Shown here in pieces: positions 1 through 64,000 of a DNA stretch of 64,000 nt. Location of the stretch: NCBI GenBank assembly GCA_016235865.1, contig JACRIK010000018.1, positions 66,891 to 130,890 of the forward strand. Reading direction: 5' to 3'. Both the position numbers and the translations under genes were made by a program. Position 1 is the first letter of the stretch. Each line of letters begins with the position of its first letter. The stretch comes from Planctomycetota bacterium (GTDB lineage: Bacteria > Planctomycetota > MHYJ01 > JACQXL01). The notes beneath the pieces were generated by a model. It did not search any database, was not told the origin of the DNA, and saw only the letters and a list, made by a program, of their open reading frames with translations.

Positions 1-390
1 GCCACGGAAGGCGTTTATCTCTGCGGCTTGGCGCATTCACCGAAGAATATAGATGAAAGTATTATTCAGGCCTGCGGCGCGGCTTCAAGGTCATCAACTA
101 TTTTAGGTAAGGATAGGATTGAACTTGATGCGATTGTCAGCGAGGTGGTTGACGAGAATTGCGATGGCTGCGCTTATTGCGTTGACCCCTGCCCGTACCA
201 TGCGCTGGCCTTGATTGAGTATGCCCGCGACGGGGCGATCAAGAAGACGATTGACCGTGATTTGGCGCTCTGCAAGGGATGCGGGGTCTGTCAGGCCACC
301 TGCCCCAAGGGTGGTATTGTGGTCAATAACTTTAAATTGCCGCAGATACAGGCGATGGTGGCCGCAGCATTAGAGTCGTCGACAACTTAA
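1..390 (+). CDS. hdrA: Heterodisulfide reductase subunit A (HdrA), C-terminal fragment with 2x[4Fe-4S] ferredoxin domain. The 5' end lies outside the window.
   Basis: The frame is open from base 1. It reads ATEGVYLCGLAHSPKNID...CDGCAYCVDPCPYHA...CKGCGVCQATCPKGG...QIQAMVAAAL, matching the HdrA C-terminal flavin-site loop and ferredoxin dicluster. It is immediately followed by mvhD. Confidence 0.6.
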   Translation, partial: ATEGVYLCGLAHSPKNIDESIIQACGAASRSSTILGKDRIELDAIVSEVVDENCDGCAYCVDPCPYHALALIEYARDGAIKKTIDRDLALCKGCGVCQATCPKGGIVVNNFKLPQIQAMVAAALESSTT

Positions 391-404
391 ATGAGGAGTA
401 GATT

Positions 405-857
405 ATGAGTGAGACACAAACTTCAACCGGGGAACAGACCGCGACTAATACATTTGAACCATTAATTATTGTTTACTGTTGTAACTGGTGTTCTTATGCC
501 GGCGCAGACTTGGCCGGGACATCACGTTTACAGTATCCGTCAAATATTCGCATTATCCGCGTAATGTGCTCAGGCATGGTTCATCCTAATTTAGTCGTGG
601 AGGCATTAACCAAAGGAGCTAATGGGGTTTTGATGTTGGGTTGCCATATCGGCGATTGCCATTATCTGGAAGGAAACTTAAAGGCCCAGGGGCGCATAGA
701 GGCCATCCAGCTTTTGCTGGATGATATGGGTGTGGAACGGGATCGGTTCCGGCTGGAATGGGTTTCGGCTTCGGAAGGCCCGCGCTTCGCCCAGGTTATC
801 AAGGATATGACAGAGCAGATAAAGAATCTTGGTCCCAGCTCGTTCAGGCAGTATTAG
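405..857 (+). CDS. mvhD: Methyl-viologen-reducing hydrogenase delta subunit (MvhD/FlpD-like)
   Basis: Contains the YCCNWCSYAGADLAG motif typical of MvhD. An SD (GAGGAG) precedes the ATG. It lies between hdrA and mvhGA. Confidence 0.8.
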   Translation: MSETQTSTGEQTATNTFEPLIIVYCCNWCSYAGADLAGTSRLQYPSNIRIIRVMCSGMVHPNLVVEALTKGANGVLMLGCHIGDCHYLEGNLKAQGRIEAIQLLLDDMGVERDRFRLEWVSASEGPRFAQVIKDMTEQIKNLGPSSFRQY

Positions 858-921
858 TTAGTTTAGTAGGAGCGCCCTATAGTAGGGCGTTGAGGCGGTG
901 GAGAGGGTAAAAGGAGTTAGT

Positions 922-1374
922 ATGAAGATAGACAATAACCTTCCACTATATTCTATTTCGGTTGTGGCCAAGCTCTGCTCGACTCCGATAAGGATGCTGC
1001 GAGAATATGAGAAACAGGGATTAATCAAACCGAAGAAGGTCAACCGGCGGCGCTTATTCACGGTTAACGAGGCGGGTTTTATCAAGGATATCAGATATTA
1101 TCTGGCCGAGAAAAGGATGACCATTAACGGGCTGAAGGAGTTTTATCTCAGGTCTTCTTGCTGGGAAATCAAGCAGTGCAACCGCCGGCAATGTCCGGCC
1201 TACGGTAAATTAGACAAGCAATGCTGGGAGGTAGTGACGCACCATAAAATATGCGACGGTAAGGCTTGTCCCTCTTGTCCGATTTTTATTATTAAGACGT
1301 CTTTATGTGGTAAGCAAAACAAGAAATACGAGAGCCACTTTGCCTACGAGGCGGGTGGTGTTAGAGCCAAATGA
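922..1374 (+). CDS. MerR-family HTH transcriptional regulator with a Cys-rich (9 Cys) C-terminal domain. The ORF track gives start 898; ATG 922 has the better SD.
   Basis: The N-terminus LYSISVVAKLCSTPIRMLREYEKQGLIKP is a MerR-type HTH. The C-terminus is CWEIKQCNRRQCPAYGKLDKQCWEV...CDGKACPSCPIF. AAGGAG lies 7 nt upstream of ATG 922. Confidence 0.6.
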   Translation: MKIDNNLPLYSISVVAKLCSTPIRMLREYEKQGLIKPKKVNRRRLFTVNEAGFIKDIRYYLAEKRMTINGLKEFYLRSSCWEIKQCNRRQCPAYGKLDKQCWEVVTHHKICDGKACPSCPIFIIKTSLCGKQNKKYESHFAYEAGGVRAK

Positions 1375-1379
1375 ATCAT

Positions 1380-1443
1380 CCCGATAAAAACTATCGGGAT
1401 AACTGGCTGTAAAGCTCCTTCGTCGCTAACAGCCAGTAAGGAG
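1380..1443 (+). repeat. Structured REP-like element copy C1: hairpin cccgatAAAAActatcggg, then ATAA, then stem ctggctgt...CTAAC...agccag, then TAAGGAG.
   Basis: Same architecture as the copies at 34147, 37895 and 39925. Its 3' end supplies the SD for ATG 1451. Confidence 0.6.
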
Positions 1444-1450
1444 TTAAAGT

Positions 1451-1645
1451 ATGCCAATAAATTACCGCGTTATCAGCAACAAGAAATATATGTGGGACGG
1501 CAAGGTCTATGACAACGAGGGTGATGCCCTTAATGCCGCATCTGGTTACAAGAAGGATAACTTTGACGTCCAATTAATCCAGGAGGAAGGCAAACATTAT
1601 ATTTATACTCGGCGTGTGGCTGCCGCGTCAACTACCGCGAGTTAA
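1451..1645 (+). CDS. Small hypothetical protein (64 aa) inside the mvh/hdr operon
   Basis: Strong SD TAAGGAG 7 nt upstream. No recognisable motifs. Confidence 0.4.
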   Translation: MPINYRVISNKKYMWDGKVYDNEGDALNAASGYKKDNFDVQLIQEEGKHYIYTRRVAAASTTAS

Positions 1646-1678
1646 AGAATAATATTATAAACCCGAAAGGAGGGAAAT

Positions 1679-2677
1679 ATGCCAGTAAGAGTGGCTGAAG
1701 AGTGGCTGAACATCTGTGGCGGATGTGAAGTTACTATTTTGGACATAGGCGAACCGCTCTTGGACCTTCTGCCCCAGTTGGAGTTCGTGCACATCCCGGT
1801 GCTGGCGGACAACAAATACTTCGGGCAGGTCGGCGAGAAGAGCGCTATGGAGATTCCCCAGGCAGATGTGGGAATCATCTCCGGCGGTATCCGCAATGAA
1901 AAGGAAAAGCATGTGGCTGAGGAAATGCGCAAGAAGTGCAAGACCATTGTTGCGCTCGGCTCCTGCGCCTGCTTTGGCGGAATTCCGGCTATGGCGAACA
2001 TGTGGAATCTGCAGGGCCTTTATGACAAGGTCTATCGTGACAGCGTCACGACAGAGAAGGGCGAGACCCCCAAGGAAAACCTACCGCCACTCCTTGACAG
2101 GGTATATGCTTTGGACGAGGTGATTAAGGTTGATGTGGCCATCCCCGGCTGCCCGACGTCTCCGGACTGGGTGGTCGGCGCATTGACTTCTCTTCTGACC
2201 GGCAAGCCTTTTGTCATGCCGGAAAAGAGCGTCTGTGATGAATGCCCGACCAAGCGGGAGAAGAAAGCCGCCGGCGGCCAGATTAAGAGACCTTTGGAAT
2301 CGATTACCTTTAAGCAGGGTGAGCCATGGGAAAATACCCGTTGCTTTATGGAACAGGGATTCCTTTGTCTGGGTCCTGTGACCAAAGCCGGATGCGCCGG
2401 TGGGACCACCGAGCCAGGTGAATCAAAAGTGCCACGTTGCATCAAGGGCTATATGCCTTGCCGCGGCTGTTTTGGGCCAATCCGCAAAGGCGCCAATCCA
2501 TTGGTTGATATGATGACGGCGATTTCCTCAATCGGACTAGATGCCAAACAAGTTGCAGACCGCAGGGCTTTGCTTAACAGGTATATCGGCGGTCAGGGAC
2601 GCTTGAAGCCCATACCTGAACCAAAGGGTGGAGCCCAAGCACAGAAAGGAGGCGCAGAATGCCAGGCAAGACCATAA
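1679..2677 (+). CDS. mvhG: [NiFe] hydrogenase small subunit (F420-non-reducing hydrogenase MvhG-type)
   Basis: N-terminal ICGGCEV...ILD and multiple Fe-S Cys clusters. SD AAGGAGGG precedes the ATG. It overlaps the start of the large-subunit gene. Confidence 0.85.
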   Translation: MPVRVAEEWLNICGGCEVTILDIGEPLLDLLPQLEFVHIPVLADNKYFGQVGEKSAMEIPQADVGIISGGIRNEKEKHVAEEMRKKCKTIVALGSCACFGGIPAMANMWNLQGLYDKVYRDSVTTEKGETPKENLPPLLDRVYALDEVIKVDVAIPGCPTSPDWVVGALTSLLTGKPFVMPEKSVCDECPTKREKKAAGGQIKRPLESITFKQGEPWENTRCFMEQGFLCLGPVTKAGCAGGTTEPGESKVPRCIKGYMPCRGCFGPIRKGANPLVDMMTAISSIGLDAKQVADRRALLNRYIGGQGRLKPIPEPKGGAQAQKGGAECQARP

Positions 2678-4107
2678 CTATTGCGCCGGTCAGCCGAATT
2701 GAAGGTCACGCCAAGATAACCATTCAACTGGATGACGGCGGCAATGTCCAAGATACATGGGTAAATGTCGTGGAACTCAGAGGTTTCGAGAAGTTCTGCC
2801 TGGGCCGGCCTGTGGAAGAGATGCCTCGTATCGTCACGAGCATCTGCGGTGTTTGTCCCTGGTCGCATCATCTGGCGGCAGCCAAGGCCTGCGATGCGGT
2901 TTTCGGGGTGGCACCGACTCCGACCGGGGCAAAACTGAGAGACCTCTGCAACAGTATTGCCTATACCGAGGAGCATATCCTGCATTTCTTCTTCCTGGGC
3001 GGTCCGGATTTCGTAATGGGACCGGATGCCGATCCGTCAGTAAGAAATGTCATTGGGATTGCCAAGGCCAATCCTGAGATAGGCAAGAAGGTGGTTCGTA
3101 ACAGGCACCTGGGCGCCAGGATGCTTAACATCGTTTCCGGTAAGTCCATTCATCCGGTCACAGCGGTTCCGGGCGGATTCTCCAAGCCGCTTACCGAGGA
3201 TGAACGCAAAAAGGTCCTGCCCATGGCTGAAGAGGTATTGGAGTTTGCTAAGTTCTCCATCAAGTTTGCTAAGGAGAGCATCTTCCCCAAATACCTTGAT
3301 GTTGTAAAGACCTTAGCGGTCATTAAGACTGGATTTATGGGAACGGTGGACAAGGATGGAGCGCTTAATTGCTATGACGGTAAAATCAGATTGATGAAGC
3401 CGGATGGCACATACACCGATTTTACCTATGACAAGTACACGGATTACATCGAGGAGAAAATCCTTAACTGGTCATATCTCAAGTTCCCGTATGCCAAGAC
3501 CTGGGGTGAGGGCTTCTCTATGGATTTGAACAATCCTAAGGGAATCTACCGGACCAATACATTGGCCCGCATTAACGTGGCGGAAAAAATGGCTACCCCG
3601 CTGGCGCAGAAGGAATTTGAGGAATTCCGCAAGAACTTCGGCCGACCGGCCCAATTGACCCTGCTTTATCACTGGGCCAGATTGATTGAACTCCTGTATC
3701 ATGCGGAACATGCGGTGGAACTCCTGAACGATAAGGATATCACAGGCAAGGAGACCCGGGTGAAGGTAACGCCCAGGGCCGCACGTGGAGTAGGTTGCGT
3801 GGAAGCGCCCCGCGGGACGCTGATTCACGACTATACCACCGATGCGGACGGTCTCTTGACTAATTGCAATCTGATAGTTGGCACCACCCACAACAATGCC
3901 GCGATTAATATGTCCGTCAAGCAGGCGGCCCAACTCCTGATTAAAGGCGGAAAATATGATCAGGGTATGATGAATAAGGTGGAGATGGCTATCAGGGCTT
4001 ATGACCCCTGTCTGTCTTGCGCGACGCATAATCTTGACGGGACTTTACCTGTTAAGGTTACCATTATGAATGCCAAGGGCAAAGTGGTTGATACACTGGT
4101 AAACTAA
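2659..4107 (+). CDS. mvhA: [NiFe] hydrogenase large subunit (MvhA-type)
   Basis: N-terminal RIEGHAKI plus CGVCPWSHH (L1/L2 Ni-binding motifs). C-terminal DPCLSCATH with cleavage-site His. Confidence 0.9.
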   Translation: MPGKTITIAPVSRIEGHAKITIQLDDGGNVQDTWVNVVELRGFEKFCLGRPVEEMPRIVTSICGVCPWSHHLAAAKACDAVFGVAPTPTGAKLRDLCNSIAYTEEHILHFFFLGGPDFVMGPDADPSVRNVIGIAKANPEIGKKVVRNRHLGARMLNIVSGKSIHPVTAVPGGFSKPLTEDERKKVLPMAEEVLEFAKFSIKFAKESIFPKYLDVVKTLAVIKTGFMGTVDKDGALNCYDGKIRLMKPDGTYTDFTYDKYTDYIEEKILNWSYLKFPYAKTWGEGFSMDLNNPKGIYRTNTLARINVAEKMATPLAQKEFEEFRKNFGRPAQLTLLYHWARLIELLYHAEHAVELLNDKDITGKETRVKVTPRAARGVGCVEAPRGTLIHDYTTDADGLLTNCNLIVGTTHNNAAINMSVKQAAQLLIKGGKYDQGMMNKVEMAIRAYDPCLSCATHNLDGTLPVKVTIMNAKGKVVDTLVN

Positions 4108-4160
4108 AAAGGACAAAAATAGGGGCGTCCCGGCTAATGGGGCGCCCCTATATACCCATT

Positions 4161-4712
4161 ATGGAAACATCTGATTATTATAGTAAGAATATATTGGTGC
4201 TGGGTTGCGGCAATATCCTTTACGGCGATGACGGATTCGGGCCGGATGTGGCCGATTATATTTCAAGCAATTATAAGATACCGGAAAATGCCGCGGTGGT
4301 AAACCTGGGTTTATCCACCCGGGGATTTATATTTGATATTTTATTGAGCGAACAGAGGCCAAAATGTATTGTGGTGGTCGATGCGGTTACCTGTGAAGGT
4401 AAGAAGCCGGGCGAGATATTCGAAATTCCGCTGGATAATCTCTGCAAGGAAAAGGTAGACGATTTCTCGTTCCACCAGGGACCGACATCAAATCTGCTTA
4501 GGGAATTAAGGGATATCTGCGGTGTTGGGATAGTGATTCTGGCCTGCCAGCCGCAGGGGATTCCCAAGGAAATGACCAGGGGGCTGTCAGAGCCGCTTAA
4601 GAAATCGGTTATTAATATGAGCGAGCTTATTTATAATAGATATTTGAATCATGAAATAAACAAGGAGAATTTGAAATATGCCAACCCAAGCAACTGTAAT
4701 GCCCGATGCTAA
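4161..4712 (+). CDS. Hydrogenase maturation endopeptidase (HycI/HoxM family). An alternative in-frame start exists at 4137.
   Basis: ILVLGCGNILYGDDGFGPDV is the maturation-protease signature. It lies directly downstream of mvhA. Confidence 0.7.
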   Translation: METSDYYSKNILVLGCGNILYGDDGFGPDVADYISSNYKIPENAAVVNLGLSTRGFIFDILLSEQRPKCIVVVDAVTCEGKKPGEIFEIPLDNLCKEKVDDFSFHQGPTSNLLRELRDICGVGIVILACQPQGIPKEMTRGLSEPLKKSVINMSELIYNRYLNHEINKENLKYANPSNCNARC

Positions 4713-5244
4713 GTTCCTTAAACAGATGGACGATAAAATCAAGGTAAATGTCAATCTGTGTTTCCAGTGCCGGAAGTGTTCGGCCGGATGCCCGATGGCT
4801 TATGCCATGGACTATACTCCGGCTCAGCTTATCCACGCCATTCGCCTGGGATTGAAGGATATTGTCATTAACAGCAAGACTATGTGGATGTGCTCTTCCT
4901 GCCAGACCTGCACGACCCGCTGCCCGCAGGAGGTTGATATTGCCAGGGTGATGGATACGGTCAAGATCCTTGCGGTGGCCGAGGGGATTAAACCCCCAGT
5001 TTCCAGCGTGCATACGTTCAATAAGGCGGCCTTGCGCAACATCAAATGGCTGGGCCGGATGTATGAACTGGGCATGATTGGCGACCTGAAGATGCGCACC
5101 TTTGAGTTCTTTAAGGATATGGGCTTGGGCATGAAGATGTTTATGAAGGGCAAACTGAAGATTATTCCTTCGGTTTCCCCGGGCCGGACCCTGACCACCT
5201 GGAAGATATTCTCCAGGTCTGCCAAGAAAGATAGGAGTAACTAA
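4678..5244 (+). CDS. hdrC: Heterodisulfide reductase subunit C
   Basis: Two CxxCxxCxxxCP motifs (CFQCRKCSAGCPM, CSSCQTCTTRCPQ). SD AAGGAG precedes the start. Followed by hdrB. Confidence 0.8.
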   Translation: MPTQATVMPDAKFLKQMDDKIKVNVNLCFQCRKCSAGCPMAYAMDYTPAQLIHAIRLGLKDIVINSKTMWMCSSCQTCTTRCPQEVDIARVMDTVKILAVAEGIKPPVSSVHTFNKAALRNIKWLGRMYELGMIGDLKMRTFEFFKDMGLGMKMFMKGKLKIIPSVSPGRTLTTWKIFSRSAKKDRSN

Positions 5245-6104
5245 TGAATACAAAATATGCTTATTATCCGGGCTGTTCGCTGCATTCCACCGGCGCTGAA
5301 TATGATGTGTCATTCAAGAAGGTGGCCGGGAAGTTGGGAGTAGAACTGGCCGAGGTTCCGGGCTGGGTTTGCTGCGGGACTTCACCGGCCCATAGCGCTT
5401 CACATCTCCTGTCCATTGCCTTGCCGGTTAAGAATCTTTCCCTGGTTGAGACCATGGCTAAGGACGTGGTGGTTCCCTGCGCGGCCTGCTATTCCAGGTT
5501 TAAGTTCGCCACCTATGAAATGGGGCACGACAATAAATTGGCCGAGGATGTCAAGGAGGTTATCGGTTCATCATTCCAGAATAAAGTCAAGGTCTTACAT
5601 CCGCTGGAAATATTCGCTCAGATACCTCCGGACGCATTAAAAGCTCAGGTTAAAGAAAACCATAAGGACAAGGCGTTAAAGGTAGTGTGTTATTACGGCT
5701 GTCTGCTGACCAGGCCGCCCAAGGTAATGCAGTTTGACGATGTGGAATACCCGATGACCATGGACAAGGTTCTGGAAAATACCGGTTATCAAATCCTGGA
5801 CTGGTCTTATAAGACCGATTGTTGCGGCGCCAGCTTTGCCCTGAGCGAAACCGATGCGGTTCTGACCCTGACCCAGAAGATTCTCAAGAACGCCAAAGAG
5901 GTCGGGGCTGATGCCATTGCCGTGGCCTGTCCGCTCTGCCACGCCAATCTGGACACCAGGCAGACGGATATTAATGCCAAATACAATACCGATTACAACA
6001 TCCCGATATATTACTTTACCCAACTGATGGGTCTGGCATTCGGTTATAGTCCCAAGGAAATGGGAGTAAATAAGCATTTGACAGAAGCGACAATGAACGT
6101 TTAG
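5244..6104 (+). CDS. hdrB: Heterodisulfide reductase subunit B (two CCG domains)
   Basis: N-terminal YYPGCSLHST, with CCG motifs (WVCCGTS, TDCCGAS). Confidence 0.85.
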   Translation: MNTKYAYYPGCSLHSTGAEYDVSFKKVAGKLGVELAEVPGWVCCGTSPAHSASHLLSIALPVKNLSLVETMAKDVVVPCAACYSRFKFATYEMGHDNKLAEDVKEVIGSSFQNKVKVLHPLEIFAQIPPDALKAQVKENHKDKALKVVCYYGCLLTRPPKVMQFDDVEYPMTMDKVLENTGYQILDWSYKTDCCGASFALSETDAVLTLTQKILKNAKEVGADAIAVACPLCHANLDTRQTDINAKYNTDYNIPIYYFTQLMGLAFGYSPKEMGVNKHLTEATMNV

Positions 6105-6119
6105 GCAAAGGAGGCTATT

Positions 6120-6368
6120 GTGCACGAATGGGGATTGACGGCTGATGTGGTGGAAGAGGTTAAGAAACAAGCCGCTAAGAATGATATTGTTAAGGTAACC
6201 AAGGTTCAGATTGGCCTGGGGAAAAAGGCCGACCTGAGCGAAAGAGCATTCCGGACCTGCTTTAAGGTCCTGGCCAAGGAAACTATTATGGAAAAGGCGC
6301 GGCTGGCTTTTACCAAAAGACCGGACCATATTATCATCGTGAATACTATCGAGGGTAAGCAAGAGTGA
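6120..6368 (+). CDS. HypA-like protein, N-terminal Ni-binding domain only (82 aa, lacks the Zn-finger). GTG start.
   Basis: GTG at 6120 with AAGGAGG 6 nt upstream. Begins MHE... and contains QAAKNDIVKVTKV, like HypA MHE...QAAKHGAKRVT. There are no CxxC pairs. The stop overlaps the next gene's start (GTGA). Confidence 0.55.
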   Translation: MHEWGLTADVVEEVKKQAAKNDIVKVTKVQIGLGKKADLSERAFRTCFKVLAKETIMEKARLAFTKRPDHIIIVNTIEGKQE

Positions 6369-7744
6369 AGACGGCACAATCCATTATTAATGAAGAAGCT
6401 TTAAGCAGGATGCTCTCTGAAAGCCAGGATTCTGCGCCGGCGGCCATCCGCCGTATCATAGCCAAGGCCCGCCTTAAAAAGGGATTAACCGTAGAAGAAG
6501 TCGCCTACCTGGTTAATATTAAGGATAAATCGTTATTAAAGGAACTCTTTGAGACGGCCGCCCTGATTAAGCAGGAGATTTACGGTGAGCGGTTGGTTTT
6601 CTTTGCGCCATTATACGTCTCTGATTACTGCGTCAATGACTGCGCATATTGCAATTTCCATACCCGGAATAAGGAATTATCGCGCCGGCGGCTGACCCTT
6701 GACGAAGTAGCCCAGCAGGCCGAATTTATCATCAATCACGGCCATAAACGGATTCTTCTTGAATTAGGCGAAGACCCGGCCCATAATGAGATTGATTATG
6801 TGGTTGACGTGATTGACCGGATATACTCGGTCCGGACTCCCAAGGGCAATATCCGGCGTGTCAATGTCAATATCGCGGCCACTACCGTGGATGATTACCG
6901 GAAACTAAAGTCCGCCAAAATCGGCACCTATCAGCTCTTCCAGGAAACCTACCACCGACCGACCTATGAGAAACTGCACCAAGGCCCCAAGGCCGATTAT
7001 GACCGCCAGATAACCGCCCATACCCGGGCCTTCGAGGCCGGGGTTGACGATGTGGGCCTGGGTGTTCTCTTCGGTCTTTATGACTGGCGTTTTGAGACGC
7101 TGGGCCTGGTGGCGCACGCCTTGTATCTGGATCAGACCTACGGAGTAGGTCCGCATACTATTTCCGTGCCGAGAATCTGCCCGGCCAGCAGCGTGGATTA
7201 TAAACCGGAATACCCGGTCTCTGACAATGATTTCCTGAAGCTTATTGCTATATTGCGTCTGGCCGTGCCCTATACTGGGATGATTATCTCCACCCGTGAA
7301 AGTGCTGAGATACGAAAGATTGCTTTTAAGATAGGCATTTCCCAGGCCAGCGCCGGCTCGGTCACCACCACCGGCGGCTACGGCAAGGCATCACTGCAGG
7401 CCCAGTTCACGGTCCACGACAACCGTTCTTTGGAAGAGGTTATCCGTGAAGTGATTAAGGACAAGATGATACCCAGTTTCTGCACGGCCTGTTACCGGAG
7501 CGGCCGGACCGGCGAACGGTTTATGAAACTATCCAAGCCCGGTGAAATCCACAAATTCTGCCGGCCTAATGCGCTGCTGACCTTTGCCGAATACCTCTAT
7601 GATTGCACCACCAACGGCATTACGGAATCAGGAATGCAGCTCATCGTGGATTATCTGGAGCAGATAGAAGACGAGCCGATTCGCGCCGAAACCCGCCGGC
7701 GCCTGGCCGATATCAAGAACGGCAAACGCGATTTGTATTTTTAG
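6365..7744 (+). CDS. hydG: HydG-type radical SAM tyrosine lyase ([FeFe]-hydrogenase maturase family)
   Basis: CVNDCAYC radical-SAM motif. IRRVNVNIAATTVDDYRKLKSAKIGTYQLFQETYH is HydG-like. C-terminal CTAC-x22-C (CX2CX22C) auxiliary-cluster motif is present, which ThiH lacks. Confidence 0.8.
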   Translation: MKTAQSIINEEALSRMLSESQDSAPAAIRRIIAKARLKKGLTVEEVAYLVNIKDKSLLKELFETAALIKQEIYGERLVFFAPLYVSDYCVNDCAYCNFHTRNKELSRRRLTLDEVAQQAEFIINHGHKRILLELGEDPAHNEIDYVVDVIDRIYSVRTPKGNIRRVNVNIAATTVDDYRKLKSAKIGTYQLFQETYHRPTYEKLHQGPKADYDRQITAHTRAFEAGVDDVGLGVLFGLYDWRFETLGLVAHALYLDQTYGVGPHTISVPRICPASSVDYKPEYPVSDNDFLKLIAILRLAVPYTGMIISTRESAEIRKIAFKIGISQASAGSVTTTGGYGKASLQAQFTVHDNRSLEEVIREVIKDKMIPSFCTACYRSGRTGERFMKLSKPGEIHKFCRPNALLTFAEYLYDCTTNGITESGMQLIVDYLEQIEDEPIRAETRRRLADIKNGKRDLYF

Positions 7745-8045
7745 TCGCGGTTTGAACGCAATTAATTACTGCGACTTATCCTGAGCAAAGCGAATGGTTA
7801 GGGCGAATTACAGCCCCTTATCCTGCATCAGCGGGGTCCCGATGCATATCGGGGTTAAGCCATTTAGAATTCTTTCAGTATAAACCCCACAAAGGGATAA
7901 ACCCTAAATTCCACCTTGGTTCCTGTCATAATCCGAGCATAATTATCATGTCTTTTTTATATAACTCATTATGCTATAGAATATTGTATAAAATATTACT
8001 CTGCAAAACTAGGGGGAGGGGGTATGGTGGGGGGTAGTACCCTTG

Positions 8046-8320
8046 GCGCTACGGAGGTACGTTATCGGCCCGACGGAGGTACGTCACCGGCACTACCGAG
8101 GTGCATTCCAGGCGCTACAGAGGCATATTCTAGGCGCTACAAAGGTATATTCCAAGCGCTACAAAGGTACATTCCAGGCGCTACAAAGGTATGCTCCAGG
8201 CGCTACGAAGGTATGCTTCTGGCGCTACGAAGGTATGCTTCTGGCGCTACAGAGGTATGCTTCCGGCACTACGGAGGTATGCTTCCGGCGCTACGGAGGC
8301 ACGTCACCGGCACTATCATC
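8046..8320. repeat. Tandem array, 22-bp unit (consensus gcgctacaaaggtatgcttccg), about 12 copies
   Basis: The period can be read directly. Units diverge at the edges. There are no spacers, so it is not CRISPR-like. Confidence 0.85.
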
Positions 8321-8520
8321 GGTGTATGCTCACCATCCCTATAGGGTGGTAAAAAAAGAGGTTATTTATTGGTTTTTACTGAGAAGGAATCGGTAAAATA
8401 CTTAGTTGGCTTTCATTTATCTATTTACAGATAATTCGTCAGCATCATCGGCGAGGTCATAGCGGTTAGGGGGTGAGGTGATAGTGGTCAGATAGTTTTT
8501 ATCAATCATTAAAATACCAT

Positions 8521-8651
8521 TTTTATTGACCCCGTTAGAGATGTTTAATATACTAAATGATTAGTAGTATCAGGATATTTAGTAATGGTGATTAGTAACA
8601 AGATACTGGTAATACGGTCATCCCGATGGAATGACCTATCTCTAACGGGGT
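8521..8651. repeat. Long inverted repeat ttgaccccgttagagat / atctctaacggggttgac flanking about 100 bp of AT-rich DNA, just upstream of the 8682 gene
   Basis: The 17-bp arms are perfect reverse complements. The motif tatctctaacgggg recurs at 39883. Confidence 0.7.
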
Positions 8652-8681
8652 TGACACTGGCTAATTAGAAAGGTTCTACGC

Positions 8682-10052
8682 ATGAAGAGAAAACTGTTGA
8701 TTATGGGCGCGGCCGGCAAGGATTTCCACGTCTTTAATACCCTCTACCGGGATAATCCGGACTATGAGGTGGTCTGCTTTACCGCTACCCAGATACCTAA
8801 TATTGATAACCGGATGTATCCGACAGAACTGGCCGGTTCAATGTATCCCAAGGGAATCCAGATTAAGCCGGAGGCCATGTTGGTTGACCTGATTAAAGAG
8901 CATAAGGTTCAGGAGGTGGTGTTTGCTTATAGCGACGTTTCTTACGAATATATTGATGGCAAGAAAAAGATGGTTCAGGCCGCCGGGGCGGAGTTTACCC
9001 TGCTGGACCCGGTTAAGGTGATGCTCAAGTCCACCAAGCCGGTCATCGCGGTCTGCGCGGTCCGGACCGGCGCCGGCAAAAGCCCGGCTAGCCGTCGGGT
9101 GGTTGATATCCTCAAGAAATACAACAAGAAGACCGCGGTGGTGCGCCATCCCATGCCCTACGGCGACCTGGTCAAGAGCACGGTCCAGCGCTTTGCCACC
9201 TTTGAAGACCTTATCAAATACGATTGCACCATTGAGGAGCGTGAGGAATACGAGCCGCATCTCCAAAAAGGCGCTTTGGTCTATGCCGGTGTGGATTACG
9301 AGAAGATTTTGCGCGAGGTGGAAAAGGAAGCGGATGTGGTTATTTGGGACGGCGGCAATAACGATACGCCATTCTACAAGCCGGACCTACACATCACGAT
9401 TTGCGACCCGCTCCGGCCGGGACACGAACTCTCCTATTACCCGGGCCGGGAGAATTTCGAGATGGCTGATGTTCTGATTATAAATAAGGTGGATACGGCC
9501 AAGACCGAGGATGTGGAGTCCATCCTCAAGAATGCTAAGCAGTATAATCCCAATGCCCAGATAATTATGGCTAATTCGCCGGTCTTTGTTTCTGACTCGG
9601 ATAAGATTAAGGGGAAAAAGGTCCTGGTTATAGAGGACGGCCCGACCGTGACGCACGGCGAGATGGGCTATGGTGCTGGTTTTATCGCGGCTAAGAAATA
9701 CGGCGTGGCTGAGATTGTTGACCCCAGACCCTATGCTAGCCAGGGTATCAAAGAGGTATTTGCGAAGTATCCCAAGACCACCCAGGTTCTGCCGGCCGTG
9801 GGTTATAGTTCCAGGCAGATTAAAGATCTTGAAGAAACCATTGAGAATTGTCCCTGCGACGTGGTTATTATTGCCACCCCGATAAACCTGGCCCGGATAG
9901 TCAAGATAAACAAGCCCTGGGTCCAGGTGACCTATGAGATAGAAGAGATTTCTAAGCCACGGTTAGGGGATATTATGGCGCAGAAATTCGGCTGGCAGGG
10001 CCAGAGCCAATTCGGAAGCCGGCCCGGGATGCAGATGCTGGCGAGACCGTAA
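8682..10052 (+). CDS. COG2403-family P-loop protein (predicted GTPase, cyclic 2,3-diphosphoglycerate synthetase-like)
   Basis: 456 aa with an internal Walker A (AVRTGAGKS). Overall similarity to the archaeal CPGS / COG2403 family is recalled from memory and was not searched. Confidence 0.4.
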   Translation: MKRKLLIMGAAGKDFHVFNTLYRDNPDYEVVCFTATQIPNIDNRMYPTELAGSMYPKGIQIKPEAMLVDLIKEHKVQEVVFAYSDVSYEYIDGKKKMVQAAGAEFTLLDPVKVMLKSTKPVIAVCAVRTGAGKSPASRRVVDILKKYNKKTAVVRHPMPYGDLVKSTVQRFATFEDLIKYDCTIEEREEYEPHLQKGALVYAGVDYEKILREVEKEADVVIWDGGNNDTPFYKPDLHITICDPLRPGHELSYYPGRENFEMADVLIINKVDTAKTEDVESILKNAKQYNPNAQIIMANSPVFVSDSDKIKGKKVLVIEDGPTVTHGEMGYGAGFIAAKKYGVAEIVDPRPYASQGIKEVFAKYPKTTQVLPAVGYSSRQIKDLEETIENCPCDVVIIATPINLARIVKINKPWVQVTYEIEEISKPRLGDIMAQKFGWQGQSQFGSRPGMQMLARP

Positions 10053-10118
10053 AATAAGAGTGATGAAGAAGGGTTGGGATGAACCCAGCCCTTCCCTAAA
10101 TCAGAAAGGAAGGGCTGG

Positions 10119-10598
10119 GTGAATACACAATTTCCCGAACTGATACCCCGTCTGGAGAGTTATTCCACGATAAAGACCTGGCGCGAGCATGATGGCCGAT
10201 ATCGTCTCCAGGGTACCAGATGCCGTAAATGCTCCGAGAAATGGTTTCCGCCCCGGGTTGGGCTTCCCTGTCCCAAATGCCACGCGATTAATATGGAGCC
10301 GTATGAATGCGCCCGGACCGGCGAGGTAATTTCGTTCCAGCTGGAGGTGATGGGCTATCCGGCGATGGGCTACGGAGAATTGTCGCCCCGCAAGATATGT
10401 ATTATTAAACTGGATGACGGCATCCATATCATCGGTGAGGTGGTTGATTGCGGCGAGAATGACGTTCATCCGGCCGAACCCACCAAGAATAAGTCCGGCA
10501 CCCGGGTCAAGATGGTCTTCCGCAAGCAGAAACGCGAGGAAACCGGCAATTGGATGTACGGCTATAAGTTCGTGATTGACCCAGCACATAAGAAATAA
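10119..10598 (+). CDS. DUF35-like Zn-ribbon/OB-fold protein (thiolase-associated family). GTG start.
   Basis: CRKCSEKWFPPRVGLPCPKCHA zinc ribbon followed by a predicted OB-fold. SD AAAGGAAGG precedes the start. Confidence 0.5.
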   Translation: MNTQFPELIPRLESYSTIKTWREHDGRYRLQGTRCRKCSEKWFPPRVGLPCPKCHAINMEPYECARTGEVISFQLEVMGYPAMGYGELSPRKICIIKLDDGIHIIGEVVDCGENDVHPAEPTKNKSGTRVKMVFRKQKREETGNWMYGYKFVIDPAHKK

Positions 10599-11060
10599 GA
10601 TTAAACTGTTATTCCAGTAATTTCATTGTATGTACTGTTCAGTTAAACATTAGACCTCATAATTATGTGCTGGGTTGATAAATAACGCCTGATGAAGTAT
10701 CCATTTTTACTTGTCATCTTCATTATCCACGCCCTGGCATTCGGCAATCTCTACCGTAAAAATCGGAAATACTACTACCTGATACTTACCTTTGGATTCC
10801 TGTTTCTAATCGGTTATTATCTGCCGATGACGCTTAAGGCTGAGATGACTACCTTGCTGATTATTGTGCGCTGGACCGGGATTACCGTGGCCACGGTCGG
10901 CGGCGTATTGCTGCTTAAGGCCCAGTTGAAGTCGTTGAAGCTCTGGCTGATGATGAATCCTAAGACCATGATGCTATTTTTGCGGATAATCCTTGCCTAC
11001 GTCAAGTTCAAAGATAAAATGAATCGGGTATTTAACAATAAAGAAGGAGATAAATCAACT

Positions 11061-11999
11061 ATGTCTAAGACGCCGCTGTATATAATGGTAATCTTTCTGT
11101 GCCTGGTGGCAGTATTTGCATCTAATAGTTTCATAAGTTCGCGCGTGCCAGATATGCTGACCAAGGGCGATCTGAGGATTGTTTATAAGCATGCCAAGGA
11201 GGAAGACGCCGGATATCCCTACCGTTTTAACCTGACCGTTTCCTCGCGCTCGGTTAAGGTTCCGGCCGACGGTGTCAAGGTCTACTGGATGAAGGGCGAG
11301 GATTACCGGGCCAAGAAGGATAACCTGCAGAAATCAGATTTCAATGTCACCACCATGGAAACCACCGGCGACGGCCTGTTTACCGCTTTGTTGCCGACCA
11401 GGGAGAAGAACACCCGTTACGCCATGTTTATGGAAATTAATGATGCCCAGAATAACCTGATTGCGACTATGCCACCTTTACCTGACGATCCGCCGAGGTT
11501 AGGATCAAACGGTACAGGTAATGAGCTGGAAAAACACCAATTCTACGGGATTTCTTACAAAACAGACCCCAACAAATACGGCTTGTTGGTTCATATCGTG
11601 CTGATGTTGGTGGCGTTGATGTTGTTGATTCACGCCTTTTATTACGCCTTTAACTATCTCTGGAATCGCCAGGATTGGATTATCGGCAAATCCGCCTCTT
11701 CGCTGTTCTGGGGCATCCTCTGCTACGGCATCTCGGCCTTCCCGCTGGGTATCTGGATTGAATACGAAAAATACGGCACCTATTGGACCGGATTCCCGCT
11801 GGGCTGGGATATAACGGACTCCAAGACGCTGTTTAATTTCGTCTATTGGGCAATGGTGGTTATCCTGTTGAAGGGGACCATCTTCTCCAAGGACAAGGCC
11901 AAAGATTTAATCAGTTATAAAACCTATGCCTGGGTGGCGATTCTGGGCGGTATCCTGACCATAGTGGTCCGGTTTGCCATCCCGCATGGAGACCTATAA
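11061..11999 (+). CDS. Membrane protein, paralog A (N-terminal TM, about 150-aa extracytoplasmic domain, 4-TM C-terminal domain). The same frame is open back to 10692.
   Basis: Strong SD AAGGAG 8 nt before ATG 11061 (MSKTPLY...). Its length and N-terminus then match paralog B. C-terminal motifs WTGFPLGWDITDSKTL and YKTYAWVAILGGILT are shared with B. Confidence 0.5.
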   Translation: MSKTPLYIMVIFLCLVAVFASNSFISSRVPDMLTKGDLRIVYKHAKEEDAGYPYRFNLTVSSRSVKVPADGVKVYWMKGEDYRAKKDNLQKSDFNVTTMETTGDGLFTALLPTREKNTRYAMFMEINDAQNNLIATMPPLPDDPPRLGSNGTGNELEKHQFYGISYKTDPNKYGLLVHIVLMLVALMLLIHAFYYAFNYLWNRQDWIIGKSASSLFWGILCYGISAFPLGIWIEYEKYGTYWTGFPLGWDITDSKTLFNFVYWAMVVILLKGTIFSKDKAKDLISYKTYAWVAILGGILTIVVRFAIPHGDL

Positions 12000-12017
12000 A
12001 AAGAGGAGAGATGATAG

Positions 12018-12935
12018 ATGACAGATGAAAGTAAATTTCCAAAATGGCCGTTGTATGTGACCGTAGGTGTCGGATTGATTATTGCCTTGTATTATTCCTT
12101 CGGGATGCTCATGGCGGTAACCAGCAAGCATCGGGCCAAAGAGGCCGGACCATACAAAGTGGAATTCTCGGAACGGGGCGAGCGGATGCTGGGTGTCCCG
12201 TGCCGGCTGATGCTCCAGGTGGTTTCCGAGGCGAAACCGAAATCTATTAACCTGGCGTATTACACCTTGAATCGTGAAGAAGCCGGCCCGGCCATGATTT
12301 ATCACAAGATCCCCATGACAAAGACGTTTGAGTCCAGGCCGATGATTCAGGCCGGCAACAGCGGGCTTTATTCGGTGATTCTGCCGCCGCTGAAGGAGAT
12401 GGCCGCGCAGTACTTTTATTATTTTGTCCTGACTGACGAATCCGGCAAGGCCTACGATTTCAATCCGGCCGGAGATGCCAAGAATCCAGAGCCCGGCTGT
12501 ATTACCTACCGCGGCGAAGGCACGCACTGGGTGACGGTGCTGCATATCGCGCTGATGATTCTGGTGGTATTCTTTATGCTCCACGTAGTTTATTCTTCAT
12601 TAGCGCACATTGCCCGGAGCGACTACCCGATAGGCCGGGCGGTTCACGCCGGCTGGTGGGCCAATATATTCTTCTTCCTGACCAGTTTCCCCATCGGGCT
12701 GTATGTCTCCGGAGTGGCTTATGGCCGGCCCTGGACCGGCGTGCCGCAGGTATGGGCCTGGAACGACGCCGATAACAAGAGTTTGGCTATTTTTATCTAC
12801 TGGGTGGTTATCCTGTTCCTTATTTGGGGCGTGAGCAAGGGTAAGAATAAAATCAGCCCGAAGGCGTATGCCTGGCTGAGTTTACTCGGCGCCATCGCGA
12901 CTATATATTTGTTTCTGTCCGGTGGGCACAACTAA
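12018..12935 (+). CDS. Membrane protein, paralog B of the preceding gene
   Basis: SD AAGAGGAG. Shares motifs WTGVPQVWAWNDADNKSL and SPKAYAWLSLLGAIATI with A. Confidence 0.55.
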   Translation: MTDESKFPKWPLYVTVGVGLIIALYYSFGMLMAVTSKHRAKEAGPYKVEFSERGERMLGVPCRLMLQVVSEAKPKSINLAYYTLNREEAGPAMIYHKIPMTKTFESRPMIQAGNSGLYSVILPPLKEMAAQYFYYFVLTDESGKAYDFNPAGDAKNPEPGCITYRGEGTHWVTVLHIALMILVVFFMLHVVYSSLAHIARSDYPIGRAVHAGWWANIFFFLTSFPIGLYVSGVAYGRPWTGVPQVWAWNDADNKSLAIFIYWVVILFLIWGVSKGKNKISPKAYAWLSLLGAIATIYLFLSGGHN

Positions 12936-12989
12936 CTCAAAAGATGAGAGATGATAGAAAAAAGATGATAGATAGGAGAGGTTAGAGAT

Positions 12990-13862
12990 ATGTCACAGGA
13001 ATTCTGGAGATGGAAAGAGTATAACAAAAAGGTGGACGGGGCCAAGGACTGGAAGGACGCCAAGATTATCACGGCCGGCGTGGACGTCGGCTCGGTTTCC
13101 TCCAAGGTCGCCATTATGGCGGACGGCGAGCTGTTTTCCTATAGTTTGATGCGCACCGGCTCGGACAGCGCCCAGAGCGCTACCAAGGCCATTAACGGGG
13201 CTATGGAAGGCACCGGACTGACCATGGATAAGATTCATTACGTGGTCGGCACCGGCTACGGCCGGGTCAATGTGCCCTTTGCCAAGAAGGCCATTACCGA
13301 GATTGCCTGCCACGCTAGAGGCGCTAATTTTATCTGGGGACCGACCGTTAAGACCGTGCTGGATATGGGCGGACAGGATTGCAAGGCCATCAAATGCGAC
13401 GAAAAGGGCAAGGTTACCGCATTCCTAATGAACGACAAATGCGCGGCCGGCACCGGACGCGGCATGGAGGTCTTTGCCGACCTACTCTCGGTCCAGATAG
13501 AACAGATGGGCGACCTGTCATTCACGGTTGATAAGGAACCTGACCCGGTCTCCTCAACCTGCGTGGTCTTTGCCAAATCCGAGGCAGTCGGTTTGTTACG
13601 TCAGGGCTGGACCAAGGAAAAGGTCATTGCGGCCTATTCTTCGGCTATGGCCCATCGGGTATTTACTCTGCTGGAAAAGGTCGGGGTGGAAAAGGATTTT
13701 GTTATTACCGGCGGCATCTCCAAGAACAGAGGTGTGACACAAAGGATAGAAAACGAGTTGAAGATAATCGCGCTACCCAGGCCGGCCAAGTATGATGCGG
13801 CATTAGCTGGGGCCATGGGCGCGGCATTGTTTGCAAAAGCATTGGTGGAGAAAGCTAAATAG
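12990..13862 (+). CDS. BadF/BadG/BcrA/BcrD (HgdC-type) ATPase, CoA-substrate-specific enzyme activase
   Basis: ITAGVDVGSVSSKVAI (ASKHA fold N-terminus), DMGGQDCK, and the cluster-bridging Cys in KCAAGTG. Confidence 0.8.
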   Translation: MSQEFWRWKEYNKKVDGAKDWKDAKIITAGVDVGSVSSKVAIMADGELFSYSLMRTGSDSAQSATKAINGAMEGTGLTMDKIHYVVGTGYGRVNVPFAKKAITEIACHARGANFIWGPTVKTVLDMGGQDCKAIKCDEKGKVTAFLMNDKCAAGTGRGMEVFADLLSVQIEQMGDLSFTVDKEPDPVSSTCVVFAKSEAVGLLRQGWTKEKVIAAYSSAMAHRVFTLLEKVGVEKDFVITGGISKNRGVTQRIENELKIIALPRPAKYDAALAGAMGAALFAKALVEKAK

Positions 13863-13871
13863 CAGAAATTT

Positions 13872-14165
13872 ATGCTCGCAAATTATGGTTACAAGGACGG
13901 TTCAGGGGATTTCTTCATTACCATAGACACGGATAAATGCACCGGCTGTGGCGACTGCATCAAAGCCTGCCCGGCTAAGGTTCTGGAGATGATAACCGAC
14001 GAAAGCGACCCGTTCCGAGAGATACCGGTGGTGGCCGTGACCGACGAGCACCGCAAGAAAATCAAGTATTCCTGTTCACCTTGTAAGGGCGCCGAGCATA
14101 AATCAGCTTCAGACCTGCCCTGTGTTAAATCATGTGCCCCAGGCGCCATTGCGCATTCGTGGTAA
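13872..14165 (+). CDS. 2x[4Fe-4S] ferredoxin
   Basis: CTGCGDCIKACP and CSPC...CVKSCAP motifs. Confidence 0.7.
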   Translation: MLANYGYKDGSGDFFITIDTDKCTGCGDCIKACPAKVLEMITDESDPFREIPVVAVTDEHRKKIKYSCSPCKGAEHKSASDLPCVKSCAPGAIAHSW

Positions 14166-14230
14166 GATCTTATTTCGGCCCAAACTAAGCGAGGCGGGGG
14201 GGAGTCACCGCGTTCAAACAGGCCATAAAC

Positions 14231-14270
14231 AAAAAACCCCTCCGACTTTTACATCGGAGGGGTTTTTCTT
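14231..14270. terminator. Bidirectional rho-independent terminator between convergent genes
   Basis: aaaaaaCCCCTCCGActtttacaTCGGAGGGGtttttctt: a 9-bp GC stem with A/T runs on both sides. Confidence 0.75.
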
Positions 14271-14288
14271 AAAACCCGTGTGCGTTAA

Positions 14289-15401
14289 TTACCACAGTAC
14301 GGTCATTAACAGAGAAACTGAGTTGTTGTCAACTTCCGGACCGCCTGTGACTGTATCTGGTTCGGTGTTGGTTGTGTAATCCAGTTTCAGAGTTGAATTG
14401 TCCGAAAGCTTGTGGCCGCCGCCGATTGACATACGGGTCCAGGTATCAACCGTATCATCAACAGAGCTGTAACGGAATGCCACAAACCACTGCTTGTCTA
14501 CATTGTAAAGAGCGTCAAGCATCATTGTGGTTGTCTCTTCAATGAGGTTCATTGGTCCCTTGGCTCCTGCGCCGTAAGCCAGTCTGAGTACTGCCTTGGC
14601 ATCGCTGGCCAGCGGGGCCTTGGTCGGGTCAAACTTCTGGGCGCCTTCCAGCACGTCAAGACGAACGTTCAGTTCGTAGCCTTTGCTGTACATTCCCGCG
14701 GGTAATCCGGGAGGAACTGCAAGTGTGGCTAGGAAGCTATCAAACAGGTCGCTTGACATTGCAATGGTATTGCCGCCGCCTGCTAATCTCCCTGAATCAT
14801 ACTGTGACAGAGAGAAATAAAGCGGCATGCTCTTCATTGTGGCCATTGCTTTTACGACGTATGCCTTGGTATTGGTGTCATCGGTTGCGCCATTACCATT
14901 CAGAAATGACAGTGAATAGCCCAAGGTTACCGGCAGTTCGATTGGGAGCGCCTTCTGCCTGAATTCAACGCCCAGGTCTTCGCCAGCTAAGCCGCCGATT
15001 GAATTGTTAACCAGGGCGTTTTCCACCGGGTTGTTGCTCCAGGTCTCTTCGCCGAAGTTAACTTTTATCAGGCCGACATAGATATCCGGGTTGACCGTGT
15101 CGCTCTTGGCCAATTTCTTAATGACATTGGTCAATTTAACGTAAGCATAATCAGCGCCATTAGCTGTGCCGTTGTCAAAGTTTAATCTCAGGACTGCTGA
15201 GGTGTCTGCGTCGAAAGTGGCATTGAGTTTTACCTTGGCATCCGGAGCGCCGAAAGTGCCTGGGGTGGTGTTACCTAGTGTGCCATTGTCCATATAACCA
15301 GCGGCAAGGCGGCTGCCATCAAATGTTACCTTGACATCTTCGGCTAATACCGGAAGCGCCAAAAAGGCGATGGCCGCGATTACGCATAATAGTGTCTTCA
15401 T
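14289..15401 (-). CDS. Secreted beta-rich protein, putative outer-membrane porin
   Basis: Signal peptide MKTLLCVIAAIAFLALPVLA. Alternating amphipathic strands. C-terminal ...LLMTVLW (aromatic terminus). Confidence 0.5.
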   Translation of the reverse strand: MKTLLCVIAAIAFLALPVLAEDVKVTFDGSRLAAGYMDNGTLGNTTPGTFGAPDAKVKLNATFDADTSAVLRLNFDNGTANGADYAYVKLTNVIKKLAKSDTVNPDIYVGLIKVNFGEETWSNNPVENALVNNSIGGLAGEDLGVEFRQKALPIELPVTLGYSLSFLNGNGATDDTNTKAYVVKAMATMKSMPLYFSLSQYDSGRLAGGGNTIAMSSDLFDSFLATLAVPPGLPAGMYSKGYELNVRLDVLEGAQKFDPTKAPLASDAKAVLRLAYGAGAKGPMNLIEETTTMMLDALYNVDKQWFVAFRYSSVDDTVDTWTRMSIGGGHKLSDNSTLKLDYTTNTEPDTVTGGPEVDNNSVSLLMTVLW

Positions 15402-15734
15402 TATTTATTCTCCTTAAAGTTAGGACATTTAATCCTCAAATCCTGCTATCTAATCCGGATAACCGACTTTTGGATTGCTTCTGCCGCCTCGTGACAGAAG
15501 GGGCTTTGGTCCTTATCAAAACCCGGCTCGTTCCTTCCCTTCTTCAGTATGAGCCGAGACCTCATACCATCAGCTTTCACCCCCTTTCGGTGGAAAGGGA
15601 AAGAATAATTAAAAGACTATATACTAAATTATCGTCAATATGTCAATGATTTATAATATTTTATTTAAAATATTATTTATGTCTAACCGTATTATGATAA
15701 AGGGGATGAAGCAAGAAAAGCTGGTAAAGACCGG

Positions 15735-17888
15735 TTATTCATCACGGATATCCAGGGTGGTTCTGAGGGTGGCGATGGCGGTTATGATCTCTCCACGCAT
15801 GGATTCATTCGTAACCTTGCCCAGCAGTGTTCTGAGGGTGAATATATCCTCTTTTTCGCCGATATTGGCCAGGATTCTGACCGCGCTGAGCACCAAATCC
15901 GGCTCGTTGCTGTCCAATAGGCCCCTGATAACCGGCAGGGAGCGCTGGTTTTTAATGCCTTGGAGCGAGCGGGTAATCTGGTCTGCCAGATTGCGGTAGA
16001 TTTGATCCTGGGTTCTTTTCCAGCGGTTAATCAGGTCATAATAGCCGCTGACCAGGAGTTCCACTGAAAAGCCGGAAAAGGCGTCCGAAGAGGTAATTCG
16101 GGCTATCTTCTGGATGGCCTGAAGGGTTAGGTCGCTATTGCCCTGGGCAATGATATTTTTGAGAAGTTCAAATGCCTGGGTATCTCCCAAAATAACGGCG
16201 GTTTCCAGGCAGGCCAGTTTGACCTTGGGGTCAGTGCTGGCCAGGCCGATATCAACCAGGCGGTTGACCAGGCGCTGTTTGCCCTGGGCGTTCTCCAGTG
16301 ACATAATCGTTTTTATGGTCGCCAGCTTTACCAGGTCATTCTTGTCTTCGGATAAGGCATAGAGCCGCACGAGTGTCTTTTCACGGTCGGATTTGTCTCC
16401 CAAGCGGACAATGGCCCGGCTGGCAGATAATATTATTCGGTAATCGGTCTCGTTCTTCAGTAGCTCATAAAGAAGCGGCAGCGCCGAGTTATCCGAGATG
16501 CCGGCTAGGGATTCCAGGGCCGCGTTAAAGAGGGGGTTGTCTTTACTCTCGCCCTTTTTTATGATATTGACCAGAATCTTTATCAGTTCGGCGGTATTGG
16601 CCGCGCCGATGGATTTTTTATCCTGAAGTGCGGTCAGGCACAGTTTCCTGGTATCGGTGTCCGTATTTGCGAAGATATCCAGCAAGATTATAGCGCCGCG
16701 GGATGGGTTAATCCCCACGAGCGTCTCGGCCGCGGCTGAACGGTATTCTATATAATAGCCGGATGATTTTATGATCGCCTCAAGTTCCGGATACAGTTTT
16801 TCAGAGCCGACCCGGCTTAAAACCCGGCCCAGATACACGGAGTTATATTTTCCTGATGGCGTGCTTTTAAGGATTTCCATCAAAGAAGGGATGGTTTCTT
16901 CGCCCATTCCGGTCAGGATTGCCTCAGCCGCCAATGCTTTGTCAAAGTCATTACGTTCGCTGAACTGTTTGAGCAGCTCCAGGAGATGTTTAGCTCGGTC
17001 GGCCATATTATCGCCGACCGGCAAATCAAATCCGATTGGTTTTATGCTGATGCTGAAGGCAACCCGTTCACCGGCTTTTACCGGATGTACGGAATTTTTC
17101 CACTCCACCTGCACGGTTCCTTCATCAACGCTGACCGTAGTGATTTTGATACCTTCGGCGCTTATTACGTTGTCATCAATCTGTTTCCGGACCGGCGCAT
17201 TGTATTTCAGGTGATTAACCCTGAATCTGGTTCCGACCACCTTGATTCGGCCTGATTCGGTCTCGACATATAACGTTTTAGGATTCTTGGCCACATCAAG
17301 GTAAATAGAACCTTGGTGCAGGAGGATATTGCCCCGGCTCTTCTCGGACGGTTGGGTGATATTCAGGGCGGTTTGCCGGTCCATCTCTATTTTGGTCCGG
17401 TCAGCCAGGGATAACACGGCCTTGGTTCCGGCGGTTTGCATTACCGTATCGCTTTTGATGTAATATGTCCCTTTTGTGGTTGCCTCCTGAGATTGGTTGT
17501 CTTGCCGGACTGATACTGTTCCGCTATCAAGGGAAATCGGCTGGATTGTTTCAGGTGGTTTAGGGCTGGCCAGCCAGATAACTACTGCTAATAATATTAC
17601 CGCGGCTGAAGCAAATGCATACCTGAGTCGATAAAACAGGTTTACTTCCGGGTACTCATGGACGCCTAATTCATCTATTTTCTCGTTGACGGCTTCTATA
17701 AAGTTATCTTTGGGCGTGATATCGGCCCATTTATGAAGTATTGCCGAGACCTTCTTTGACTGGATAAGAACATTCTTGCATTCCGGGCAACTTTCAAGAT
17801 GATTGGTAACTGAACGCATTTCTTCCTCAGGCAACAATCCCTTTATATAAGCATCTGTGGCCAATCTGATTTTATCGCAATTATTCAT
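15735..17888 (-). CDS. Anti-sigma factor: zf-HC2 N-terminus, one TM, FecR-like segment and a long periplasmic HEAT-repeat domain
   Basis: CxxC...HLESCPECK zinc-finger and TM ASAAVILLAVVIWLA. Lies immediately downstream of the ECF sigma gene. Confidence 0.65.
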   Translation of the reverse strand: MNNCDKIRLATDAYIKGLLPEEEMRSVTNHLESCPECKNVLIQSKKVSAILHKWADITPKDNFIEAVNEKIDELGVHEYPEVNLFYRLRYAFASAAVILLAVVIWLASPKPPETIQPISLDSGTVSVRQDNQSQEATTKGTYYIKSDTVMQTAGTKAVLSLADRTKIEMDRQTALNITQPSEKSRGNILLHQGSIYLDVAKNPKTLYVETESGRIKVVGTRFRVNHLKYNAPVRKQIDDNVISAEGIKITTVSVDEGTVQVEWKNSVHPVKAGERVAFSISIKPIGFDLPVGDNMADRAKHLLELLKQFSERNDFDKALAAEAILTGMGEETIPSLMEILKSTPSGKYNSVYLGRVLSRVGSEKLYPELEAIIKSSGYYIEYRSAAAETLVGINPSRGAIILLDIFANTDTDTRKLCLTALQDKKSIGAANTAELIKILVNIIKKGESKDNPLFNAALESLAGISDNSALPLLYELLKNETDYRIILSASRAIVRLGDKSDREKTLVRLYALSEDKNDLVKLATIKTIMSLENAQGKQRLVNRLVDIGLASTDPKVKLACLETAVILGDTQAFELLKNIIAQGNSDLTLQAIQKIARITSSDAFSGFSVELLVSGYYDLINRWKRTQDQIYRNLADQITRSLQGIKNQRSLPVIRGLLDSNEPDLVLSAVRILANIGEKEDIFTLRTLLGKVTNESMRGEIITAIATLRTTLDIRDE

Positions 17889-17891
17889 ATT

Positions 17892-18458
17892 CTAATTCAC
17901 GTATCCTTTAAGCATCTCAAAGAGCATTTGTTTGCCTCTGAATATCCATGATTTTACCGTGTTCTCATTGGTTTTGAGGACATCGGCGATTTCCTTATAA
18001 GGCAAATCATTATAAACCGCCATTATGATGGCCTCACGCTGGTCTTCAGGCAGTGACTGGACTGCCCGGGACACCTTTTCCCGTATCTCCTTATCTGCCA
18101 GTGCATCTACCGGCGAGGCGTCCCGATTCACATCGGGACGGACCAAATCGGTCAGCTCCACATTCCGGGGGCGCCGGGCTTTATCCCGGAGCTCGTTCTT
18201 GCAGAGATTGACCGCAATCGTATATAACCAGGTGGTAAATTTATACCGCTGGTTATAGTGTTTGATATTAAGATAACAGCGGACAAAGACCTTTTGGGCC
18301 AATTCCTCCGACCTCGAGGCATCGTTGATATTGCGGTAAACAAAATTAACGATGGCCTTATGGTACTTTTCTATTAGGGCATTAAATGCTTTACGGTCTC
18401 CTTTCTGCGCCTGTTTAACCAGCGCCGAATCAGGAAGTTGTTGGCCTGTTTCTTTCAT
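17892..18458 (-). CDS. ECF (sigma-70 family, group 4) RNA polymerase sigma factor
   Basis: Region 2 (FNALIEKYHKAIVNFVYR) and region 4 (YKEIADVLKTNENTVKSWIFRGKQML). Confidence 0.85.
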   Translation of the reverse strand: MKETGQQLPDSALVKQAQKGDRKAFNALIEKYHKAIVNFVYRNINDASRSEELAQKVFVRCYLNIKHYNQRYKFTTWLYTIAVNLCKNELRDKARRPRNVELTDLVRPDVNRDASPVDALADKEIREKVSRAVQSLPEDQREAIIMAVYNDLPYKEIADVLKTNENTVKSWIFRGKQMLFEMLKGYVN

Positions 18459-18521
18459 TATATTATACCCCTGGGTTCAGGAAATAGTTGCAACGATTTA
18501 TGATTTAATAGAACTATCAGT

Positions 18522-19271
18522 TTAGGTTTCCTCTTCAAACGGACCTTCGGAATCGCCTTCCACGAACTGCCTGATAAACGGGTCTTGAGATTTTTGGAAA
18601 TATTCCACATCACCGGTCTGGATAATCTTGCCGTGATAGAGCAGGGCAATCCGGTTTGCCACCATAAAGGTGCTTTTCATATCATGGGTTACCACGACCG
18701 AGGTGATATTCAGTTTTTTCCTCAGGCGGATAATCAGGTTGTTGATCACGTTGGACATTATCGGGTCCAGGCCCGTGGTCGGCTCGTCATAGAGGATGAT
18801 TTCCGGGTATCGGACAATGGAACGGGCCAGCGAGACCCGTTTTCGCATGCCGCCGCTTAATTCAGCCGGCATCAGGTTTTCGGCGTTATGCAGACCTACA
18901 ATCTCCAGAACCTCGGTAACCCGCTTATTTATGCCTTCTTCCGGCATCTCCTGGTGTTCCCTTAAGGGCAGTCCGACATTCTCGCCGACCGTGAGTGAAT
19001 TGAGCAATGCGCTGCCCTGGAAGAGGAATCCGAATTTCTTACGCATATTGCTGAGTAGCATTTCATCCGGGTTGGTGATATCCGTGCCGTCAACGGTAAC
19101 TTTGCCTGAATCAGGTTGCATCAATCCGACCATCAGTTTGAGAGTCACGCTTTTACCAGCTCCGCTTCGGCCGATTATCGCAAAGGTCTCGCCTTTGGCT
19201 ATCTTAAAATTTACTCCGTTCAAAACGGTTTTATTGCCCAGGATTTTTTTAACGCCATTAAATTCTATCAT
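18522..19271 (-). CDS. ABC transporter ATP-binding protein, MlaF/Ttg2A-like (no cognate permease adjacent)
   Basis: Walker A GRSGAGKS, signature LSGGMRKRVSLAR, Walker B ILYDEPT. Confidence 0.8.
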   Translation of the reverse strand: MIEFNGVKKILGNKTVLNGVNFKIAKGETFAIIGRSGAGKSVTLKLMVGLMQPDSGKVTVDGTDITNPDEMLLSNMRKKFGFLFQGSALLNSLTVGENVGLPLREHQEMPEEGINKRVTEVLEIVGLHNAENLMPAELSGGMRKRVSLARSIVRYPEIILYDEPTTGLDPIMSNVINNLIIRLRKKLNITSVVVTHDMKSTFMVANRIALLYHGKIIQTGDVEYFQKSQDPFIRQFVEGDSEGPFEEET

Positions 19272-19322
19272 GTGAGTAAAGAGATGACAGATGAAAGATT
19301 AAAGATGATGAGTAAACCGCCT

Positions 19323-19652
19323 TCATTCCTTTTCTTTCATTATCTTATCTTTTTCTTCGATATTCTCCGCCAGAATCGTTATCTTGGTTGTAGAGAATGG
19401 CTTGGATGTTATTTCTATAAAGCCATCCTTGACAGAATAGGTCTTAACGGAGGGTTTGGGTTCGTTCTGTTTGGACGCATCCTCGGTAACAATATTAAAG
19501 GTGGTTTTGCCGGTTCCCAGAGAGCCGGCAAATGATGCATGTCCGCCCAAAACGCCCATGTAGCCGTGATGAGCCGGAAAAATCAGTGACGAAACCTGGC
19601 CCTTGAATACCGTGCTCTCAGGCGTTATAATCTCAAGTTCAAATGGTTTCAT
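19323..19652 (-). CDS. F-type ATPase epsilon-subunit-like protein (orphan)
   Basis: MKPFELEIITPESTVFKGQVSSLIFPAHHGYMGVLGGHASF follows the AtpC N-terminal beta-sandwich pattern. No other atp genes are nearby. Confidence 0.4.
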   Translation of the reverse strand: MKPFELEIITPESTVFKGQVSSLIFPAHHGYMGVLGGHASFAGSLGTGKTTFNIVTEDASKQNEPKPSVKTYSVKDGFIEITSKPFSTTKITILAENIEEKDKIMKEKE

Positions 19653-19701
19653 ATCAGGTTTAGCTTTCTTTTACTTCGGCCCTCTGCGCAAAACAAGCCG
19701 T

Positions 19702-20658
19702 TTATGCCGGACTATTCACGACCAGCTTCTTGCGGAGATGCGTCAGCATTTCCGCCACCATTTTGGGCAAATCGTAATCGTGTTTCCAGCCCCAGTCCTT
19801 ACGGGCATCCGAATCGTCTATGGACATGGGCCATGAATCCGCTATTTTTTGCCGGAAATCAGGAGTGTAGGTGCAGGTAAAGGCGGGAATATGCTTCTTG
19901 ATTTCCGCTGCGATTTCTTTTGGAGAAAAGCTTATGGCCGCCATGTTGTAGCTGGTTCGGACCCTGATTTTCTTGGCGTCAGCTTCCATGATGTCGATAG
20001 TTCCCTTTATGGCGTCGTCCATATACATCATCGGCATGGTTGTATCGTCCCTGAGGTAGCAGGCGTATTTGCCAGCCTTGATGGCGTCATAGAATATCGC
20101 CACGGCGTAGTCAGTGGTGCCGCCGCCCGGTTCGGTTTTCCAGCTGATTAATCCGGGATATCTCAGGCCGCGGACGTCCAGTCCGTATCTGACAAAATAA
20201 TACTGGCACAGCAATTCGCCGGTGACCTTGGTAACGCCGTACATCGTGGTCGGCTCGAGCATAGTGTGTTGGGGCGTATTTGACCGGGGAGTGGTCGGAC
20301 CAAAAACGGCAATTGAGCTGGGCAGCAATACCTTTGCCTTTTGCTCCACGGCCAGGTCGAGGACATTTTTCAGGCTGGTAACGTTGACATCCCAGGCCAG
20401 CTGCGGATTCTTCTCTCCCGTAGCGGAGAGGATAGAAGCCAGGTGGTATATCTGGGTTATTTTATGCTTCTTGAGAATAGAATGCATAACCTCCTTGTCT
20501 TCGGTGCCGCCTTTTTCCAGTATGCCCTTGAAATCAGCCGGGATATTGCGATGTCCTAGAGCGATGATGTTATCAATTCCGTATCTCTTCTGCAATGCTT
20601 CAACAAGTTCTGTCCCGATTTGCCCGAATGCGCCGGTTACCAGGATTTTCTCTGGCAT
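19702..20658 (-). CDS. tdh: L-threonine 3-dehydrogenase (NAD-dependent epimerase/dehydratase-type TDH)
   Basis: ILVTGAFGQIGTELVEAL Rossmann motif. Full-length similarity to the short-chain TDH family. Kbl is encoded at 27130. Confidence 0.75.
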   Translation of the reverse strand: MPEKILVTGAFGQIGTELVEALQKRYGIDNIIALGHRNIPADFKGILEKGGTEDKEVMHSILKKHKITQIYHLASILSATGEKNPQLAWDVNVTSLKNVLDLAVEQKAKVLLPSSIAVFGPTTPRSNTPQHTMLEPTTMYGVTKVTGELLCQYYFVRYGLDVRGLRYPGLISWKTEPGGGTTDYAVAIFYDAIKAGKYACYLRDDTTMPMMYMDDAIKGTIDIMEADAKKIRVRTSYNMAAISFSPKEIAAEIKKHIPAFTCTYTPDFRQKIADSWPMSIDDSDARKDWGWKHDYDLPKMVAEMLTHLRKKLVVNSPA

Positions 20659-21000
20659 AGTCCGCTCCTTCTATAACTATCGGCGGGTTGTGTCAACCCC
20701 GCACATAATAATGGTTAACTATGTTCCCGGTGCGCTCCTCTCTGGGGTGCTCCCGACCATTGCTTATTTCATTCGCAAAGGGCGGCATATATAAACACCG
20801 GTTTATCTGCCTATTATGCGAAATTATTAACATCATTTATGTGCGGGGTCAAGAAAAATGGTGAGATAACCTTACGGTGATTAGTCCTGGGTTTATTTGC
20901 CTGTGTTTTATATATTTTCGTAGCCGCAATCTTTAGGTTGCGTTTTTCTTGCTGATTCCGGATTATATTTTATACTTTCATCAAGCGGAGGGAGTTTGTA

Positions 21001-21887
21001 TGAAAAAAACAGTTATAATATTTCTGCTTGTCCTTTTTGGCGTAATGCTTTATGGGGCTGACAACGGCACACCGGCGCCCGCGAACCCGGCTCCATCCCG
21101 AAGTGATCGGGACTCCACTGTGGTTCCGGAAAACGAGGATATTATCCTGATTAAAAAGGTTTTTAAAAAGATGGAGGAGTCCACGGCTAAAGAAGATGTT
21201 AATGGATATATGGATGTGTTCTCAAAGCGGGTGGAGATCGCCACGCCGGATGGCGCCAAACTTTCGTACAGTGATATAAAAGATTATTTAGTTGAGCTGT
21301 TTGACAGTTATGATTATATCAAGGATGAGCAGACCAAAGAATTGAATATTCGAATTATGGACAATACCGCCGAGGTGGTTAACACCTACCGGATGAGCGG
21401 TATTCCCAGGGGTGAAAAAGAAGTGGTGGTATTTGATGAGGGAACGCTGATGATAACGCTCCAAAAGCTGCCTTCCTTCTCGCCTAAGATACCGCCTGCA
21501 TATCAGGTAATAAACGTTTCATATGTTATTCCCGTGGAGGATGTGGCCCAGTCCGTTTCCCCGGAAGACAAGACAATGTTGTTGCAGAGAATCAAGGAAA
21601 ATTACGGGGTAGACCTGGAGGCCTCAGGCGGATTTGAACAATACCGTTCGTTGCTTCTCCAGGAACTTAAGGCAGAAAGCGAAGCTAATAAAGAGGAATT
21701 AGAGGCGCGGATTACGATACTGAAGAAACGGTTGCAAAAAACGTTTTCAGCCATGGTCAAACAGGACGTTCAGGCGGAGATTCAGGAATCAGAAAAAGCC
21801 TTGCAGCAGGTAGCCACGGAGAACGAGATAATCTCGATTGTGGACAACGAAATCGCCGACCTTAAGGATATATTTTTGAAGAAATGA
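21001..21887 (+). CDS. Secreted hypothetical protein (NTF2-like N-domain plus coiled coil). The ORF track gives start 20949; ATG 21001 has the SD.
   Basis: SD GGAGGGAG. Signal peptide MKKTVIIFLLVLFGVMLYGA. Confidence 0.5.
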
Positions 21888-21893
21888 TGTCGG

Positions 21894-22289
21894 TTATGGA
21901 TGCTCCGATATTTCGATTAAAACACCGGAAGTGTCTTGGGGAGCCAGGAAATTGACCAGATGCCCGCCGGCACCGGTCTTCGGCTCCGGATATAGCGGCT
22001 TATAACCCTTGGCCTCAAGTTGTTTCATCATTTCCCTGATGTTAGCCACGGCAAAGCAGAGGTGATGGATGCCCTCACCGCGCTTGGCCAGGAATTTGCT
22101 GACTGCCTGCTCGCCTTCCAATGGCTCGACTAATTCGATTACCATATTAGCGGTTGGCAGCTTGGCCGTCCGGACCTTCATTACTGGCACCTCCTCTATA
22201 TGAGGTGTCAGTTCCAGCCCATTCTGGTAAAAGGGCAGGGCGGTTTCTATTTTCTTTACGGCAATCCCGATGTGGTCTAGTTTTATCAT
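21894..22289 (-). CDS. Methylmalonyl-CoA epimerase (glyoxalase/VOC family)
   Basis: MIKLDHIGIAVKKIE...HHLCFAV VOC motifs. Adjacent to the mutase. Confidence 0.7.
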   Translation of the reverse strand: MIKLDHIGIAVKKIETALPFYQNGLELTPHIEEVPVMKVRTAKLPTANMVIELVEPLEGEQAVSKFLAKRGEGIHHLCFAVANIREMMKQLEAKGYKPLYPEPKTGAGGHLVNFLAPQDTSGVLIEISEHP

Positions 22290-22349
22290 AAATTATTTCT
22301 TGCCACTAAGGCACGAAGAAGAACTTGGTGCCTTTGTGGCTAATTGTAT

Positions 22350-23900
22350 TTAAAAGATAATTGCTCCCTTATGTTCCCCGAATACCTCGCGTAAGGCGGA
22401 TGAGATTTCGCCTAATGTGGCGTTCTGTTTTATTGACTCCATAATCGCCGGCATAAGGTTATCGCTTGATTGGGCAACTGATTTCAGCGAGACCAGCGCC
22501 TGGTTGACCGCTTTTATATCCCTCTTTCTCTTGTATTGAGTTATTCGCATTACCTGCTTTTTCTGCAAAGCCGGCGTGACCTTGAGGGTTTTTATCCGGT
22601 TTGATTCCTTATCGGTAAACTTGTTCAACCCGACGATAATTTGTTTCCGAGTTTCAATTTTCTTCTGGTATTCATAGGCGGTTCGGGAGATTTCCTGCTG
22701 GTAGAATCCGCTGGCAATAGCTTTGGTTGAGCCGCCCAGCTGGTCAATCTTATCAATATAACTGACTGCTTCTTTCTCCAGTTTATCCGTAATGGTTTCC
22801 AGATAATAAGAGCCGGCCAGCGGGTCAACGACTTTACCGGCCGCGCTTTCATAGGCCAGGAGTTGTTGGGTACGCAGGGCAATCTGGACCGATTTTTCGG
22901 TCGGCAAAGCTAGGGCCTCGTCCCGTGAATTGGTATGTAGGCTTTGGGTGCCGCCCAGCACGGCTGACATCGCCTGAAGTGCCACGCGCGTCACATTATT
23001 GTCCGGTTGTTGGGCGGTCAGGGTGCAGCCGGCCGTTTGGGTGTGGAAGCGCAGCATCATGGCCCGCGGGTCAGTGGCCTGGAATTGTTCCTTCATAATC
23101 CGGGCCCAGAGCCGCCGGGCGGCCCGGAACTTGGCCACCTCTTCAAAGAAATCATTATGGGCATTGAAGAAGAACGAGATGCGCTTGCCGATTTCATTAA
23201 TATCAAGGTTGCGCTTAAGGCAGGCCCGGACATAGGCAATGCCGTTGGCTAAGGTAAATCCGATTTCCTGCCCGGCCGTTGAGCCGGCCTCGCGGATATG
23301 ATAGCCGCTGACGCTGATGAAATTCCACTTGGGCGTGTTCTTCAGGCAGTATTCTATTATATCCACCACCAGGCGCAGGGACGGGTCAGGCGGGAATATG
23401 TAAGCCCCGCGCGCCACATATTCTTTGAGGATGTCATTCTGGACTGTGCCGGCCAGGTCGGTAAATTTCGCCTTCTGCCGTTCGGCCAGCACCAGGTACA
23501 TCCCTAGGATAATCGGGCAGGTGGCGTTGATGGTCATAGAGACGCTGACTTTATCCAGCGGAATCCCGTCAAAGAGTATTGCCATGTCGGCCAGCGAGCT
23601 GATATTAACGCCGGTCTTGCCGATTTCCCCCCGGCTCATCGGATGGTCTGCATCATAGCCCATCTGGGTGGGCAGGTCAAAGGCGATGCTTAAGCCGGTC
23701 TGGCCTTTCCGGAGCAGGAATTTGGAGCGCCGGTTGGTCTCTTCAGCCGTGGCAAATCCGGAATACTGCCGCATGGTCCAGAGCCGTCCGTGATACATCG
23801 TCGGATGCACGCCTCGGGTAAACGGATATTCTCCGGGCAGGCCCAAATTGATGTTGTAATCGAGATTATCAATATCTGACGGGGAATAAAAATGTTTCAT
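22350..23900 (-). CDS. Methylmalonyl-CoA mutase, catalytic (N-terminal TIM-barrel) subunit
   Basis: GEYPFTRGVHPTMY...RQYSGFATAEETN signature. Confidence 0.85.
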   Translation of the reverse strand: MKHFYSPSDIDNLDYNINLGLPGEYPFTRGVHPTMYHGRLWTMRQYSGFATAEETNRRSKFLLRKGQTGLSIAFDLPTQMGYDADHPMSRGEIGKTGVNISSLADMAILFDGIPLDKVSVSMTINATCPIILGMYLVLAERQKAKFTDLAGTVQNDILKEYVARGAYIFPPDPSLRLVVDIIEYCLKNTPKWNFISVSGYHIREAGSTAGQEIGFTLANGIAYVRACLKRNLDINEIGKRISFFFNAHNDFFEEVAKFRAARRLWARIMKEQFQATDPRAMMLRFHTQTAGCTLTAQQPDNNVTRVALQAMSAVLGGTQSLHTNSRDEALALPTEKSVQIALRTQQLLAYESAAGKVVDPLAGSYYLETITDKLEKEAVSYIDKIDQLGGSTKAIASGFYQQEISRTAYEYQKKIETRKQIIVGLNKFTDKESNRIKTLKVTPALQKKQVMRITQYKRKRDIKAVNQALVSLKSVAQSSDNLMPAIMESIKQNATLGEISSALREVFGEHKGAIIF

Positions 23901-24325
23901 TTTGCTAATTTCGGTTTCATGCCCGCCTTATTGCAGGCGTCTATCGCGTCAACCACGCACTGGGTCGGAATTTCCTTTTGGGGTTCTATTAGGACAGATA
24001 TTTCCCTGGTTGAATTACTGATGGTTTCTAATGTCTTGGTAAGTTCATCATAATTTGTCAGGGATATACCGTCAAGTTTTATCGTTGGCATCATCGGATT
24101 GCGGTCATTGTGGGTAAGTGTGATGATGACCTGATTTACACCGGTCAGCGGTTTTGTTATCTCTTTGTTAGCCGGTAGGACGGTTTCAAGTTTGGTTTCA
24201 AGCGACCTGAAATGAAGCGCGCACATCAGGAATATAAGCAACTGGAATATGACGTCTATCATCGGCGTCATTTTGAGTGCCATTAGCTCATTGCCGGAAT
24301 CCTGAATTGCGGGGAATTTAGCCAT
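23897..24325 (-). CDS. exbD: ExbD/TolR-family biopolymer transport protein (orphan; 4-nt overlap with the mutase gene)
   Basis: MTPMIDVIFQLLIFLM TM segment followed by a periplasmic domain. Confidence 0.65.
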   Translation of the reverse strand: MAKFPAIQDSGNELMALKMTPMIDVIFQLLIFLMCALHFRSLETKLETVLPANKEITKPLTGVNQVIITLTHNDRNPMMPTIKLDGISLTNYDELTKTLETISNSTREISVLIEPQKEIPTQCVVDAIDACNKAGMKPKLAK

Positions 24326-24328
24326 AAC

Positions 24329-24526
24329 CTAATGCAAGATTAATCTTGATATCTTATCCACGAATGGCTTGGAAATAATCTGTCCGACCTTTCTGATGTG
24401 TCTCCTTCTCTTGGCGTTCTTGGCGGATAAGAGATGGCTCTTTCCGGGCCTGTGCCTGAGCAGTTTTCCGGTGGCGGTGCGTTTGATTCGCTTGGACACG
24501 GCCTTGCAGGTTTTCATTTTCGGCAT
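24329..24526 (-). CDS. rpmI: 50S ribosomal protein L35
   Basis: MPKMKTCKAVSKRIKRTATGKLLRHRPGKSHLL is a near-canonical L35. Confidence 0.9.
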   Translation of the reverse strand: MPKMKTCKAVSKRIKRTATGKLLRHRPGKSHLLSAKNAKRRRHIRKVGQIISKPFVDKISRLILH

Positions 24527-24597
24527 ATAAACTCTCTTTCTTAAGGCGTTCCTTTTGGAAGCGCCAGATTAGAGCCCGACGAGTATCGGGATATACA

Positions 24598-25137
24598 TTA
24601 TGTATTCGTAGCAACCGGTTTTTCCGACTGCGTATTACTCGGCGCTAAAATCAGGGTTAGACGATGACCTTCCCTGGAGATATTCTTATCTACCTTGGCC
24701 ACACCCTTTAATTCGTCCCTGATACGTTCCATCAACTTAAATCCGATTTCCTTGTGGGCGATTTCCCGGCCCTTGAAGAAGAGATTGAAAAGCACCCGGT
24801 CGCCTTTCTTCAGAAAACCTTTGGCTTGGTTCACCCGCACCATAAGATCGTGTTCTTCGGTTATCGGCCGTAGCCTGAGTTCTTTTAAGCGTCCCTGATG
24901 ATGTTGTTTCTTTGCTTTCTGTTCTTTCTTATGCTCCTCGTATTTATATTTGCTGTAACTCATTATCTTGCAAACCGGTGGCGCGGCATCAGGTGAGACC
25001 TCAACCAGGTCAAATCCTTTTTCCAGCGCCATTTTCAGGGCATCAGCCGTGGGCATAATCCCTAGATGCGTGCCGGTCTCGTCAATTACTCGGATGGTTT
25101 TTATTCTGATCCGGTCGTTTTTTCTTAGGTCTTTAAT
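24598..25137 (-). CDS. infC: Translation initiation factor IF-3, with a non-AUG (ATT) start
   Basis: The frame is open upstream of the first ATG (25056) and encodes IKDLRKNDRIRIKTIRVIDETGTHLGI, the IF-3 N-domain. A TAA lies just upstream. SD AGAGAGG precedes ATT at 25135-25137. Confidence 0.75.
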   Translation of the reverse strand: MKDLRKNDRIRIKTIRVIDETGTHLGIMPTADALKMALEKGFDLVEVSPDAAPPVCKIMSYSKYKYEEHKKEQKAKKQHHQGRLKELRLRPITEEHDLMVRVNQAKGFLKKGDRVLFNLFFKGREIAHKEIGFKLMERIRDELKGVAKVDKNISREGHRLTLILAPSNTQSEKPVATNT

Positions 25138-25224
25138 GATTTCACCTCTCTTTTCTTACCCGCTGTTAACGACAAGGGAGTGTTGCAGCGAGTTAGATCC
25201 CGCCGAAAGGCGGGATTTTCATGA

Positions 25225-26958
25225 TTATTTCTTCTGTTCTATTTCTCCGGTTATTCTTTTGATAAACTCATCCAGTTTCAGGGCGGTTATTTCCCTCTGG
25301 CCCCGTTCGCGCAGCGCCACGGTGTTTTCCTTCTCTTCCTTTTCGCCCACCACCAGGATATAAGGTACCTTCTGGTCCGCCGCGTCCTTGATGCGCTCGG
25401 ACAGCCGCTCATTGCGTAGGTCTATCTTGGCGCGCACTCCGGCCGCCAGCAGTTCCGAATGTATTTTCTTGGCGTATTCGTTTTGCCCTTCCAGCACCGG
25501 GATGACCGTGGTCTGGACCGGGGCCAGCCAGACCGGGAATGCGCCGGCGTAATGTTCAATCAATATCCCGAAAAACCGTTCCAGCGAGCCCATCAGCGCC
25601 CGGTGCAGCATTATCGGCCTCTGCCTGGTCCCGTCCTGGGCGTTGTAATAAAGGTCAAACCGCTCCGGCAGGTTGAAATCCACCTGGAGCGTGAAGCACT
25701 GCCAGTCGCGGCCCAACGAATCCTTGATATCAATATCCGCCTTGGGCCCATAAAAGACCGCCTGGCCCTCGTCCACCGTATAAGGCAGTCCGGTCTGCAC
25801 GATGGCTTCTTTGAGTACGGCCGTGGCCTTGTCCCAGTTTTCAATCGTGCCGACATATTTCTCCGTCGGCCGGGTCGAGAGCCGCATCTTGAAATCGCTG
25901 AACCCGAACGCCCGGAAGATATGCAGGCCGAAATTAATCACGCCCTTGGCTTCTTCCAGCAACTGGTCCATCCGGCAGAACAGGTGCGCGTCGTCCTGGG
26001 TAAACCCGCGCACCCGGAACAGGCCCTGGAGCACGCCGGAGCGCTCGTAGCGGTAAACCGTGCCCAATTCCGCCCAGCGGATGGGTAGGTCGCGGTAACT
26101 GCGCACCTTGGTTTTATAGACCAGGATATGGCCCGGGCAGTTCATCGGTTTCAGGATATACTCCTGGCCGTCGATATCCATCGGGGAATACATATTCTCG
26201 TGGTAAAAATCCCAGTGTCCCGAGGTCTTCCACAGCCCAATCCGGGCGATATGGGGCGCGAAAATCATCTCGTAGCCGTTTCTGAGATGCTCATTGCGCC
26301 AAAAATCCTCCATGGTCTTGCGAATCATCGCGCCCTTGGGATGCCAGAAGACCAGGCCCGGGCCGGCGTCGTCATACTGGATGCTGAACAAATCCAGGTC
26401 CTTGCCCAGACGGCGGTGGTCGCGCTTCTTGACTTCTTCAATGTGTTTTAGATGACCGTCCAGTTCTTCTTTGGTCAGGAATGCCGTGCCGTAGATGCGC
26501 TGGAGCATTTTATTATGTTCGTCGCCGCGCCAGTAAGCGCCGGTGGCTGAAAGCAGTTTGTAATATTTGGCCAGTCCGGTCCGCTCTATGTGCGGCCCGC
26601 GGCACATATCCATGAAATTACCGTGCTTGTAGAAAGTCGCCTTCTCGTCCGGCAGTTCCCGGAGCATCTCCAGTTTATACGGCTCATCCTTGAGGAGCTT
26701 TTCTGCCTCCGGTTTGCTTAATTCCGTCCGCTCGAATTTGCTGTTCTCCTTGGCGATCCGGGCCATCTCTTTTTCTATCGAGGCCAGGTCTTCCGGTAAA
26801 AACGGCTTGGGCGTGTCAAAATCATAATAGAAGCCGTCGTCAATGGCCGGTCCGATGGCCAGTTTAGTGGCCGGGAAAAGCCGTTTGACTGCGTCCGCCA
26901 TTATGTGCGAGATGGAATGTCTCAGGGTATCCAATTCCTGTTTATTCTGAATACTCAT
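25225..26958 (-). CDS. thrS: Threonyl-tRNA synthetase (lacks the N-terminal TGS extension)
   Basis: RHSISHIMADAVKRLFP editing-domain motif. Class II core and anticodon-binding domain. Conserved thrS-infC-rpmI order. Confidence 0.9.
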   Translation of the reverse strand: MSIQNKQELDTLRHSISHIMADAVKRLFPATKLAIGPAIDDGFYYDFDTPKPFLPEDLASIEKEMARIAKENSKFERTELSKPEAEKLLKDEPYKLEMLRELPDEKATFYKHGNFMDMCRGPHIERTGLAKYYKLLSATGAYWRGDEHNKMLQRIYGTAFLTKEELDGHLKHIEEVKKRDHRRLGKDLDLFSIQYDDAGPGLVFWHPKGAMIRKTMEDFWRNEHLRNGYEMIFAPHIARIGLWKTSGHWDFYHENMYSPMDIDGQEYILKPMNCPGHILVYKTKVRSYRDLPIRWAELGTVYRYERSGVLQGLFRVRGFTQDDAHLFCRMDQLLEEAKGVINFGLHIFRAFGFSDFKMRLSTRPTEKYVGTIENWDKATAVLKEAIVQTGLPYTVDEGQAVFYGPKADIDIKDSLGRDWQCFTLQVDFNLPERFDLYYNAQDGTRQRPIMLHRALMGSLERFFGILIEHYAGAFPVWLAPVQTTVIPVLEGQNEYAKKIHSELLAAGVRAKIDLRNERLSERIKDAADQKVPYILVVGEKEEKENTVALRERGQREITALKLDEFIKRITGEIEQKK

Positions 26959-27129
26959 TATGTTCTACAATAACCTCATTTCTTTTCCTACAGTATGGCA
27001 AATTTCCAGCACCTTGTCAAGTTCCTGGTCGGTGAGTGTTGCCATATAACCCCGCTCCGATGTTTATCGGGCGGGATAACTCGCTGTAACGCCCTGGCGC
27101 CTACAGCGCCATGACTAACAGCGAGAAAT

Positions 27130-28311
27130 TTATAGTAACTTCATCTCCTTGCCGACAGATTGACAAACCTCTAATACTTTATCTAATTCTTTATCCGTGT
27201 GGGTGGCCATATAACTGGTGCGAATCAGCGCGCCGTCCGGTGGTACAGCCGGCGAAATTACCGGGTTGCTGAATATGCCTCGCTCAAATAATTGTTTCCA
27301 GAACCCGAAAGTGACCATATCCTCGCCGAGGATTAAAGGCACGATCGGCGTCTGGGTCGGGCCGATATTGAATCCCAGCTTGCGGTATTCCCGATGCATT
27401 TTATGGGTAATCTCCCAGAGCCGCTGGCGGCGCTGGGGCTCGGTTTTCATAATCTTTAGTGTCGCCAGGACCGTGGCTACGGCCGCCGGCGGCATACTGG
27501 CTGAGAATATCAGGGCCCGGGCATGGTGCTTGATGTAACTGATGACTTTTTCCTCGCCGACAATGAATCCGCCCAGCGAGGCGAATGACTTGCTGAAGGT
27601 GCCCATCACCAAATCAACGTCATTTTCCAGATTGAAATGTTCCGCGCAGCCGCGGCCGTGCTCGCCCATCACCCCGATGCCATGCGCGTCGTCCACCATC
27701 AGCCGGCACTTGTATTTCTTCTTGAGTTTGGCTATTTCAGGCAGGTTGGCCAGGTCGCCTTCCATGCTGAATACGCCGTCTACCACAATCAGGGCATTGG
27801 ACGGAGCGGGCAGTTCGGCCAGAATCCGTTCCAGGTCGGCCATATCGTTATGTTTGTATTTGATGGTCTTGCCGAAGGACAGCCGGCAGCCGTCCACGAT
27901 ACTGGCATGGTCGCCCCGGTCAACCAGGACGACATCGTCCTTACCGACCACGGTGGAAATGACGCCCTGGTTGGTCTGGAATCCGGTGGAGAAAATCAGC
28001 GCCGCTTCCTTGCGCATAAACGAAGCCAGTTCCCGCTCTAATTCCTCGTGGATATCGAGTGTCCCGTTCAGGAATCGCGAGCCGGTGCAGCCCGAACCGT
28101 ATTTCTCCACGGCCTTGATGGCCGCTTCCTTGACCCGCTGGTCCTGGGTCAGGCCCAGGTAGTTATTAGAGCCGATCATGATCATCTTCCGGCCGTCAAT
28201 AAACACCTCGGTATCCGCCCCGGACTGGATGGCCTTGAAATAGGGGTAGTAGCCCTGTTCCTTGGCTTCTTTAACGCGGGTATAATTGTAACACTTGGAA
28301 AATATTTCCAT
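27130..28311 (-). CDS. kbl: 2-amino-3-ketobutyrate CoA ligase (glycine C-acetyltransferase)
   Basis: Alpha-oxoamine synthase family. GSNNYLGL, a PLP-lysine region, and full-length Kbl-like similarity. Confidence 0.8.
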   Translation of the reverse strand: MEIFSKCYNYTRVKEAKEQGYYPYFKAIQSGADTEVFIDGRKMIMIGSNNYLGLTQDQRVKEAAIKAVEKYGSGCTGSRFLNGTLDIHEELERELASFMRKEAALIFSTGFQTNQGVISTVVGKDDVVLVDRGDHASIVDGCRLSFGKTIKYKHNDMADLERILAELPAPSNALIVVDGVFSMEGDLANLPEIAKLKKKYKCRLMVDDAHGIGVMGEHGRGCAEHFNLENDVDLVMGTFSKSFASLGGFIVGEEKVISYIKHHARALIFSASMPPAAVATVLATLKIMKTEPQRRQRLWEITHKMHREYRKLGFNIGPTQTPIVPLILGEDMVTFGFWKQLFERGIFSNPVISPAVPPDGALIRTSYMATHTDKELDKVLEVCQSVGKEMKLL

Positions 28312-28363
28312 TGCGGAGGGATTATATAACTGCAGTTATGGAGTGTCAATTAAAATATTATTT

Positions 28364-28409
28364 TAATCTGCGTAATCTGTGTAATCTGTGTAATCTGTGT
28401 AATCTGTGG
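28364..28409. repeat. 5 tandem copies of 9-mer TAATCTG(C/T)G, ending AATCTGTGG. They abut the kinase stop and lie upstream of kbl.
   Basis: Direct reading. The same terminal motif occurs at 40571-40588 and 56484-56511. Confidence 0.8.
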
Positions 28410-29297
28410 TTAAGGGTGGAATTCCAGACTCTTGAATCCCTCGGTCTGCGATTTGATGTCGGCGATGACCTCCTGCGGATTCTGATACCTGATTTCCTTT
28501 TCCTTGGCCATCATCTTCTCGATGAAATACAGGACCTGCGGCGAGATGCCGCGGTTCTTTATCTCATCCGACTGCAGGCTGGCCAGGACCTGTTTGGCCA
28601 TCACTTCCATGTCGCCGGTGCCGGAAAAGGGGGTCTTGCCGGTAATCAGGTGGTAAAGCGTGGCGCCCAGCGAATAGATATCGCTCCGGATATCGGCCGC
28701 CTGGCCCCGGGCCTGTTCCGGCGACATATAGGCAATCGTGCCCGAGGTGGTAATCGCCGTATTGGCCGGCTGGCCGGTCGGTTGGCTGATGGGTTGCGCA
28801 AATCCCAGGTCGCACAGCTTGATTACGCCCTTTTTCTTGTCCAGCAGCAGGTTATCCGGCTTGATATCCCGGTGCAGGATATTATTCTTTTGCAGGTAGT
28901 CCAGGGCATTGGCCGCCTGCATAATGATCAGCAGCGCCAGTTCATCATTAATGCCGACCACGGTGCCGGCCTTTTCCTGGGTTTCGTCTATCAGTTTCTG
29001 GACCGAGTCGCCGGCCACATACTCCATGACCAGATAATGCAGTCCGTTAATGCCCTCAGGCGGCGTGACATAGTAGCCCCTGATGATATTGGGGTGGTTG
29101 AACTTAATCAGCAGCCGGGCTTCCCGCTGAAAACTCTTGAAGAAAGCCGGATTGGCCACGGTCTTGGGGAAAATCATCTTAATGGCCATCGTGCGGTTGG
29201 TCTTGATTTCCAGGGCCTTAAAGACAAGGCCCATTCCGCCGGCGCCTAATTTGCCCAATACCTGGTAGCCCGGAAGTGATTCTGATTTCTCGGTCAT
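28410..29297 (-). CDS. Hanks-type Ser/Thr protein kinase (soluble, 295 aa)
   Basis: GKLGAGGMGLVFKA, AIKMI, HRDIKPDNLLL, DLGFA, SGTIAYMSPE. Confidence 0.85.
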   Translation of the reverse strand: MTEKSESLPGYQVLGKLGAGGMGLVFKALEIKTNRTMAIKMIFPKTVANPAFFKSFQREARLLIKFNHPNIIRGYYVTPPEGINGLHYLVMEYVAGDSVQKLIDETQEKAGTVVGINDELALLIIMQAANALDYLQKNNILHRDIKPDNLLLDKKKGVIKLCDLGFAQPISQPTGQPANTAITTSGTIAYMSPEQARGQAADIRSDIYSLGATLYHLITGKTPFSGTGDMEVMAKQVLASLQSDEIKNRGISPQVLYFIEKMMAKEKEIRYQNPQEVIADIKSQTEGFKSLEFHP

Positions 29298-29466
29298 AAT
29301 CTGAAGAATTTCAAAGATAACAACTAGATTAAATAACCCCCTTTTATTCCCCCTTTGTTAAGGGGGACTGCGGGGGTTGTTATTCCGTTAAATCCTGTTG
29401 TTTAATTTCTCAATTATTAGGATTATATTTCTTGCCTGGGTGAATTCAATATATAATAATATAAAT

Positions 29467-31188
29467 ATGAGTGCCTTAAAGACGAAGAAACCGTTTGGCG
29501 AGATCGTCATCGAGATGAAACTGGCGACCGCGGCGCAGATTAAAGAGGCGCTGGCCGCCCAGAAGGCCCTGGCTACCGGTGCCAAGCCGGTCAAAAAGAA
29601 AACCGGCGAGATTCTGGTCGAGAAAAATATCCTTTCCGCCTCCCAGGTTACGGCCATCCTGGCCAAACAGGCCAACCTTAAATTCGTCCGGATTTCCTCC
29701 GGCACGATTACCGATGAGATAATTAAACTGGTGCCCAAGAGCCTGGCCCTGGAACACAAGATTATGCCGCTCCAGAAAAAAGGCAAGGTCCTGACCGTGG
29801 CCGCATCTTCGCCGCCGGATATGTTCGCCCTGGATAATCTCCGCTTCGCCCTGAACAGCGATATCGAAGTGGTCCTGACGGCGCAGGATGAACTGAACCA
29901 GGCCATCGCCAAATATTACGGCTCGACGATTGACGACTACGGCAACCTGGTCGGCGATATCAGCGACATCGACATCGCCCAGCGCGACGGCAAGGAAGAG
30001 GAAGCGGTTGAGGATGATGCGCCGATTATCAGGCTGGTTCACACCATTATTTCCGACTCGGTCAAGGTCCGGGCCAGCGATATTCATATCGAACCCATGG
30101 AAAAGGCGTTGCGCATCCGCTACCGGATTGACGGCGTCTGCCGCGAGATAGAATCACCGCCCAAACGGCTCCAGGGACCGGTCCTTTCCCGTATCAAACT
30201 TATGGCCGGGATGGACATTGCCGAAAAACGCCGGCCCCTGGACGGCCGGATTGCCACCTCTATTGACGGCAAGGATTTTGATATCCGCGTTTCGTCACTG
30301 CCTTCACAATACGGCGAGAGTATCGTCATGCGGCTGCTGGAAAAGCAATCGTTGGCCAGTTTGGATGACCTGGGATTCCACGGCGAGGACTACCGCCGAT
30401 TCAGGTCCATCATCAAAAGACCACACGGCATCTTCCTGGTTACCGGCCCGACCGGCTCAGGCAAGACCACCACCCTCTATGCGGCCATCAAGGAACTCAA
30501 CAAGCCCAATGTCAAGATTATCACAGCCGAAGACCCGGTGGAGTACGTAATGAGCGGAGTCAACCAGTGTCCGGCCAAGCGTGAAATCGGATTTACCTTT
30601 GCTTCTATCATACGAGCGATGTTAAGACAGGCGCCGCAGATTATTCTGGTCGGCGAAATCCGCGATGCCGAGACCGCCACCATAGCCACCCAGGCGGCCC
30701 TGACCGGCCACCTGGTCTTCAGCACCCTTCATACTAACGATGCGCCGTCCGCACTGACGCGTCTTTTGGATATGGGCGTAAAACCATTTCTGGTCGCGGC
30801 CTCTATCCAGGCCATTATGGCCCAACGCCTCATCAGGATACTCTGCCCCAAATGCAAACAGCCTTATACGCCGGAAGAGCCGGAACTGGCCATGCTCGGC
30901 CTGACGCAGAAAGACATCGAAGGCAAGACCATCTACAAGGCGGTCGGCTGCAAGGACTGCAAAGAGGGCTACAAAGGCCGGCGCGGCATCTTTGAACTCC
31001 TGGAAATGAGCTCCACCCTGAAAGAAATGACCTTCCGCAAGGAGCCGACCGTGAAACTCTACGAAGAAGCCAAAATCAGCGGCAAGATGACCTCGCTCAT
31101 GGAAGACGGCGTAAGAAAGATTCTGGACGGGCTGACCACACTGGAAGAGGTTGTGTCGCTGGCCAAGCGGGAGGATATCGGGTACTAA
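29467..31188 (+). CDS. pilB: Type IV pilus / T2SS assembly ATPase (PilB/GspE/MshE family) with two MshEN-like N-terminal motifs. The ORF track gives start 29398.
   Basis: Walker A GPTGSGKTTT, Asp box, Walker B ILVGEIRD, His box, tetracysteine CPKC...CKDC. N-terminal GEIVIEMKLATAAQIKEALAAQ and GEILVEKNILSASQVTAILAKQ. Confidence 0.8.
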   Translation: MSALKTKKPFGEIVIEMKLATAAQIKEALAAQKALATGAKPVKKKTGEILVEKNILSASQVTAILAKQANLKFVRISSGTITDEIIKLVPKSLALEHKIMPLQKKGKVLTVAASSPPDMFALDNLRFALNSDIEVVLTAQDELNQAIAKYYGSTIDDYGNLVGDISDIDIAQRDGKEEEAVEDDAPIIRLVHTIISDSVKVRASDIHIEPMEKALRIRYRIDGVCREIESPPKRLQGPVLSRIKLMAGMDIAEKRRPLDGRIATSIDGKDFDIRVSSLPSQYGESIVMRLLEKQSLASLDDLGFHGEDYRRFRSIIKRPHGIFLVTGPTGSGKTTTLYAAIKELNKPNVKIITAEDPVEYVMSGVNQCPAKREIGFTFASIIRAMLRQAPQIILVGEIRDAETATIATQAALTGHLVFSTLHTNDAPSALTRLLDMGVKPFLVAASIQAIMAQRLIRILCPKCKQPYTPEEPELAMLGLTQKDIEGKTIYKAVGCKDCKEGYKGRRGIFELLEMSSTLKEMTFRKEPTVKLYEEAKISGKMTSLMEDGVRKILDGLTTLEEVVSLAKREDIGY

Positions 31189-31325
31189 AAGAGGTTACAT
31201 AAGGTTACAACCGGTTACAAGGGGTTACACATTCGCTTTGCTCAGTGCAAGCAAAAGGTTACAGTAACCTCTTGTAACATCAATGTAACATCTTGTAACT
31301 TCTTGTAACATTTAGGAGGAACAGC
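31189..31325. repeat. Palindromic GTTACA-array element, copy 1 (5x ggttaca, then core gcactgagcaaagcgaatgtgtaacc in reverse, then 5x tgtaac), between pilB and pilT
   Basis: The 34-bp core is identical, in inverted orientation, to 35947-35980. Confidence 0.75.
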
Positions 31326-32423
31326 ATGGCCGTAGATTTAAATAAATTACTTGATGTAGTGGTTGACCAGGGCGCGTCGGACCTGCACCTGACGGTCGGC
31401 CTGCCCCCGATGATTCGGGTGCACAGCCACCTGAAACCGCTCAACCATCCGCCCCTGACCAATGACGATACCGTGGCCTTCATGCATTCGGTCACCTCGG
31501 AGCGCCACCAGCAGGAACTGAAAGAAAAGGGCGGCTGCGACCTGGCATTCGCCTACGGCACAAAGGCCCGGTTCCGCGTGGCCGTCTATACCCAGCGCGG
31601 CCAGACCGGCCTGGTCCTGCGCCTTATCCCGAACAAGTTGCGGACCATTGAGGAACTGGGCCTGCCCGATGTGATAAAGGAACTGATAAACCGGCCCCGG
31701 GGCCTGATACTGGTCACCGGCCCGACCGGCTGCGGCAAAAGCACCTCGCTGGCCGCCATGATAAATCACATTAATACCAACGACGACTGCCATATCATCA
31801 CCATTGAAGACCCGATTGAATATTACCACGAGCACAAGAAATCCATCATTACCCAGCGCGAAGTCCACAACGACGTCGGCTCGTTCTCCGAGGCCATCAG
31901 CAAGGCCTTGAGAATGGACCCGGACGTGATTCTGGTCGGCGAAATGCGCGACCTGGATACTATCGGCACCGCCATTACCGCCGCGGAAACCGGCCACCTG
32001 GTCTTCGGAACTCTGCACACTACCGGCGCGGCCCGGACCATCAACCGCATCGTGGATGCCTTCCCGAATATGCAGCAGGAACAGATTCGCACCCAGCTGG
32101 CGACCGCCATCATCGCCATCATCTCCCAGGTCTTGATGCCCAAGGCCGATGGCAAGGGTGTGGTTGCGGCCTATGAAATAATGATTGCCACGCCGGCCGT
32201 CCAGCACCTTATCCGGGAAAACGAACCGCACAAAATCATCTCGGCCATCCAGACCGGCACAAAACTGGGCATGGTTCTCTTAGACGATTACCTCTTCAAG
32301 CTGTTCCTCCAGAAGAAGATTACATATCAGGACATGATGGAATACTCCCAGAACCCGGCTGATTTGGCCATCAAGATACAGGAATACGCCAAGCAGCAGC
32401 AGGCCGCGTTTAAGAAGCAGTAA
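31326..32423 (+). CDS. pilT: Twitching-motility ATPase PilT
   Basis: GLILVTGPTGCGKSTS, VILVGEMRD, GHLVFGTLHT. Confidence 0.9.
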   Translation: MAVDLNKLLDVVVDQGASDLHLTVGLPPMIRVHSHLKPLNHPPLTNDDTVAFMHSVTSERHQQELKEKGGCDLAFAYGTKARFRVAVYTQRGQTGLVLRLIPNKLRTIEELGLPDVIKELINRPRGLILVTGPTGCGKSTSLAAMINHINTNDDCHIITIEDPIEYYHEHKKSIITQREVHNDVGSFSEAISKALRMDPDVILVGEMRDLDTIGTAITAAETGHLVFGTLHTTGAARTINRIVDAFPNMQQEQIRTQLATAIIAIISQVLMPKADGKGVVAAYEIMIATPAVQHLIRENEPHKIISAIQTGTKLGMVLLDDYLFKLFLQKKITYQDMMEYSQNPADLAIKIQEYAKQQQAAFKKQ

Positions 32424-32468
32424 TACTGTCTAACGGTGAATTGAACAGGTGTTACTGGGAATCAGCAT

Positions 32469-33263
32469 ATGAAGATAATAGATCTGCCGGAAAATCATCA
32501 ACAACTCTATTTTATGTGCCTGGAGGACTGGTCCGACGAAATCAAAGAGGCCGGCAATCACAAGGCCATCTGGTACGGCAAGATGAAGGACAAGGGACTG
32601 CGGGTAAAACTGGTCCTGGACGACCACGGCGCGGTCGGCGGGATGATACAATACCTGCCGGTGGAACATTCCTGGATTGAAGGCCAAGGCCTTTATTTCA
32701 TACCCTGCATCTGGGTGCACGGCTACAAGGGCAAAGGCGTGGGCAACCTGCAGAAAAAGGGCATGGGCAAGGCACTGCTTCAGGCCGCGGAAACAGATGC
32801 TAAGACGCTGGGCGCCCAGGGCATCGCGGCCTGGGGCGTTCCGCTGCCGTTCTGGATGCGCGCCTCCTGGTTCAAGAAGCAGGGCTATAAACCGGCGGAT
32901 AAACTGGGATTCCTTGGCCCGGTGCTATTATGGAAACCGTTTACTGACGATGCGCTGGCTCCCAAATGGATTCGGAGAAAGAAGATACCTGAAAATATTC
33001 CGGGTAAGGTGGCGGTGACATCATTCATCAACGGCTGGTGTCCGGCCATGAACATGGTGCACGAACGGGCCAAGAAGGCCGCAACCGGATTCGGCGACCG
33101 GGTGGCATTCCAAAAGATTGATACATCCGACCGTGATACCTTTCTGGAATGGGGCATAGCCGATGCCCTGTTTATAGACGGCAGGGAGGTGCGCACCGGC
33201 CCGCCGCCGTCCTATGACAAAATCCGCAAACTCATCGCCAAAAGGGTGAGGAAATTGACCTGA
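32469..33263 (+). CDS. GNAT-family N-acetyltransferase fused to a C-terminal thioredoxin-fold domain (single Cys)
   Basis: GKGVGNLQKKGMGKALL acetyl-CoA-binding motif. The C-terminal KVAVTSFINGWCPAM...FIDGREV has a Trx-like topology. Confidence 0.5.
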   Translation: MKIIDLPENHQQLYFMCLEDWSDEIKEAGNHKAIWYGKMKDKGLRVKLVLDDHGAVGGMIQYLPVEHSWIEGQGLYFIPCIWVHGYKGKGVGNLQKKGMGKALLQAAETDAKTLGAQGIAAWGVPLPFWMRASWFKKQGYKPADKLGFLGPVLLWKPFTDDALAPKWIRRKKIPENIPGKVAVTSFINGWCPAMNMVHERAKKAATGFGDRVAFQKIDTSDRDTFLEWGIADALFIDGREVRTGPPPSYDKIRKLIAKRVRKLT

Positions 33264-33350
33264 TAAGTTGGCATTCCTCCAGCCGGGTTGTAGAATGTCG
33301 ATAAATTGGTATGTGTTCCCGGATTAACCCGGATTAAAGAGTAAAAAATA

Positions 33351-33730
33351 GGGGGGATACCCCCATATATCCGGGGGGATATCCCCAGGGTATCTAATAG
33401 ATACCCCCTACACTACCAGTAGATACCCCCCTACCTACTACTGGATACCCCGGTACCTACTAATAGATACCCCCATACCTACTGACGGATATCCCCCTAC
33501 CTACTAATGGATACCCCCGTACCTACTGATAGATATACCCCTACCTACCAATGGATACCCCCTATAGTAGTAACGGATATACCCCTGCCTACTGACGGAT
33601 ACCCCCGGTAGTAGTAACGGATACCCCCCGACCTAGCAGTGGATACCCCCATACCTACTGATGGATATACCCCTACCTACTATGGGATACCCCCTGAGGT
33701 AGTAGTGGATACCCACCTACCTGCTACCTG
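33351..33730. repeat. Tandem array, about 22-bp unit GGATACCCCCNTACCTACTRAY, about 17 copies. Some units carry the inverted core ggtagtagta.
   Basis: Direct reading. Units are contiguous with no unique spacers. Confidence 0.85.
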
Positions 33731-33785
33731 ATTTAGAACATTTTGCGACAGACCGTATTCCTTTGCCAAGAAATACGATTTGGGC

Positions 33786-34010
33786 TAATAACTCTTGGCG
33801 CTGCTTATATACTGTGCATTTTGGTAAGTTTACAAGCGGGGATGTTTGTTTTGATGAGAAATGCCGCTTGTTTGTTAATCAGATGCCACTTCTTTTTCAA
33901 TCAAATACCGGCTCTTATATACTGTGCATTTTGGCAAGTTGACAAGCGGCGCTGGCTGTCTTGATTAGAAATGCCGTCTGTTCGTAGTAAAAATGGCGCT
34001 TCATTTGGTT
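33786..34010. repeat. Two direct copies (about 85% identical) of a roughly 75-bp segment cttatatactgtgcattttggYaagttKacaagcgg...gaaatgccg
   Basis: Direct reading. The listed ORF 33743..33964 spans the repeats and is probably spurious. Confidence 0.7.
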
Positions 34011-34146
34011 ATTTGGGTGAGTGGAAGAGGTCAGGGGGGTGGGGTATCCCCCCCTGCCTACATAAGATATTAATTTATAAGGAGTTACGGAAGAAAAAAC
34101 AGGTAAAATGGCATGTTTGGGCTATGAGATAGGGTTGGTTTTACCT

Positions 34147-34243
34147 CCCGACAAAAACTGTCGGGATAAGGGTCTCTAATTCACTAAGTTCACTCCGCTC
34201 CGGTAGGTGCTCGTGGTCACGCTGCGCTTAGTTCAAAGAGTCC

Positions 34244-34254
<11 letters not shown>
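34147..34254 (+). repeat. Structured REP-like element copy C2: hairpin cccgacAAAAActgtcggg, ATAA, a long insert, then CTAACCTAACC. It overlaps the hutU stop codon.
   Basis: Hairpin and ATAA are identical to C3. CTAAC at 34244-34248 contains the reverse-strand TAG of hutU. Confidence 0.55.
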
Positions 34255-35890
<1,636 letters not shown>

Positions 35891-36063
35891 ATAATATGAT
35901 GTTACAGGATGTTACATCGCCTTCGGGCGAGGTTACATGAGGTTGCGGTAACTTTTTGCTTGCACTGAGCAAAGCGAATGTGTAACCTCTTGTAACTTTT
36001 TGCCCCTCTGGGGTTCTCGTCCCGAGACCCCCGACGGGGTCGAGGGATAACCCCTTGTAACGG
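35891..36063. repeat. Palindromic GTTACA-array element, copy 2 (core tgcttgcactgagcaaagcgaatgtgtaacc), between hutH and hutU
   Basis: Shares the 34-bp core, in inverted orientation, with 31226-31262. A partial core (ctgagcaaagcgaatg) is also at 7783-7798. Confidence 0.75.
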
Positions 36064-37587
36064 TTATTTTAACTTTCCCACTACCTTTTCCACGGCTTCG
36101 AGTATCTCGCCGGATTTCACCAGCGCTTTCATGGCGTTGTGGTCGTCGAACAGCGGCCGGTCCACTTCCAGGTGCGCCACGTGTTTGCGGATGATTTCCC
36201 GGGCCTTGAGCGAGCCCTTGCCGGGCGTGAATTCTCTGAAATCCAGGGCCTGGGCCGCGGCCATTAATTCGATGCCGATGACGCCGTAGGCATTATCAAG
36301 AATCTGGGTGTTTTTCAGGGCGGTGTTCATGCCCATTGATACAAAATCCTCCTGGTCAGCCGCGGCCGGGATGGACATAATGGATGCCGGGGCGCTCAGG
36401 ATACGCTGCTCGACGATGAGCGAGTCGGCGGTGTATTGCGAGAGCATCAGGCCTGAATAAAATCCCGGTTCGTGGGCCAGGAAGTCGGGCAGTCCCTGGC
36501 TCAGGGCCGGGTTGGTCAGCCGGTTTAAGCGGCGCTCGGAGATGACGCAGACCATGGTGACAGCCGCGCCGGCCATATCCATGGGTAGCGCCACCGGCGA
36601 GCCCTGGAAGTTGGCGCCGGTCAGGGTCAGTTTCAGTTCCGGAACGAATATCGGGTTGTCGCCCACGCCGTTGAGTTCTATTTCGACCTGGGAGCGGGCG
36701 TAGGCAATGGCGTCGCGGGCCGCGCCGCTGACCTGCGGGGTGGAGCGCATCGAGTAGGCGTCCTGGACCTTGGTTTTCATCTTGCCGGTGGTCAGGTCCG
36801 AGCCCTCGAACATACGGCGCATGTTATCGGCCGAGTCAACCGCGCCTTTGAATCCGCGCAGTTCGTGGAGTTTGCCGGTGTAGGGTTTCATGTTGCCCAG
36901 GAGCGCCTCGATGGTCATGGCAGCGGCGATTTCAGACTGCTTGATTAGACGTTCCATGTCGAAGATGTTCAGGGCCGAGATGGCGGTCAGCAGGTTAGAG
37001 CCGTTGATGGCGGCCAGGCCGTCCCGGGCCTGCAGTCCGGGAATCGGGATGCCGGCCTTTTCCATGGCCGTCTTGCCCGGTAATATTTCGCCTTTATAAA
37101 ATGCCTTGCCTTCACCCATGAGCAGCAGAGCTGCCTGGGCCATCGGGGCCAGGTCGCCGGATGCGCCGACCGAGCCCTTGGCGCAAACGACCGGGGTGAC
37201 GCCCTTATTGAGCATGGCCACCATGGTTAGCGTAATCTCGGGACGGCAGCCGGAGTTGCCGTGGGCGTGGACGTTGATGCGCCCGGCCAGCGCCGCCCGG
37301 ACGTGTTCGATGGGCGCCGGCTCGCCGATGCCGGCCGCGTGGTTGTAAACCAGATAACGCTGGAATTCCTTGACCTGTTCGTCGTTGAGCATCTTCTCGG
37401 AGAATTCGCCGATGCCGGTGTTGGTGCCGTACATGACCTCTTTTTTGGCGAGTTTGTCTTCGAGCATGGCCCGGCAGACCTTGATACGCTCCAGGGCAAC
37501 GGGCGCCAGTTCCACTTTCTCATTGTGCCGGGCTATCTTGACCAGGTCTTCAATGGTTAAATGAGAGCCGTCTAATACAACTGCCAT
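36064..37587 (-). CDS. hutH: Histidine ammonia-lyase
   Basis: MIO-forming SVGASGDL motif and full-length HAL similarity. Confidence 0.9.
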   Translation of the reverse strand: MAVVLDGSHLTIEDLVKIARHNEKVELAPVALERIKVCRAMLEDKLAKKEVMYGTNTGIGEFSEKMLNDEQVKEFQRYLVYNHAAGIGEPAPIEHVRAALAGRINVHAHGNSGCRPEITLTMVAMLNKGVTPVVCAKGSVGASGDLAPMAQAALLLMGEGKAFYKGEILPGKTAMEKAGIPIPGLQARDGLAAINGSNLLTAISALNIFDMERLIKQSEIAAAMTIEALLGNMKPYTGKLHELRGFKGAVDSADNMRRMFEGSDLTTGKMKTKVQDAYSMRSTPQVSGAARDAIAYARSQVEIELNGVGDNPIFVPELKLTLTGANFQGSPVALPMDMAGAAVTMVCVISERRLNRLTNPALSQGLPDFLAHEPGFYSGLMLSQYTADSLIVEQRILSAPASIMSIPAAADQEDFVSMGMNTALKNTQILDNAYGVIGIELMAAAQALDFREFTPGKGSLKAREIIRKHVAHLEVDRPLFDDHNAMKALVKSGEILEAVEKVVGKLK

Positions 37588-37596
37588 CTGGTGCTC

Positions 37597-37640
37597 ACTT
37601 TCTTAGAGCCAGTTATCCCGACAGGGAGTTACTGGGTCTT
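37597..37640 (-). repeat. REP-like element copy C4 (minus orientation: ccctgtcgggATAActggctct), immediately upstream of the hutH start
   Basis: The tcgggataactggct string is shared with C1. Confidence 0.45.
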
Positions 37641-37665
37641 AGATGGCGCCACTGGCGCCATTCAT

Positions 37666-37695
37666 TATCACGGTTTACCCCCACACCAATACTTT
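37666..37695. repeat. Perfect 13-bp-stem hairpin acccccacaccaa-tact-ttggtgtgggggt. The cacaccaat/attggtgtg motif recurs at 58716-58760.
   Basis: Direct reading. Confidence 0.7.
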
Positions 37696-37894
37696 GGTGT
37701 GGGGGTTACCAAGAGGGTCGTTAATATACCTGTGATAAATAAACTAATCAAGAAAAATAGAGAGAAAATAATGGCCGGGCAGTGACAAGCGGATAAAATA
37801 AATATTTTACTTGACATTTTCGTGTAATAGGGATATATTAAATTATATTAAATATCAAAACCGAGAAGAGATACCCCGCCATGCGGCGGGGTCT

Positions 37895-37978
37895 CCCGAT
37901 GAGTAATCGGGATAAGTCGCTGTCCCTAACGGGACTCCTGTGGTCGTAACGACCAAAGGTCTAACAGCGACTAATAAG
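37895..37978 (+). repeat. Structured REP-like element copy C5: hairpin cccgatGAGTAatcggg, ATAA, stem gtcgctgt...CTAAC...agcgac, TAATAAG. It sits in the 5' leader of the OMP gene.
   Basis: Same architecture as C1 and C3 with a different but self-complementary outer stem. Flanked by GC hairpins ccccgccatgcggcgggg and gcggcgctaaggcgccgc. Confidence 0.6.
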
Positions 37979-38042
37979 AGTCTGTAACGTCGTGCGGCGC
38001 TAAGGCGCCGCCCAACTAACAGTCTCTAAGAGGAGCAAAAAG

Positions 38043-39506
38043 ATGAAGAACACCAGATGGATAGCAGCGGTTGTCGCAATCATAATGGTAAGCAGTTTAG
38101 CGGTCAATGCCGAGGAATGGTCGATATACGGGCCGCGGGCCGAGGGCATGGGCGGGGCCGGGGTAGCCACGGCGGACGGCGCCACGGCGCATTACTGGAA
38201 TCCGGGCGCCACCACCAAGAATGAGAAATCCGGCCTTTATATTACCGGCGGATTGGTAACCTCAGCCGAAGGCGATGTTGTTGCCTCTTTGGATAAGGTT
38301 GCCCAAAAGGGCGCCGGGATTGACTGGAACACGGTGATGGGCAAGGTCAACGGCGGAACACCGCTTACCGTGACCGAGGCGCAGCAGGTTATCGGATTCT
38401 TTTCCACTGCGGCAACTGAATTAAACCAGCCCGGCCAGGGTTTCCTGGTTAATGGCAGCGGTGGATTATCGTTCGCCGTGGGGAGTTGGACCGTCTTCGG
38501 AAATGGATTTATGAATATGAACCTGGACCCGGTGGGCGATGACCAGAACCTGGCTGTCAACTCCGGTCCATCTGCCATTACCAATACGGTCGGTAGCGTT
38601 TCTTTAGGTTCTCCGGCCAATAGCACACTGGCATCCAATATTGCTTCACAGTCCTGGTGGATAGCCGGCGCGGGCGATGCAGCGCTCCAGGCAGATAACT
38701 TTGTTTATCTGGCTGAGCAGGGCGGCGCCGATACCTCAGACCCGGAAGTTCAGCAGACCATAATGATTATGGCCCAGAACCTGGCCGGCGGCACAGCCAC
38801 TGTCCAGAATAACGAGACCGGCGTCATTATCAACGGACTTATCGTCAGCGAATTCGGCGCTTCGCATAGCTGGGATTTTGTGGATGTTATCGGTCAGACG
38901 TTGTCCGTGGGGGTTAATCTTAAATTGATGCAGGGCCAGACCTACTATCAGGAAATCAAATACAGCGACTTGGAAGGCACCGATAAGCTAATGAATAATG
39001 TTAATAGCAAGGAAAACACCAAGTCGTCAACCGCCTTTGGTATTGATGCGGGCGCCTTGGTATCGTTTTCAGACGTTCTCAAGGGCGGTCTGGTTATCAG
39101 GAATCTCAACAGTCCTAAATTTTCCTATGCCGGTAGAGGCGATGCGGTATTGGACCCGCAGATAAGGGCGGGTGTGGCCATGAATCTGGGGATGATTACC
39201 CTGGCGGCTGATTACGATGTGACCAAGAACAAATCCAGTTTATTAAAGGGTTATGAGTCGCAGATGTTCGGGTTAGGCGCGGAGGTGAGTTTAATCGGGA
39301 CCCTGAAACTGCGCATGGGCACATACCAGAATATGGCATCGGTGGCTCCCTCAGCGGTAATGACCTATGGCCTGGGGTTCCATCTGCTGTTCCTTGACCT
39401 GGACCTGGCCGGAGCGATGGCCAGTAAAAATGTGAAGGTTGAGGATTCCGGCAGTGAAATACCTGCCAGTTTTGGCGGTTCAGCGGCAATAGCGTTGAGG
39501 TTCTAA
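38043..39506 (+). CDS. Secreted outer-membrane beta-barrel protein (TraF/FadL-like)
   Basis: Signal peptide MKNTRWIAAVVAIIMVSSLAVNA. YGPRAEGMGGAGVATADGATAHYWNPGA motif. C-terminal ...AIALRF. Confidence 0.5.
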   Translation: MKNTRWIAAVVAIIMVSSLAVNAEEWSIYGPRAEGMGGAGVATADGATAHYWNPGATTKNEKSGLYITGGLVTSAEGDVVASLDKVAQKGAGIDWNTVMGKVNGGTPLTVTEAQQVIGFFSTAATELNQPGQGFLVNGSGGLSFAVGSWTVFGNGFMNMNLDPVGDDQNLAVNSGPSAITNTVGSVSLGSPANSTLASNIASQSWWIAGAGDAALQADNFVYLAEQGGADTSDPEVQQTIMIMAQNLAGGTATVQNNETGVIINGLIVSEFGASHSWDFVDVIGQTLSVGVNLKLMQGQTYYQEIKYSDLEGTDKLMNNVNSKENTKSSTAFGIDAGALVSFSDVLKGGLVIRNLNSPKFSYAGRGDAVLDPQIRAGVAMNLGMITLAADYDVTKNKSSLLKGYESQMFGLGAEVSLIGTLKLRMGTYQNMASVAPSAVMTYGLGFHLLFLDLDLAGAMASKNVKVEDSGSEIPASFGGSAAIALRF

Positions 39507-39566
39507 ATAAATATTATTAAACAACCCCGTACCTACCTAAAGGATGGGTGCGGGGTTGTTCTATTT

Positions 39567-39782
39567 ATGCGCAGTATTATCATATTTCTGGTTCGGGCTT
39601 ACCAATACGGTATCTCGCCTTTGCATCCGCCGGTCTGCCGTTTCCAGCCGACCTGTTCGGAGTATTTCATCCAGGCCGTGGACAAGAAGGGGATATTGCT
39701 GGGCGTATTTTATGGCTTGCGGCGCCTGTTAAGATGCCATCCTTTAGGCGGCCATGGCTATGACCCGGTGGACCCCAGTTAG
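39567..39782 (+). CDS. yidD: Membrane protein insertion efficiency factor YidD
   Basis: [26 protein letters not shown] is a canonical YidD. Confidence 0.85.
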
Positions 39783-39924
39783 AGATAGGTCGTCCCAAAG
39801 GGACGATCGTGTTAATGGCGCACAAGATATAAATCTTACAAAACATCCGAATAAAGGTGTTTTATTAAATGTCAAGTTCAGTATCTCTAACGGGGTGGAG
39901 TAAATATGGTTTTGGCCGGATGAC

Positions 39925-39997
39925 CCCGACAAAAACTGTCGGGATAAGAACCAGTAAGTCCCCCGAAGGCTTTCGGGGTCCTAACTGGTTCTAATGG
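39925..39997 (+). repeat. Structured REP-like element copy C3: hairpin cccgacAAAAActgtcggg, ATAA, stem gaaccagt...(inner hairpin cccccgaaggctttcggggt)...CTAAC...tggttc, TAATGG. It abuts the nrdR stop codon.
   Basis: Direct reading. The outer stem is compensatory relative to C1 and C5. Confidence 0.6.
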
Positions 39998-40447
39998 TTA
40001 TTTGTGGATGTTCTGAAGTTCCTTCATGAACTGCCGGGCATCCTTGAATTCCCGATAGACCGAGGCAAATCTGACATAGGCTACGTGGTCCAGCGATTTT
40101 AGTTCCTTCATTATCAGTTCGCCGATTTCCTTGGCCGGCACCTCGCGGTCGAATTTGTCGTAGATGGCCCGTTCAATCCGGCTCAGTACCTCTTTTATTT
40201 TCTCGGTTGAGACCGGCCTTTTTTCGCAGGCCTTCATCAGACCGGATACGATCTTTTCGTGGTTAAAGGGCTGGCGGGTGCCGTCTTTCTTGACGACTCT
40301 TAATGAGGCTTCTTCGCGCTTTTCATAGGTGGTATAACGGCGCTTACAGGCCAGGCATTTCCGCCGGCGCCGAATCACAAAGCCTTCGTCCGAGGAACGT
40401 GAATTGATGACCTGGTCGTTGTCTTTCTTGCAAAATGGGCAACGCAT
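39998..40447 (-). CDS. nrdR: Transcriptional repressor NrdR
   Basis: MRCPFCKKDNDQVINSRSSDEGFVIRRRRKCLACKRRYTTYE zinc ribbon plus ATP-cone. Confidence 0.9.
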   Translation of the reverse strand: MRCPFCKKDNDQVINSRSSDEGFVIRRRRKCLACKRRYTTYEKREEASLRVVKKDGTRQPFNHEKIVSGLMKACEKRPVSTEKIKEVLSRIERAIYDKFDREVPAKEIGELIMKELKSLDHVAYVRFASVYREFKDARQFMKELQNIHK

Positions 40448-40570
40448 AACAATTAAGTAAACGGATTAAGCGGATTAAACGGATGTTTTGATTAACACGC
40501 TTTAACCATTTTCACGACTTATAGCAGAAACCCGGATAAATTTCAACTAATTATATTGATAAATTAATAA

Positions 40571-40588
40571 AATCTGTGTAATCTGTGG
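40571..40588. repeat. 2x 9-mer AATCTGTG(T/G) directly upstream of the acs start. An ACGGATTAAGCGGATTAAACGGAT 9-bp-periodic array lies at 40462-40486.
   Basis: Direct reading. Shared with 28364-28409 and 56449-56511. Confidence 0.75.
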
Positions 40589-40590
40589 CT

Positions 40591-42519
40591 ATGAAAGACG
40601 TCATTTGGACGCCATACGGCGACTACCTGGCCAAGAGCAATATCACCCGCTTTATGCAGAAGTATTCCATCAAGGACTACGATGAACTAGTCAGGCGTTC
40701 CACGTCGGATATTGAATGGTTTTGGGATGCGGCCCTCAAGGACCTTGGGATGGAGTGGTTTAAGCCATACACCAAGGTGTTGGATGACTCCAAGGGATTT
40801 CCCTGGGCCAGGTGGTTCATCAACGGCAAGATGAATATTGTTTACAACTGCATAGATAGGCATATCTCAAATCCCAAAATCGCCTTTGTCTGGGAAGGTG
40901 ATGATGGCGTAATCCGTAATGTTTCTTATGCCGAGTTGAATAAGATGGTCTGCCAGGCAGCCAATGCTTTGAAGTCATTGGGAATCAGGAAGGGCGATAC
41001 AGTGGGCATCTATATGCCGATGATACCGGAGATTGTGGCAACTTTTTTCGGATGCCTCAAAATCGGCGCAGTGGTGATTCCGATATTTTCCGGATTCGGT
41101 TCAACCGCCCTGTCCACCCGTTTGAGCGATGCCAAGGCCAAGGTGATATTCACCGCGGACGGCGGCCTCAGGCGCGGCAAACAGGTTCTGCTCAAGAAAG
41201 AGGTGGATATCGCAGCCAAAGATATACCTTCCCTGAAAAACATCATCGTGGTAAAACGGCTGGGACTCAAAGATACTCCGATGACCAAAGGCCGAGACCG
41301 TTTCTGGGATGAGATAGTCGATAAACAGCCGGCCGAATGCCCGACCGAGGCGCTGGAGGCAGAGGATATTTCCATTATTATATATACTTCAGGCACGACC
41401 GGCAAGCCCAAGGGCACGGTGCATACGCACGCCGGATGCCTGGCCCAGATGGCCAAGGAACTGGGCTATTATTTTGACGTCAAACCGGATGATATCTTTT
41501 TTTGGTTCACGGATATCGGTTGGATGATGGGTCCCTGGGAGATGATTGGGGTGACGTTCTTCGGAGCGACCTTTGTGATTTACGAAGGGGCGCCGGATTT
41601 CCCCAAGCCGGACCGGCTCTGGGATATTATCGAGAGGCATAAGATAAATTCACTGGGCATTTCGCCGACCGCCATCAGGTTGCTGATTACCTACGGCGAC
41701 GAGTGGCTGGCCAAGCATAATCTTTCGTCCCTGCGGATACTCGGTTCAACCGGCGAGCCGTGGGACGGAGAATCGTATATGTGGTTCTTTGAGAAAGTGG
41801 GCGGCAAACGATGTCCGATTATAAATATTTCAGGCGGAACGGAGATAGTGGGCTGCTTATTGTCGCCGATGCCGATAACCGAATTGAAACCATGCACCTT
41901 GCGCGGTCCGGGCCTGGGTATGGACATAGATGTTTTTGACGATATGGGCCAGCCGATTCGGGGCGGTATCGGGCATCTGGTCTGCAAGAAGCCCGCGCCG
42001 TCTATGACCAAGGGATTCCTGAACGACCCGCAGAGGTATCTGGACACCTATTTTTCCAAATGGCCCAATGTTTGGTATCACGGCGACTGGGCCAAGGTGG
42101 ATGAGGACGGATTTTGGTTCCTATTTGGTCGGAGCGATGATACCATAAAGGTAGCCGGCAAGAGGACCGGACCGGCCGAGATAGAGGCGGCGCTGATAGA
42201 ACACAATGCAGTGGCCGAGGCCGCGGCCATCGGCGTACCGCACGACATCAAGGGCGAGACCGTGGTTTGTTTTGTGGTGTTGAATCCGGGCGTAGTGCCT
42301 TCAGAAGCGCTCCGGGAGGAACTTAAGGCGCAAGTTGTAAAGCATCTCGGGAAAACCCTCAAGCCCGAGGCATTGAAATTTATCAGGGCGCTGCCCAAGA
42401 CGCGCTCTGCTAAAATCGTCCGGGGCGTGATTAAACGCAAATACCTGGGCGAACCGCTGGGCGATATCTCCTCTGTGGAAAACCAGGATACCATTGAAGA
42501 GGTCAGCCGGGCTATTTAA
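40591..42519 (+). CDS. acs: AMP-forming acetyl-CoA synthetase family (acetate/short-chain acyl--CoA ligase). The ORF track gives GTG 40585.
   Basis: FWDAALKDL...W, NIVYNCIDRH, YTSGTTGKPKG, and the C-terminal AMP-binding lysine region. Confidence 0.8.
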   Translation: MKDVIWTPYGDYLAKSNITRFMQKYSIKDYDELVRRSTSDIEWFWDAALKDLGMEWFKPYTKVLDDSKGFPWARWFINGKMNIVYNCIDRHISNPKIAFVWEGDDGVIRNVSYAELNKMVCQAANALKSLGIRKGDTVGIYMPMIPEIVATFFGCLKIGAVVIPIFSGFGSTALSTRLSDAKAKVIFTADGGLRRGKQVLLKKEVDIAAKDIPSLKNIIVVKRLGLKDTPMTKGRDRFWDEIVDKQPAECPTEALEAEDISIIIYTSGTTGKPKGTVHTHAGCLAQMAKELGYYFDVKPDDIFFWFTDIGWMMGPWEMIGVTFFGATFVIYEGAPDFPKPDRLWDIIERHKINSLGISPTAIRLLITYGDEWLAKHNLSSLRILGSTGEPWDGESYMWFFEKVGGKRCPIINISGGTEIVGCLLSPMPITELKPCTLRGPGLGMDIDVFDDMGQPIRGGIGHLVCKKPAPSMTKGFLNDPQRYLDTYFSKWPNVWYHGDWAKVDEDGFWFLFGRSDDTIKVAGKRTGPAEIEAALIEHNAVAEAAAIGVPHDIKGETVVCFVVLNPGVVPSEALREELKAQVVKHLGKTLKPEALKFIRALPKTRSAKIVRGVIKRKYLGEPLGDISSVENQDTIEEVSRAI

Positions 42520-42524
42520 TAATT

Positions 42525-43142
42525 ATGGAACCTGACAGTAATGGCAGTATTCTCAGCAGCAGTGTGTTGGTCTTAAACAAATTCTACACGGCCTTGCGGG
42601 TGATTTCCGCCCGGCGCGCCTTTGTCTTCCTGGCCAAGGATTTTGCCGAGGTCATCCATAAGAACAACGGCCGGTTTGAGAATTACCGGTTTGACCACTG
42701 GATTGAGGAATCCCGCACCAACGGCCGGGAATTTACGGATTATATCCATACGCCGAGCGTGCAGATAATGGTGCCGCGGGTGATACGGCTCCTGGAATAC
42801 GGGAAACTGCCGCGGCGGGTGCTTAAGTTCAACCGCAAGAATATCATGATGCGCGATAATTACCAGTGTCAGTATTGCGGCAAAAAGCAGGCCTTAAACT
42901 CAATGACCATTGACCATGTTGTACCCCGTTCCAGAGGCGGAACGACCGAATGGACCAATGCGGTGACCTGTTGCAGTAAATGCAATACCAAGAAGGGCGG
43001 ACGTCTGCCCCAAGAGGCTGGGATGAAATTGATTGCCAAGCCGCAGGCGCCTAAATTCAACCAGAGTATTTTCAGGCTGTTCAATGACCGGCGATACGAG
43101 CTCTGGAAGGAATTTATTAAGGATTTGTCAGAAATTGGGTAG
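42525..43142 (+). CDS. HNH endonuclease (McrA-like, stand-alone)
   Basis: CQYCGKK...DHVVPRSRGGTTEWTNAVTCCSKCNTKKG. Confidence 0.75.
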   Translation: MEPDSNGSILSSSVLVLNKFYTALRVISARRAFVFLAKDFAEVIHKNNGRFENYRFDHWIEESRTNGREFTDYIHTPSVQIMVPRVIRLLEYGKLPRRVLKFNRKNIMMRDNYQCQYCGKKQALNSMTIDHVVPRSRGGTTEWTNAVTCCSKCNTKKGGRLPQEAGMKLIAKPQAPKFNQSIFRLFNDRRYELWKEFIKDLSEIG

Positions 43143-43187
43143 CCCGGGTTGGGGGAACATCTGGTCGGGCTATACGAAAGGTAAAAT

Positions 43188-45140
43188 ATGAAAAATATAT
43201 TAGTTTATTCTTTGGCGCTGTTGATTGTTTTGGCGGCGGCACTGCGGGGCGGGGCGGAAAATAAAGACGGGCGGGCAGCCGAGTTAATCAAGCGCCTGGA
43301 TTCCGAAAAGGAATCATTACGGAGTTCCGCGGCCTATGCCCTGGGCGAGATGGGCGCCAAAGAGGCCATTCTGGAATTAAAACGGCTCCTGATAGACAAG
43401 GAATGGACCGTGCGCCAAGCCGCGGTTGATGCCTTGAGAAAACTTGAAGCAAATGACCTGGCCGCCGATATAATGCGGCTGTTAAAAGATAAAAGCAGCG
43501 ATGTGCGCGAGTCAGCGGTGGTGGCGATGGGCGAATTCCGCGCCCGAGAGTCGGTGCCCGCGCTGGTAAAAATCATCAACGATGACGATGATGACATGGT
43601 GCGCACAGCGGCCATTTATGCGCTGGGTAAAATGGGCGATAAGGGTGCTATCTCTGATTTGACAGCGCTGGTGAAGAAGAATAACTGGGGTATCCGAGTT
43701 TCGGCGGTTTTGGCGCTGGCCGAACTTGATGCGAAGGAATCAATTCCTGATTTGGTAAAAATGCTCAGCGATACGGACAAGGCAATTTGCAGTTATGCGG
43801 CGTGTACTCTGGGTTTGCTTGGAGCCAGGGATGAAATGTTGCGTATTAAAGAGGCTGCCAAGGATAAGGATAAGTCCCTGGCGCAGTCAGCGGCTTATGC
43901 CTTGATGGAACTCGGCGACAAAGAGTCGATTTCTCTGATGATAAAAGAGGATAGCTGGCGGAATTACGAATTAGTTAAAGATGCGATTGAAAGAGTTGAC
44001 CCCAAAGAGTCGATTCCTGAATTAGTAAAATTACTGGGAAGCAAGCAGGAGCTAATCCGCGGCTATGCGGCTCTTTTCCTAGGAGAGCTGGGCGCCAAAG
44101 AAACAATACCGGAACTGACTAAATTGCTTAAGGATAACGAAAAATATCCGCGTTCGACCGCGGCTATTGCGCTAGCAAAATTAGGACACCGTGAAGTCAT
44201 TCCGGAACTGGTCAAATTACTCAAACACAAAGACAGGGATCTGAATGTTTCGGCGGCCGTAGCGCTTGGAGAGCTTGACGCCAAGGAGGCCATACCTGAC
44301 TTAAAGAAGATGCTGAAAGATAATGATGCCTATGTCCGCGGCTGGGTTATTTACCTGCTCGGACGGCTGTGCGGCAGCGAAATGGTTCCGGATCTCAAAA
44401 AATGGCTGAATAAAGAAACCGGCTATGTCCGCGGCGTAGTTGTTTCCACTCTGGCTGAGCTTGATGTGAAAGAATCGGCGCCTGATATAATTAAATTATT
44501 AAACGACAAGGATCCCGGGGTTTCCCAGAGAGCTGTTTATGCATTGGGCAAATTAGGAGCTAAAGAATCGATTCCTGAATTGATGAAACAATTCAGTGTG
44601 GTTACGATGACCCAGGCGGTTATTATTACCCTGGGGGATTTTGGTGTTAAGGAGATAATTCCGGATTTAAAGAGGATGTTGAAAGAAGGCGATGATAACG
44701 AACTGCGCCAGGCCGCGTCATATGCGCTCGGTGAAATGGGGGTAAAAGAGGTTACTCCTGAATTGATGAGATTACTCAAGGACGATAAGTGGTTGGTGCG
44801 CCGGCTGGTTATAAATTCACTGGGCGGGGCCGGTAACCGTATGCCTTTTGAAGAATCGGTCAGGGCGGTCAGAACGCAGGTTTATGAAGTCCGTAAATCC
44901 GCGGCATATGCCCTGGCAAGATTGGGCGACAAGGAGGCCGTGCCGGAATTAATGAAACTTCTTAGATGTGGCAATAAAGAAACCCGCGGCTGGGCGGCGA
45001 TTGCCTTAATTGAGTTGGGCGAGAAGGACAAGGTGCCAATGGATGTAATCAAGGATATAAAGGCCCTTAGTGGTATGACCAATGCTGACATGAAACGGGC
45101 CATAAAAGCCCTGAAAGAATTAAGTGTAGCCAAGGATTAA
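43188..45140 (+). CDS. Secreted HEAT-repeat (PBS-lyase type) protein, about 20 repeats
   Basis: Signal peptide. The iterated unit is A..ALGELGAKEAIPELVKLLKD. Confidence 0.7.
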   Translation: MKNILVYSLALLIVLAAALRGGAENKDGRAAELIKRLDSEKESLRSSAAYALGEMGAKEAILELKRLLIDKEWTVRQAAVDALRKLEANDLAADIMRLLKDKSSDVRESAVVAMGEFRARESVPALVKIINDDDDDMVRTAAIYALGKMGDKGAISDLTALVKKNNWGIRVSAVLALAELDAKESIPDLVKMLSDTDKAICSYAACTLGLLGARDEMLRIKEAAKDKDKSLAQSAAYALMELGDKESISLMIKEDSWRNYELVKDAIERVDPKESIPELVKLLGSKQELIRGYAALFLGELGAKETIPELTKLLKDNEKYPRSTAAIALAKLGHREVIPELVKLLKHKDRDLNVSAAVALGELDAKEAIPDLKKMLKDNDAYVRGWVIYLLGRLCGSEMVPDLKKWLNKETGYVRGVVVSTLAELDVKESAPDIIKLLNDKDPGVSQRAVYALGKLGAKESIPELMKQFSVVTMTQAVIITLGDFGVKEIIPDLKRMLKEGDDNELRQAASYALGEMGVKEVTPELMRLLKDDKWLVRRLVINSLGGAGNRMPFEESVRAVRTQVYEVRKSAAYALARLGDKEAVPELMKLLRCGNKETRGWAAIALIELGEKDKVPMDVIKDIKALSGMTNADMKRAIKALKELSVAKD

Positions 45141-45225
45141 TAACGGATAAAGAAAATTATGAATAAGATGGACTTAACAAGAGATGTTTGTATTGAATGA
45201 TCATACAGAAGGGGTGCGATAATTT

Positions 45226-48200
45226 ATGGGATTAAGGGGAGATTTATCCACGCTGGCATTAACCGAGGTTTTTCAGTTAATTACTTCTTCAGGCAAGGAA
45301 GGTACTTTGGTTGTCTATGACGAGAAAAGCCGTAAGGAGATATATTTTGCCAAGGACGGTATCAGGCTGTTATCAACCGGCGAACGAAAGGGGATGCCCT
45401 TAGGCGAGTTACTGGTTAAAAAAAAGATTATCACGCCAACCCAGCTTTCCCAGGCATTGACCACCCAGAAAACAACCGAGATTAAACTCGGCGAGGTGCT
45501 TTGCCATCTTGGTTATATCAAGCAGGACGAGCTTGAAAGGATTGTGCATGGTCAGATTGAAAATGAAATCTATGATATTTTCAGATGGTCGAGTGCTAAG
45601 TTTGAGTTTATCGAAGGCCCGCCGCCTACAGAGCCGCTGATGTCCGACCAAAATCCTGTTTCCATCCTGACACTGGATGTTAATTCCCTGATTGCTAAAA
45701 TCAACAAGCGTAATCAGGATTGGGAAAACGTAAAGGATTTATTTAACAATCCGAACTCCATATTTAAATTAACAGAGGATTATGAAGACAAACTGGCGGA
45801 GATTCACCTGACCGAGGATGAGAGGTTGGTTTTCCGCGTGGTGAGCGGGTTTAAGACATTACACGACATCGTGGATGAGTCACCACTGGATGCTTTCGAG
45901 ACCTATAAGGCGGTTCACGGTCTCAAAGAGCGCCAGATTATCAAGGAGATCGGTCCCGAAGAAATCAAGAACTATGCCAAGCAGCTTCTTAAAGAGAAGA
46001 AGTTTGAGCAGGCGTTATTTTTCTGCCAGCAAGCGCAGAAGATTAGTCCTTCTGACTGGGTGGTGTTGGAAAATATAGCCGAGATACTGGAGAAGTTGGA
46101 ACGTCCGACAGAAGCCGGACAGAAATATAAGGAATTAGCCAAACTGCTCGCCGATAAGAATGATATGAACCTGGCCGCGGTGGCTTATAAGAAGGCTCTG
46201 GTATACCTGCCGGCAGATGAGGATGTTTACACTCAATTATTTAATTTATGGGTGTTACAAGGCCAGGCATCCGAGGCAGCCGCTGTTGGCAAGGAATTAA
46301 TAAAAATACATGCCAAATCCAAAAAGATGGGTGATATCCTGTCGCTTTCCCAGAAGATAGCCGGATTGACCAAGGCAGATATTGACTTGAGGGCATATAT
46401 GGCGGCGGCTTATTTCCAGATGGGCGAGTATAATAAATCCAAGGAGGAAATTGACCAGGCCATAAAAGAAGTGCCTTCCCAGAAAACAAATTTGCTTATC
46501 AAGGCGTATGAGAAAATTTTGAGCGTTGAACCGCGGCATTCTGATGCCCGCTATCGGTTGGATGCGCTGCGTAAAATACAATTGGAACAGAGCAGAAAGC
46601 GTAAACGATTAATCATTATATCGTCGGTATTTTTAGGGGTTATTCTGGTGGGCGGCATTTTCTCATTGAGAGATTATTTGGCGTATAAGGAATTCTTGCT
46701 GGTTAAAAAGGAGGCGGATGAAGTCAAGGCGAAAGGCGAATATGAATCGGCGCTTATTAGATACCGTTCTTTCCCGCATTCTTTTACCATATATACTAAA
46801 TCAGCGGTACAGAAGGAGATCAACGAGATATTGCTTCTGACACGCAATAAAGAAGATAAAATTACAGCTACTATAGATGCGGGATTGATTCATCTTAGGG
46901 AGCTTTATCAGGGCGGCCAGGCAGTGAAGGACAAGAACAATAATTTTGACGAGGCTCTAAAGATCATGAAGGATGTGGAATCCCAGACGATTGAAGTCAT
47001 GAAAGGCATTAGTAAGAAAGTTTCCTCAATGGGTGGCAGTTCGGATATTGCAGAAAAACAGATTAAAAACTATGAGGAATTCCTGGAAGCAGTCAAAAGA
47101 AATATTAACGATACTGAAAAATATCTTAAGCAGGCGAACGATTTATACGCCACAATTCAAGAATTGGATAAGACGGGCCGGTTGGATGAGGCTGCCAAAG
47201 CCATCAGGCAGTTGCTTAATAGTTATCCCGGTTCCGGTATTGCCAAATCCGCCCGGGTTCCGGTAAAAATAGAATCCACTCCCTCTGATGCTGAAGTGGC
47301 TCTTAACGGCGCCCGGCAGGGCAGAACTCCCTTAAAGATTTACCTGCCGGTCAAGGAGGCGGTTACGATAACGGTATTCAAAAGGGGGTTTGGTAGATAT
47401 TCCAAAGAAGTTAAATCATATGAGCAATCTTATATGATGATAGCGTTGGAGAAAGCGGCTAAATGGGCTGTGGATACAGGCGCACAACTGGAGACGAGCC
47501 CACTTTTAGTCGGCGACACGATTTTCATAACCACCAGAGACGGACACCTCAAGGCGATTGATGAAGAAACCGGTAAGATAAAATGGTCTTTTAGGACGGA
47601 TAATCCCACCGAGATATACTCGTCACCTATGATAAATAACAGCCAAATTATATTCGGCGCCAACGATAATAGCTTCTATGCGGTGCGCTCAAATGCCGCT
47701 GTTAAGATTTACCAGGTGAAAACAAACGGCCCCATCAGGGCTTCCGCTTTCTTTTCTCCCGATGGCAATGTGACCCTTATCGGTAGCGCGGATAAAAACC
47801 TTTACGCGATTGGCGGAAACGGCGCGGTTATTTGGAAATATAATGCCAATGCCAAAATAGTAAATGCCGGGATTGTGGATAAGCAGATTGTTTACATCAC
47901 TTCTGAAGATGGCATGCTTCACGCTATAAATCTGGTTAACGGCGAGAAACTCTGGAATTTATCACTGGGCGGAAAGCTGACTTCGCCGGTCATTAATGAG
48001 AATATGCTTTATGTCGGCGGGACTAATAATGCTGTTTATGCCGTTAACCTCTTGACCCGTAAGGTTCACTGGTCTTACCGTATGAAGCAGGAAGTAGTTG
48101 CATCATTGAATATAAACGGTAATATTCTTTTTGTTCCCTGCTGTGATGGCACGCTATATGCTCTTGACACAATCTTCCAGAAGCCGGTCTGGCAGTTTGA

Positions 48201-48420
48201 GACCAAGGCATCTTTAATCGGTGGTGTGGCAATATCCCGGAAGGATGGGATGATGTATTTTGGGAGCGAGGATTCTTATCTTTATGCGATAACGCTTAAC
48301 GAGGGCCGAGAAGTGTGGAAATACAAAACAAAGAGCAAGGTTCGTTCCACTCCGGCTATTGGCGATAGTATAATTTATGTGGCCAATGACAACGGTTACC
48401 TGTCTGCGGTGGAAAAATAG
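45226..48420 (+). CDS. Multidomain protein: DUF4388, T2SSE_N-like segment, TPR repeats, one TM, PEGA domain and PQQ-like beta-propeller
   Basis: LSTLALTEVFQLI..GTLVV (DUF4388). LGELLVKKKIITPTQLSQAL (GspE_N-like). TM LIIISSVFLGVILVGGIF. PVKIESTPSDAEVALNG..GRTPL (PEGA). Repeated DG.LYA(I/V) blades. Confidence 0.6.
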   Translation: MGLRGDLSTLALTEVFQLITSSGKEGTLVVYDEKSRKEIYFAKDGIRLLSTGERKGMPLGELLVKKKIITPTQLSQALTTQKTTEIKLGEVLCHLGYIKQDELERIVHGQIENEIYDIFRWSSAKFEFIEGPPPTEPLMSDQNPVSILTLDVNSLIAKINKRNQDWENVKDLFNNPNSIFKLTEDYEDKLAEIHLTEDERLVFRVVSGFKTLHDIVDESPLDAFETYKAVHGLKERQIIKEIGPEEIKNYAKQLLKEKKFEQALFFCQQAQKISPSDWVVLENIAEILEKLERPTEAGQKYKELAKLLADKNDMNLAAVAYKKALVYLPADEDVYTQLFNLWVLQGQASEAAAVGKELIKIHAKSKKMGDILSLSQKIAGLTKADIDLRAYMAAAYFQMGEYNKSKEEIDQAIKEVPSQKTNLLIKAYEKILSVEPRHSDARYRLDALRKIQLEQSRKRKRLIIISSVFLGVILVGGIFSLRDYLAYKEFLLVKKEADEVKAKGEYESALIRYRSFPHSFTIYTKSAVQKEINEILLLTRNKEDKITATIDAGLIHLRELYQGGQAVKDKNNNFDEALKIMKDVESQTIEVMKGISKKVSSMGGSSDIAEKQIKNYEEFLEAVKRNINDTEKYLKQANDLYATIQELDKTGRLDEAAKAIRQLLNSYPGSGIAKSARVPVKIESTPSDAEVALNGARQGRTPLKIYLPVKEAVTITVFKRGFGRYSKEVKSYEQSYMMIALEKAAKWAVDTGAQLETSPLLVGDTIFITTRDGHLKAIDEETGKIKWSFRTDNPTEIYSSPMINNSQIIFGANDNSFYAVRSNAAVKIYQVKTNGPIRASAFFSPDGNVTLIGSADKNLYAIGGNGAVIWKYNANAKIVNAGIVDKQIVYITSEDGMLHAINLVNGEKLWNLSLGGKLTSPVINENMLYVGGTNNAVYAVNLLTRKVHWSYRMKQEVVASLNINGNILFVPCCDGTLYALDTIFQKPVWQFETKASLIGGVAISRKDGMMYFGSEDSYLYAITLNEGREVWKYKTKSKVRSTPAIGDSIIYVANDNGYLSAVEK

Positions 48421-48499
48421 ATAAATATTCATTATTCTTGACTCTTAATACGGCTGAAATTATAAAGGTATAAATAACCGTTTAACGAAAGGAGAAAAT

Positions 48500-49588
48500 A
48501 TGAGGAAACTGAAAGGGAATTGGACTGATATATTTAACGGCTTCTCAGTGGCGTTGGATATCAAGAAGATGTTCGTCGGGTTTATCGGGTTATTTCTGAC
48601 CATGGTTATTTTGGGGCTTATTCCGGTTCTGGTGGCTGGGTATATTAATCCGTCGATTAAAGACATAAGCGATCCTTGCGAGCTTCATCAGCGCGCAAAA
48701 GAAACCATCATGGCCGGAACGCCCTGGAAAGTATATCTTTTCATCGCAGGGATATATCTGCTTATGATTCTGGTCTGGTCTTATCTGGGCGGTATTATCA
48801 GCCGGATTGCCGCAGTGAATATCACCAAGGATGAAGGACTCGACTTAAAGAAGGCAATTAGTTTTGTTAACAAGAAGTATATCTCCCTGTTCTCGCCGTT
48901 TATCCTGTCCATTCTTGGGTTTTTATTTTTCCTGGTTTGCAACCTGCTGGGCGGATTAGTCGGACGGATTCCCTTTGTCGGCGAATTATTGGTGGCTTTG
49001 TTGCTGCCGCTGGCCATAATCTCCGGCTTTATTATGGTCTTTATCTTTATCGGTTATGCCTTCAGCGCCAGGTTCTTCATTTCTACCATTGCGGTGGAGT
49101 CATCCGATGCCTTTGATGCGGTCAGCCGCAGCTTCCAGTATCTCTATGCCGAGCCTTGGCACTACATCTGGTATGTCCTGGTGGCTAAGGTCTATGGTAT
49201 AATTACCACCGCTTTTGTCTGGCTTTTCGGCGGAGCGATGATAGCTGTTTCATTAGCCACGGTTAAATTAGGTATGGGAGTGAAATTACAAGATATCCTT
49301 GCTATGACCGGGTTACATAATTGCGGGCAGATACCCGCTTCTGCGCCGATTACTTATAACATTGCGGCATATGTTATAATGGTGTGGTTGGTGCTTATCA
49401 TCGGCATGCTCCTGGCCTATGTCGTCTCATATTGTTTCTCAGCGCATACCATAATATATTTATTGATGCGCAAGAAGGTTGACGATATTGAGATGACCGA
49501 GCTCTATGAGGAAGAACCGGCCGGTGATTTGGCCGCGGTTCCGGAAGCGCCTAAGGCGGATAATCCGGCTACCCCGTCATCGACATAG
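48500..49588 (+). CDS. Polytopic membrane protein, hypothetical
   Basis: Multiple hydrophobic spans. SD GAAAGGAG. Confidence 0.45.
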   Translation: MRKLKGNWTDIFNGFSVALDIKKMFVGFIGLFLTMVILGLIPVLVAGYINPSIKDISDPCELHQRAKETIMAGTPWKVYLFIAGIYLLMILVWSYLGGIISRIAAVNITKDEGLDLKKAISFVNKKYISLFSPFILSILGFLFFLVCNLLGGLVGRIPFVGELLVALLLPLAIISGFIMVFIFIGYAFSARFFISTIAVESSDAFDAVSRSFQYLYAEPWHYIWYVLVAKVYGIITTAFVWLFGGAMIAVSLATVKLGMGVKLQDILAMTGLHNCGQIPASAPITYNIAAYVIMVWLVLIIGMLLAYVVSYCFSAHTIIYLLMRKKVDDIEMTELYEEEPAGDLAAVPEAPKADNPATPSST

Positions 49589-49590
49589 TT

Positions 49591-50334
49591 TTAATAGTTT
49601 ACTTTGATAAGGCAGAGCCCTTTGGCTGGCGCCGTTGGGCCTGCCTTTTTTCTTTCCTGCGAGTTAAGAATTTCCCTGATGCTTTCCGGCTTAATCTTTC
49701 CCTGGGCGACTAATAGCAATGTCCCGACAATCGTGCGCACCATATTGTATAAAAATCCGTTGCCTTTGATATCCACATAAACGTATTCGTTCTTTTTGAC
49801 TATTTTAATGGAATATATCTTCCGGATGCAGTTTTCTTTGGCGGATGATTTGCTGGCAAAGGCCCGGAAATCATGCCGGCCGACCAGATAGCGCGCGGCT
49901 TTTTTCATTCTGGCCAGAGAGATTCGGTAGGGCGCAAAATAATAGAAATTTCTGTCTAAGACAGACCGGATAAAGGAGTTTAATATGGTATAGCGGTAGT
50001 CTTTGCTTTTGGCATCATACATGGAATTGAATGATTTAGGGACTTCTTTTGCCGCGCGTATTGCGATATCATCAGGCAGATTGGAATTGAGCGCTTTGAT
50101 GAATTGCTGGGGCGTCATTCGCGAGCGGGTGCGGAAATTGGCTGCCTGTCCTTTGGCGTGGACCCCGCTGTCGGTCCGGCTGGCGCCGTAGAGTGTTATC
50201 TTATGACCGGTGATTTTGGTTAAGGCTTCGGTAATCACATCCTGAACCGCCTTGGCGTTCTGCTGAATCTGCCAGCCGCAGTAATTCGTGCCGTCGTACT
50301 CTATGGCTAATTTTATATTGCGCAGTTCTGCCAC
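49591..50334 (-). CDS. truA: tRNA pseudouridine(38-40) synthase
   Basis: IEYDGTNYCGWQIQ...ASRTDSGVHA catalytic Asp motif. Confidence 0.85.
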   Translation of the reverse strand: MAELRNIKLAIEYDGTNYCGWQIQQNAKAVQDVITEALTKITGHKITLYGASRTDSGVHAKGQAANFRTRSRMTPQQFIKALNSNLPDDIAIRAAKEVPKSFNSMYDAKSKDYRYTILNSFIRSVLDRNFYYFAPYRISLARMKKAARYLVGRHDFRAFASKSSAKENCIRKIYSIKIVKKNEYVYVDIKGNGFLYNMVRTIVGTLLLVAQGKIKPESIREILNSQERKKAGPTAPAKGLCLIKVNY

Positions 50335-50337
50335 GGC

Positions 50338-51492
50338 TTATTTCTTTTTCTCTAGTTCAGTTACGGTATTTAATAAATCCGGATAGCTCGGCATGGAAGT
50401 ATACTCCCTGATTATTTCACGTTTTGTTTGGCTGCTGCTTATTCCGCTGGCGACTCTGGTTAATCTGAATGTCTCTTTATTTTCTTTAGTAGGCCGTTTA
50501 GTATTTCCGTAAATTTCATAAATATAAGATGGATTTTTATCGACCCCTTCCTGATAGACTTCAAAATAATAATCCGCATAACGGAATCTAGACTCATTAG
50601 AATGGGGAAAAGGTGTAATGCGTTCTTTAACGATAATCACTTTTGGTTTTATATTAATAATGTCAAGTACGATTAGTTCTAAATAGCCGAAGTTAAGGCC
50701 TTGGTCAAATCTCTTAAGGTAAATTTCTTTAATCTGGGCTCTTAATTCTTCTCCTTTTTTATAATCCTGCTTAGCGTGGTAACACTGAATCAGTGGTTCA
50801 TAGGCGCGCCAGAAAGCCACATCAGATTTGAGGATGTTTTCCAATTCCTTAATGGCGTTGTCAAACATACCTCTGCTCTTATAGATAAGCGCCTTGCCCA
50901 GCGTGGCATCAAGGTAGTCCTTGTTGTTCTGTAATATCTTGTCCCAGATTTTCAGCGCCTCGGTGATATTGTCAGTTTCGTAATGCACCAGAGCTGTCTG
51001 ATGTAGGACATCCAATGATTCGGGTCTGAGTTTTGCTGCCATATCCAGGTATTGGAGCGCCTCCTTATATTTTTTGCTATCCAGGTAGAACTGCCCGAAT
51101 CCGAAATAGACCCAGAAACGCAGTTCTTGATTAGGCGTTTTGGACTCCAGCTCCAGCGCCCGCTTAAATGCGTTCTCTAATTCCTTGTCTTCCGCCAGGC
51201 GTCCGTAGAGATAATAATAGAGCGGATTCTGCGGTTCGGCGTTCATTTTCAGCAAGTATTCTTCTTTCAGGTCATTCAAGCCACCCCACTGGCGCATAAA
51301 ATTCTGATAAGCCCGGTGAGTTTCTATATCATTGGGATTACTCGCTATCTTCTGGCGGTATTCGGCTATCTTTTTTTGGTTAGTTTCCTGCTGCGGTGTT
51401 AAGCTGGTTTTATCCGGCTCATTGGCGGTCTGGGCATAAAGACCGGACGTGATTGTTATCAGGACTAATATAATGCCAATATTCTTTAACAT
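50338..51492 (-). CDS. Secreted TPR-repeat protein
   Basis: Signal peptide plus TPR-like repeats (YYLYGRLAE..., AYEPLIQCYHAKQDY). Confidence 0.6.
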   Translation of the reverse strand: MLKNIGIILVLITITSGLYAQTANEPDKTSLTPQQETNQKKIAEYRQKIASNPNDIETHRAYQNFMRQWGGLNDLKEEYLLKMNAEPQNPLYYYLYGRLAEDKELENAFKRALELESKTPNQELRFWVYFGFGQFYLDSKKYKEALQYLDMAAKLRPESLDVLHQTALVHYETDNITEALKIWDKILQNNKDYLDATLGKALIYKSRGMFDNAIKELENILKSDVAFWRAYEPLIQCYHAKQDYKKGEELRAQIKEIYLKRFDQGLNFGYLELIVLDIINIKPKVIIVKERITPFPHSNESRFRYADYYFEVYQEGVDKNPSYIYEIYGNTKRPTKENKETFRLTRVASGISSSQTKREIIREYTSMPSYPDLLNTVTELEKKK

Positions 51493-51505
51493 AGTTAGCC
51501 TCTTT

Positions 51506-52267
51506 TTATTTCCATCCCATTATCTGATGCATCTGCGGGATGATTCTAACATCGGACAGCTCCTTAGTAAATATATTGTGTATCCTAATAATCCGGTTCA
51601 GTACCGGGGTTTTTACGCCCCAGCGGACTGCGGAAACCGGCTGGAGCACCACCGGAATGTGTTTATTGATGCCGGCAATAATCCTTAGCGCCTTCTGATA
51701 TTCAGCCAGGGGGGTGGTGTGATTCATTATAATTTTTATATAGGTCTCTGTTTTCTTACTATCTGCCAGGGTCAGAAATCTTTTAGTCGATTCCCATAGT
51801 TTGTTATTGCTTTTGGCATCAGACGGCATCTTGATATCCATGGATATAATATCTATCAGGTCTATTACTTGTTTCAGTTGTTCAGGCAGGGTGCCGTTAG
51901 TTTCAAGCAATATGGGTATCTTTAGCCGCCTCAGGTAGCGCAGAAACACCTTTAGGAATGCGGCATGCAATAACGGTTCTCCGCCGGTCAGGGCAATGGC
52001 GTGGTAATGCGGGAATAGGGCGGTCAGCCGTTTTATGGTGTGTAACAGATAACCGTTCTCCATCGGATTGCGGCATGTATGCGAGATTTTGCCAAAAGGC
52101 GCGGTTTCTATCCGGCAATGTTTGGGTATGACCAATCCTTCAGGGGTATCGCAGTAAGAGCATCGCAGGTTACAGCCGGCAAGGCGGATAAAAAGATGAG
52201 GCCGGCCGACATATAATCCCTCGCCCTGGATGGAAGAAAATACAGAAACGACAGGGGCGTTAGCCAT
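51506..52267 (-). CDS. queE: 7-carboxy-7-deazaguanine synthase (radical SAM QueE)
   Basis: VFSSIQGEGLYVGRPHLFIRLAGCNLRCSYCDT. Confidence 0.8.
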   Translation of the reverse strand: MANAPVVSVFSSIQGEGLYVGRPHLFIRLAGCNLRCSYCDTPEGLVIPKHCRIETAPFGKISHTCRNPMENGYLLHTIKRLTALFPHYHAIALTGGEPLLHAAFLKVFLRYLRRLKIPILLETNGTLPEQLKQVIDLIDIISMDIKMPSDAKSNNKLWESTKRFLTLADSKKTETYIKIIMNHTTPLAEYQKALRIIAGINKHIPVVLQPVSAVRWGVKTPVLNRIIRIHNIFTKELSDVRIIPQMHQIMGWK

Positions 52268-52363
52268 AGGGGTGTATTATATTAGAATCCGTCTTGCAGT
52301 TCAAATAATAAGGGGCGCTCCGATATTAACCGGAACGCCCCTTTATCCGTTAAAGAACCGATG

Positions 52364-53737
52364 TTAGTTCTTGGACTTGTCCGTGTTCTCTTTATTTTCC
52401 TTGTTGGTATCGCCCTGGCCCTTGCCCTGTCCAGCGCTGTCGCGGCCTTCGCCTTTGCCGCCGTCTCTGACGCCGTTATTATCATTGTCCTTGGGAACGG
52501 TTCCGGTTACATCCATACTACCCTGGGACGTATTGGGCTTGCGGTTCTTACCTTCATTCCTTAGTTTCGGGTTGCAAATCGGGCAGGTTCTGGGATTATG
52601 CGGCGGTCTCAGGCGGGCATCTTTATCGTTACCCTGTCCGGAATTACCGTCACCGGGCCGGTCTACCTTGCCGCTATTGGCATCATCGCGGTTGTCGCCT
52701 CTGCGTTTGTTGTCAGATGAGCCGGAACTGCCTCCCTGCGGTTGTTTGGGCTGTGTTTTCGGCCTGTCGACGCCTTCTCTCTTGGGCGGCAGTTTTCTGT
52801 CGTTACCCTGTCCGGAATTGCCGTCACCGGGCCGGTCTATCTTGCCGCTCGTGGAATCGTCGCGGTTGTCTCCGGCGCCCCATTTACGCTTGGGCGGAAA
52901 TTTATTATCGCGCCTGTCCTCGCGGCGGTCACGGACATCCTCGCGTTTGTCTTTGGCGTCCTCACGTCTGTCCTTGACATCTTCGCGATTGTCGCGCCTG
53001 TCTTCTTTTCTATCCCAGGCATCTTCTTTTTTATCGCGTCGGTCTTCGGCCCTATCCCATTTGCCGCCATCTGTTTTGCTGTCACGTTTATCTTCTGCTC
53101 TGTCGCGTTTGTCCTCGCGGCGGTCTTTGATATCCTCGCGTTGATCGCGTTTGTCTTCGCGTTTGTCTTTGATATCCTCGCGGTTATTGCGCTGGTCTTC
53201 TTTCCGGTCCCGGACATCCTCGCGCCGGTCCGCGCCCCATTTACGCCTTAAGGAAGAATTATCCTTCCTGTTTTCATCGCCTTGACCTTTGCCCTGGCCT
53301 ATGCCATTGCGTCCTTCGCCCTGGCCGCGGTCCCGGACTCCGGAGTTATCATTATCTTTGGGATTGGTAGTCTGCGGAGGTTGTCGCTTGGGCGATTCTT
53401 TCTTGGGCGGCAGATGCCGCTTGCAAAGTGGGCAGGTCCTGGGGTCATGCTTGGGTGGTTTTACCCCGGGTTTTTTATCATCGCCCTGTCCGGAATTGCC
53501 GTCGCCCGGTCGGTCAACCTTACCGCTCTTGGCGTCATCGCGGTTATCGCCTTTACGGTCGTTGGCTGATGGTGCATTCTTGTTGGGAGTGTTTTTATTG
53601 CCGGCCTTGGGTCCGTTGTTGTTTCCGCCGGCCTTGGCCGGCGCCCTGCCAGGTTCAGCGTACAACGAGGCAACTAAACTGACTAACAGCATTACTGCCA
53701 GCAGATAGCCCATTCCCTTTCTTATGTTCTGCCACAT
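52364..53737 (-). CDS. Secreted hyper-charged low-complexity repeat protein (RED[IV]KDRREDKRD x about 14; flanking GKVDRPGDGNSGQG and PRTCPxC modules)
   Basis: Signal peptide MWQNIRKGMGYLLAVMLLVSLVASLYA. The internal repeat architecture is visible in the translation. Confidence 0.5.
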   Translation of the reverse strand: MWQNIRKGMGYLLAVMLLVSLVASLYAEPGRAPAKAGGNNNGPKAGNKNTPNKNAPSANDRKGDNRDDAKSGKVDRPGDGNSGQGDDKKPGVKPPKHDPRTCPLCKRHLPPKKESPKRQPPQTTNPKDNDNSGVRDRGQGEGRNGIGQGKGQGDENRKDNSSLRRKWGADRREDVRDRKEDQRNNREDIKDKREDKRDQREDIKDRREDKRDRAEDKRDSKTDGGKWDRAEDRRDKKEDAWDRKEDRRDNREDVKDRREDAKDKREDVRDRREDRRDNKFPPKRKWGAGDNRDDSTSGKIDRPGDGNSGQGNDRKLPPKREGVDRPKTQPKQPQGGSSGSSDNKRRGDNRDDANSGKVDRPGDGNSGQGNDKDARLRPPHNPRTCPICNPKLRNEGKNRKPNTSQGSMDVTGTVPKDNDNNGVRDGGKGEGRDSAGQGKGQGDTNKENKENTDKSKN

Positions 53738-53833
53738 ATCCCTGCTCCTTTCGTTAGAGTCCGTTGGACCCCGAAAGCATTCGGGGAACTTACGGACTCT
53801 TACGTCCCGCCGTATGGCGGGACATCTTGATTA

Positions 53834-54679
53834 TTATTTATTATTTCCTCCTGCCTTTGGCGGAGGGTTAGTTTTGTTTGGTTGGTGCCTTTTCTGGCCT
53901 TGCTTGGGAGCGCTATTATTATCGCCGCCTTGCTTGTTGTTATCCGGTCTCTTGGCATTATCAGGGTTTTTCTTTCTTTGTTCATCGCAGAGCTTCTTCA
54001 GCTGTTCCCGTCTCTGTTCGGGCGGAAGCTTCTTGAGTTCCTCAACCTTATCCGGTCCCAGTTTCTTCTTGAGGTCTTCCTCCAGTAGTTTCTTGATTTC
54101 CTTACGGCGTTCCTCGGGCGGAAGGTTCTTCAGCTCTTTCCTCTTTTCCTCGGGCAGTTGCTTGACCGCATCGATGGTATGCTGGACCATTTGGCGTTTG
54201 GCCGGGGTCATGTTCTGGATTTTGTGCATCAGTTCCTTGCGTTTTTCCGGGTCCATATTCTGGAGCCGTTCCTTAAGCGCCTGGCGTTTCTCCGGCGGCA
54301 TCTGCTGGAGTTGCTTATGGGCCTGCTGGAGACGTTCCTTTTCCTCCGGGGTCATCTTCTGGAACTTTCTGAAGGCCGCCTTGGTTTTCTCCTTCTGCTC
54401 CGGAGACATCTTCTGCCACTGTTCCTTCCGGCGTTCCATCATCATCTTGCGGAAACGAGGTTTTTCATCGGATGATTTACCGTTGTCTTTATTATCCGTT
54501 TTATCTTTGGCGTTGTCGTCTTTGGTATTATCCTGAGAAACGGACGGCGTATTATTTCCCTGATCCTTAGCCGGCTGGTTATTCTCTTGTGCAGAAGAAA
54601 TCAAAGCGCTTGCTGTAAAGAGTAGCGCCGCACACGCCATCATCAATAATCCGTGCAATCTGAGGAATCTGTGTTTCAT
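53834..54679 (-). CDS. Periplasmic LTXXQ-motif (Spy/CpxP/ZraP-like) repeat protein
   Basis: Signal peptide. About 8 repeats of [LM][STP]PE[QEK] (MSPEQ, MTPEE, MPPEK, MDPEK, LPPEQ...). Confidence 0.5.
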   Translation of the reverse strand: MKHRFLRLHGLLMMACAALLFTASALISSAQENNQPAKDQGNNTPSVSQDNTKDDNAKDKTDNKDNGKSSDEKPRFRKMMMERRKEQWQKMSPEQKEKTKAAFRKFQKMTPEEKERLQQAHKQLQQMPPEKRQALKERLQNMDPEKRKELMHKIQNMTPAKRQMVQHTIDAVKQLPEEKRKELKNLPPEERRKEIKKLLEEDLKKKLGPDKVEELKKLPPEQRREQLKKLCDEQRKKNPDNAKRPDNNKQGGDNNSAPKQGQKRHQPNKTNPPPKAGGNNK

Positions 54680-54681
54680 AA

Positions 54682-55146
54682 TTATTCTCCGTTCAGGTCC
54701 GCATCCATAATCTCGGGCATTGCCTCAACCAGTTCATAATCCTGGACGATATCCGCCACTTGGGCGGTTTCCATGTCCTCTAAGAGTTCGATATTGGCGA
54801 TTATCTCGGTATCTGAGCCGTTAAATGGGTTGACCAGCCAGACTAGGGCGGCCACCATAACCACGGCCGCCGAGGCCAGCAATCCGACCCGGCGCCAGCC
54901 CAGATGGAACCTATAGGCGCGTTCTAATTTATCTATCTTTTGGTTAAGCCCGGCCTGGAGATTGCCGGTTGCCGGCGCAACCTGATAGGCATCCAGCAGG
55001 GTATCCAATTGCTCCAACGCCTTTAACTCGCTTTGGCAGGCGGGGCAGGCACCCAGATGCGACGCTATCAGGGCCTTTAATTCCGGTGCCGTCTCGTCCC
55101 GGCGGTAGGCCTCTAACTCATTAATAACCTCATTACACTTAATCAT
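54682..55146 (-). CDS. zf-HC2 anti-sigma factor (single TM). The ORF track gives start 55182; ATG 55146 fits the family.
   Basis: MIKCNEVINELEAYRRDE...HLGACPACQ, plus TM RVGLLASAAVVMVAALVWLV. Confidence 0.55.
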   Translation of the reverse strand: MIKCNEVINELEAYRRDETAPELKALIASHLGACPACQSELKALEQLDTLLDAYQVAPATGNLQAGLNQKIDKLERAYRFHLGWRRVGLLASAAVVMVAALVWLVNPFNGSDTEIIANIELLEDMETAQVADIVQDYELVEAMPEIMDADLNGE

Positions 55147-55220
55147 ATTAGCGCTCTCTTTCTGACGATGGTATAAACACACCGGGGTGTGAAAAGTTAC
55201 GGTGAAAATAAATAAATTAA

Positions 55221-56387
55221 TTACAGGCCCATGCCCTGGGTAATCTTGAATTCGGAGAAATCCTTATTGCCGAAGCGGTTCAGAGTCAATTTGTCTATAA
55301 TAATAGAAGGCGGTTTATTTAGGGCTATCTCAGCCACAAGCTTGCCCAGCATCCCGGCTCGCATAAAGCCATAGCCGTTATCGCCGGTAGCCAGGATAAA
55401 ATTGGGTATCTCAGGCATCCGGCCGATAATCGGCATCCGGTCCGGCGTGGCCGTGACTAACCCGGCCCAGCTGTTGGCCACGCCCGCATCGGCCATCCCG
55501 GGTATCAGGTATGAAATCTTCTGGGCAATCTCTTCCAGGAATGCGTTGTCAGCCTTCTGCCGGAACTGGTCCGGATTCTCCTCGGTTTCGGTGGTGCCGT
55601 CGCCGGCCAGGAGCAGTCCGCCGGTCTCAGAGTGGAAATAGACATTCCGGTTAATATCATAGACCGCCGTGATGTTCTGAGGCAGGGGATGCGAGGGTTT
55701 CAATACCGCAATCTGGGTCCGGTATGGCTTTAAAGGCAGTTTCAGGCCCAGCAGTTCGCCCACCTTCTTGGCCCAGCATCCGGCCGCATTAATGAGCAGG
55801 GGAGTGGAGAATGTTCCCTCGCTTGATGTGACTTCAAAAATATCGCCAGTTCTGCGGAGGCCCGTAACCGGCGCCATTTCGTATAGCTTGGCGCCGTTTC
55901 GGCGTGCTTCCTTGGCAAAGCCGTTGACAATCTGGAATGGGTCGAGATAGCCGTCCTCCGGTGTGTATAGTCCGGCCGGAAAATCATCCAGATGCATCCA
56001 GTGCCCGAGATGTTTGCGGATGCCGGCCCGGTCCAGCCAGTCGGATTTGATATTATATTTATTTAACAGTGTCTGCGAGTCCCTGAGATATTGTTCCTCC
56101 TGAGCAGTGGTGGCCAGATAAATCAGGCCGCTCTGGTGGAATTTGATATCCTTATTGCGTTTGATAAGTTCCCGGTAGATATCCAGAGAGCCCTGAACCA
56201 GCTGGACGTCAATCTCATTGGCCCACTGGAGTATGGTCAATCCGGCCGCCTTGCCGGATGAGCCGCTGCCCAGCAGGTTCTTTTCCAGCAGGACGATATT
56301 TCTGGCTCCGGCCTGTGAGAGGTGGTAGGCGATGCTGGCGCCGATTACCCCTCCGCCGATGATAACAATATCTGCTGTCTTGCTCAT
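55221..56387 (-). CDS. FAD-dependent oxidoreductase, DAO family (glycine/D-amino-acid/sarcosine oxidase-like)
   Basis: DIVIIGGGVIGASIAYHLSQAG dinucleotide-binding motif. Confidence 0.8.
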   Translation of the reverse strand: MSKTADIVIIGGGVIGASIAYHLSQAGARNIVLLEKNLLGSGSSGKAAGLTILQWANEIDVQLVQGSLDIYRELIKRNKDIKFHQSGLIYLATTAQEEQYLRDSQTLLNKYNIKSDWLDRAGIRKHLGHWMHLDDFPAGLYTPEDGYLDPFQIVNGFAKEARRNGAKLYEMAPVTGLRRTGDIFEVTSSEGTFSTPLLINAAGCWAKKVGELLGLKLPLKPYRTQIAVLKPSHPLPQNITAVYDINRNVYFHSETGGLLLAGDGTTETEENPDQFRQKADNAFLEEIAQKISYLIPGMADAGVANSWAGLVTATPDRMPIIGRMPEIPNFILATGDNGYGFMRAGMLGKLVAEIALNKPPSIIIDKLTLNRFGNKDFSEFKITQGMGL

Positions 56388-56483
56388 AGTTAGGAGAATT
56401 TATATTATTATAATTGATTTTACAATAATATCATGATAAGTAATTTCGTAAGCGGATTAAGCGGATTTGGCAGATTGAGCGGA

Positions 56484-56511
56484 TAATCTGCGGAATCTGT
56501 GCAATCTGTGG
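56484..56511. repeat. 3x 9-mer AATCTG(C/T)G(G/C) ending AATCTGTGG, preceded by an AAGCGGATTAAGCGGATTT array (56449-56470). Lies upstream of the aminotransferase gene.
   Basis: Direct reading. Confidence 0.75.
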
Positions 56512-56526
56512 TTAGAAAGGTATTTT

Positions 56527-57459
56527 ATGTCAGATTTGATATGGTTAAACGGCGAATACATCAAGCGCAACGAGGCCAGGATAAGTTTATACGAAAGCGG
56601 ACTGCTTTACGGCTACGGGGTTTTTGAGACCATCATGATAAACAAGGGCCGGGGCTTCCAGTTGACGGCCCATTACGACCGGCTCAAGACCTCGGCCAAG
56701 CATATCCGGATGCCGGTCCATATCAGCCAGAAATCGCTGGATAAGGTTATCAGTCGGCTGGCCCAGATAAACAGCATTGAAAAGGGCTATGTCCGGATGG
56801 TCGTTTCGTCTTCTGAAGAGCCGATGAAGTCAATGAGGTTCTCATCGTCAGCCGAAGAGCCGAAAAAGGGATTGGATGAGACCGGAGAATATCAGACCTC
56901 CTCGATGATACTGGTCGAGACCGGTCCGATATCGCCGGACTATGAGAAATTCCGCTCCTCCGGCGTGAATGTCATTCTCTATCCGTCCCGGCGGAGCGCG
57001 GACACGGCTTACTATCGCCACAAGACCCTGGCTTATATGGAAAACCTGATAACCCGGCGCTGGGCATTCAAGAACAAGGCCCTGGAGGCGATTTTCGCCA
57101 ATACCAACGACAATATAATGGAAGGCACGCGCAGTTCGTTCTTCATCGTCAAGGACCGCAAGGTTTTTACGCCGTCCATCGAATCCAATATTCTGGCCGG
57201 GGTGACCCGGGACGTGGTCATGGGCCTGTGCACCAAGAATGCCATCAAGGTCCGGGAAAAACTTATGACCAAGGAAGACATCTTCACCGCGGACGAGGCA
57301 TTCCTGACCAGCACCCTGATGGAGATCATGCCGATCATCGCTTGCAAGGTCGAGAACAAGAATGGCGAGATAGACACCAAGGTGATAAAGGGCGGCCAGG
57401 TCGGCCCGGTCACCCGGGTGCTCCAGACCAGTTTCCGTGATTTGCTGGAGATGGCGTAA
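56527..57459 (+). CDS. Class IV aminotransferase (branched-chain / D-amino-acid aminotransferase or aminodeoxychorismate-lyase family)
   Basis: WLNGEYIKRNEARISLYESGLLYGYGVFET plus the fold-type IV C-terminal region. Confidence 0.7.
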   Translation: MSDLIWLNGEYIKRNEARISLYESGLLYGYGVFETIMINKGRGFQLTAHYDRLKTSAKHIRMPVHISQKSLDKVISRLAQINSIEKGYVRMVVSSSEEPMKSMRFSSSAEEPKKGLDETGEYQTSSMILVETGPISPDYEKFRSSGVNVILYPSRRSADTAYYRHKTLAYMENLITRRWAFKNKALEAIFANTNDNIMEGTRSSFFIVKDRKVFTPSIESNILAGVTRDVVMGLCTKNAIKVREKLMTKEDIFTADEAFLTSTLMEIMPIIACKVENKNGEIDTKVIKGGQVGPVTRVLQTSFRDLLEMA

Positions 57460-57487
57460 TTATATTATTAAGATTGGAAAAGACCTG

Positions 57488-58693
57488 ATGCCGAATAATG
57501 AAACGGACCCCGGACGCTCAAAACTATCCCGGCTGGCGGACATCCTGCTGAAAATCGCCGCTTTCTTTATCATCCTGGAACCTATCTGGATGCTATTGCC
57601 CTTTGCCGGGTTCCTTTACGGCTCGGTCATGCACATCCAGATGCTCAGCAGTAATCCCAAGCTATCCTGGCTGGTCTATTTCGTCCTGCCCACCCATACG
57701 CTCTTCCCGGTCGGCATAATTTTGGTAGTAGTCGGCTTTATGATTTTCCTTATCGGCGCTTCCCAGATATACTACGCCAAACTCTTCAAAAAAGGCATGG
57801 TCACCAAAGGCATCTACCGGTTCTTCCGCCATCCGCAATATGTATCGCTGTCGATTTTCTGCATTGGCATCATCCTGACCTGGGGCCGGTTCATCACCTA
57901 CATCGCCTTCTTTGTCATGCTCTGGCTCTATTATTATTTATCCAAGAGCGAGGAGCGCCAGTGCCAGGCCGCCTTCGGCGCCGAATATGACGCCTACAAG
58001 AAAACGGTCTGGTTCCTGTTCCCCGGAGAGGGGCTTCTGTTTAAGCTCTGGGCTGGCGTGCCGAAACCGAAACTGCCCAAATCGGCCGCAATTGCTGTCT
58101 CAGGCATCCTGGTTATAAGTTTTGCCATAGCCAGCGGTTTCTTTATCCAATGGGTTCGGGCTGAAACCCGGCAGACCATTCCCTGCATCCAGGCCAAGAA
58201 AACATTCACCGGAAGCTCAGCCGAGGTTGACCTGATTATGGTCAAGGGACCGGCTATGCAGGCCGCGCCTTTTGAAGCCGGGCGGACCGAGTTTATGGAC
58301 AAGCAATTCCAGGCGCTGATGGCCTCGGCCAAGATAAATAAACTGCTCGGTTATCTCGGCCTGGGCGAAAAAGATACTGTTCTGGTCTTCCTGACTCCGG
58401 GAAAAAATTGGCACGACCAGATGGGCCGGCACGACTCCAATAAAGTTGATTTATTTATTCTTGTCCTGAATACCCCGGTCAAATACAATGGCGCTAATTT
58501 CAGTCAATTCCGGCGCGCTTGGGCCATCCGCAAGGCCGTATTCGTGGACGATTTCTCATATCAGGCGTTCAAGGAAGGCAAAGACCCGGCCCAGGGTGAG
58601 ATGACCATTCCGGGACCGCCGCGGGGTGAATTTCCTGAATTCCTGCGCGTCAAGTTTGAGGAGCGGGTCGATTTCTTCCTGAGCGGGCTGTAA
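57488..58693 (+). CDS. Membrane protein with N-terminal ICMT/PEMT-type methyltransferase domain and a 200-aa C-terminal domain of unknown function
   Basis: KGIYRFFRHPQYVSLSIF...SEERQCQAAFGAEYDAYKK matches the isoprenylcysteine carboxyl / phospholipid methyltransferase motif. Confidence 0.6.
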   Translation: MPNNETDPGRSKLSRLADILLKIAAFFIILEPIWMLLPFAGFLYGSVMHIQMLSSNPKLSWLVYFVLPTHTLFPVGIILVVVGFMIFLIGASQIYYAKLFKKGMVTKGIYRFFRHPQYVSLSIFCIGIILTWGRFITYIAFFVMLWLYYYLSKSEERQCQAAFGAEYDAYKKTVWFLFPGEGLLFKLWAGVPKPKLPKSAAIAVSGILVISFAIASGFFIQWVRAETRQTIPCIQAKKTFTGSSAEVDLIMVKGPAMQAAPFEAGRTEFMDKQFQALMASAKINKLLGYLGLGEKDTVLVFLTPGKNWHDQMGRHDSNKVDLFILVLNTPVKYNGANFSQFRRAWAIRKAVFVDDFSYQAFKEGKDPAQGEMTIPGPPRGEFPEFLRVKFEERVDFFLSGL

Positions 58694-58844
58694 ATCCTAA
58701 CGTCAATACACCCACACACCAATGTATTGGTGTGCAGGGTACATTGGTGTGCGGGATAAAAGAGAATTGAAGACGGCGTTCCCCGAAATTCAAAAATCAA
58801 TTTGGCTTGACAAACCGTCATTTGTTATGTATGAGAACAATTGA

Positions 58845-60887
58845 ATGAAACGCCAGAAATTACTTGTAGTAACCCCGCCGAGGCGGGCGAATCTATCCGA
58901 TTATCTTAACCAAATCAAAGCAGCTCTGGACCAGCAGGACTATAACAAGGCAAAACGATTAGGTGGGATTGCATCAAAGAAACTTGCTTCTTTAGAGCAT
59001 TCTCCGCTTGAGGAATATTTATTATACAGCAGATTGGGACATTCTCATTATTTACTGGCGCAGTATTCTTTTGCTTTGGATGCTTTTTATAAAGCATTTC
59101 TGATAGCCCAAAAGAATTCTTTGCATCCGGCATACCAAAATTATATTTCAGCCCAAATGGGAGATATTCTTCGTTTAATTGGAAATATCAGCCAGGCATT
59201 ACGGCAGTTCGAAAAAGTAGGGCAGTACTACAAGCAGTATGGCGATGGTGTTTCGCCTATGAATAAGCAGTTGTATGGCGGCTATTTACTCAGCCTGGTG
59301 GGTTGTTATTTGCATCAAGGCAAACCCGATAAAGCAAAGAATATTATAACCATTAGTGAAGCAGATGATAGCTTATCACAAACCCAGATGTTTTTAATGG
59401 ATTATAATCACTTTAAAGGAGAGTATCTGATATTGGTGGAAGAATACAATGATTCCAGGGAAACGTTTCTAAAATGCATAGAAATATGTAAACAAAACAA
59501 CGACCAATGCGGTTGGTTACAAGCATCGATACACCTCGCCCAAATTGACCTTATAGAAGAAAAAATAAGTAACGCTATTAAATTATTGAACATAATTCTA
59601 AAATCTGCCCGGCAATTAAAACTTAATGACCTCATTTGTGAATCAGGACTTCTTTTGAGCAAGTGTTATTTGCTTAAAGGTCTGCCTGATAAAGCTATTG
59701 CTATGGAGCAACGGATTAAACCCATTCTCTCAAAATTAGATACGGCCTGGCTCTATGAAAAGACCCGTGAGTTTGAGAAACTCTATCGCCAGTTGTCCTC
59801 CACAGGCGGATCCCGCTTAGCGGGACAATCATCTCCAAAACCCCTGCCTGTCCCGGCTGCACCTGCGATTCTGGTCAAGACATTGAATCACCGCTACGAA
59901 ACTTCGCCGTATAAAGAGATGGTCATTGGCAGTTCCGAGTTAATGCGCGAGGTATTTCAGTTAATAGAGAAGATTGCGCCATCGGATTTGCCGATTCTAA
60001 TCCAGGGCGAAACCGGCACCGGCAAGGAACTGATTACCCGGGCGATTCACGCCAAGAGCCAACGGGCCGAAAAGGTCTTCCTAGCATTTAATTGCGGGGC
60101 GATACCGGAGTCGCTCATGGAAAGCGCGCTTTTCGGCCATACCAGAGGCGCCTTTACCGGCGCCACTGAAGACAAGAAGGGATATATTGAACTTGCCTCG
60201 GGCGGAACGCTTTTTATAGACGAGGTTGGTAATATGTCCGTTGGGATGCAGCAGAAACTCCTGCGCGTCCTGGAGGAGAATCTGGTCTGGCGTATCGGCG
60301 CGCAGAAACAGGTATCTGTTAACACTCGGTTCATCTTTGCCAGCAATCAGAATGTCGAGCAGTTAGTTCAGCGGAAACTTTTCCGCGAAGACTTGTTTTA
60401 TCGTATCAATACTATTGTGCTCAACCTACCGTCTTTGAAAGAACGCCAAGACGATATTCCGTTATTGATAGAACACTTCCTTAAGAAATATGCCACTGGA
60501 ATGCAGAATGTAGAATTGGGAGTGGGGAATGAAAAATTCCGCATTCCGGATTCCACACTCCGCATTCTGATGGACTATTCCTGGCCCGGCAATATCCGCG
60601 AACTGGAAAACGAAATTCAGAGAATCTGCGTCCTGCACCCTGAAGCAAAGATTATCACTGAGCTGATGCTTTCTGAATCAATTCGTACTTGTATGTCTAC
60701 ATCTCTATCTATAGCTAAGGATATATTGACTCTTAAAGAAATAGAACAAAATAGTATTGTGGAAGCGCTTAAAAGATGTAACGGTAATATGACTAAAACA
60801 GCCGGGCAACTTGGACTTACCCGGGCCGGTCTTTACAGAAAAATGAAACGGCTTGGAATAAAACCGTCCCTTGTTACCATATCGTAA
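58845..60887 (+). CDS. Sigma-54-dependent transcriptional activator: TPR-like N-terminal sensor domain instead of a receiver, then AAA+ and Fis-type HTH
   Basis: ILIQGETGTGKELITRAIH, GAFTGA, ESALFGH, and C-terminal MTKTAGQLGLTRAGLYRKMKRLGI. Confidence 0.85.
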   Translation: MKRQKLLVVTPPRRANLSDYLNQIKAALDQQDYNKAKRLGGIASKKLASLEHSPLEEYLLYSRLGHSHYLLAQYSFALDAFYKAFLIAQKNSLHPAYQNYISAQMGDILRLIGNISQALRQFEKVGQYYKQYGDGVSPMNKQLYGGYLLSLVGCYLHQGKPDKAKNIITISEADDSLSQTQMFLMDYNHFKGEYLILVEEYNDSRETFLKCIEICKQNNDQCGWLQASIHLAQIDLIEEKISNAIKLLNIILKSARQLKLNDLICESGLLLSKCYLLKGLPDKAIAMEQRIKPILSKLDTAWLYEKTREFEKLYRQLSSTGGSRLAGQSSPKPLPVPAAPAILVKTLNHRYETSPYKEMVIGSSELMREVFQLIEKIAPSDLPILIQGETGTGKELITRAIHAKSQRAEKVFLAFNCGAIPESLMESALFGHTRGAFTGATEDKKGYIELASGGTLFIDEVGNMSVGMQQKLLRVLEENLVWRIGAQKQVSVNTRFIFASNQNVEQLVQRKLFREDLFYRINTIVLNLPSLKERQDDIPLLIEHFLKKYATGMQNVELGVGNEKFRIPDSTLRILMDYSWPGNIRELENEIQRICVLHPEAKIITELMLSESIRTCMSTSLSIAKDILTLKEIEQNSIVEALKRCNGNMTKTAGQLGLTRAGLYRKMKRLGIKPSLVTIS

Positions 60888-61014
60888 CATAGCGTATATT
60901 TTATATACACCATCTTAATAAATGGCAATTAGCATACGGCATACCTTTGTCGTAACCGCATTATTTATAATGTGTTAATACAAAATTAATCTCCCCGTAT
61001 TATTTTACTAAATC

Positions 61015-61030
61015 TGGCACGCTATTTGCT
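61015..61030 (+). promoter_or_regulatory. Sigma-54 (-24/-12) promoter TGGCAC-N5-TTGCT
   Basis: cTGGCACgctatTTGCTt matches the consensus exactly. It lies about 100 nt upstream of ATG 61132 and 128 nt downstream of the activator gene. Confidence 0.65.
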
Positions 61031-61131
61031 TATATAAGAGTAAACTGATTAAGCAGATACAGTGGAGTAAACAGATTTCCGTTAAATCAGTCATATTTGC
61101 TGAATTAGCTTACTAAATTTAGGATGTTTTT

Positions 61132-61332
61132 ATGAGTAAATTAGCCGCTATGCAAAGCAGATGCCCGCCTTTGAGTGAAAATGATGTCCTTAATCTCCGG
61201 GGCCAACCGGCATGCAAATCCAAACTATTGAAAGATGAGGAATGGGTCTATTATTCTTTACCTAACTATACCGAGGAGCATTATTTCTTCCGAAACGGAC
61301 GTTTGGTGAGATGGAAGGAGATAAGGATATGA
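61132..61332 (+). CDS. Small hypothetical protein (66 aa), translationally coupled (ATGA) to the downstream lipoprotein gene
   Basis: ORF with a 4-nt overlap, downstream of the sigma-54 promoter. Confidence 0.4.
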   Translation: MSKLAAMQSRCPPLSENDVLNLRGQPACKSKLLKDEEWVYYSLPNYTEEHYFFRNGRLVRWKEIRI

Positions 61333-64000
61333 CAAAAAAATGGATGGCGGCTCATCTCAGCAAAGGCGTAATAATTTTTATTACCTTAACCTTACTCCTG
61401 ATAACCACCAGTTGTTTTAACCGCAAGAAATCAGCCCCACAATCCGGCAGCAGCGCACTGCCCGACGCTTTCCAGACCATACTGCCGGCCGACGGTGCTA
61501 TCAATGTGGATGTCTTCTCCGCGCCAGTGCCGGTGGCTTGGAACGGCTCAAGCAATGCCACCAGTTATATCCTGGAAGTAGCCAAGGAAGACGATTTCGC
61601 GCCGGTTAATATGCTTTATTCTGCCACCTTAGGTCCAAATACTACCAATCACTCCGTGACCTACGGCTTGTTATCGGGCGGGGTTTGGTATTACTGGCGG
61701 GTCACGGCTGTCAATGCCAACGGCACGACAGTTTCATCGGATGCGCCATCGTGTTTCTATACCTCATCAGGCGGCATTATTCCCGGCGCATTCAACTTAG
61801 CCGCGCCCATTGATAATGATTCCGGGCTGGTCCTGACCCCTGAACTAGACTGGACCAATGCACCCAAGGAAAGCAAATACATCGTCTATCTGGATAACGA
61901 CTCCAATTTCTCCTCGCCGATTTATACGGACACGACCAGGCCCGGCGAACTGGGTATCCAGATCCCCATCGGGGCGGGGCTGACCGAGACCTCACGTTAT
62001 TATTGGAAGGTTGATGCAATTAACTACTTCGGAAACCGGCAATCATCAATTTATTCGTTCGTGACCGGCCCGATAAAGTATTACACTATCACGCCCACTG
62101 CCGCGACTATCACAGCCGGTCAGGGCGTGACGATGACCATCACGGCCTATAATTCTAATAATGAGATAGTTTCTTCACATATTCCATTTACGATGACGAT
62201 GAATTCCGGCACCGGACTTACCTACTATACTGATAATACCTTAAGCACGATAAACAGTACCGGCACATATGCAATGACTAATGGAACGGCAAGGGTTTAT
62301 CTAAAGATAACCGTAGCCGGATCGATTGCGATTACCGCCACAGACCGGGCCGGACGGACAAAGAGTTGTGATCCAATTACCGTCAATGCTGGACCTGTTA
62401 TCTTGGTAACCGTTTCCGGTCAATCATCCATCGCATCGGGAGTAGAGTCGTCTTCATATGCTGCGGCTTCCTATGATGCCTATAATAACACGGTTGCCGA
62501 TACTTATACCTGGTCAAAGGCCAACGGCACCGGTACAGCCACGCAAAACATAGATAAACTCACGGGTATTTTAGCCGGCACAGTTACTATTACAGCGACA
62601 TCCAATGCAGCGCCTACTATATCAATGGGTAAAACAGTTACCGTTGTTCAGGGGGGGGTCGCTACAATAACTGTTTCAGGCCCAGATCCGATTACCTCAG
62701 GTATACAATCTTCGTCATACACTGCGGTTTCCAGAGATTTTAATAACAATATTATCTCAGATACCTATATTTGGTCTAATTCAAATGGTACCGGCACTGC
62801 CACCCGTAGTGTGGATAAACTTACCGGCGTTCTGGCCGGAACCGTGACGATTACGGCCACTTCGGTCTCGGCACCAGCTAAATCAGGCGGCAAAATAGTT
62901 ACAGTAGCCTCCGGAGCTATTACCACAGTAACTGTTTCAGGCTCAGACCCGATAACCTCTGGGATCCAATCTTCCTCGTATACTGCAGTATCACGAGATG
63001 CAGCCGGTAACATAGTCGCGGACACCTTTGCTTGGAGTAAAGCCAACGGCACTGGCTCGGCCAACCTGGTTGCGGATAGATTGACCGGTGTAATATCCGG
63101 CACAGTCACCATCACCGCCACCTCGGTTGCTGCCCCAACTAAATCCGGCGGCAAAACGGTTACGGTTATCCCCGGCGCAGTTAACGCCGTCACCGTGGCC
63201 GGCCCTGATCCAATTACCTCTGCTGTGGAATCTTCATCATATACCGCGGTTTCTAGAGACATTAATAATAATATTGTCTCAGATGCTTATACCTGGTCAC
63301 ATTCGAACGGCACCGGTACCGCCACCCGTAATGTGGATAAGTTGACCGGTGTAATATCTGGCACAGTCACTATCACCGCCACATCAATGGCTGCTCCGAG
63401 TAAATCAGGCGGTAAGCTGGTTCAGATAGTCCCGGGCGTTGTTAACATGGTAACCGTGGCCGGCTCCGACCCGATTACATCCGGTATCCAATCGTTGTCG
63501 TACATTGCGGTCTCCAGGGACATCAATAATAACACGGTCTTAGATACCTATACTTGGACAAAAGCAGATGGGAGCGGTACGGCCAACCTTAGCGGAGATA
63601 AACTCACGGGTATCTTAGTCGGCACAGTTACCATCACCGCCACCTCAAACTCTGCTCCGGCTAAATCAGGCGGTAAAACAGTTACCGTTGTTCAGGGTAA
63701 TATAGCCACAGTAACTGTTTCAGGCTCAGACCCGATTACCTCCGGCATCCAATCATCGTCATACACCGCGGTTTCCCGGGACATCAATAATAACCTTGTT
63801 TCAGATACCTTCACCTGGAGTAAAGCCAACGGCACCGGCTCGGCCAATCTCAGTGTTGATAAGTTGACCGGGGTAATATCAGGCACAGTAACTATCACCG
63901 CCACCTCGGTGGTGGCGCCGGCTAAATCCGGAGGCAAGACTGTTACCGTAATCCCAGGCGCGATTGTCTCAATAACAGTATCCGGAAATGCTAACATTGT
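61329..64000 (+). CDS. Large surface lipoprotein with two Fn3-like domains and at least 9 tandem Big_2 (bacterial Ig-like) domains. The 3' end lies outside the window.
   Basis: MTKKWMAAHLSKGVIIFITLTLLLITTSC lipobox-like N-terminus. YYWRV/YYWKV Fn3 signatures. The unit DPITSGIQSSSYTAVSRD...TYTWSKANGTGTA...DKLTGV.AGTVTITATS repeats to the window end. The frame is open through 64000. Confidence 0.7.
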   Translation, partial: MTKKWMAAHLSKGVIIFITLTLLLITTSCFNRKKSAPQSGSSALPDAFQTILPADGAINVDVFSAPVPVAWNGSSNATSYILEVAKEDDFAPVNMLYSATLGPNTTNHSVTYGLLSGGVWYYWRVTAVNANGTTVSSDAPSCFYTSSGGIIPGAFNLAAPIDNDSGLVLTPELDWTNAPKESKYIVYLDNDSNFSSPIYTDTTRPGELGIQIPIGAGLTETSRYYWKVDAINYFGNRQSSIYSFVTGPIKYYTITPTAATITAGQGVTMTITAYNSNNEIVSSHIPFTMTMNSGTGLTYYTDNTLSTINSTGTYAMTNGTARVYLKITVAGSIAITATDRAGRTKSCDPITVNAGPVILVTVSGQSSIASGVESSSYAAASYDAYNNTVADTYTWSKANGTGTATQNIDKLTGILAGTVTITATSNAAPTISMGKTVTVVQGGVATITVSGPDPITSGIQSSSYTAVSRDFNNNIISDTYIWSNSNGTGTATRSVDKLTGVLAGTVTITATSVSAPAKSGGKIVTVASGAITTVTVSGSDPITSGIQSSSYTAVSRDAAGNIVADTFAWSKANGTGSANLVADRLTGVISGTVTITATSVAAPTKSGGKTVTVIPGAVNAVTVAGPDPITSAVESSSYTAVSRDINNNIVSDAYTWSHSNGTGTATRNVDKLTGVISGTVTITATSMAAPSKSGGKLVQIVPGVVNMVTVAGSDPITSGIQSLSYIAVSRDINNNTVLDTYTWTKADGSGTANLSGDKLTGILVGTVTITATSNSAPAKSGGKTVTVVQGNIATVTVSGSDPITSGIQSSSYTAVSRDINNNLVSDTFTWSKANGTGSANLSVDKLTGVISGTVTITATSVVAPAKSGGKTVTVIPGAIVSITVSGNANI

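Follow-up and report, generated by a model that had tools for sequence, protein, structure and literature searches.

How can an anti-sigma factor gene be kept and controlled at a locus that carries no sigma factor gene, and what do the secreted proteins encoded with it contribute? The question is raised by three minus-strand genes of a Planctomycetota bacterium, found in a stretch of DNA of 64,000 nucleotides that was analysed as a whole (hereafter the window). In an earlier note on this DNA, these genes were described as nearly contiguous and were proposed to form an ECF-type envelope signalling module devoid of its own sigma gene. The ORF calls agree with the first statement, and the evidence presented below supports the second. 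The comparison of related sequences makes it probable, at a level of confidence that we regard as moderate and that applies to the proposed mechanism as a whole, that the locus forms a regulatory cassette dependent on a sigma factor encoded elsewhere.

Gene content of the cassette

Gene 1 (54682..55146, minus strand) encodes a zf-HC2 anti-sigma factor of 154 residues, gene 2 (53834..54679, minus strand) a secreted DUF3106 protein of 281 residues and gene 3 (52364..53737, minus strand) a secreted, modular and charged protein of 457 residues. The ORF containing gene 1 spans 54682..55182, and its true ATG is at 55146, where the earlier note had also ended the gene. The product is identical to NCBI protein P0191, named 'zf-HC2 domain-containing protein'. 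Comparison with the orthologous locus L014 indicates that all three genes are real, most of the differences being found at third codon positions (24/15/53 at codon positions 1/2/3 for gene 1, 35/28/107 for gene 2 and 75/73/190 for gene 3). The same distribution favours the minus frames over the plus-strand ORFs, which had rightly been taken for artefacts. On the same ground, a non-coding or low-complexity artefact was rejected.

Only 2 nt separate the anti-sigma gene from the DUF3106 gene. The spacer between the DUF3106 gene and gene 3 is longer (96 nt) and structured: folding predicts two strong intercistronic RNA stem-loops without U-tract at 53756..53825 on the minus strand (minimum free energy of -47.3 kcal/mol, z = -5.6 vs shuffles). 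GC-rich hairpins of different sequence are found in the same spacer of L014, L010 and L001, and no Rfam match was obtained in the region. The operon ends with an intrinsic terminator-like hairpin having a 15-bp stem and a T-rich tail (52310..52343, minus strand), and L014 and L010 have kept the hairpin sequence (AAAGGGGCG...CGCCCCTTATTATTTGAA) behind their orthologs of gene 3. Beyond the terminator lies a sigma-70-like promoter of the next gene (52276-52304).

As judged from its sequence, the product of gene 1 is a class-I ZAS (zf-HC2) anti-sigma factor, with a predicted cytoplasmic domain, one predicted transmembrane helix and an extracytoplasmic tail, in line with the single-pass zf-HC2 protein originally described. 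It matches Pfam zf-HC2 with 24.8 bits (cut-off 22.2). The H-x3-C-x2-C zinc motif and the upstream ligand are present, and the corresponding residues C4, H30, C34 and C37 do not vary among 19 homologs. The single hydrophobic segment (WRRVGLLASAAVVMVAALVWLV, residues 84-106), read from hydrophobicity and conservation, is also conserved. The protein has no sensor domain; outside the membrane there is just a tail of 48 residues, of which 14 are acidic (D or E) and none is K or R, giving a net charge of -14.

The gene 2 protein matches PF11304 (DUF3106) over two stretches (62.7 bits for a cut-off of 24.3, E=5.1e-17). It contains eight helical repeats of the [LM]xPE[EQK] type, the count that had been estimated by eye. 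The mature protein carries a net charge of +24; histidines represent 6 of its 281 residues (2.1%), and no recognisable metal site was found in it. A likeness to Spy, CpxP and ZraP had been put forward. As far as family membership is concerned, this does not hold: gene 2 has no LTXXQ (PF07813) or Metal_resist (PF13801) match in Pfam at E<=0.1, and alignment of its profile with E. coli Spy using hhalign gives a probability of 1.8%. What stands is the position in the operon. The related locus L021 has the order sigma/anti-sigma/Metal_resist-LTXXQ, with a true Metal_resist/LTXXQ protein in the slot of gene 2. The gene 2 protein is thus a positional analogue of the Spy/CpxP-type proteins, and a shared slot does not in itself speak for homology. 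Another DUF3106 protein, P0213, shows a sub-threshold Metal_resist match, and a sequence search among PDB structures gave no significant match to a DUF3106 relative. To our knowledge, no function has been assigned to the DUF3106 family.

Probable promoter of the cassette and candidate sigma partner

Pfam and phmmer scans reveal no ECF sigma gene beside the cassette, as already remarked in the earlier note, and none adjoins it in six related loci (L001/L012, L009, L010, L011, L013 and L014), where DUF3106 orthologs hold the same position. In more distant bacteria, the anti-sigma gene has both a sigma gene and a partner beside it: the order is sigma/anti-sigma/DUF3106 in L015 and L016, and sigma/anti-sigma/repeat protein in L002-L003, the repeat protein gene of L002 standing immediately after the anti-sigma gene.

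A promoter-like motif of the ECF type, CGTAAC-TTTT...N...-TGTTTATA (GnAAC-N16-TGTT), is located at 55172..55201 on the minus strand, some 25 nt before the ATG of the anti-sigma gene, and has no other full match in the window. GnAAC-N16-TGTTTA precedes the anti-sigma gene in 9/9 loci, with a spacer of exactly 16 nt whose sequence is unrelated from one locus to another. In two of these nine loci (L015 and L016), the sigma gene is directly upstream and the motif occupies the sigma/anti-sigma intergenic region. The usual ECF -10 box is CGT, instead of which the cassette motif has TGTT. From its conservation and its resemblance to ECF promoters, this element would be an ECF-type promoter. Copies with one mismatch are no more frequent in the window than expected by chance (6 vs 3.1 +/- 1.8), and the one at 60952 is followed only by an ORF of 66 aa.

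Which sigma factor could be the partner? The window contains only one ECF sigma gene (17892..18458, minus strand), identified by its Pfam Sigma70_r2 and r4_2 domains and as the sole phmmer match. Its product is 39% identical to the sigma factor of L015, 35% to that of L016 and 40% to that of L021, which all adjoin a short ZAS anti-sigma gene and a DUF3106 or LTXXQ gene. It is co-encoded with a 717-aa anti-sigma factor made of zf-HC2, FecR and HEAT repeat regions according to Pfam (15735..17888, minus strand). Apart from itself, the orphan anti-sigma factor finds its best match in the N-terminal domain of this protein (26.6% identity over 109 aa, E=1e-11). These similarities designate the sigma factor encoded at 17892-18458 as a candidate, still unproven, for the partner of the orphan anti-sigma factor. 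This sigma gene is itself preceded by a conserved element, TGCAAC...GGGGTATAAT, which reaches up to the ATG and has a -35 similar to that of the cassette motif but a different -10; a shared promoter was therefore discarded as proof of the partnership.

The third protein and its acidic-heptad domain

The gene 3 protein was announced as secreted and highly charged, and it does possess an N-terminal signal-like sequence (residues 1-27), with D, R, K, G, N and P accounting together for 68% of its residues. Three short modules recur along the chain, in flanks that are for the most part disordered: module A (DNRDD..SGKxDRPGDGNSGQG; residues 64-85, 290-311 and 348-369), module B (H[DN]PRTCPxC; residues 97-105 and 380-388) and module C (GVRDxGxGEGR...GQGKGQGD; residues 133-154 and 422-443). 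Their order, A-B-C, then a two-helix domain called here the hairpin domain, then A, a linker and A-B-C, is not mirror-symmetric, and the symmetric flanks initially perceived have to be abandoned, the GDGNSGQG module being present three times. Full-length relatives include P0001-P0005 and the proteins of L014 and L010; the His...CPxC motif is kept in all full-length relatives. In the periplasm, the CxxC pairs could simply form disulfides. Searches of Pfam and NCBIfam with gene 3 returned only sub-threshold noise (DUF7501, DUF2946 and an archaeal SMC-related model), and a literature search on the gene 3 peptide strings, DUF3106, DUF3619 and PF11304 yielded nothing relevant.

The centre of the protein, seen in the earlier note as about 14 copies of a 13-14-mer, actually consists of 14 seven-residue units, xEDxxDx (xREDxxD), distributed in two arms of seven around a KTDGGKWD break and capped on both sides by RKWGA. 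This hairpin domain covers residues 161-279 (52901..53257, minus strand), with helices predicted by AlphaFold2 at residues 161-220 and 229-279 (pLDDT 73-91). Modelled alone, the domain has a mean pLDDT of 85.9, but a pTM of only 0.37 makes it uncertain how the two helices pack. Defining the domain by two arms of at least five xEDxxDx heptads in register, split by an H/T-D-G-G-x-x-D break, we aligned 31 examples (alignment A2), the window domain, with its 7 + 7 heptads around TDGGKWD, being the first row. In every heptad of this alignment, and across phyla, the E and the two D do not vary.

A profile search retrieved 512 cluster representatives (clusters at 50% identity) at E<=1e-3, and an N-terminal signal or anchor is present in 137/169 full-length members of the family. 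The same profile found nothing in the PDB at E<=1, and Foldseek gave no PDB match for either AlphaFold2 model. Sequence searches thus define the hairpin core as a widespread, mostly secreted domain, predicted to be helical, with no match in Pfam, the PDB or the literature. One protein with the hairpin, P0018, has the Pfam family PF28533 on record, which might extend over the hairpin. EF-hand loops occur in 24/177 other proteins carrying the domain; in the window protein, neither a canonical EF-hand loop (DxDxDGxI) nor a Pfam EF-hand was found. Pfam confirms that some members of the family are fused to EF-hands or to RcnB. Two members of the family directly follow RND efflux operons, the pumps of which score under both the multidrug and the CusA/CzcA cut-offs, so that a heavy-metal type is not clear.

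Gene 3 is absent from L015 and L016, and an unrelated coiled-coil protein replaces it in L009, L011 and L013. Because it is lineage-specific in this way, it probably does not belong to the core of the signalling machinery, and a periplasmic effector or modulator induced along with the cassette is the likelier role of its product. The best guess would be a periplasmic protein for the binding of cations or metal ions. Of the roles suggested in the earlier note, an envelope-stress effector and a cation or polyphosphate buffer, only the one concerning cations has evidence in its favour, which is circumstantial: the EF-hand and RcnB fusions and the conserved His/CPxC residues. A bolder proposal, which we hold only tentatively and consider rather doubtful, would be that a new, widespread extracytoplasmic hairpin family binds Ca2+ or transition metals on its invariant acidic stripe and has been joined, in this Planctomycetota lineage, with the His/CPxC modules into a periplasmic metal buffer or sensor belonging to a portable, self-promoted cassette able to work far from the sigma gene.

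Two other roles can be considered for this protein. It may be a regulatory ligand, the basic modules or module C binding the anti-sigma tail or the DUF3106 protein and setting the threshold of proteolysis, in which case it would be part of the sensor. Gene 3 is predicted to be co-transcribed with the regulators, its product (net charge +25) faces an anti-sigma tail of -14, the DUF3106 proteins of L009, L011 and L013 carry module C as a direct C-terminal extension, and the repeat protein gene of L002 directly follows the anti-sigma gene. However, the cassette exists without gene 3 or with a replacement in the five loci just mentioned, and the hairpin domain and module C are found in many proteins that have no anti-sigma neighbour, for instance after RND operons. 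We therefore regard this role as unlikely.

Still less likely is a non-specific hydrophilic protectant or spacer of the envelope, that is, a hydrophilin/LEA-like protein, a polyelectrolyte buffer or a condensate former operating without specific ion binding. The overall composition of the protein would suit such a role. Its fraction of charged residues (FCR) is 0.47, its mean hydropathy (0.25) is far below the Uversky boundary (0.43), pLDDT is below 50 for 266/457 residues and orthologs differ in how many heptads they have. Nevertheless, the GDGNSGQG, H..CPxC and GVRDxGxGEGR motifs are conserved position by position, the acidic residues of the heptads do not vary even between phyla, and the protein motif of module A is kept in copies that are just 66-77% identical in DNA. 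Moreover, the charge-segregation index kappa (0.076) is below that of shuffled controls (0.168 +/- 0.022). Positive and negative charges thus alternate finely, a pattern that speaks against coacervation driven by charge blocks and against the condensate former initially envisaged. The parallel suggestion of an intrinsically disordered polyampholyte is retained in part: the protein is a strong, well-mixed polyampholyte, but a purely disordered chain does not agree with the predicted helical core.

Proposed mechanism and comparison with known systems

Because in all nine loci, even in the two where a sigma gene immediately precedes, an ECF-type promoter would stand before the anti-sigma gene, the cassette has the appearance of a feedback unit that is sigma-dependent and complete in itself. 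The partner sigma factor would transcribe the cassette, so that activation would produce more anti-sigma factor and thereby a negative feedback. With this layout, control would be preserved even if the sigma gene moved elsewhere. In the periplasm, the basic DUF3106 protein (+24) would most likely dock on the anti-sigma tail (-14) and gate either release or proteolysis, as CnrX on CnrY or RseB on RseA; the complementarity of charges is only suggestive of this docking. It is very improbable that the 154-aa protein is instead a decayed or orphaned remnant controlling no sigma factor, the three genes being mere neighbours, since the absence of an adjacent sigma gene from the seven loci of the clade and the rarity of the anti-sigma family (3 loci among 185,579 species representatives) are opposed by four zinc ligands and a tail motif that are invariant or nearly so in homologs 41-88% identical to the window protein, by the purifying selection visible in the codon-position substitutions (24/15/53), by the conserved promoter motif and by the 2 nt left before the DUF3106 gene.

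The sigma-dependent cassette suggests a way to split an ECF module, the anti-sigma factor and its partner becoming an autonomous feedback unit because the sigma-type promoter stands before the anti-sigma gene and not before the sigma gene. Annotators should therefore not expect a sigma gene next door. The locus also ties DUF3106 to a concrete, if predicted, role, that of periplasmic partner of short-tailed ZAS anti-sigma factors, in an operon slot held by Spy/CpxP-like proteins in related operons. Finally, it exposes an uncatalogued secreted domain for which the EF-hand and RcnB fusions and the two loci following RND operons provide a testable hypothesis of periplasmic cation handling.

One of the closest points of comparison is the nickel/cobalt module CnrYXH of Cupriavidus metallidurans, composed of the ECF sigma factor CnrH, the anti-sigma factor CnrY and the periplasmic sensor CnrX. 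In that module, the genes of the anti-sigma factor and of the sensor are transcribed in dependence on the sigma factor. The periplasmic C-terminus of CnrY docks into CnrX (PMC6851896). Both systems have a small single-pass anti-sigma factor with a short periplasmic C-terminus and a co-encoded helical periplasmic protein as the likely sensor. However, the operon of the window lacks a sigma gene and has an additional third gene, its anti-sigma factor belongs to the zinc-binding ZAS class, and its periplasmic protein is a DUF3106 member, not Metal_resist, with no recognisable metal site of the His/Glu/Met kind. With respect to the operons encoding an ECF sigma factor, a zf-HC2 protein and a Spy-CpxP-ZraP-like protein, an arrangement found in L021, gene order and sizes are alike, whereas gene 2 has no LTXXQ/Metal_resist match and the locus is devoid of a sigma gene. 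Apart from this remote sigma gene, the operon type is ordinary. The RseA/RseB pair and other class-I systems with a periplasmic co-regulator would share with the cassette a membrane anti-sigma factor protected or gated by a periplasmic partner and a feedback from the sigma factor's own type of promoter, but there is no sequence relation to RseB and no linked protease gene in the window. As for the hairpin domain, it resembles ER/K single alpha-helices and charged antiparallel coiled coils by its long, nearly all-charged helices, its heptad periodicity and its possible i to i+3/i+4 salt bridges. It differs from these in being Asp-rich, with an invariant E-D-x-x-D and a central H-D-G-G break, in having one semi-hydrophobic position per heptad and in its extracytoplasmic location.

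Gene content and transcription signals

The three minus-strand genes, which belong to a Planctomycetota metagenome-assembled genome, form a cassette of defined content that is preceded by a conserved promoter-like motif, closed by a terminator and syntenic with other loci, and its third gene carries a domain shared by a wider family. Although the gene 1 ORF spans 54682-55182 (minus), translation really starts from an ATG at 55146, which gives a 154-aa product identical to the NCBI 'zf-HC2 domain-containing protein' P0191. Genes 2 (53834-54679) and 3 (52364-53737), both minus, complete the cassette, and a FAD oxidoreductase, identical to MBI5778890.1, is encoded at 55221-56387. A comparison with the syntenic locus L014 counts 24/15/53 nucleotide differences at the three codon positions in gene 1, 35/28/107 in gene 2 and 75/73/190 in gene 3. 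Thus, purifying selection acts on the minus-strand frames, and the long ORFs of the plus strand mirror them as artefacts, as an earlier note had proposed.

A G-N-AAC-(T-rich)...TGTT(T/A)A motif is found upstream of the anti-sigma gene in nine of nine loci, always with 16 nt from the -35 AAC to TGTT and with spacer sequences unrelated between loci. Its sole match in the window is at 55172-55201 (minus), about 25 nt before the gene 1 ATG; in L015 and L016 it occupies the gap from sigma gene to anti-sigma gene. ECF promoters are characterised by an 'AAC' -35 box together with a 16-17-nt spacer. The -10 box of the cassette motif is TGT rather than CGT. One-mismatch copies of the motif are no more frequent in the window than expected by chance; one of them, an intergenic GTAAC-N16-TGTTAA (60952-60978), precedes a 66-aa ORF (61132-61332) by about 150 nt. 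Close by, a 680-aa protein (58845-60887) starts, as read from translation alone, with a long helical region, behind which come a sequence like that of sigma-54-activator ATPases and an HTH-like C-terminus.

The operon ends with a terminator (52310-52343, 15-bp stem) conserved in L014 and L010, beyond which a sigma-70-like promoter serves the next gene. Two strong RNA stem-loops (53756-53825; -47.3 kcal/mol, z = -5.6) separate genes 2 and 3, and relatives have hairpins of differing sequence in the same spacer. These structures may tune gene 3 expression. GC-rich intergenic palindromes of the GTCCCGCC-N4-GGCGGGAC type are seen at 53804-53823 and 25197-25216 of the window, as well as in L001 (6360-6440) and L014 (10396-10571); recurrent both here and in related genomes, they may represent REP-like elements.

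The missing sigma gene and a candidate partner

Pfam and phmmer scans of all ORFs revealed one ECF sigma gene in the 64-kb window (17892-18458), directly followed by the gene of a 717-aa anti-sigma factor comprising zf-HC2, FecR and HEAT repeats (15735-18530 for the pair). The earlier observation that no ECF sigma gene adjoins the cassette is correct; the only one present has its own anti-sigma factor. The same sigma-less succession of genes (anti-sigma, DUF3106-like, third secreted protein) is found in L001 (the same as L012), L009, L010, L011, L013 and L014, next to the same aminotransferase gene and sometimes the same FAD-oxidoreductase gene. The cassette clade is narrow: scanning 185,579 species representatives yielded only three loci. 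Sigma genes are in place in L015 and L016 (ECF sigma / zf-HC2 anti-sigma / DUF3106), in L002-L003 from a Brocadiia genome (sigma / anti-sigma / repeat protein / helical protein) and in L021 (sigma / anti-sigma / true Metal_resist-LTXXQ protein).

The window sigma factor is 39, 35 and 40% identical to those of L015, L016 and L021, respectively, the L015 and L016 factors sharing 45% identity with each other; its identity to the L002 sigma is only 29%. Moreover, the orphan anti-sigma factor (gene 1), apart from matching itself, is most similar to the N-terminal domain of the 717-aa anti-sigma factor (E=1e-11). Upstream of the window sigma gene, a conserved TGCAACTATT...GGGGTATAAT element, shared with the four metagenome loci L017-L020, stops 3 nt short of the ATG, a spacing suggestive of leaderless transcription. 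Compared with the cassette promoter motif, its -35 box is similar but its -10 box is different. Judged by these comparisons, the 17892-18458 sigma factor would be a reasonable, if tentative, candidate partner of the orphan anti-sigma factor.

Among other genes, a defence or toxin-antitoxin-like cluster (Peptidase_M78, PIN/DUF4411, DarT and Macro domain, DarTG-like) lies near the related cassette of L001 (1-3731). The window start (405-5244) encodes hydrogenase-related FlpD/MvhD-like, HycI maturation protease and 4Fe-4S dicluster proteins, which fits an anaerobic lifestyle, together with a MerR regulator.

Cassette products and the heptad domain

The gene 1 product matches Pfam zf-HC2 above threshold, and all 19 aligned homologs retain its four putative zinc ligands, C4, H30, C34 and C37. 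A hydrophobic helix (84-106) is followed by a conserved 48-residue tail (...EII.NIELLEDMET.Q..D...DYELVEA.PEIMD.DLNGE) containing 14 acidic and no basic residues; an extracytoplasmic sensor domain is absent. The gene 2 product, secreted and with a net charge of +24 when mature, matches DUF3106 (PF11304) at 62.7 bits. Its eight [LM]xPE[EQK] repeats agree with the earlier description, but membership of the Spy/CpxP/ZraP family is not supported: Pfam yielded neither LTXXQ nor Metal_resist, the PDB search no significant relative, and the comparison with Spy no alignment. Since DUF3106 in L015 and L016 and Metal_resist-LTXXQ in L021 both follow sigma / anti-sigma pairs, DUF3106 holds the slot taken in related operons by Spy/CpxP-like 'periplasmic sensors'.

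The gene 3 product (457 aa, signal-like N-terminus) combines modules A (DNRDD..SGKxDRPGDGNSGQG), B (H[DN]PRTCPxC) and C (GVRDxGxGEGR...GQGKGQGD) in the order A, B, C, RKWGA, seven heptads, KTDGGKWD, seven heptads, RKWGA, A, linker, A-B-C. The mature protein has a net charge of +25, and its kappa of 0.076, against 0.168 +/- 0.022 in shuffled sequences, means that charges are finely alternated, not blocky. Its earlier depiction as a disordered polyampholyte is borne out for charge (fraction of charged residues 0.47); disorder would not extend to residues 161-220 and 229-279, for which AlphaFold2 predicts helices (pLDDT 73-91), the remainder being mostly below 50 with modest rises at both CPxC segments. 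The three module A copies retain the peptide motif with a DNA identity of just 66-77%. A first protein search gave only a few relatives that share the A/B/C architecture, the named ones from Planctomycetota or Brocadiia, and an alignment of seven shows module shuffling and variable heptad number. L009, L011 and L013 lack the repeat protein and have an unrelated coiled-coil protein in third place, which makes gene 3 an accessory component of the cassette. In the same loci (6583-7539, 3827-4669 and 10550-11338, respectively), module C (GVRDRGQGEGRDGAGQGKG) ends the DUF3106 protein, and thus behaves like a portable C-terminal tag. Module C also terminates many hairpin proteins from other phyla.

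Beyond composition, many further proteins share the exact-register domain: 5-8 heptads, a break (consensus ..D-A-x-H-D-G-G-x-x-D..) and 5-8 heptads. In 31 aligned domains, E, D and D of every heptad are invariant or nearly so and basic positions vary. The profile retrieved 512 proteins at E<=1e-3 and 218 at E<=1e-10 from 1.84 billion representatives, the smallest (110-160 aa) being a signal peptide plus the domain. Among 177 proteins with at least five heptads, a crude test assigns an N-terminal signal or anchor to 137 of the 169 that are full-length; 24 of the 177 have EF-hand loops, 18 module C and four module A. Pfam confirmed fusions to EF-hands (P0008, P0011) and to RcnB, a periplasmic nickel/cobalt protein domain (P0060), and two members directly follow OEP / MFP / RND / PG0541 efflux operons. 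None of the Pfam models searched covers the domain, a newer family outside them, PF28533, being recorded for member P0018; PDB sequence, Foldseek and literature (peptide string) searches gave no match. Modelled alone, the domain is predicted to form helices 2-53 and 57-109 (pLDDT 85.9), whose packing as a hairpin is uncertain given a pTM of only 0.37.

In the unrelated metagenome contigs L006 (1-6146) and L007 (1-6053), the hairpin protein encoded directly after the OEP / MFP / RND / PG0541-family operon begins with a coiled coil, contains the heptad hairpin and ends in GVRDHGxGxGAGKGQGG. P0020 (L005, 2-2864) unites module A, DUF3106-like PE repeats, an EF-hand loop and a hairpin, downstream of a gene fragment whose acidic tail end resembles an anti-sigma C-terminus; genes 2 and 3 seem to be merged in it. 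An S41 C-terminal processing peptidase (L001, 9619-11889) and a PDZ protein (L008, 6165-7073), both with PDZ domains, are encoded after module-A genes, which may reflect a link to proteolytic processing or coincidence.

Possible mechanism

The partner sigma factor would transcribe the cassette, which could then act as a negative-feedback unit needing no adjacent sigma gene. The basic DUF3106 protein would engage the acidic anti-sigma tail and gate anti-sigma inactivation. A precedent is the docking of the CnrY periplasmic C-terminus into CnrX (PMC6851896). The third protein would be a co-induced periplasmic factor, most likely binding cations or metals, as suggested by the invariant acidic stripes, the His/CPxC motifs and the partners with which its domain is found. 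It might instead bind the anti-sigma tail as a regulatory ligand, or else be a non-specific hydrophilic protectant or condensate former. A reading of the 154-aa anti-sigma factor as a decayed remnant is contradicted by the conservation data. Operons of the ECF sigma / anti-sigma / periplasmic partner type are known; what appears to be new is a conserved, self-promoted cassette that lacks its sigma gene and, within it, an accessory protein built on a seemingly uncatalogued domain.
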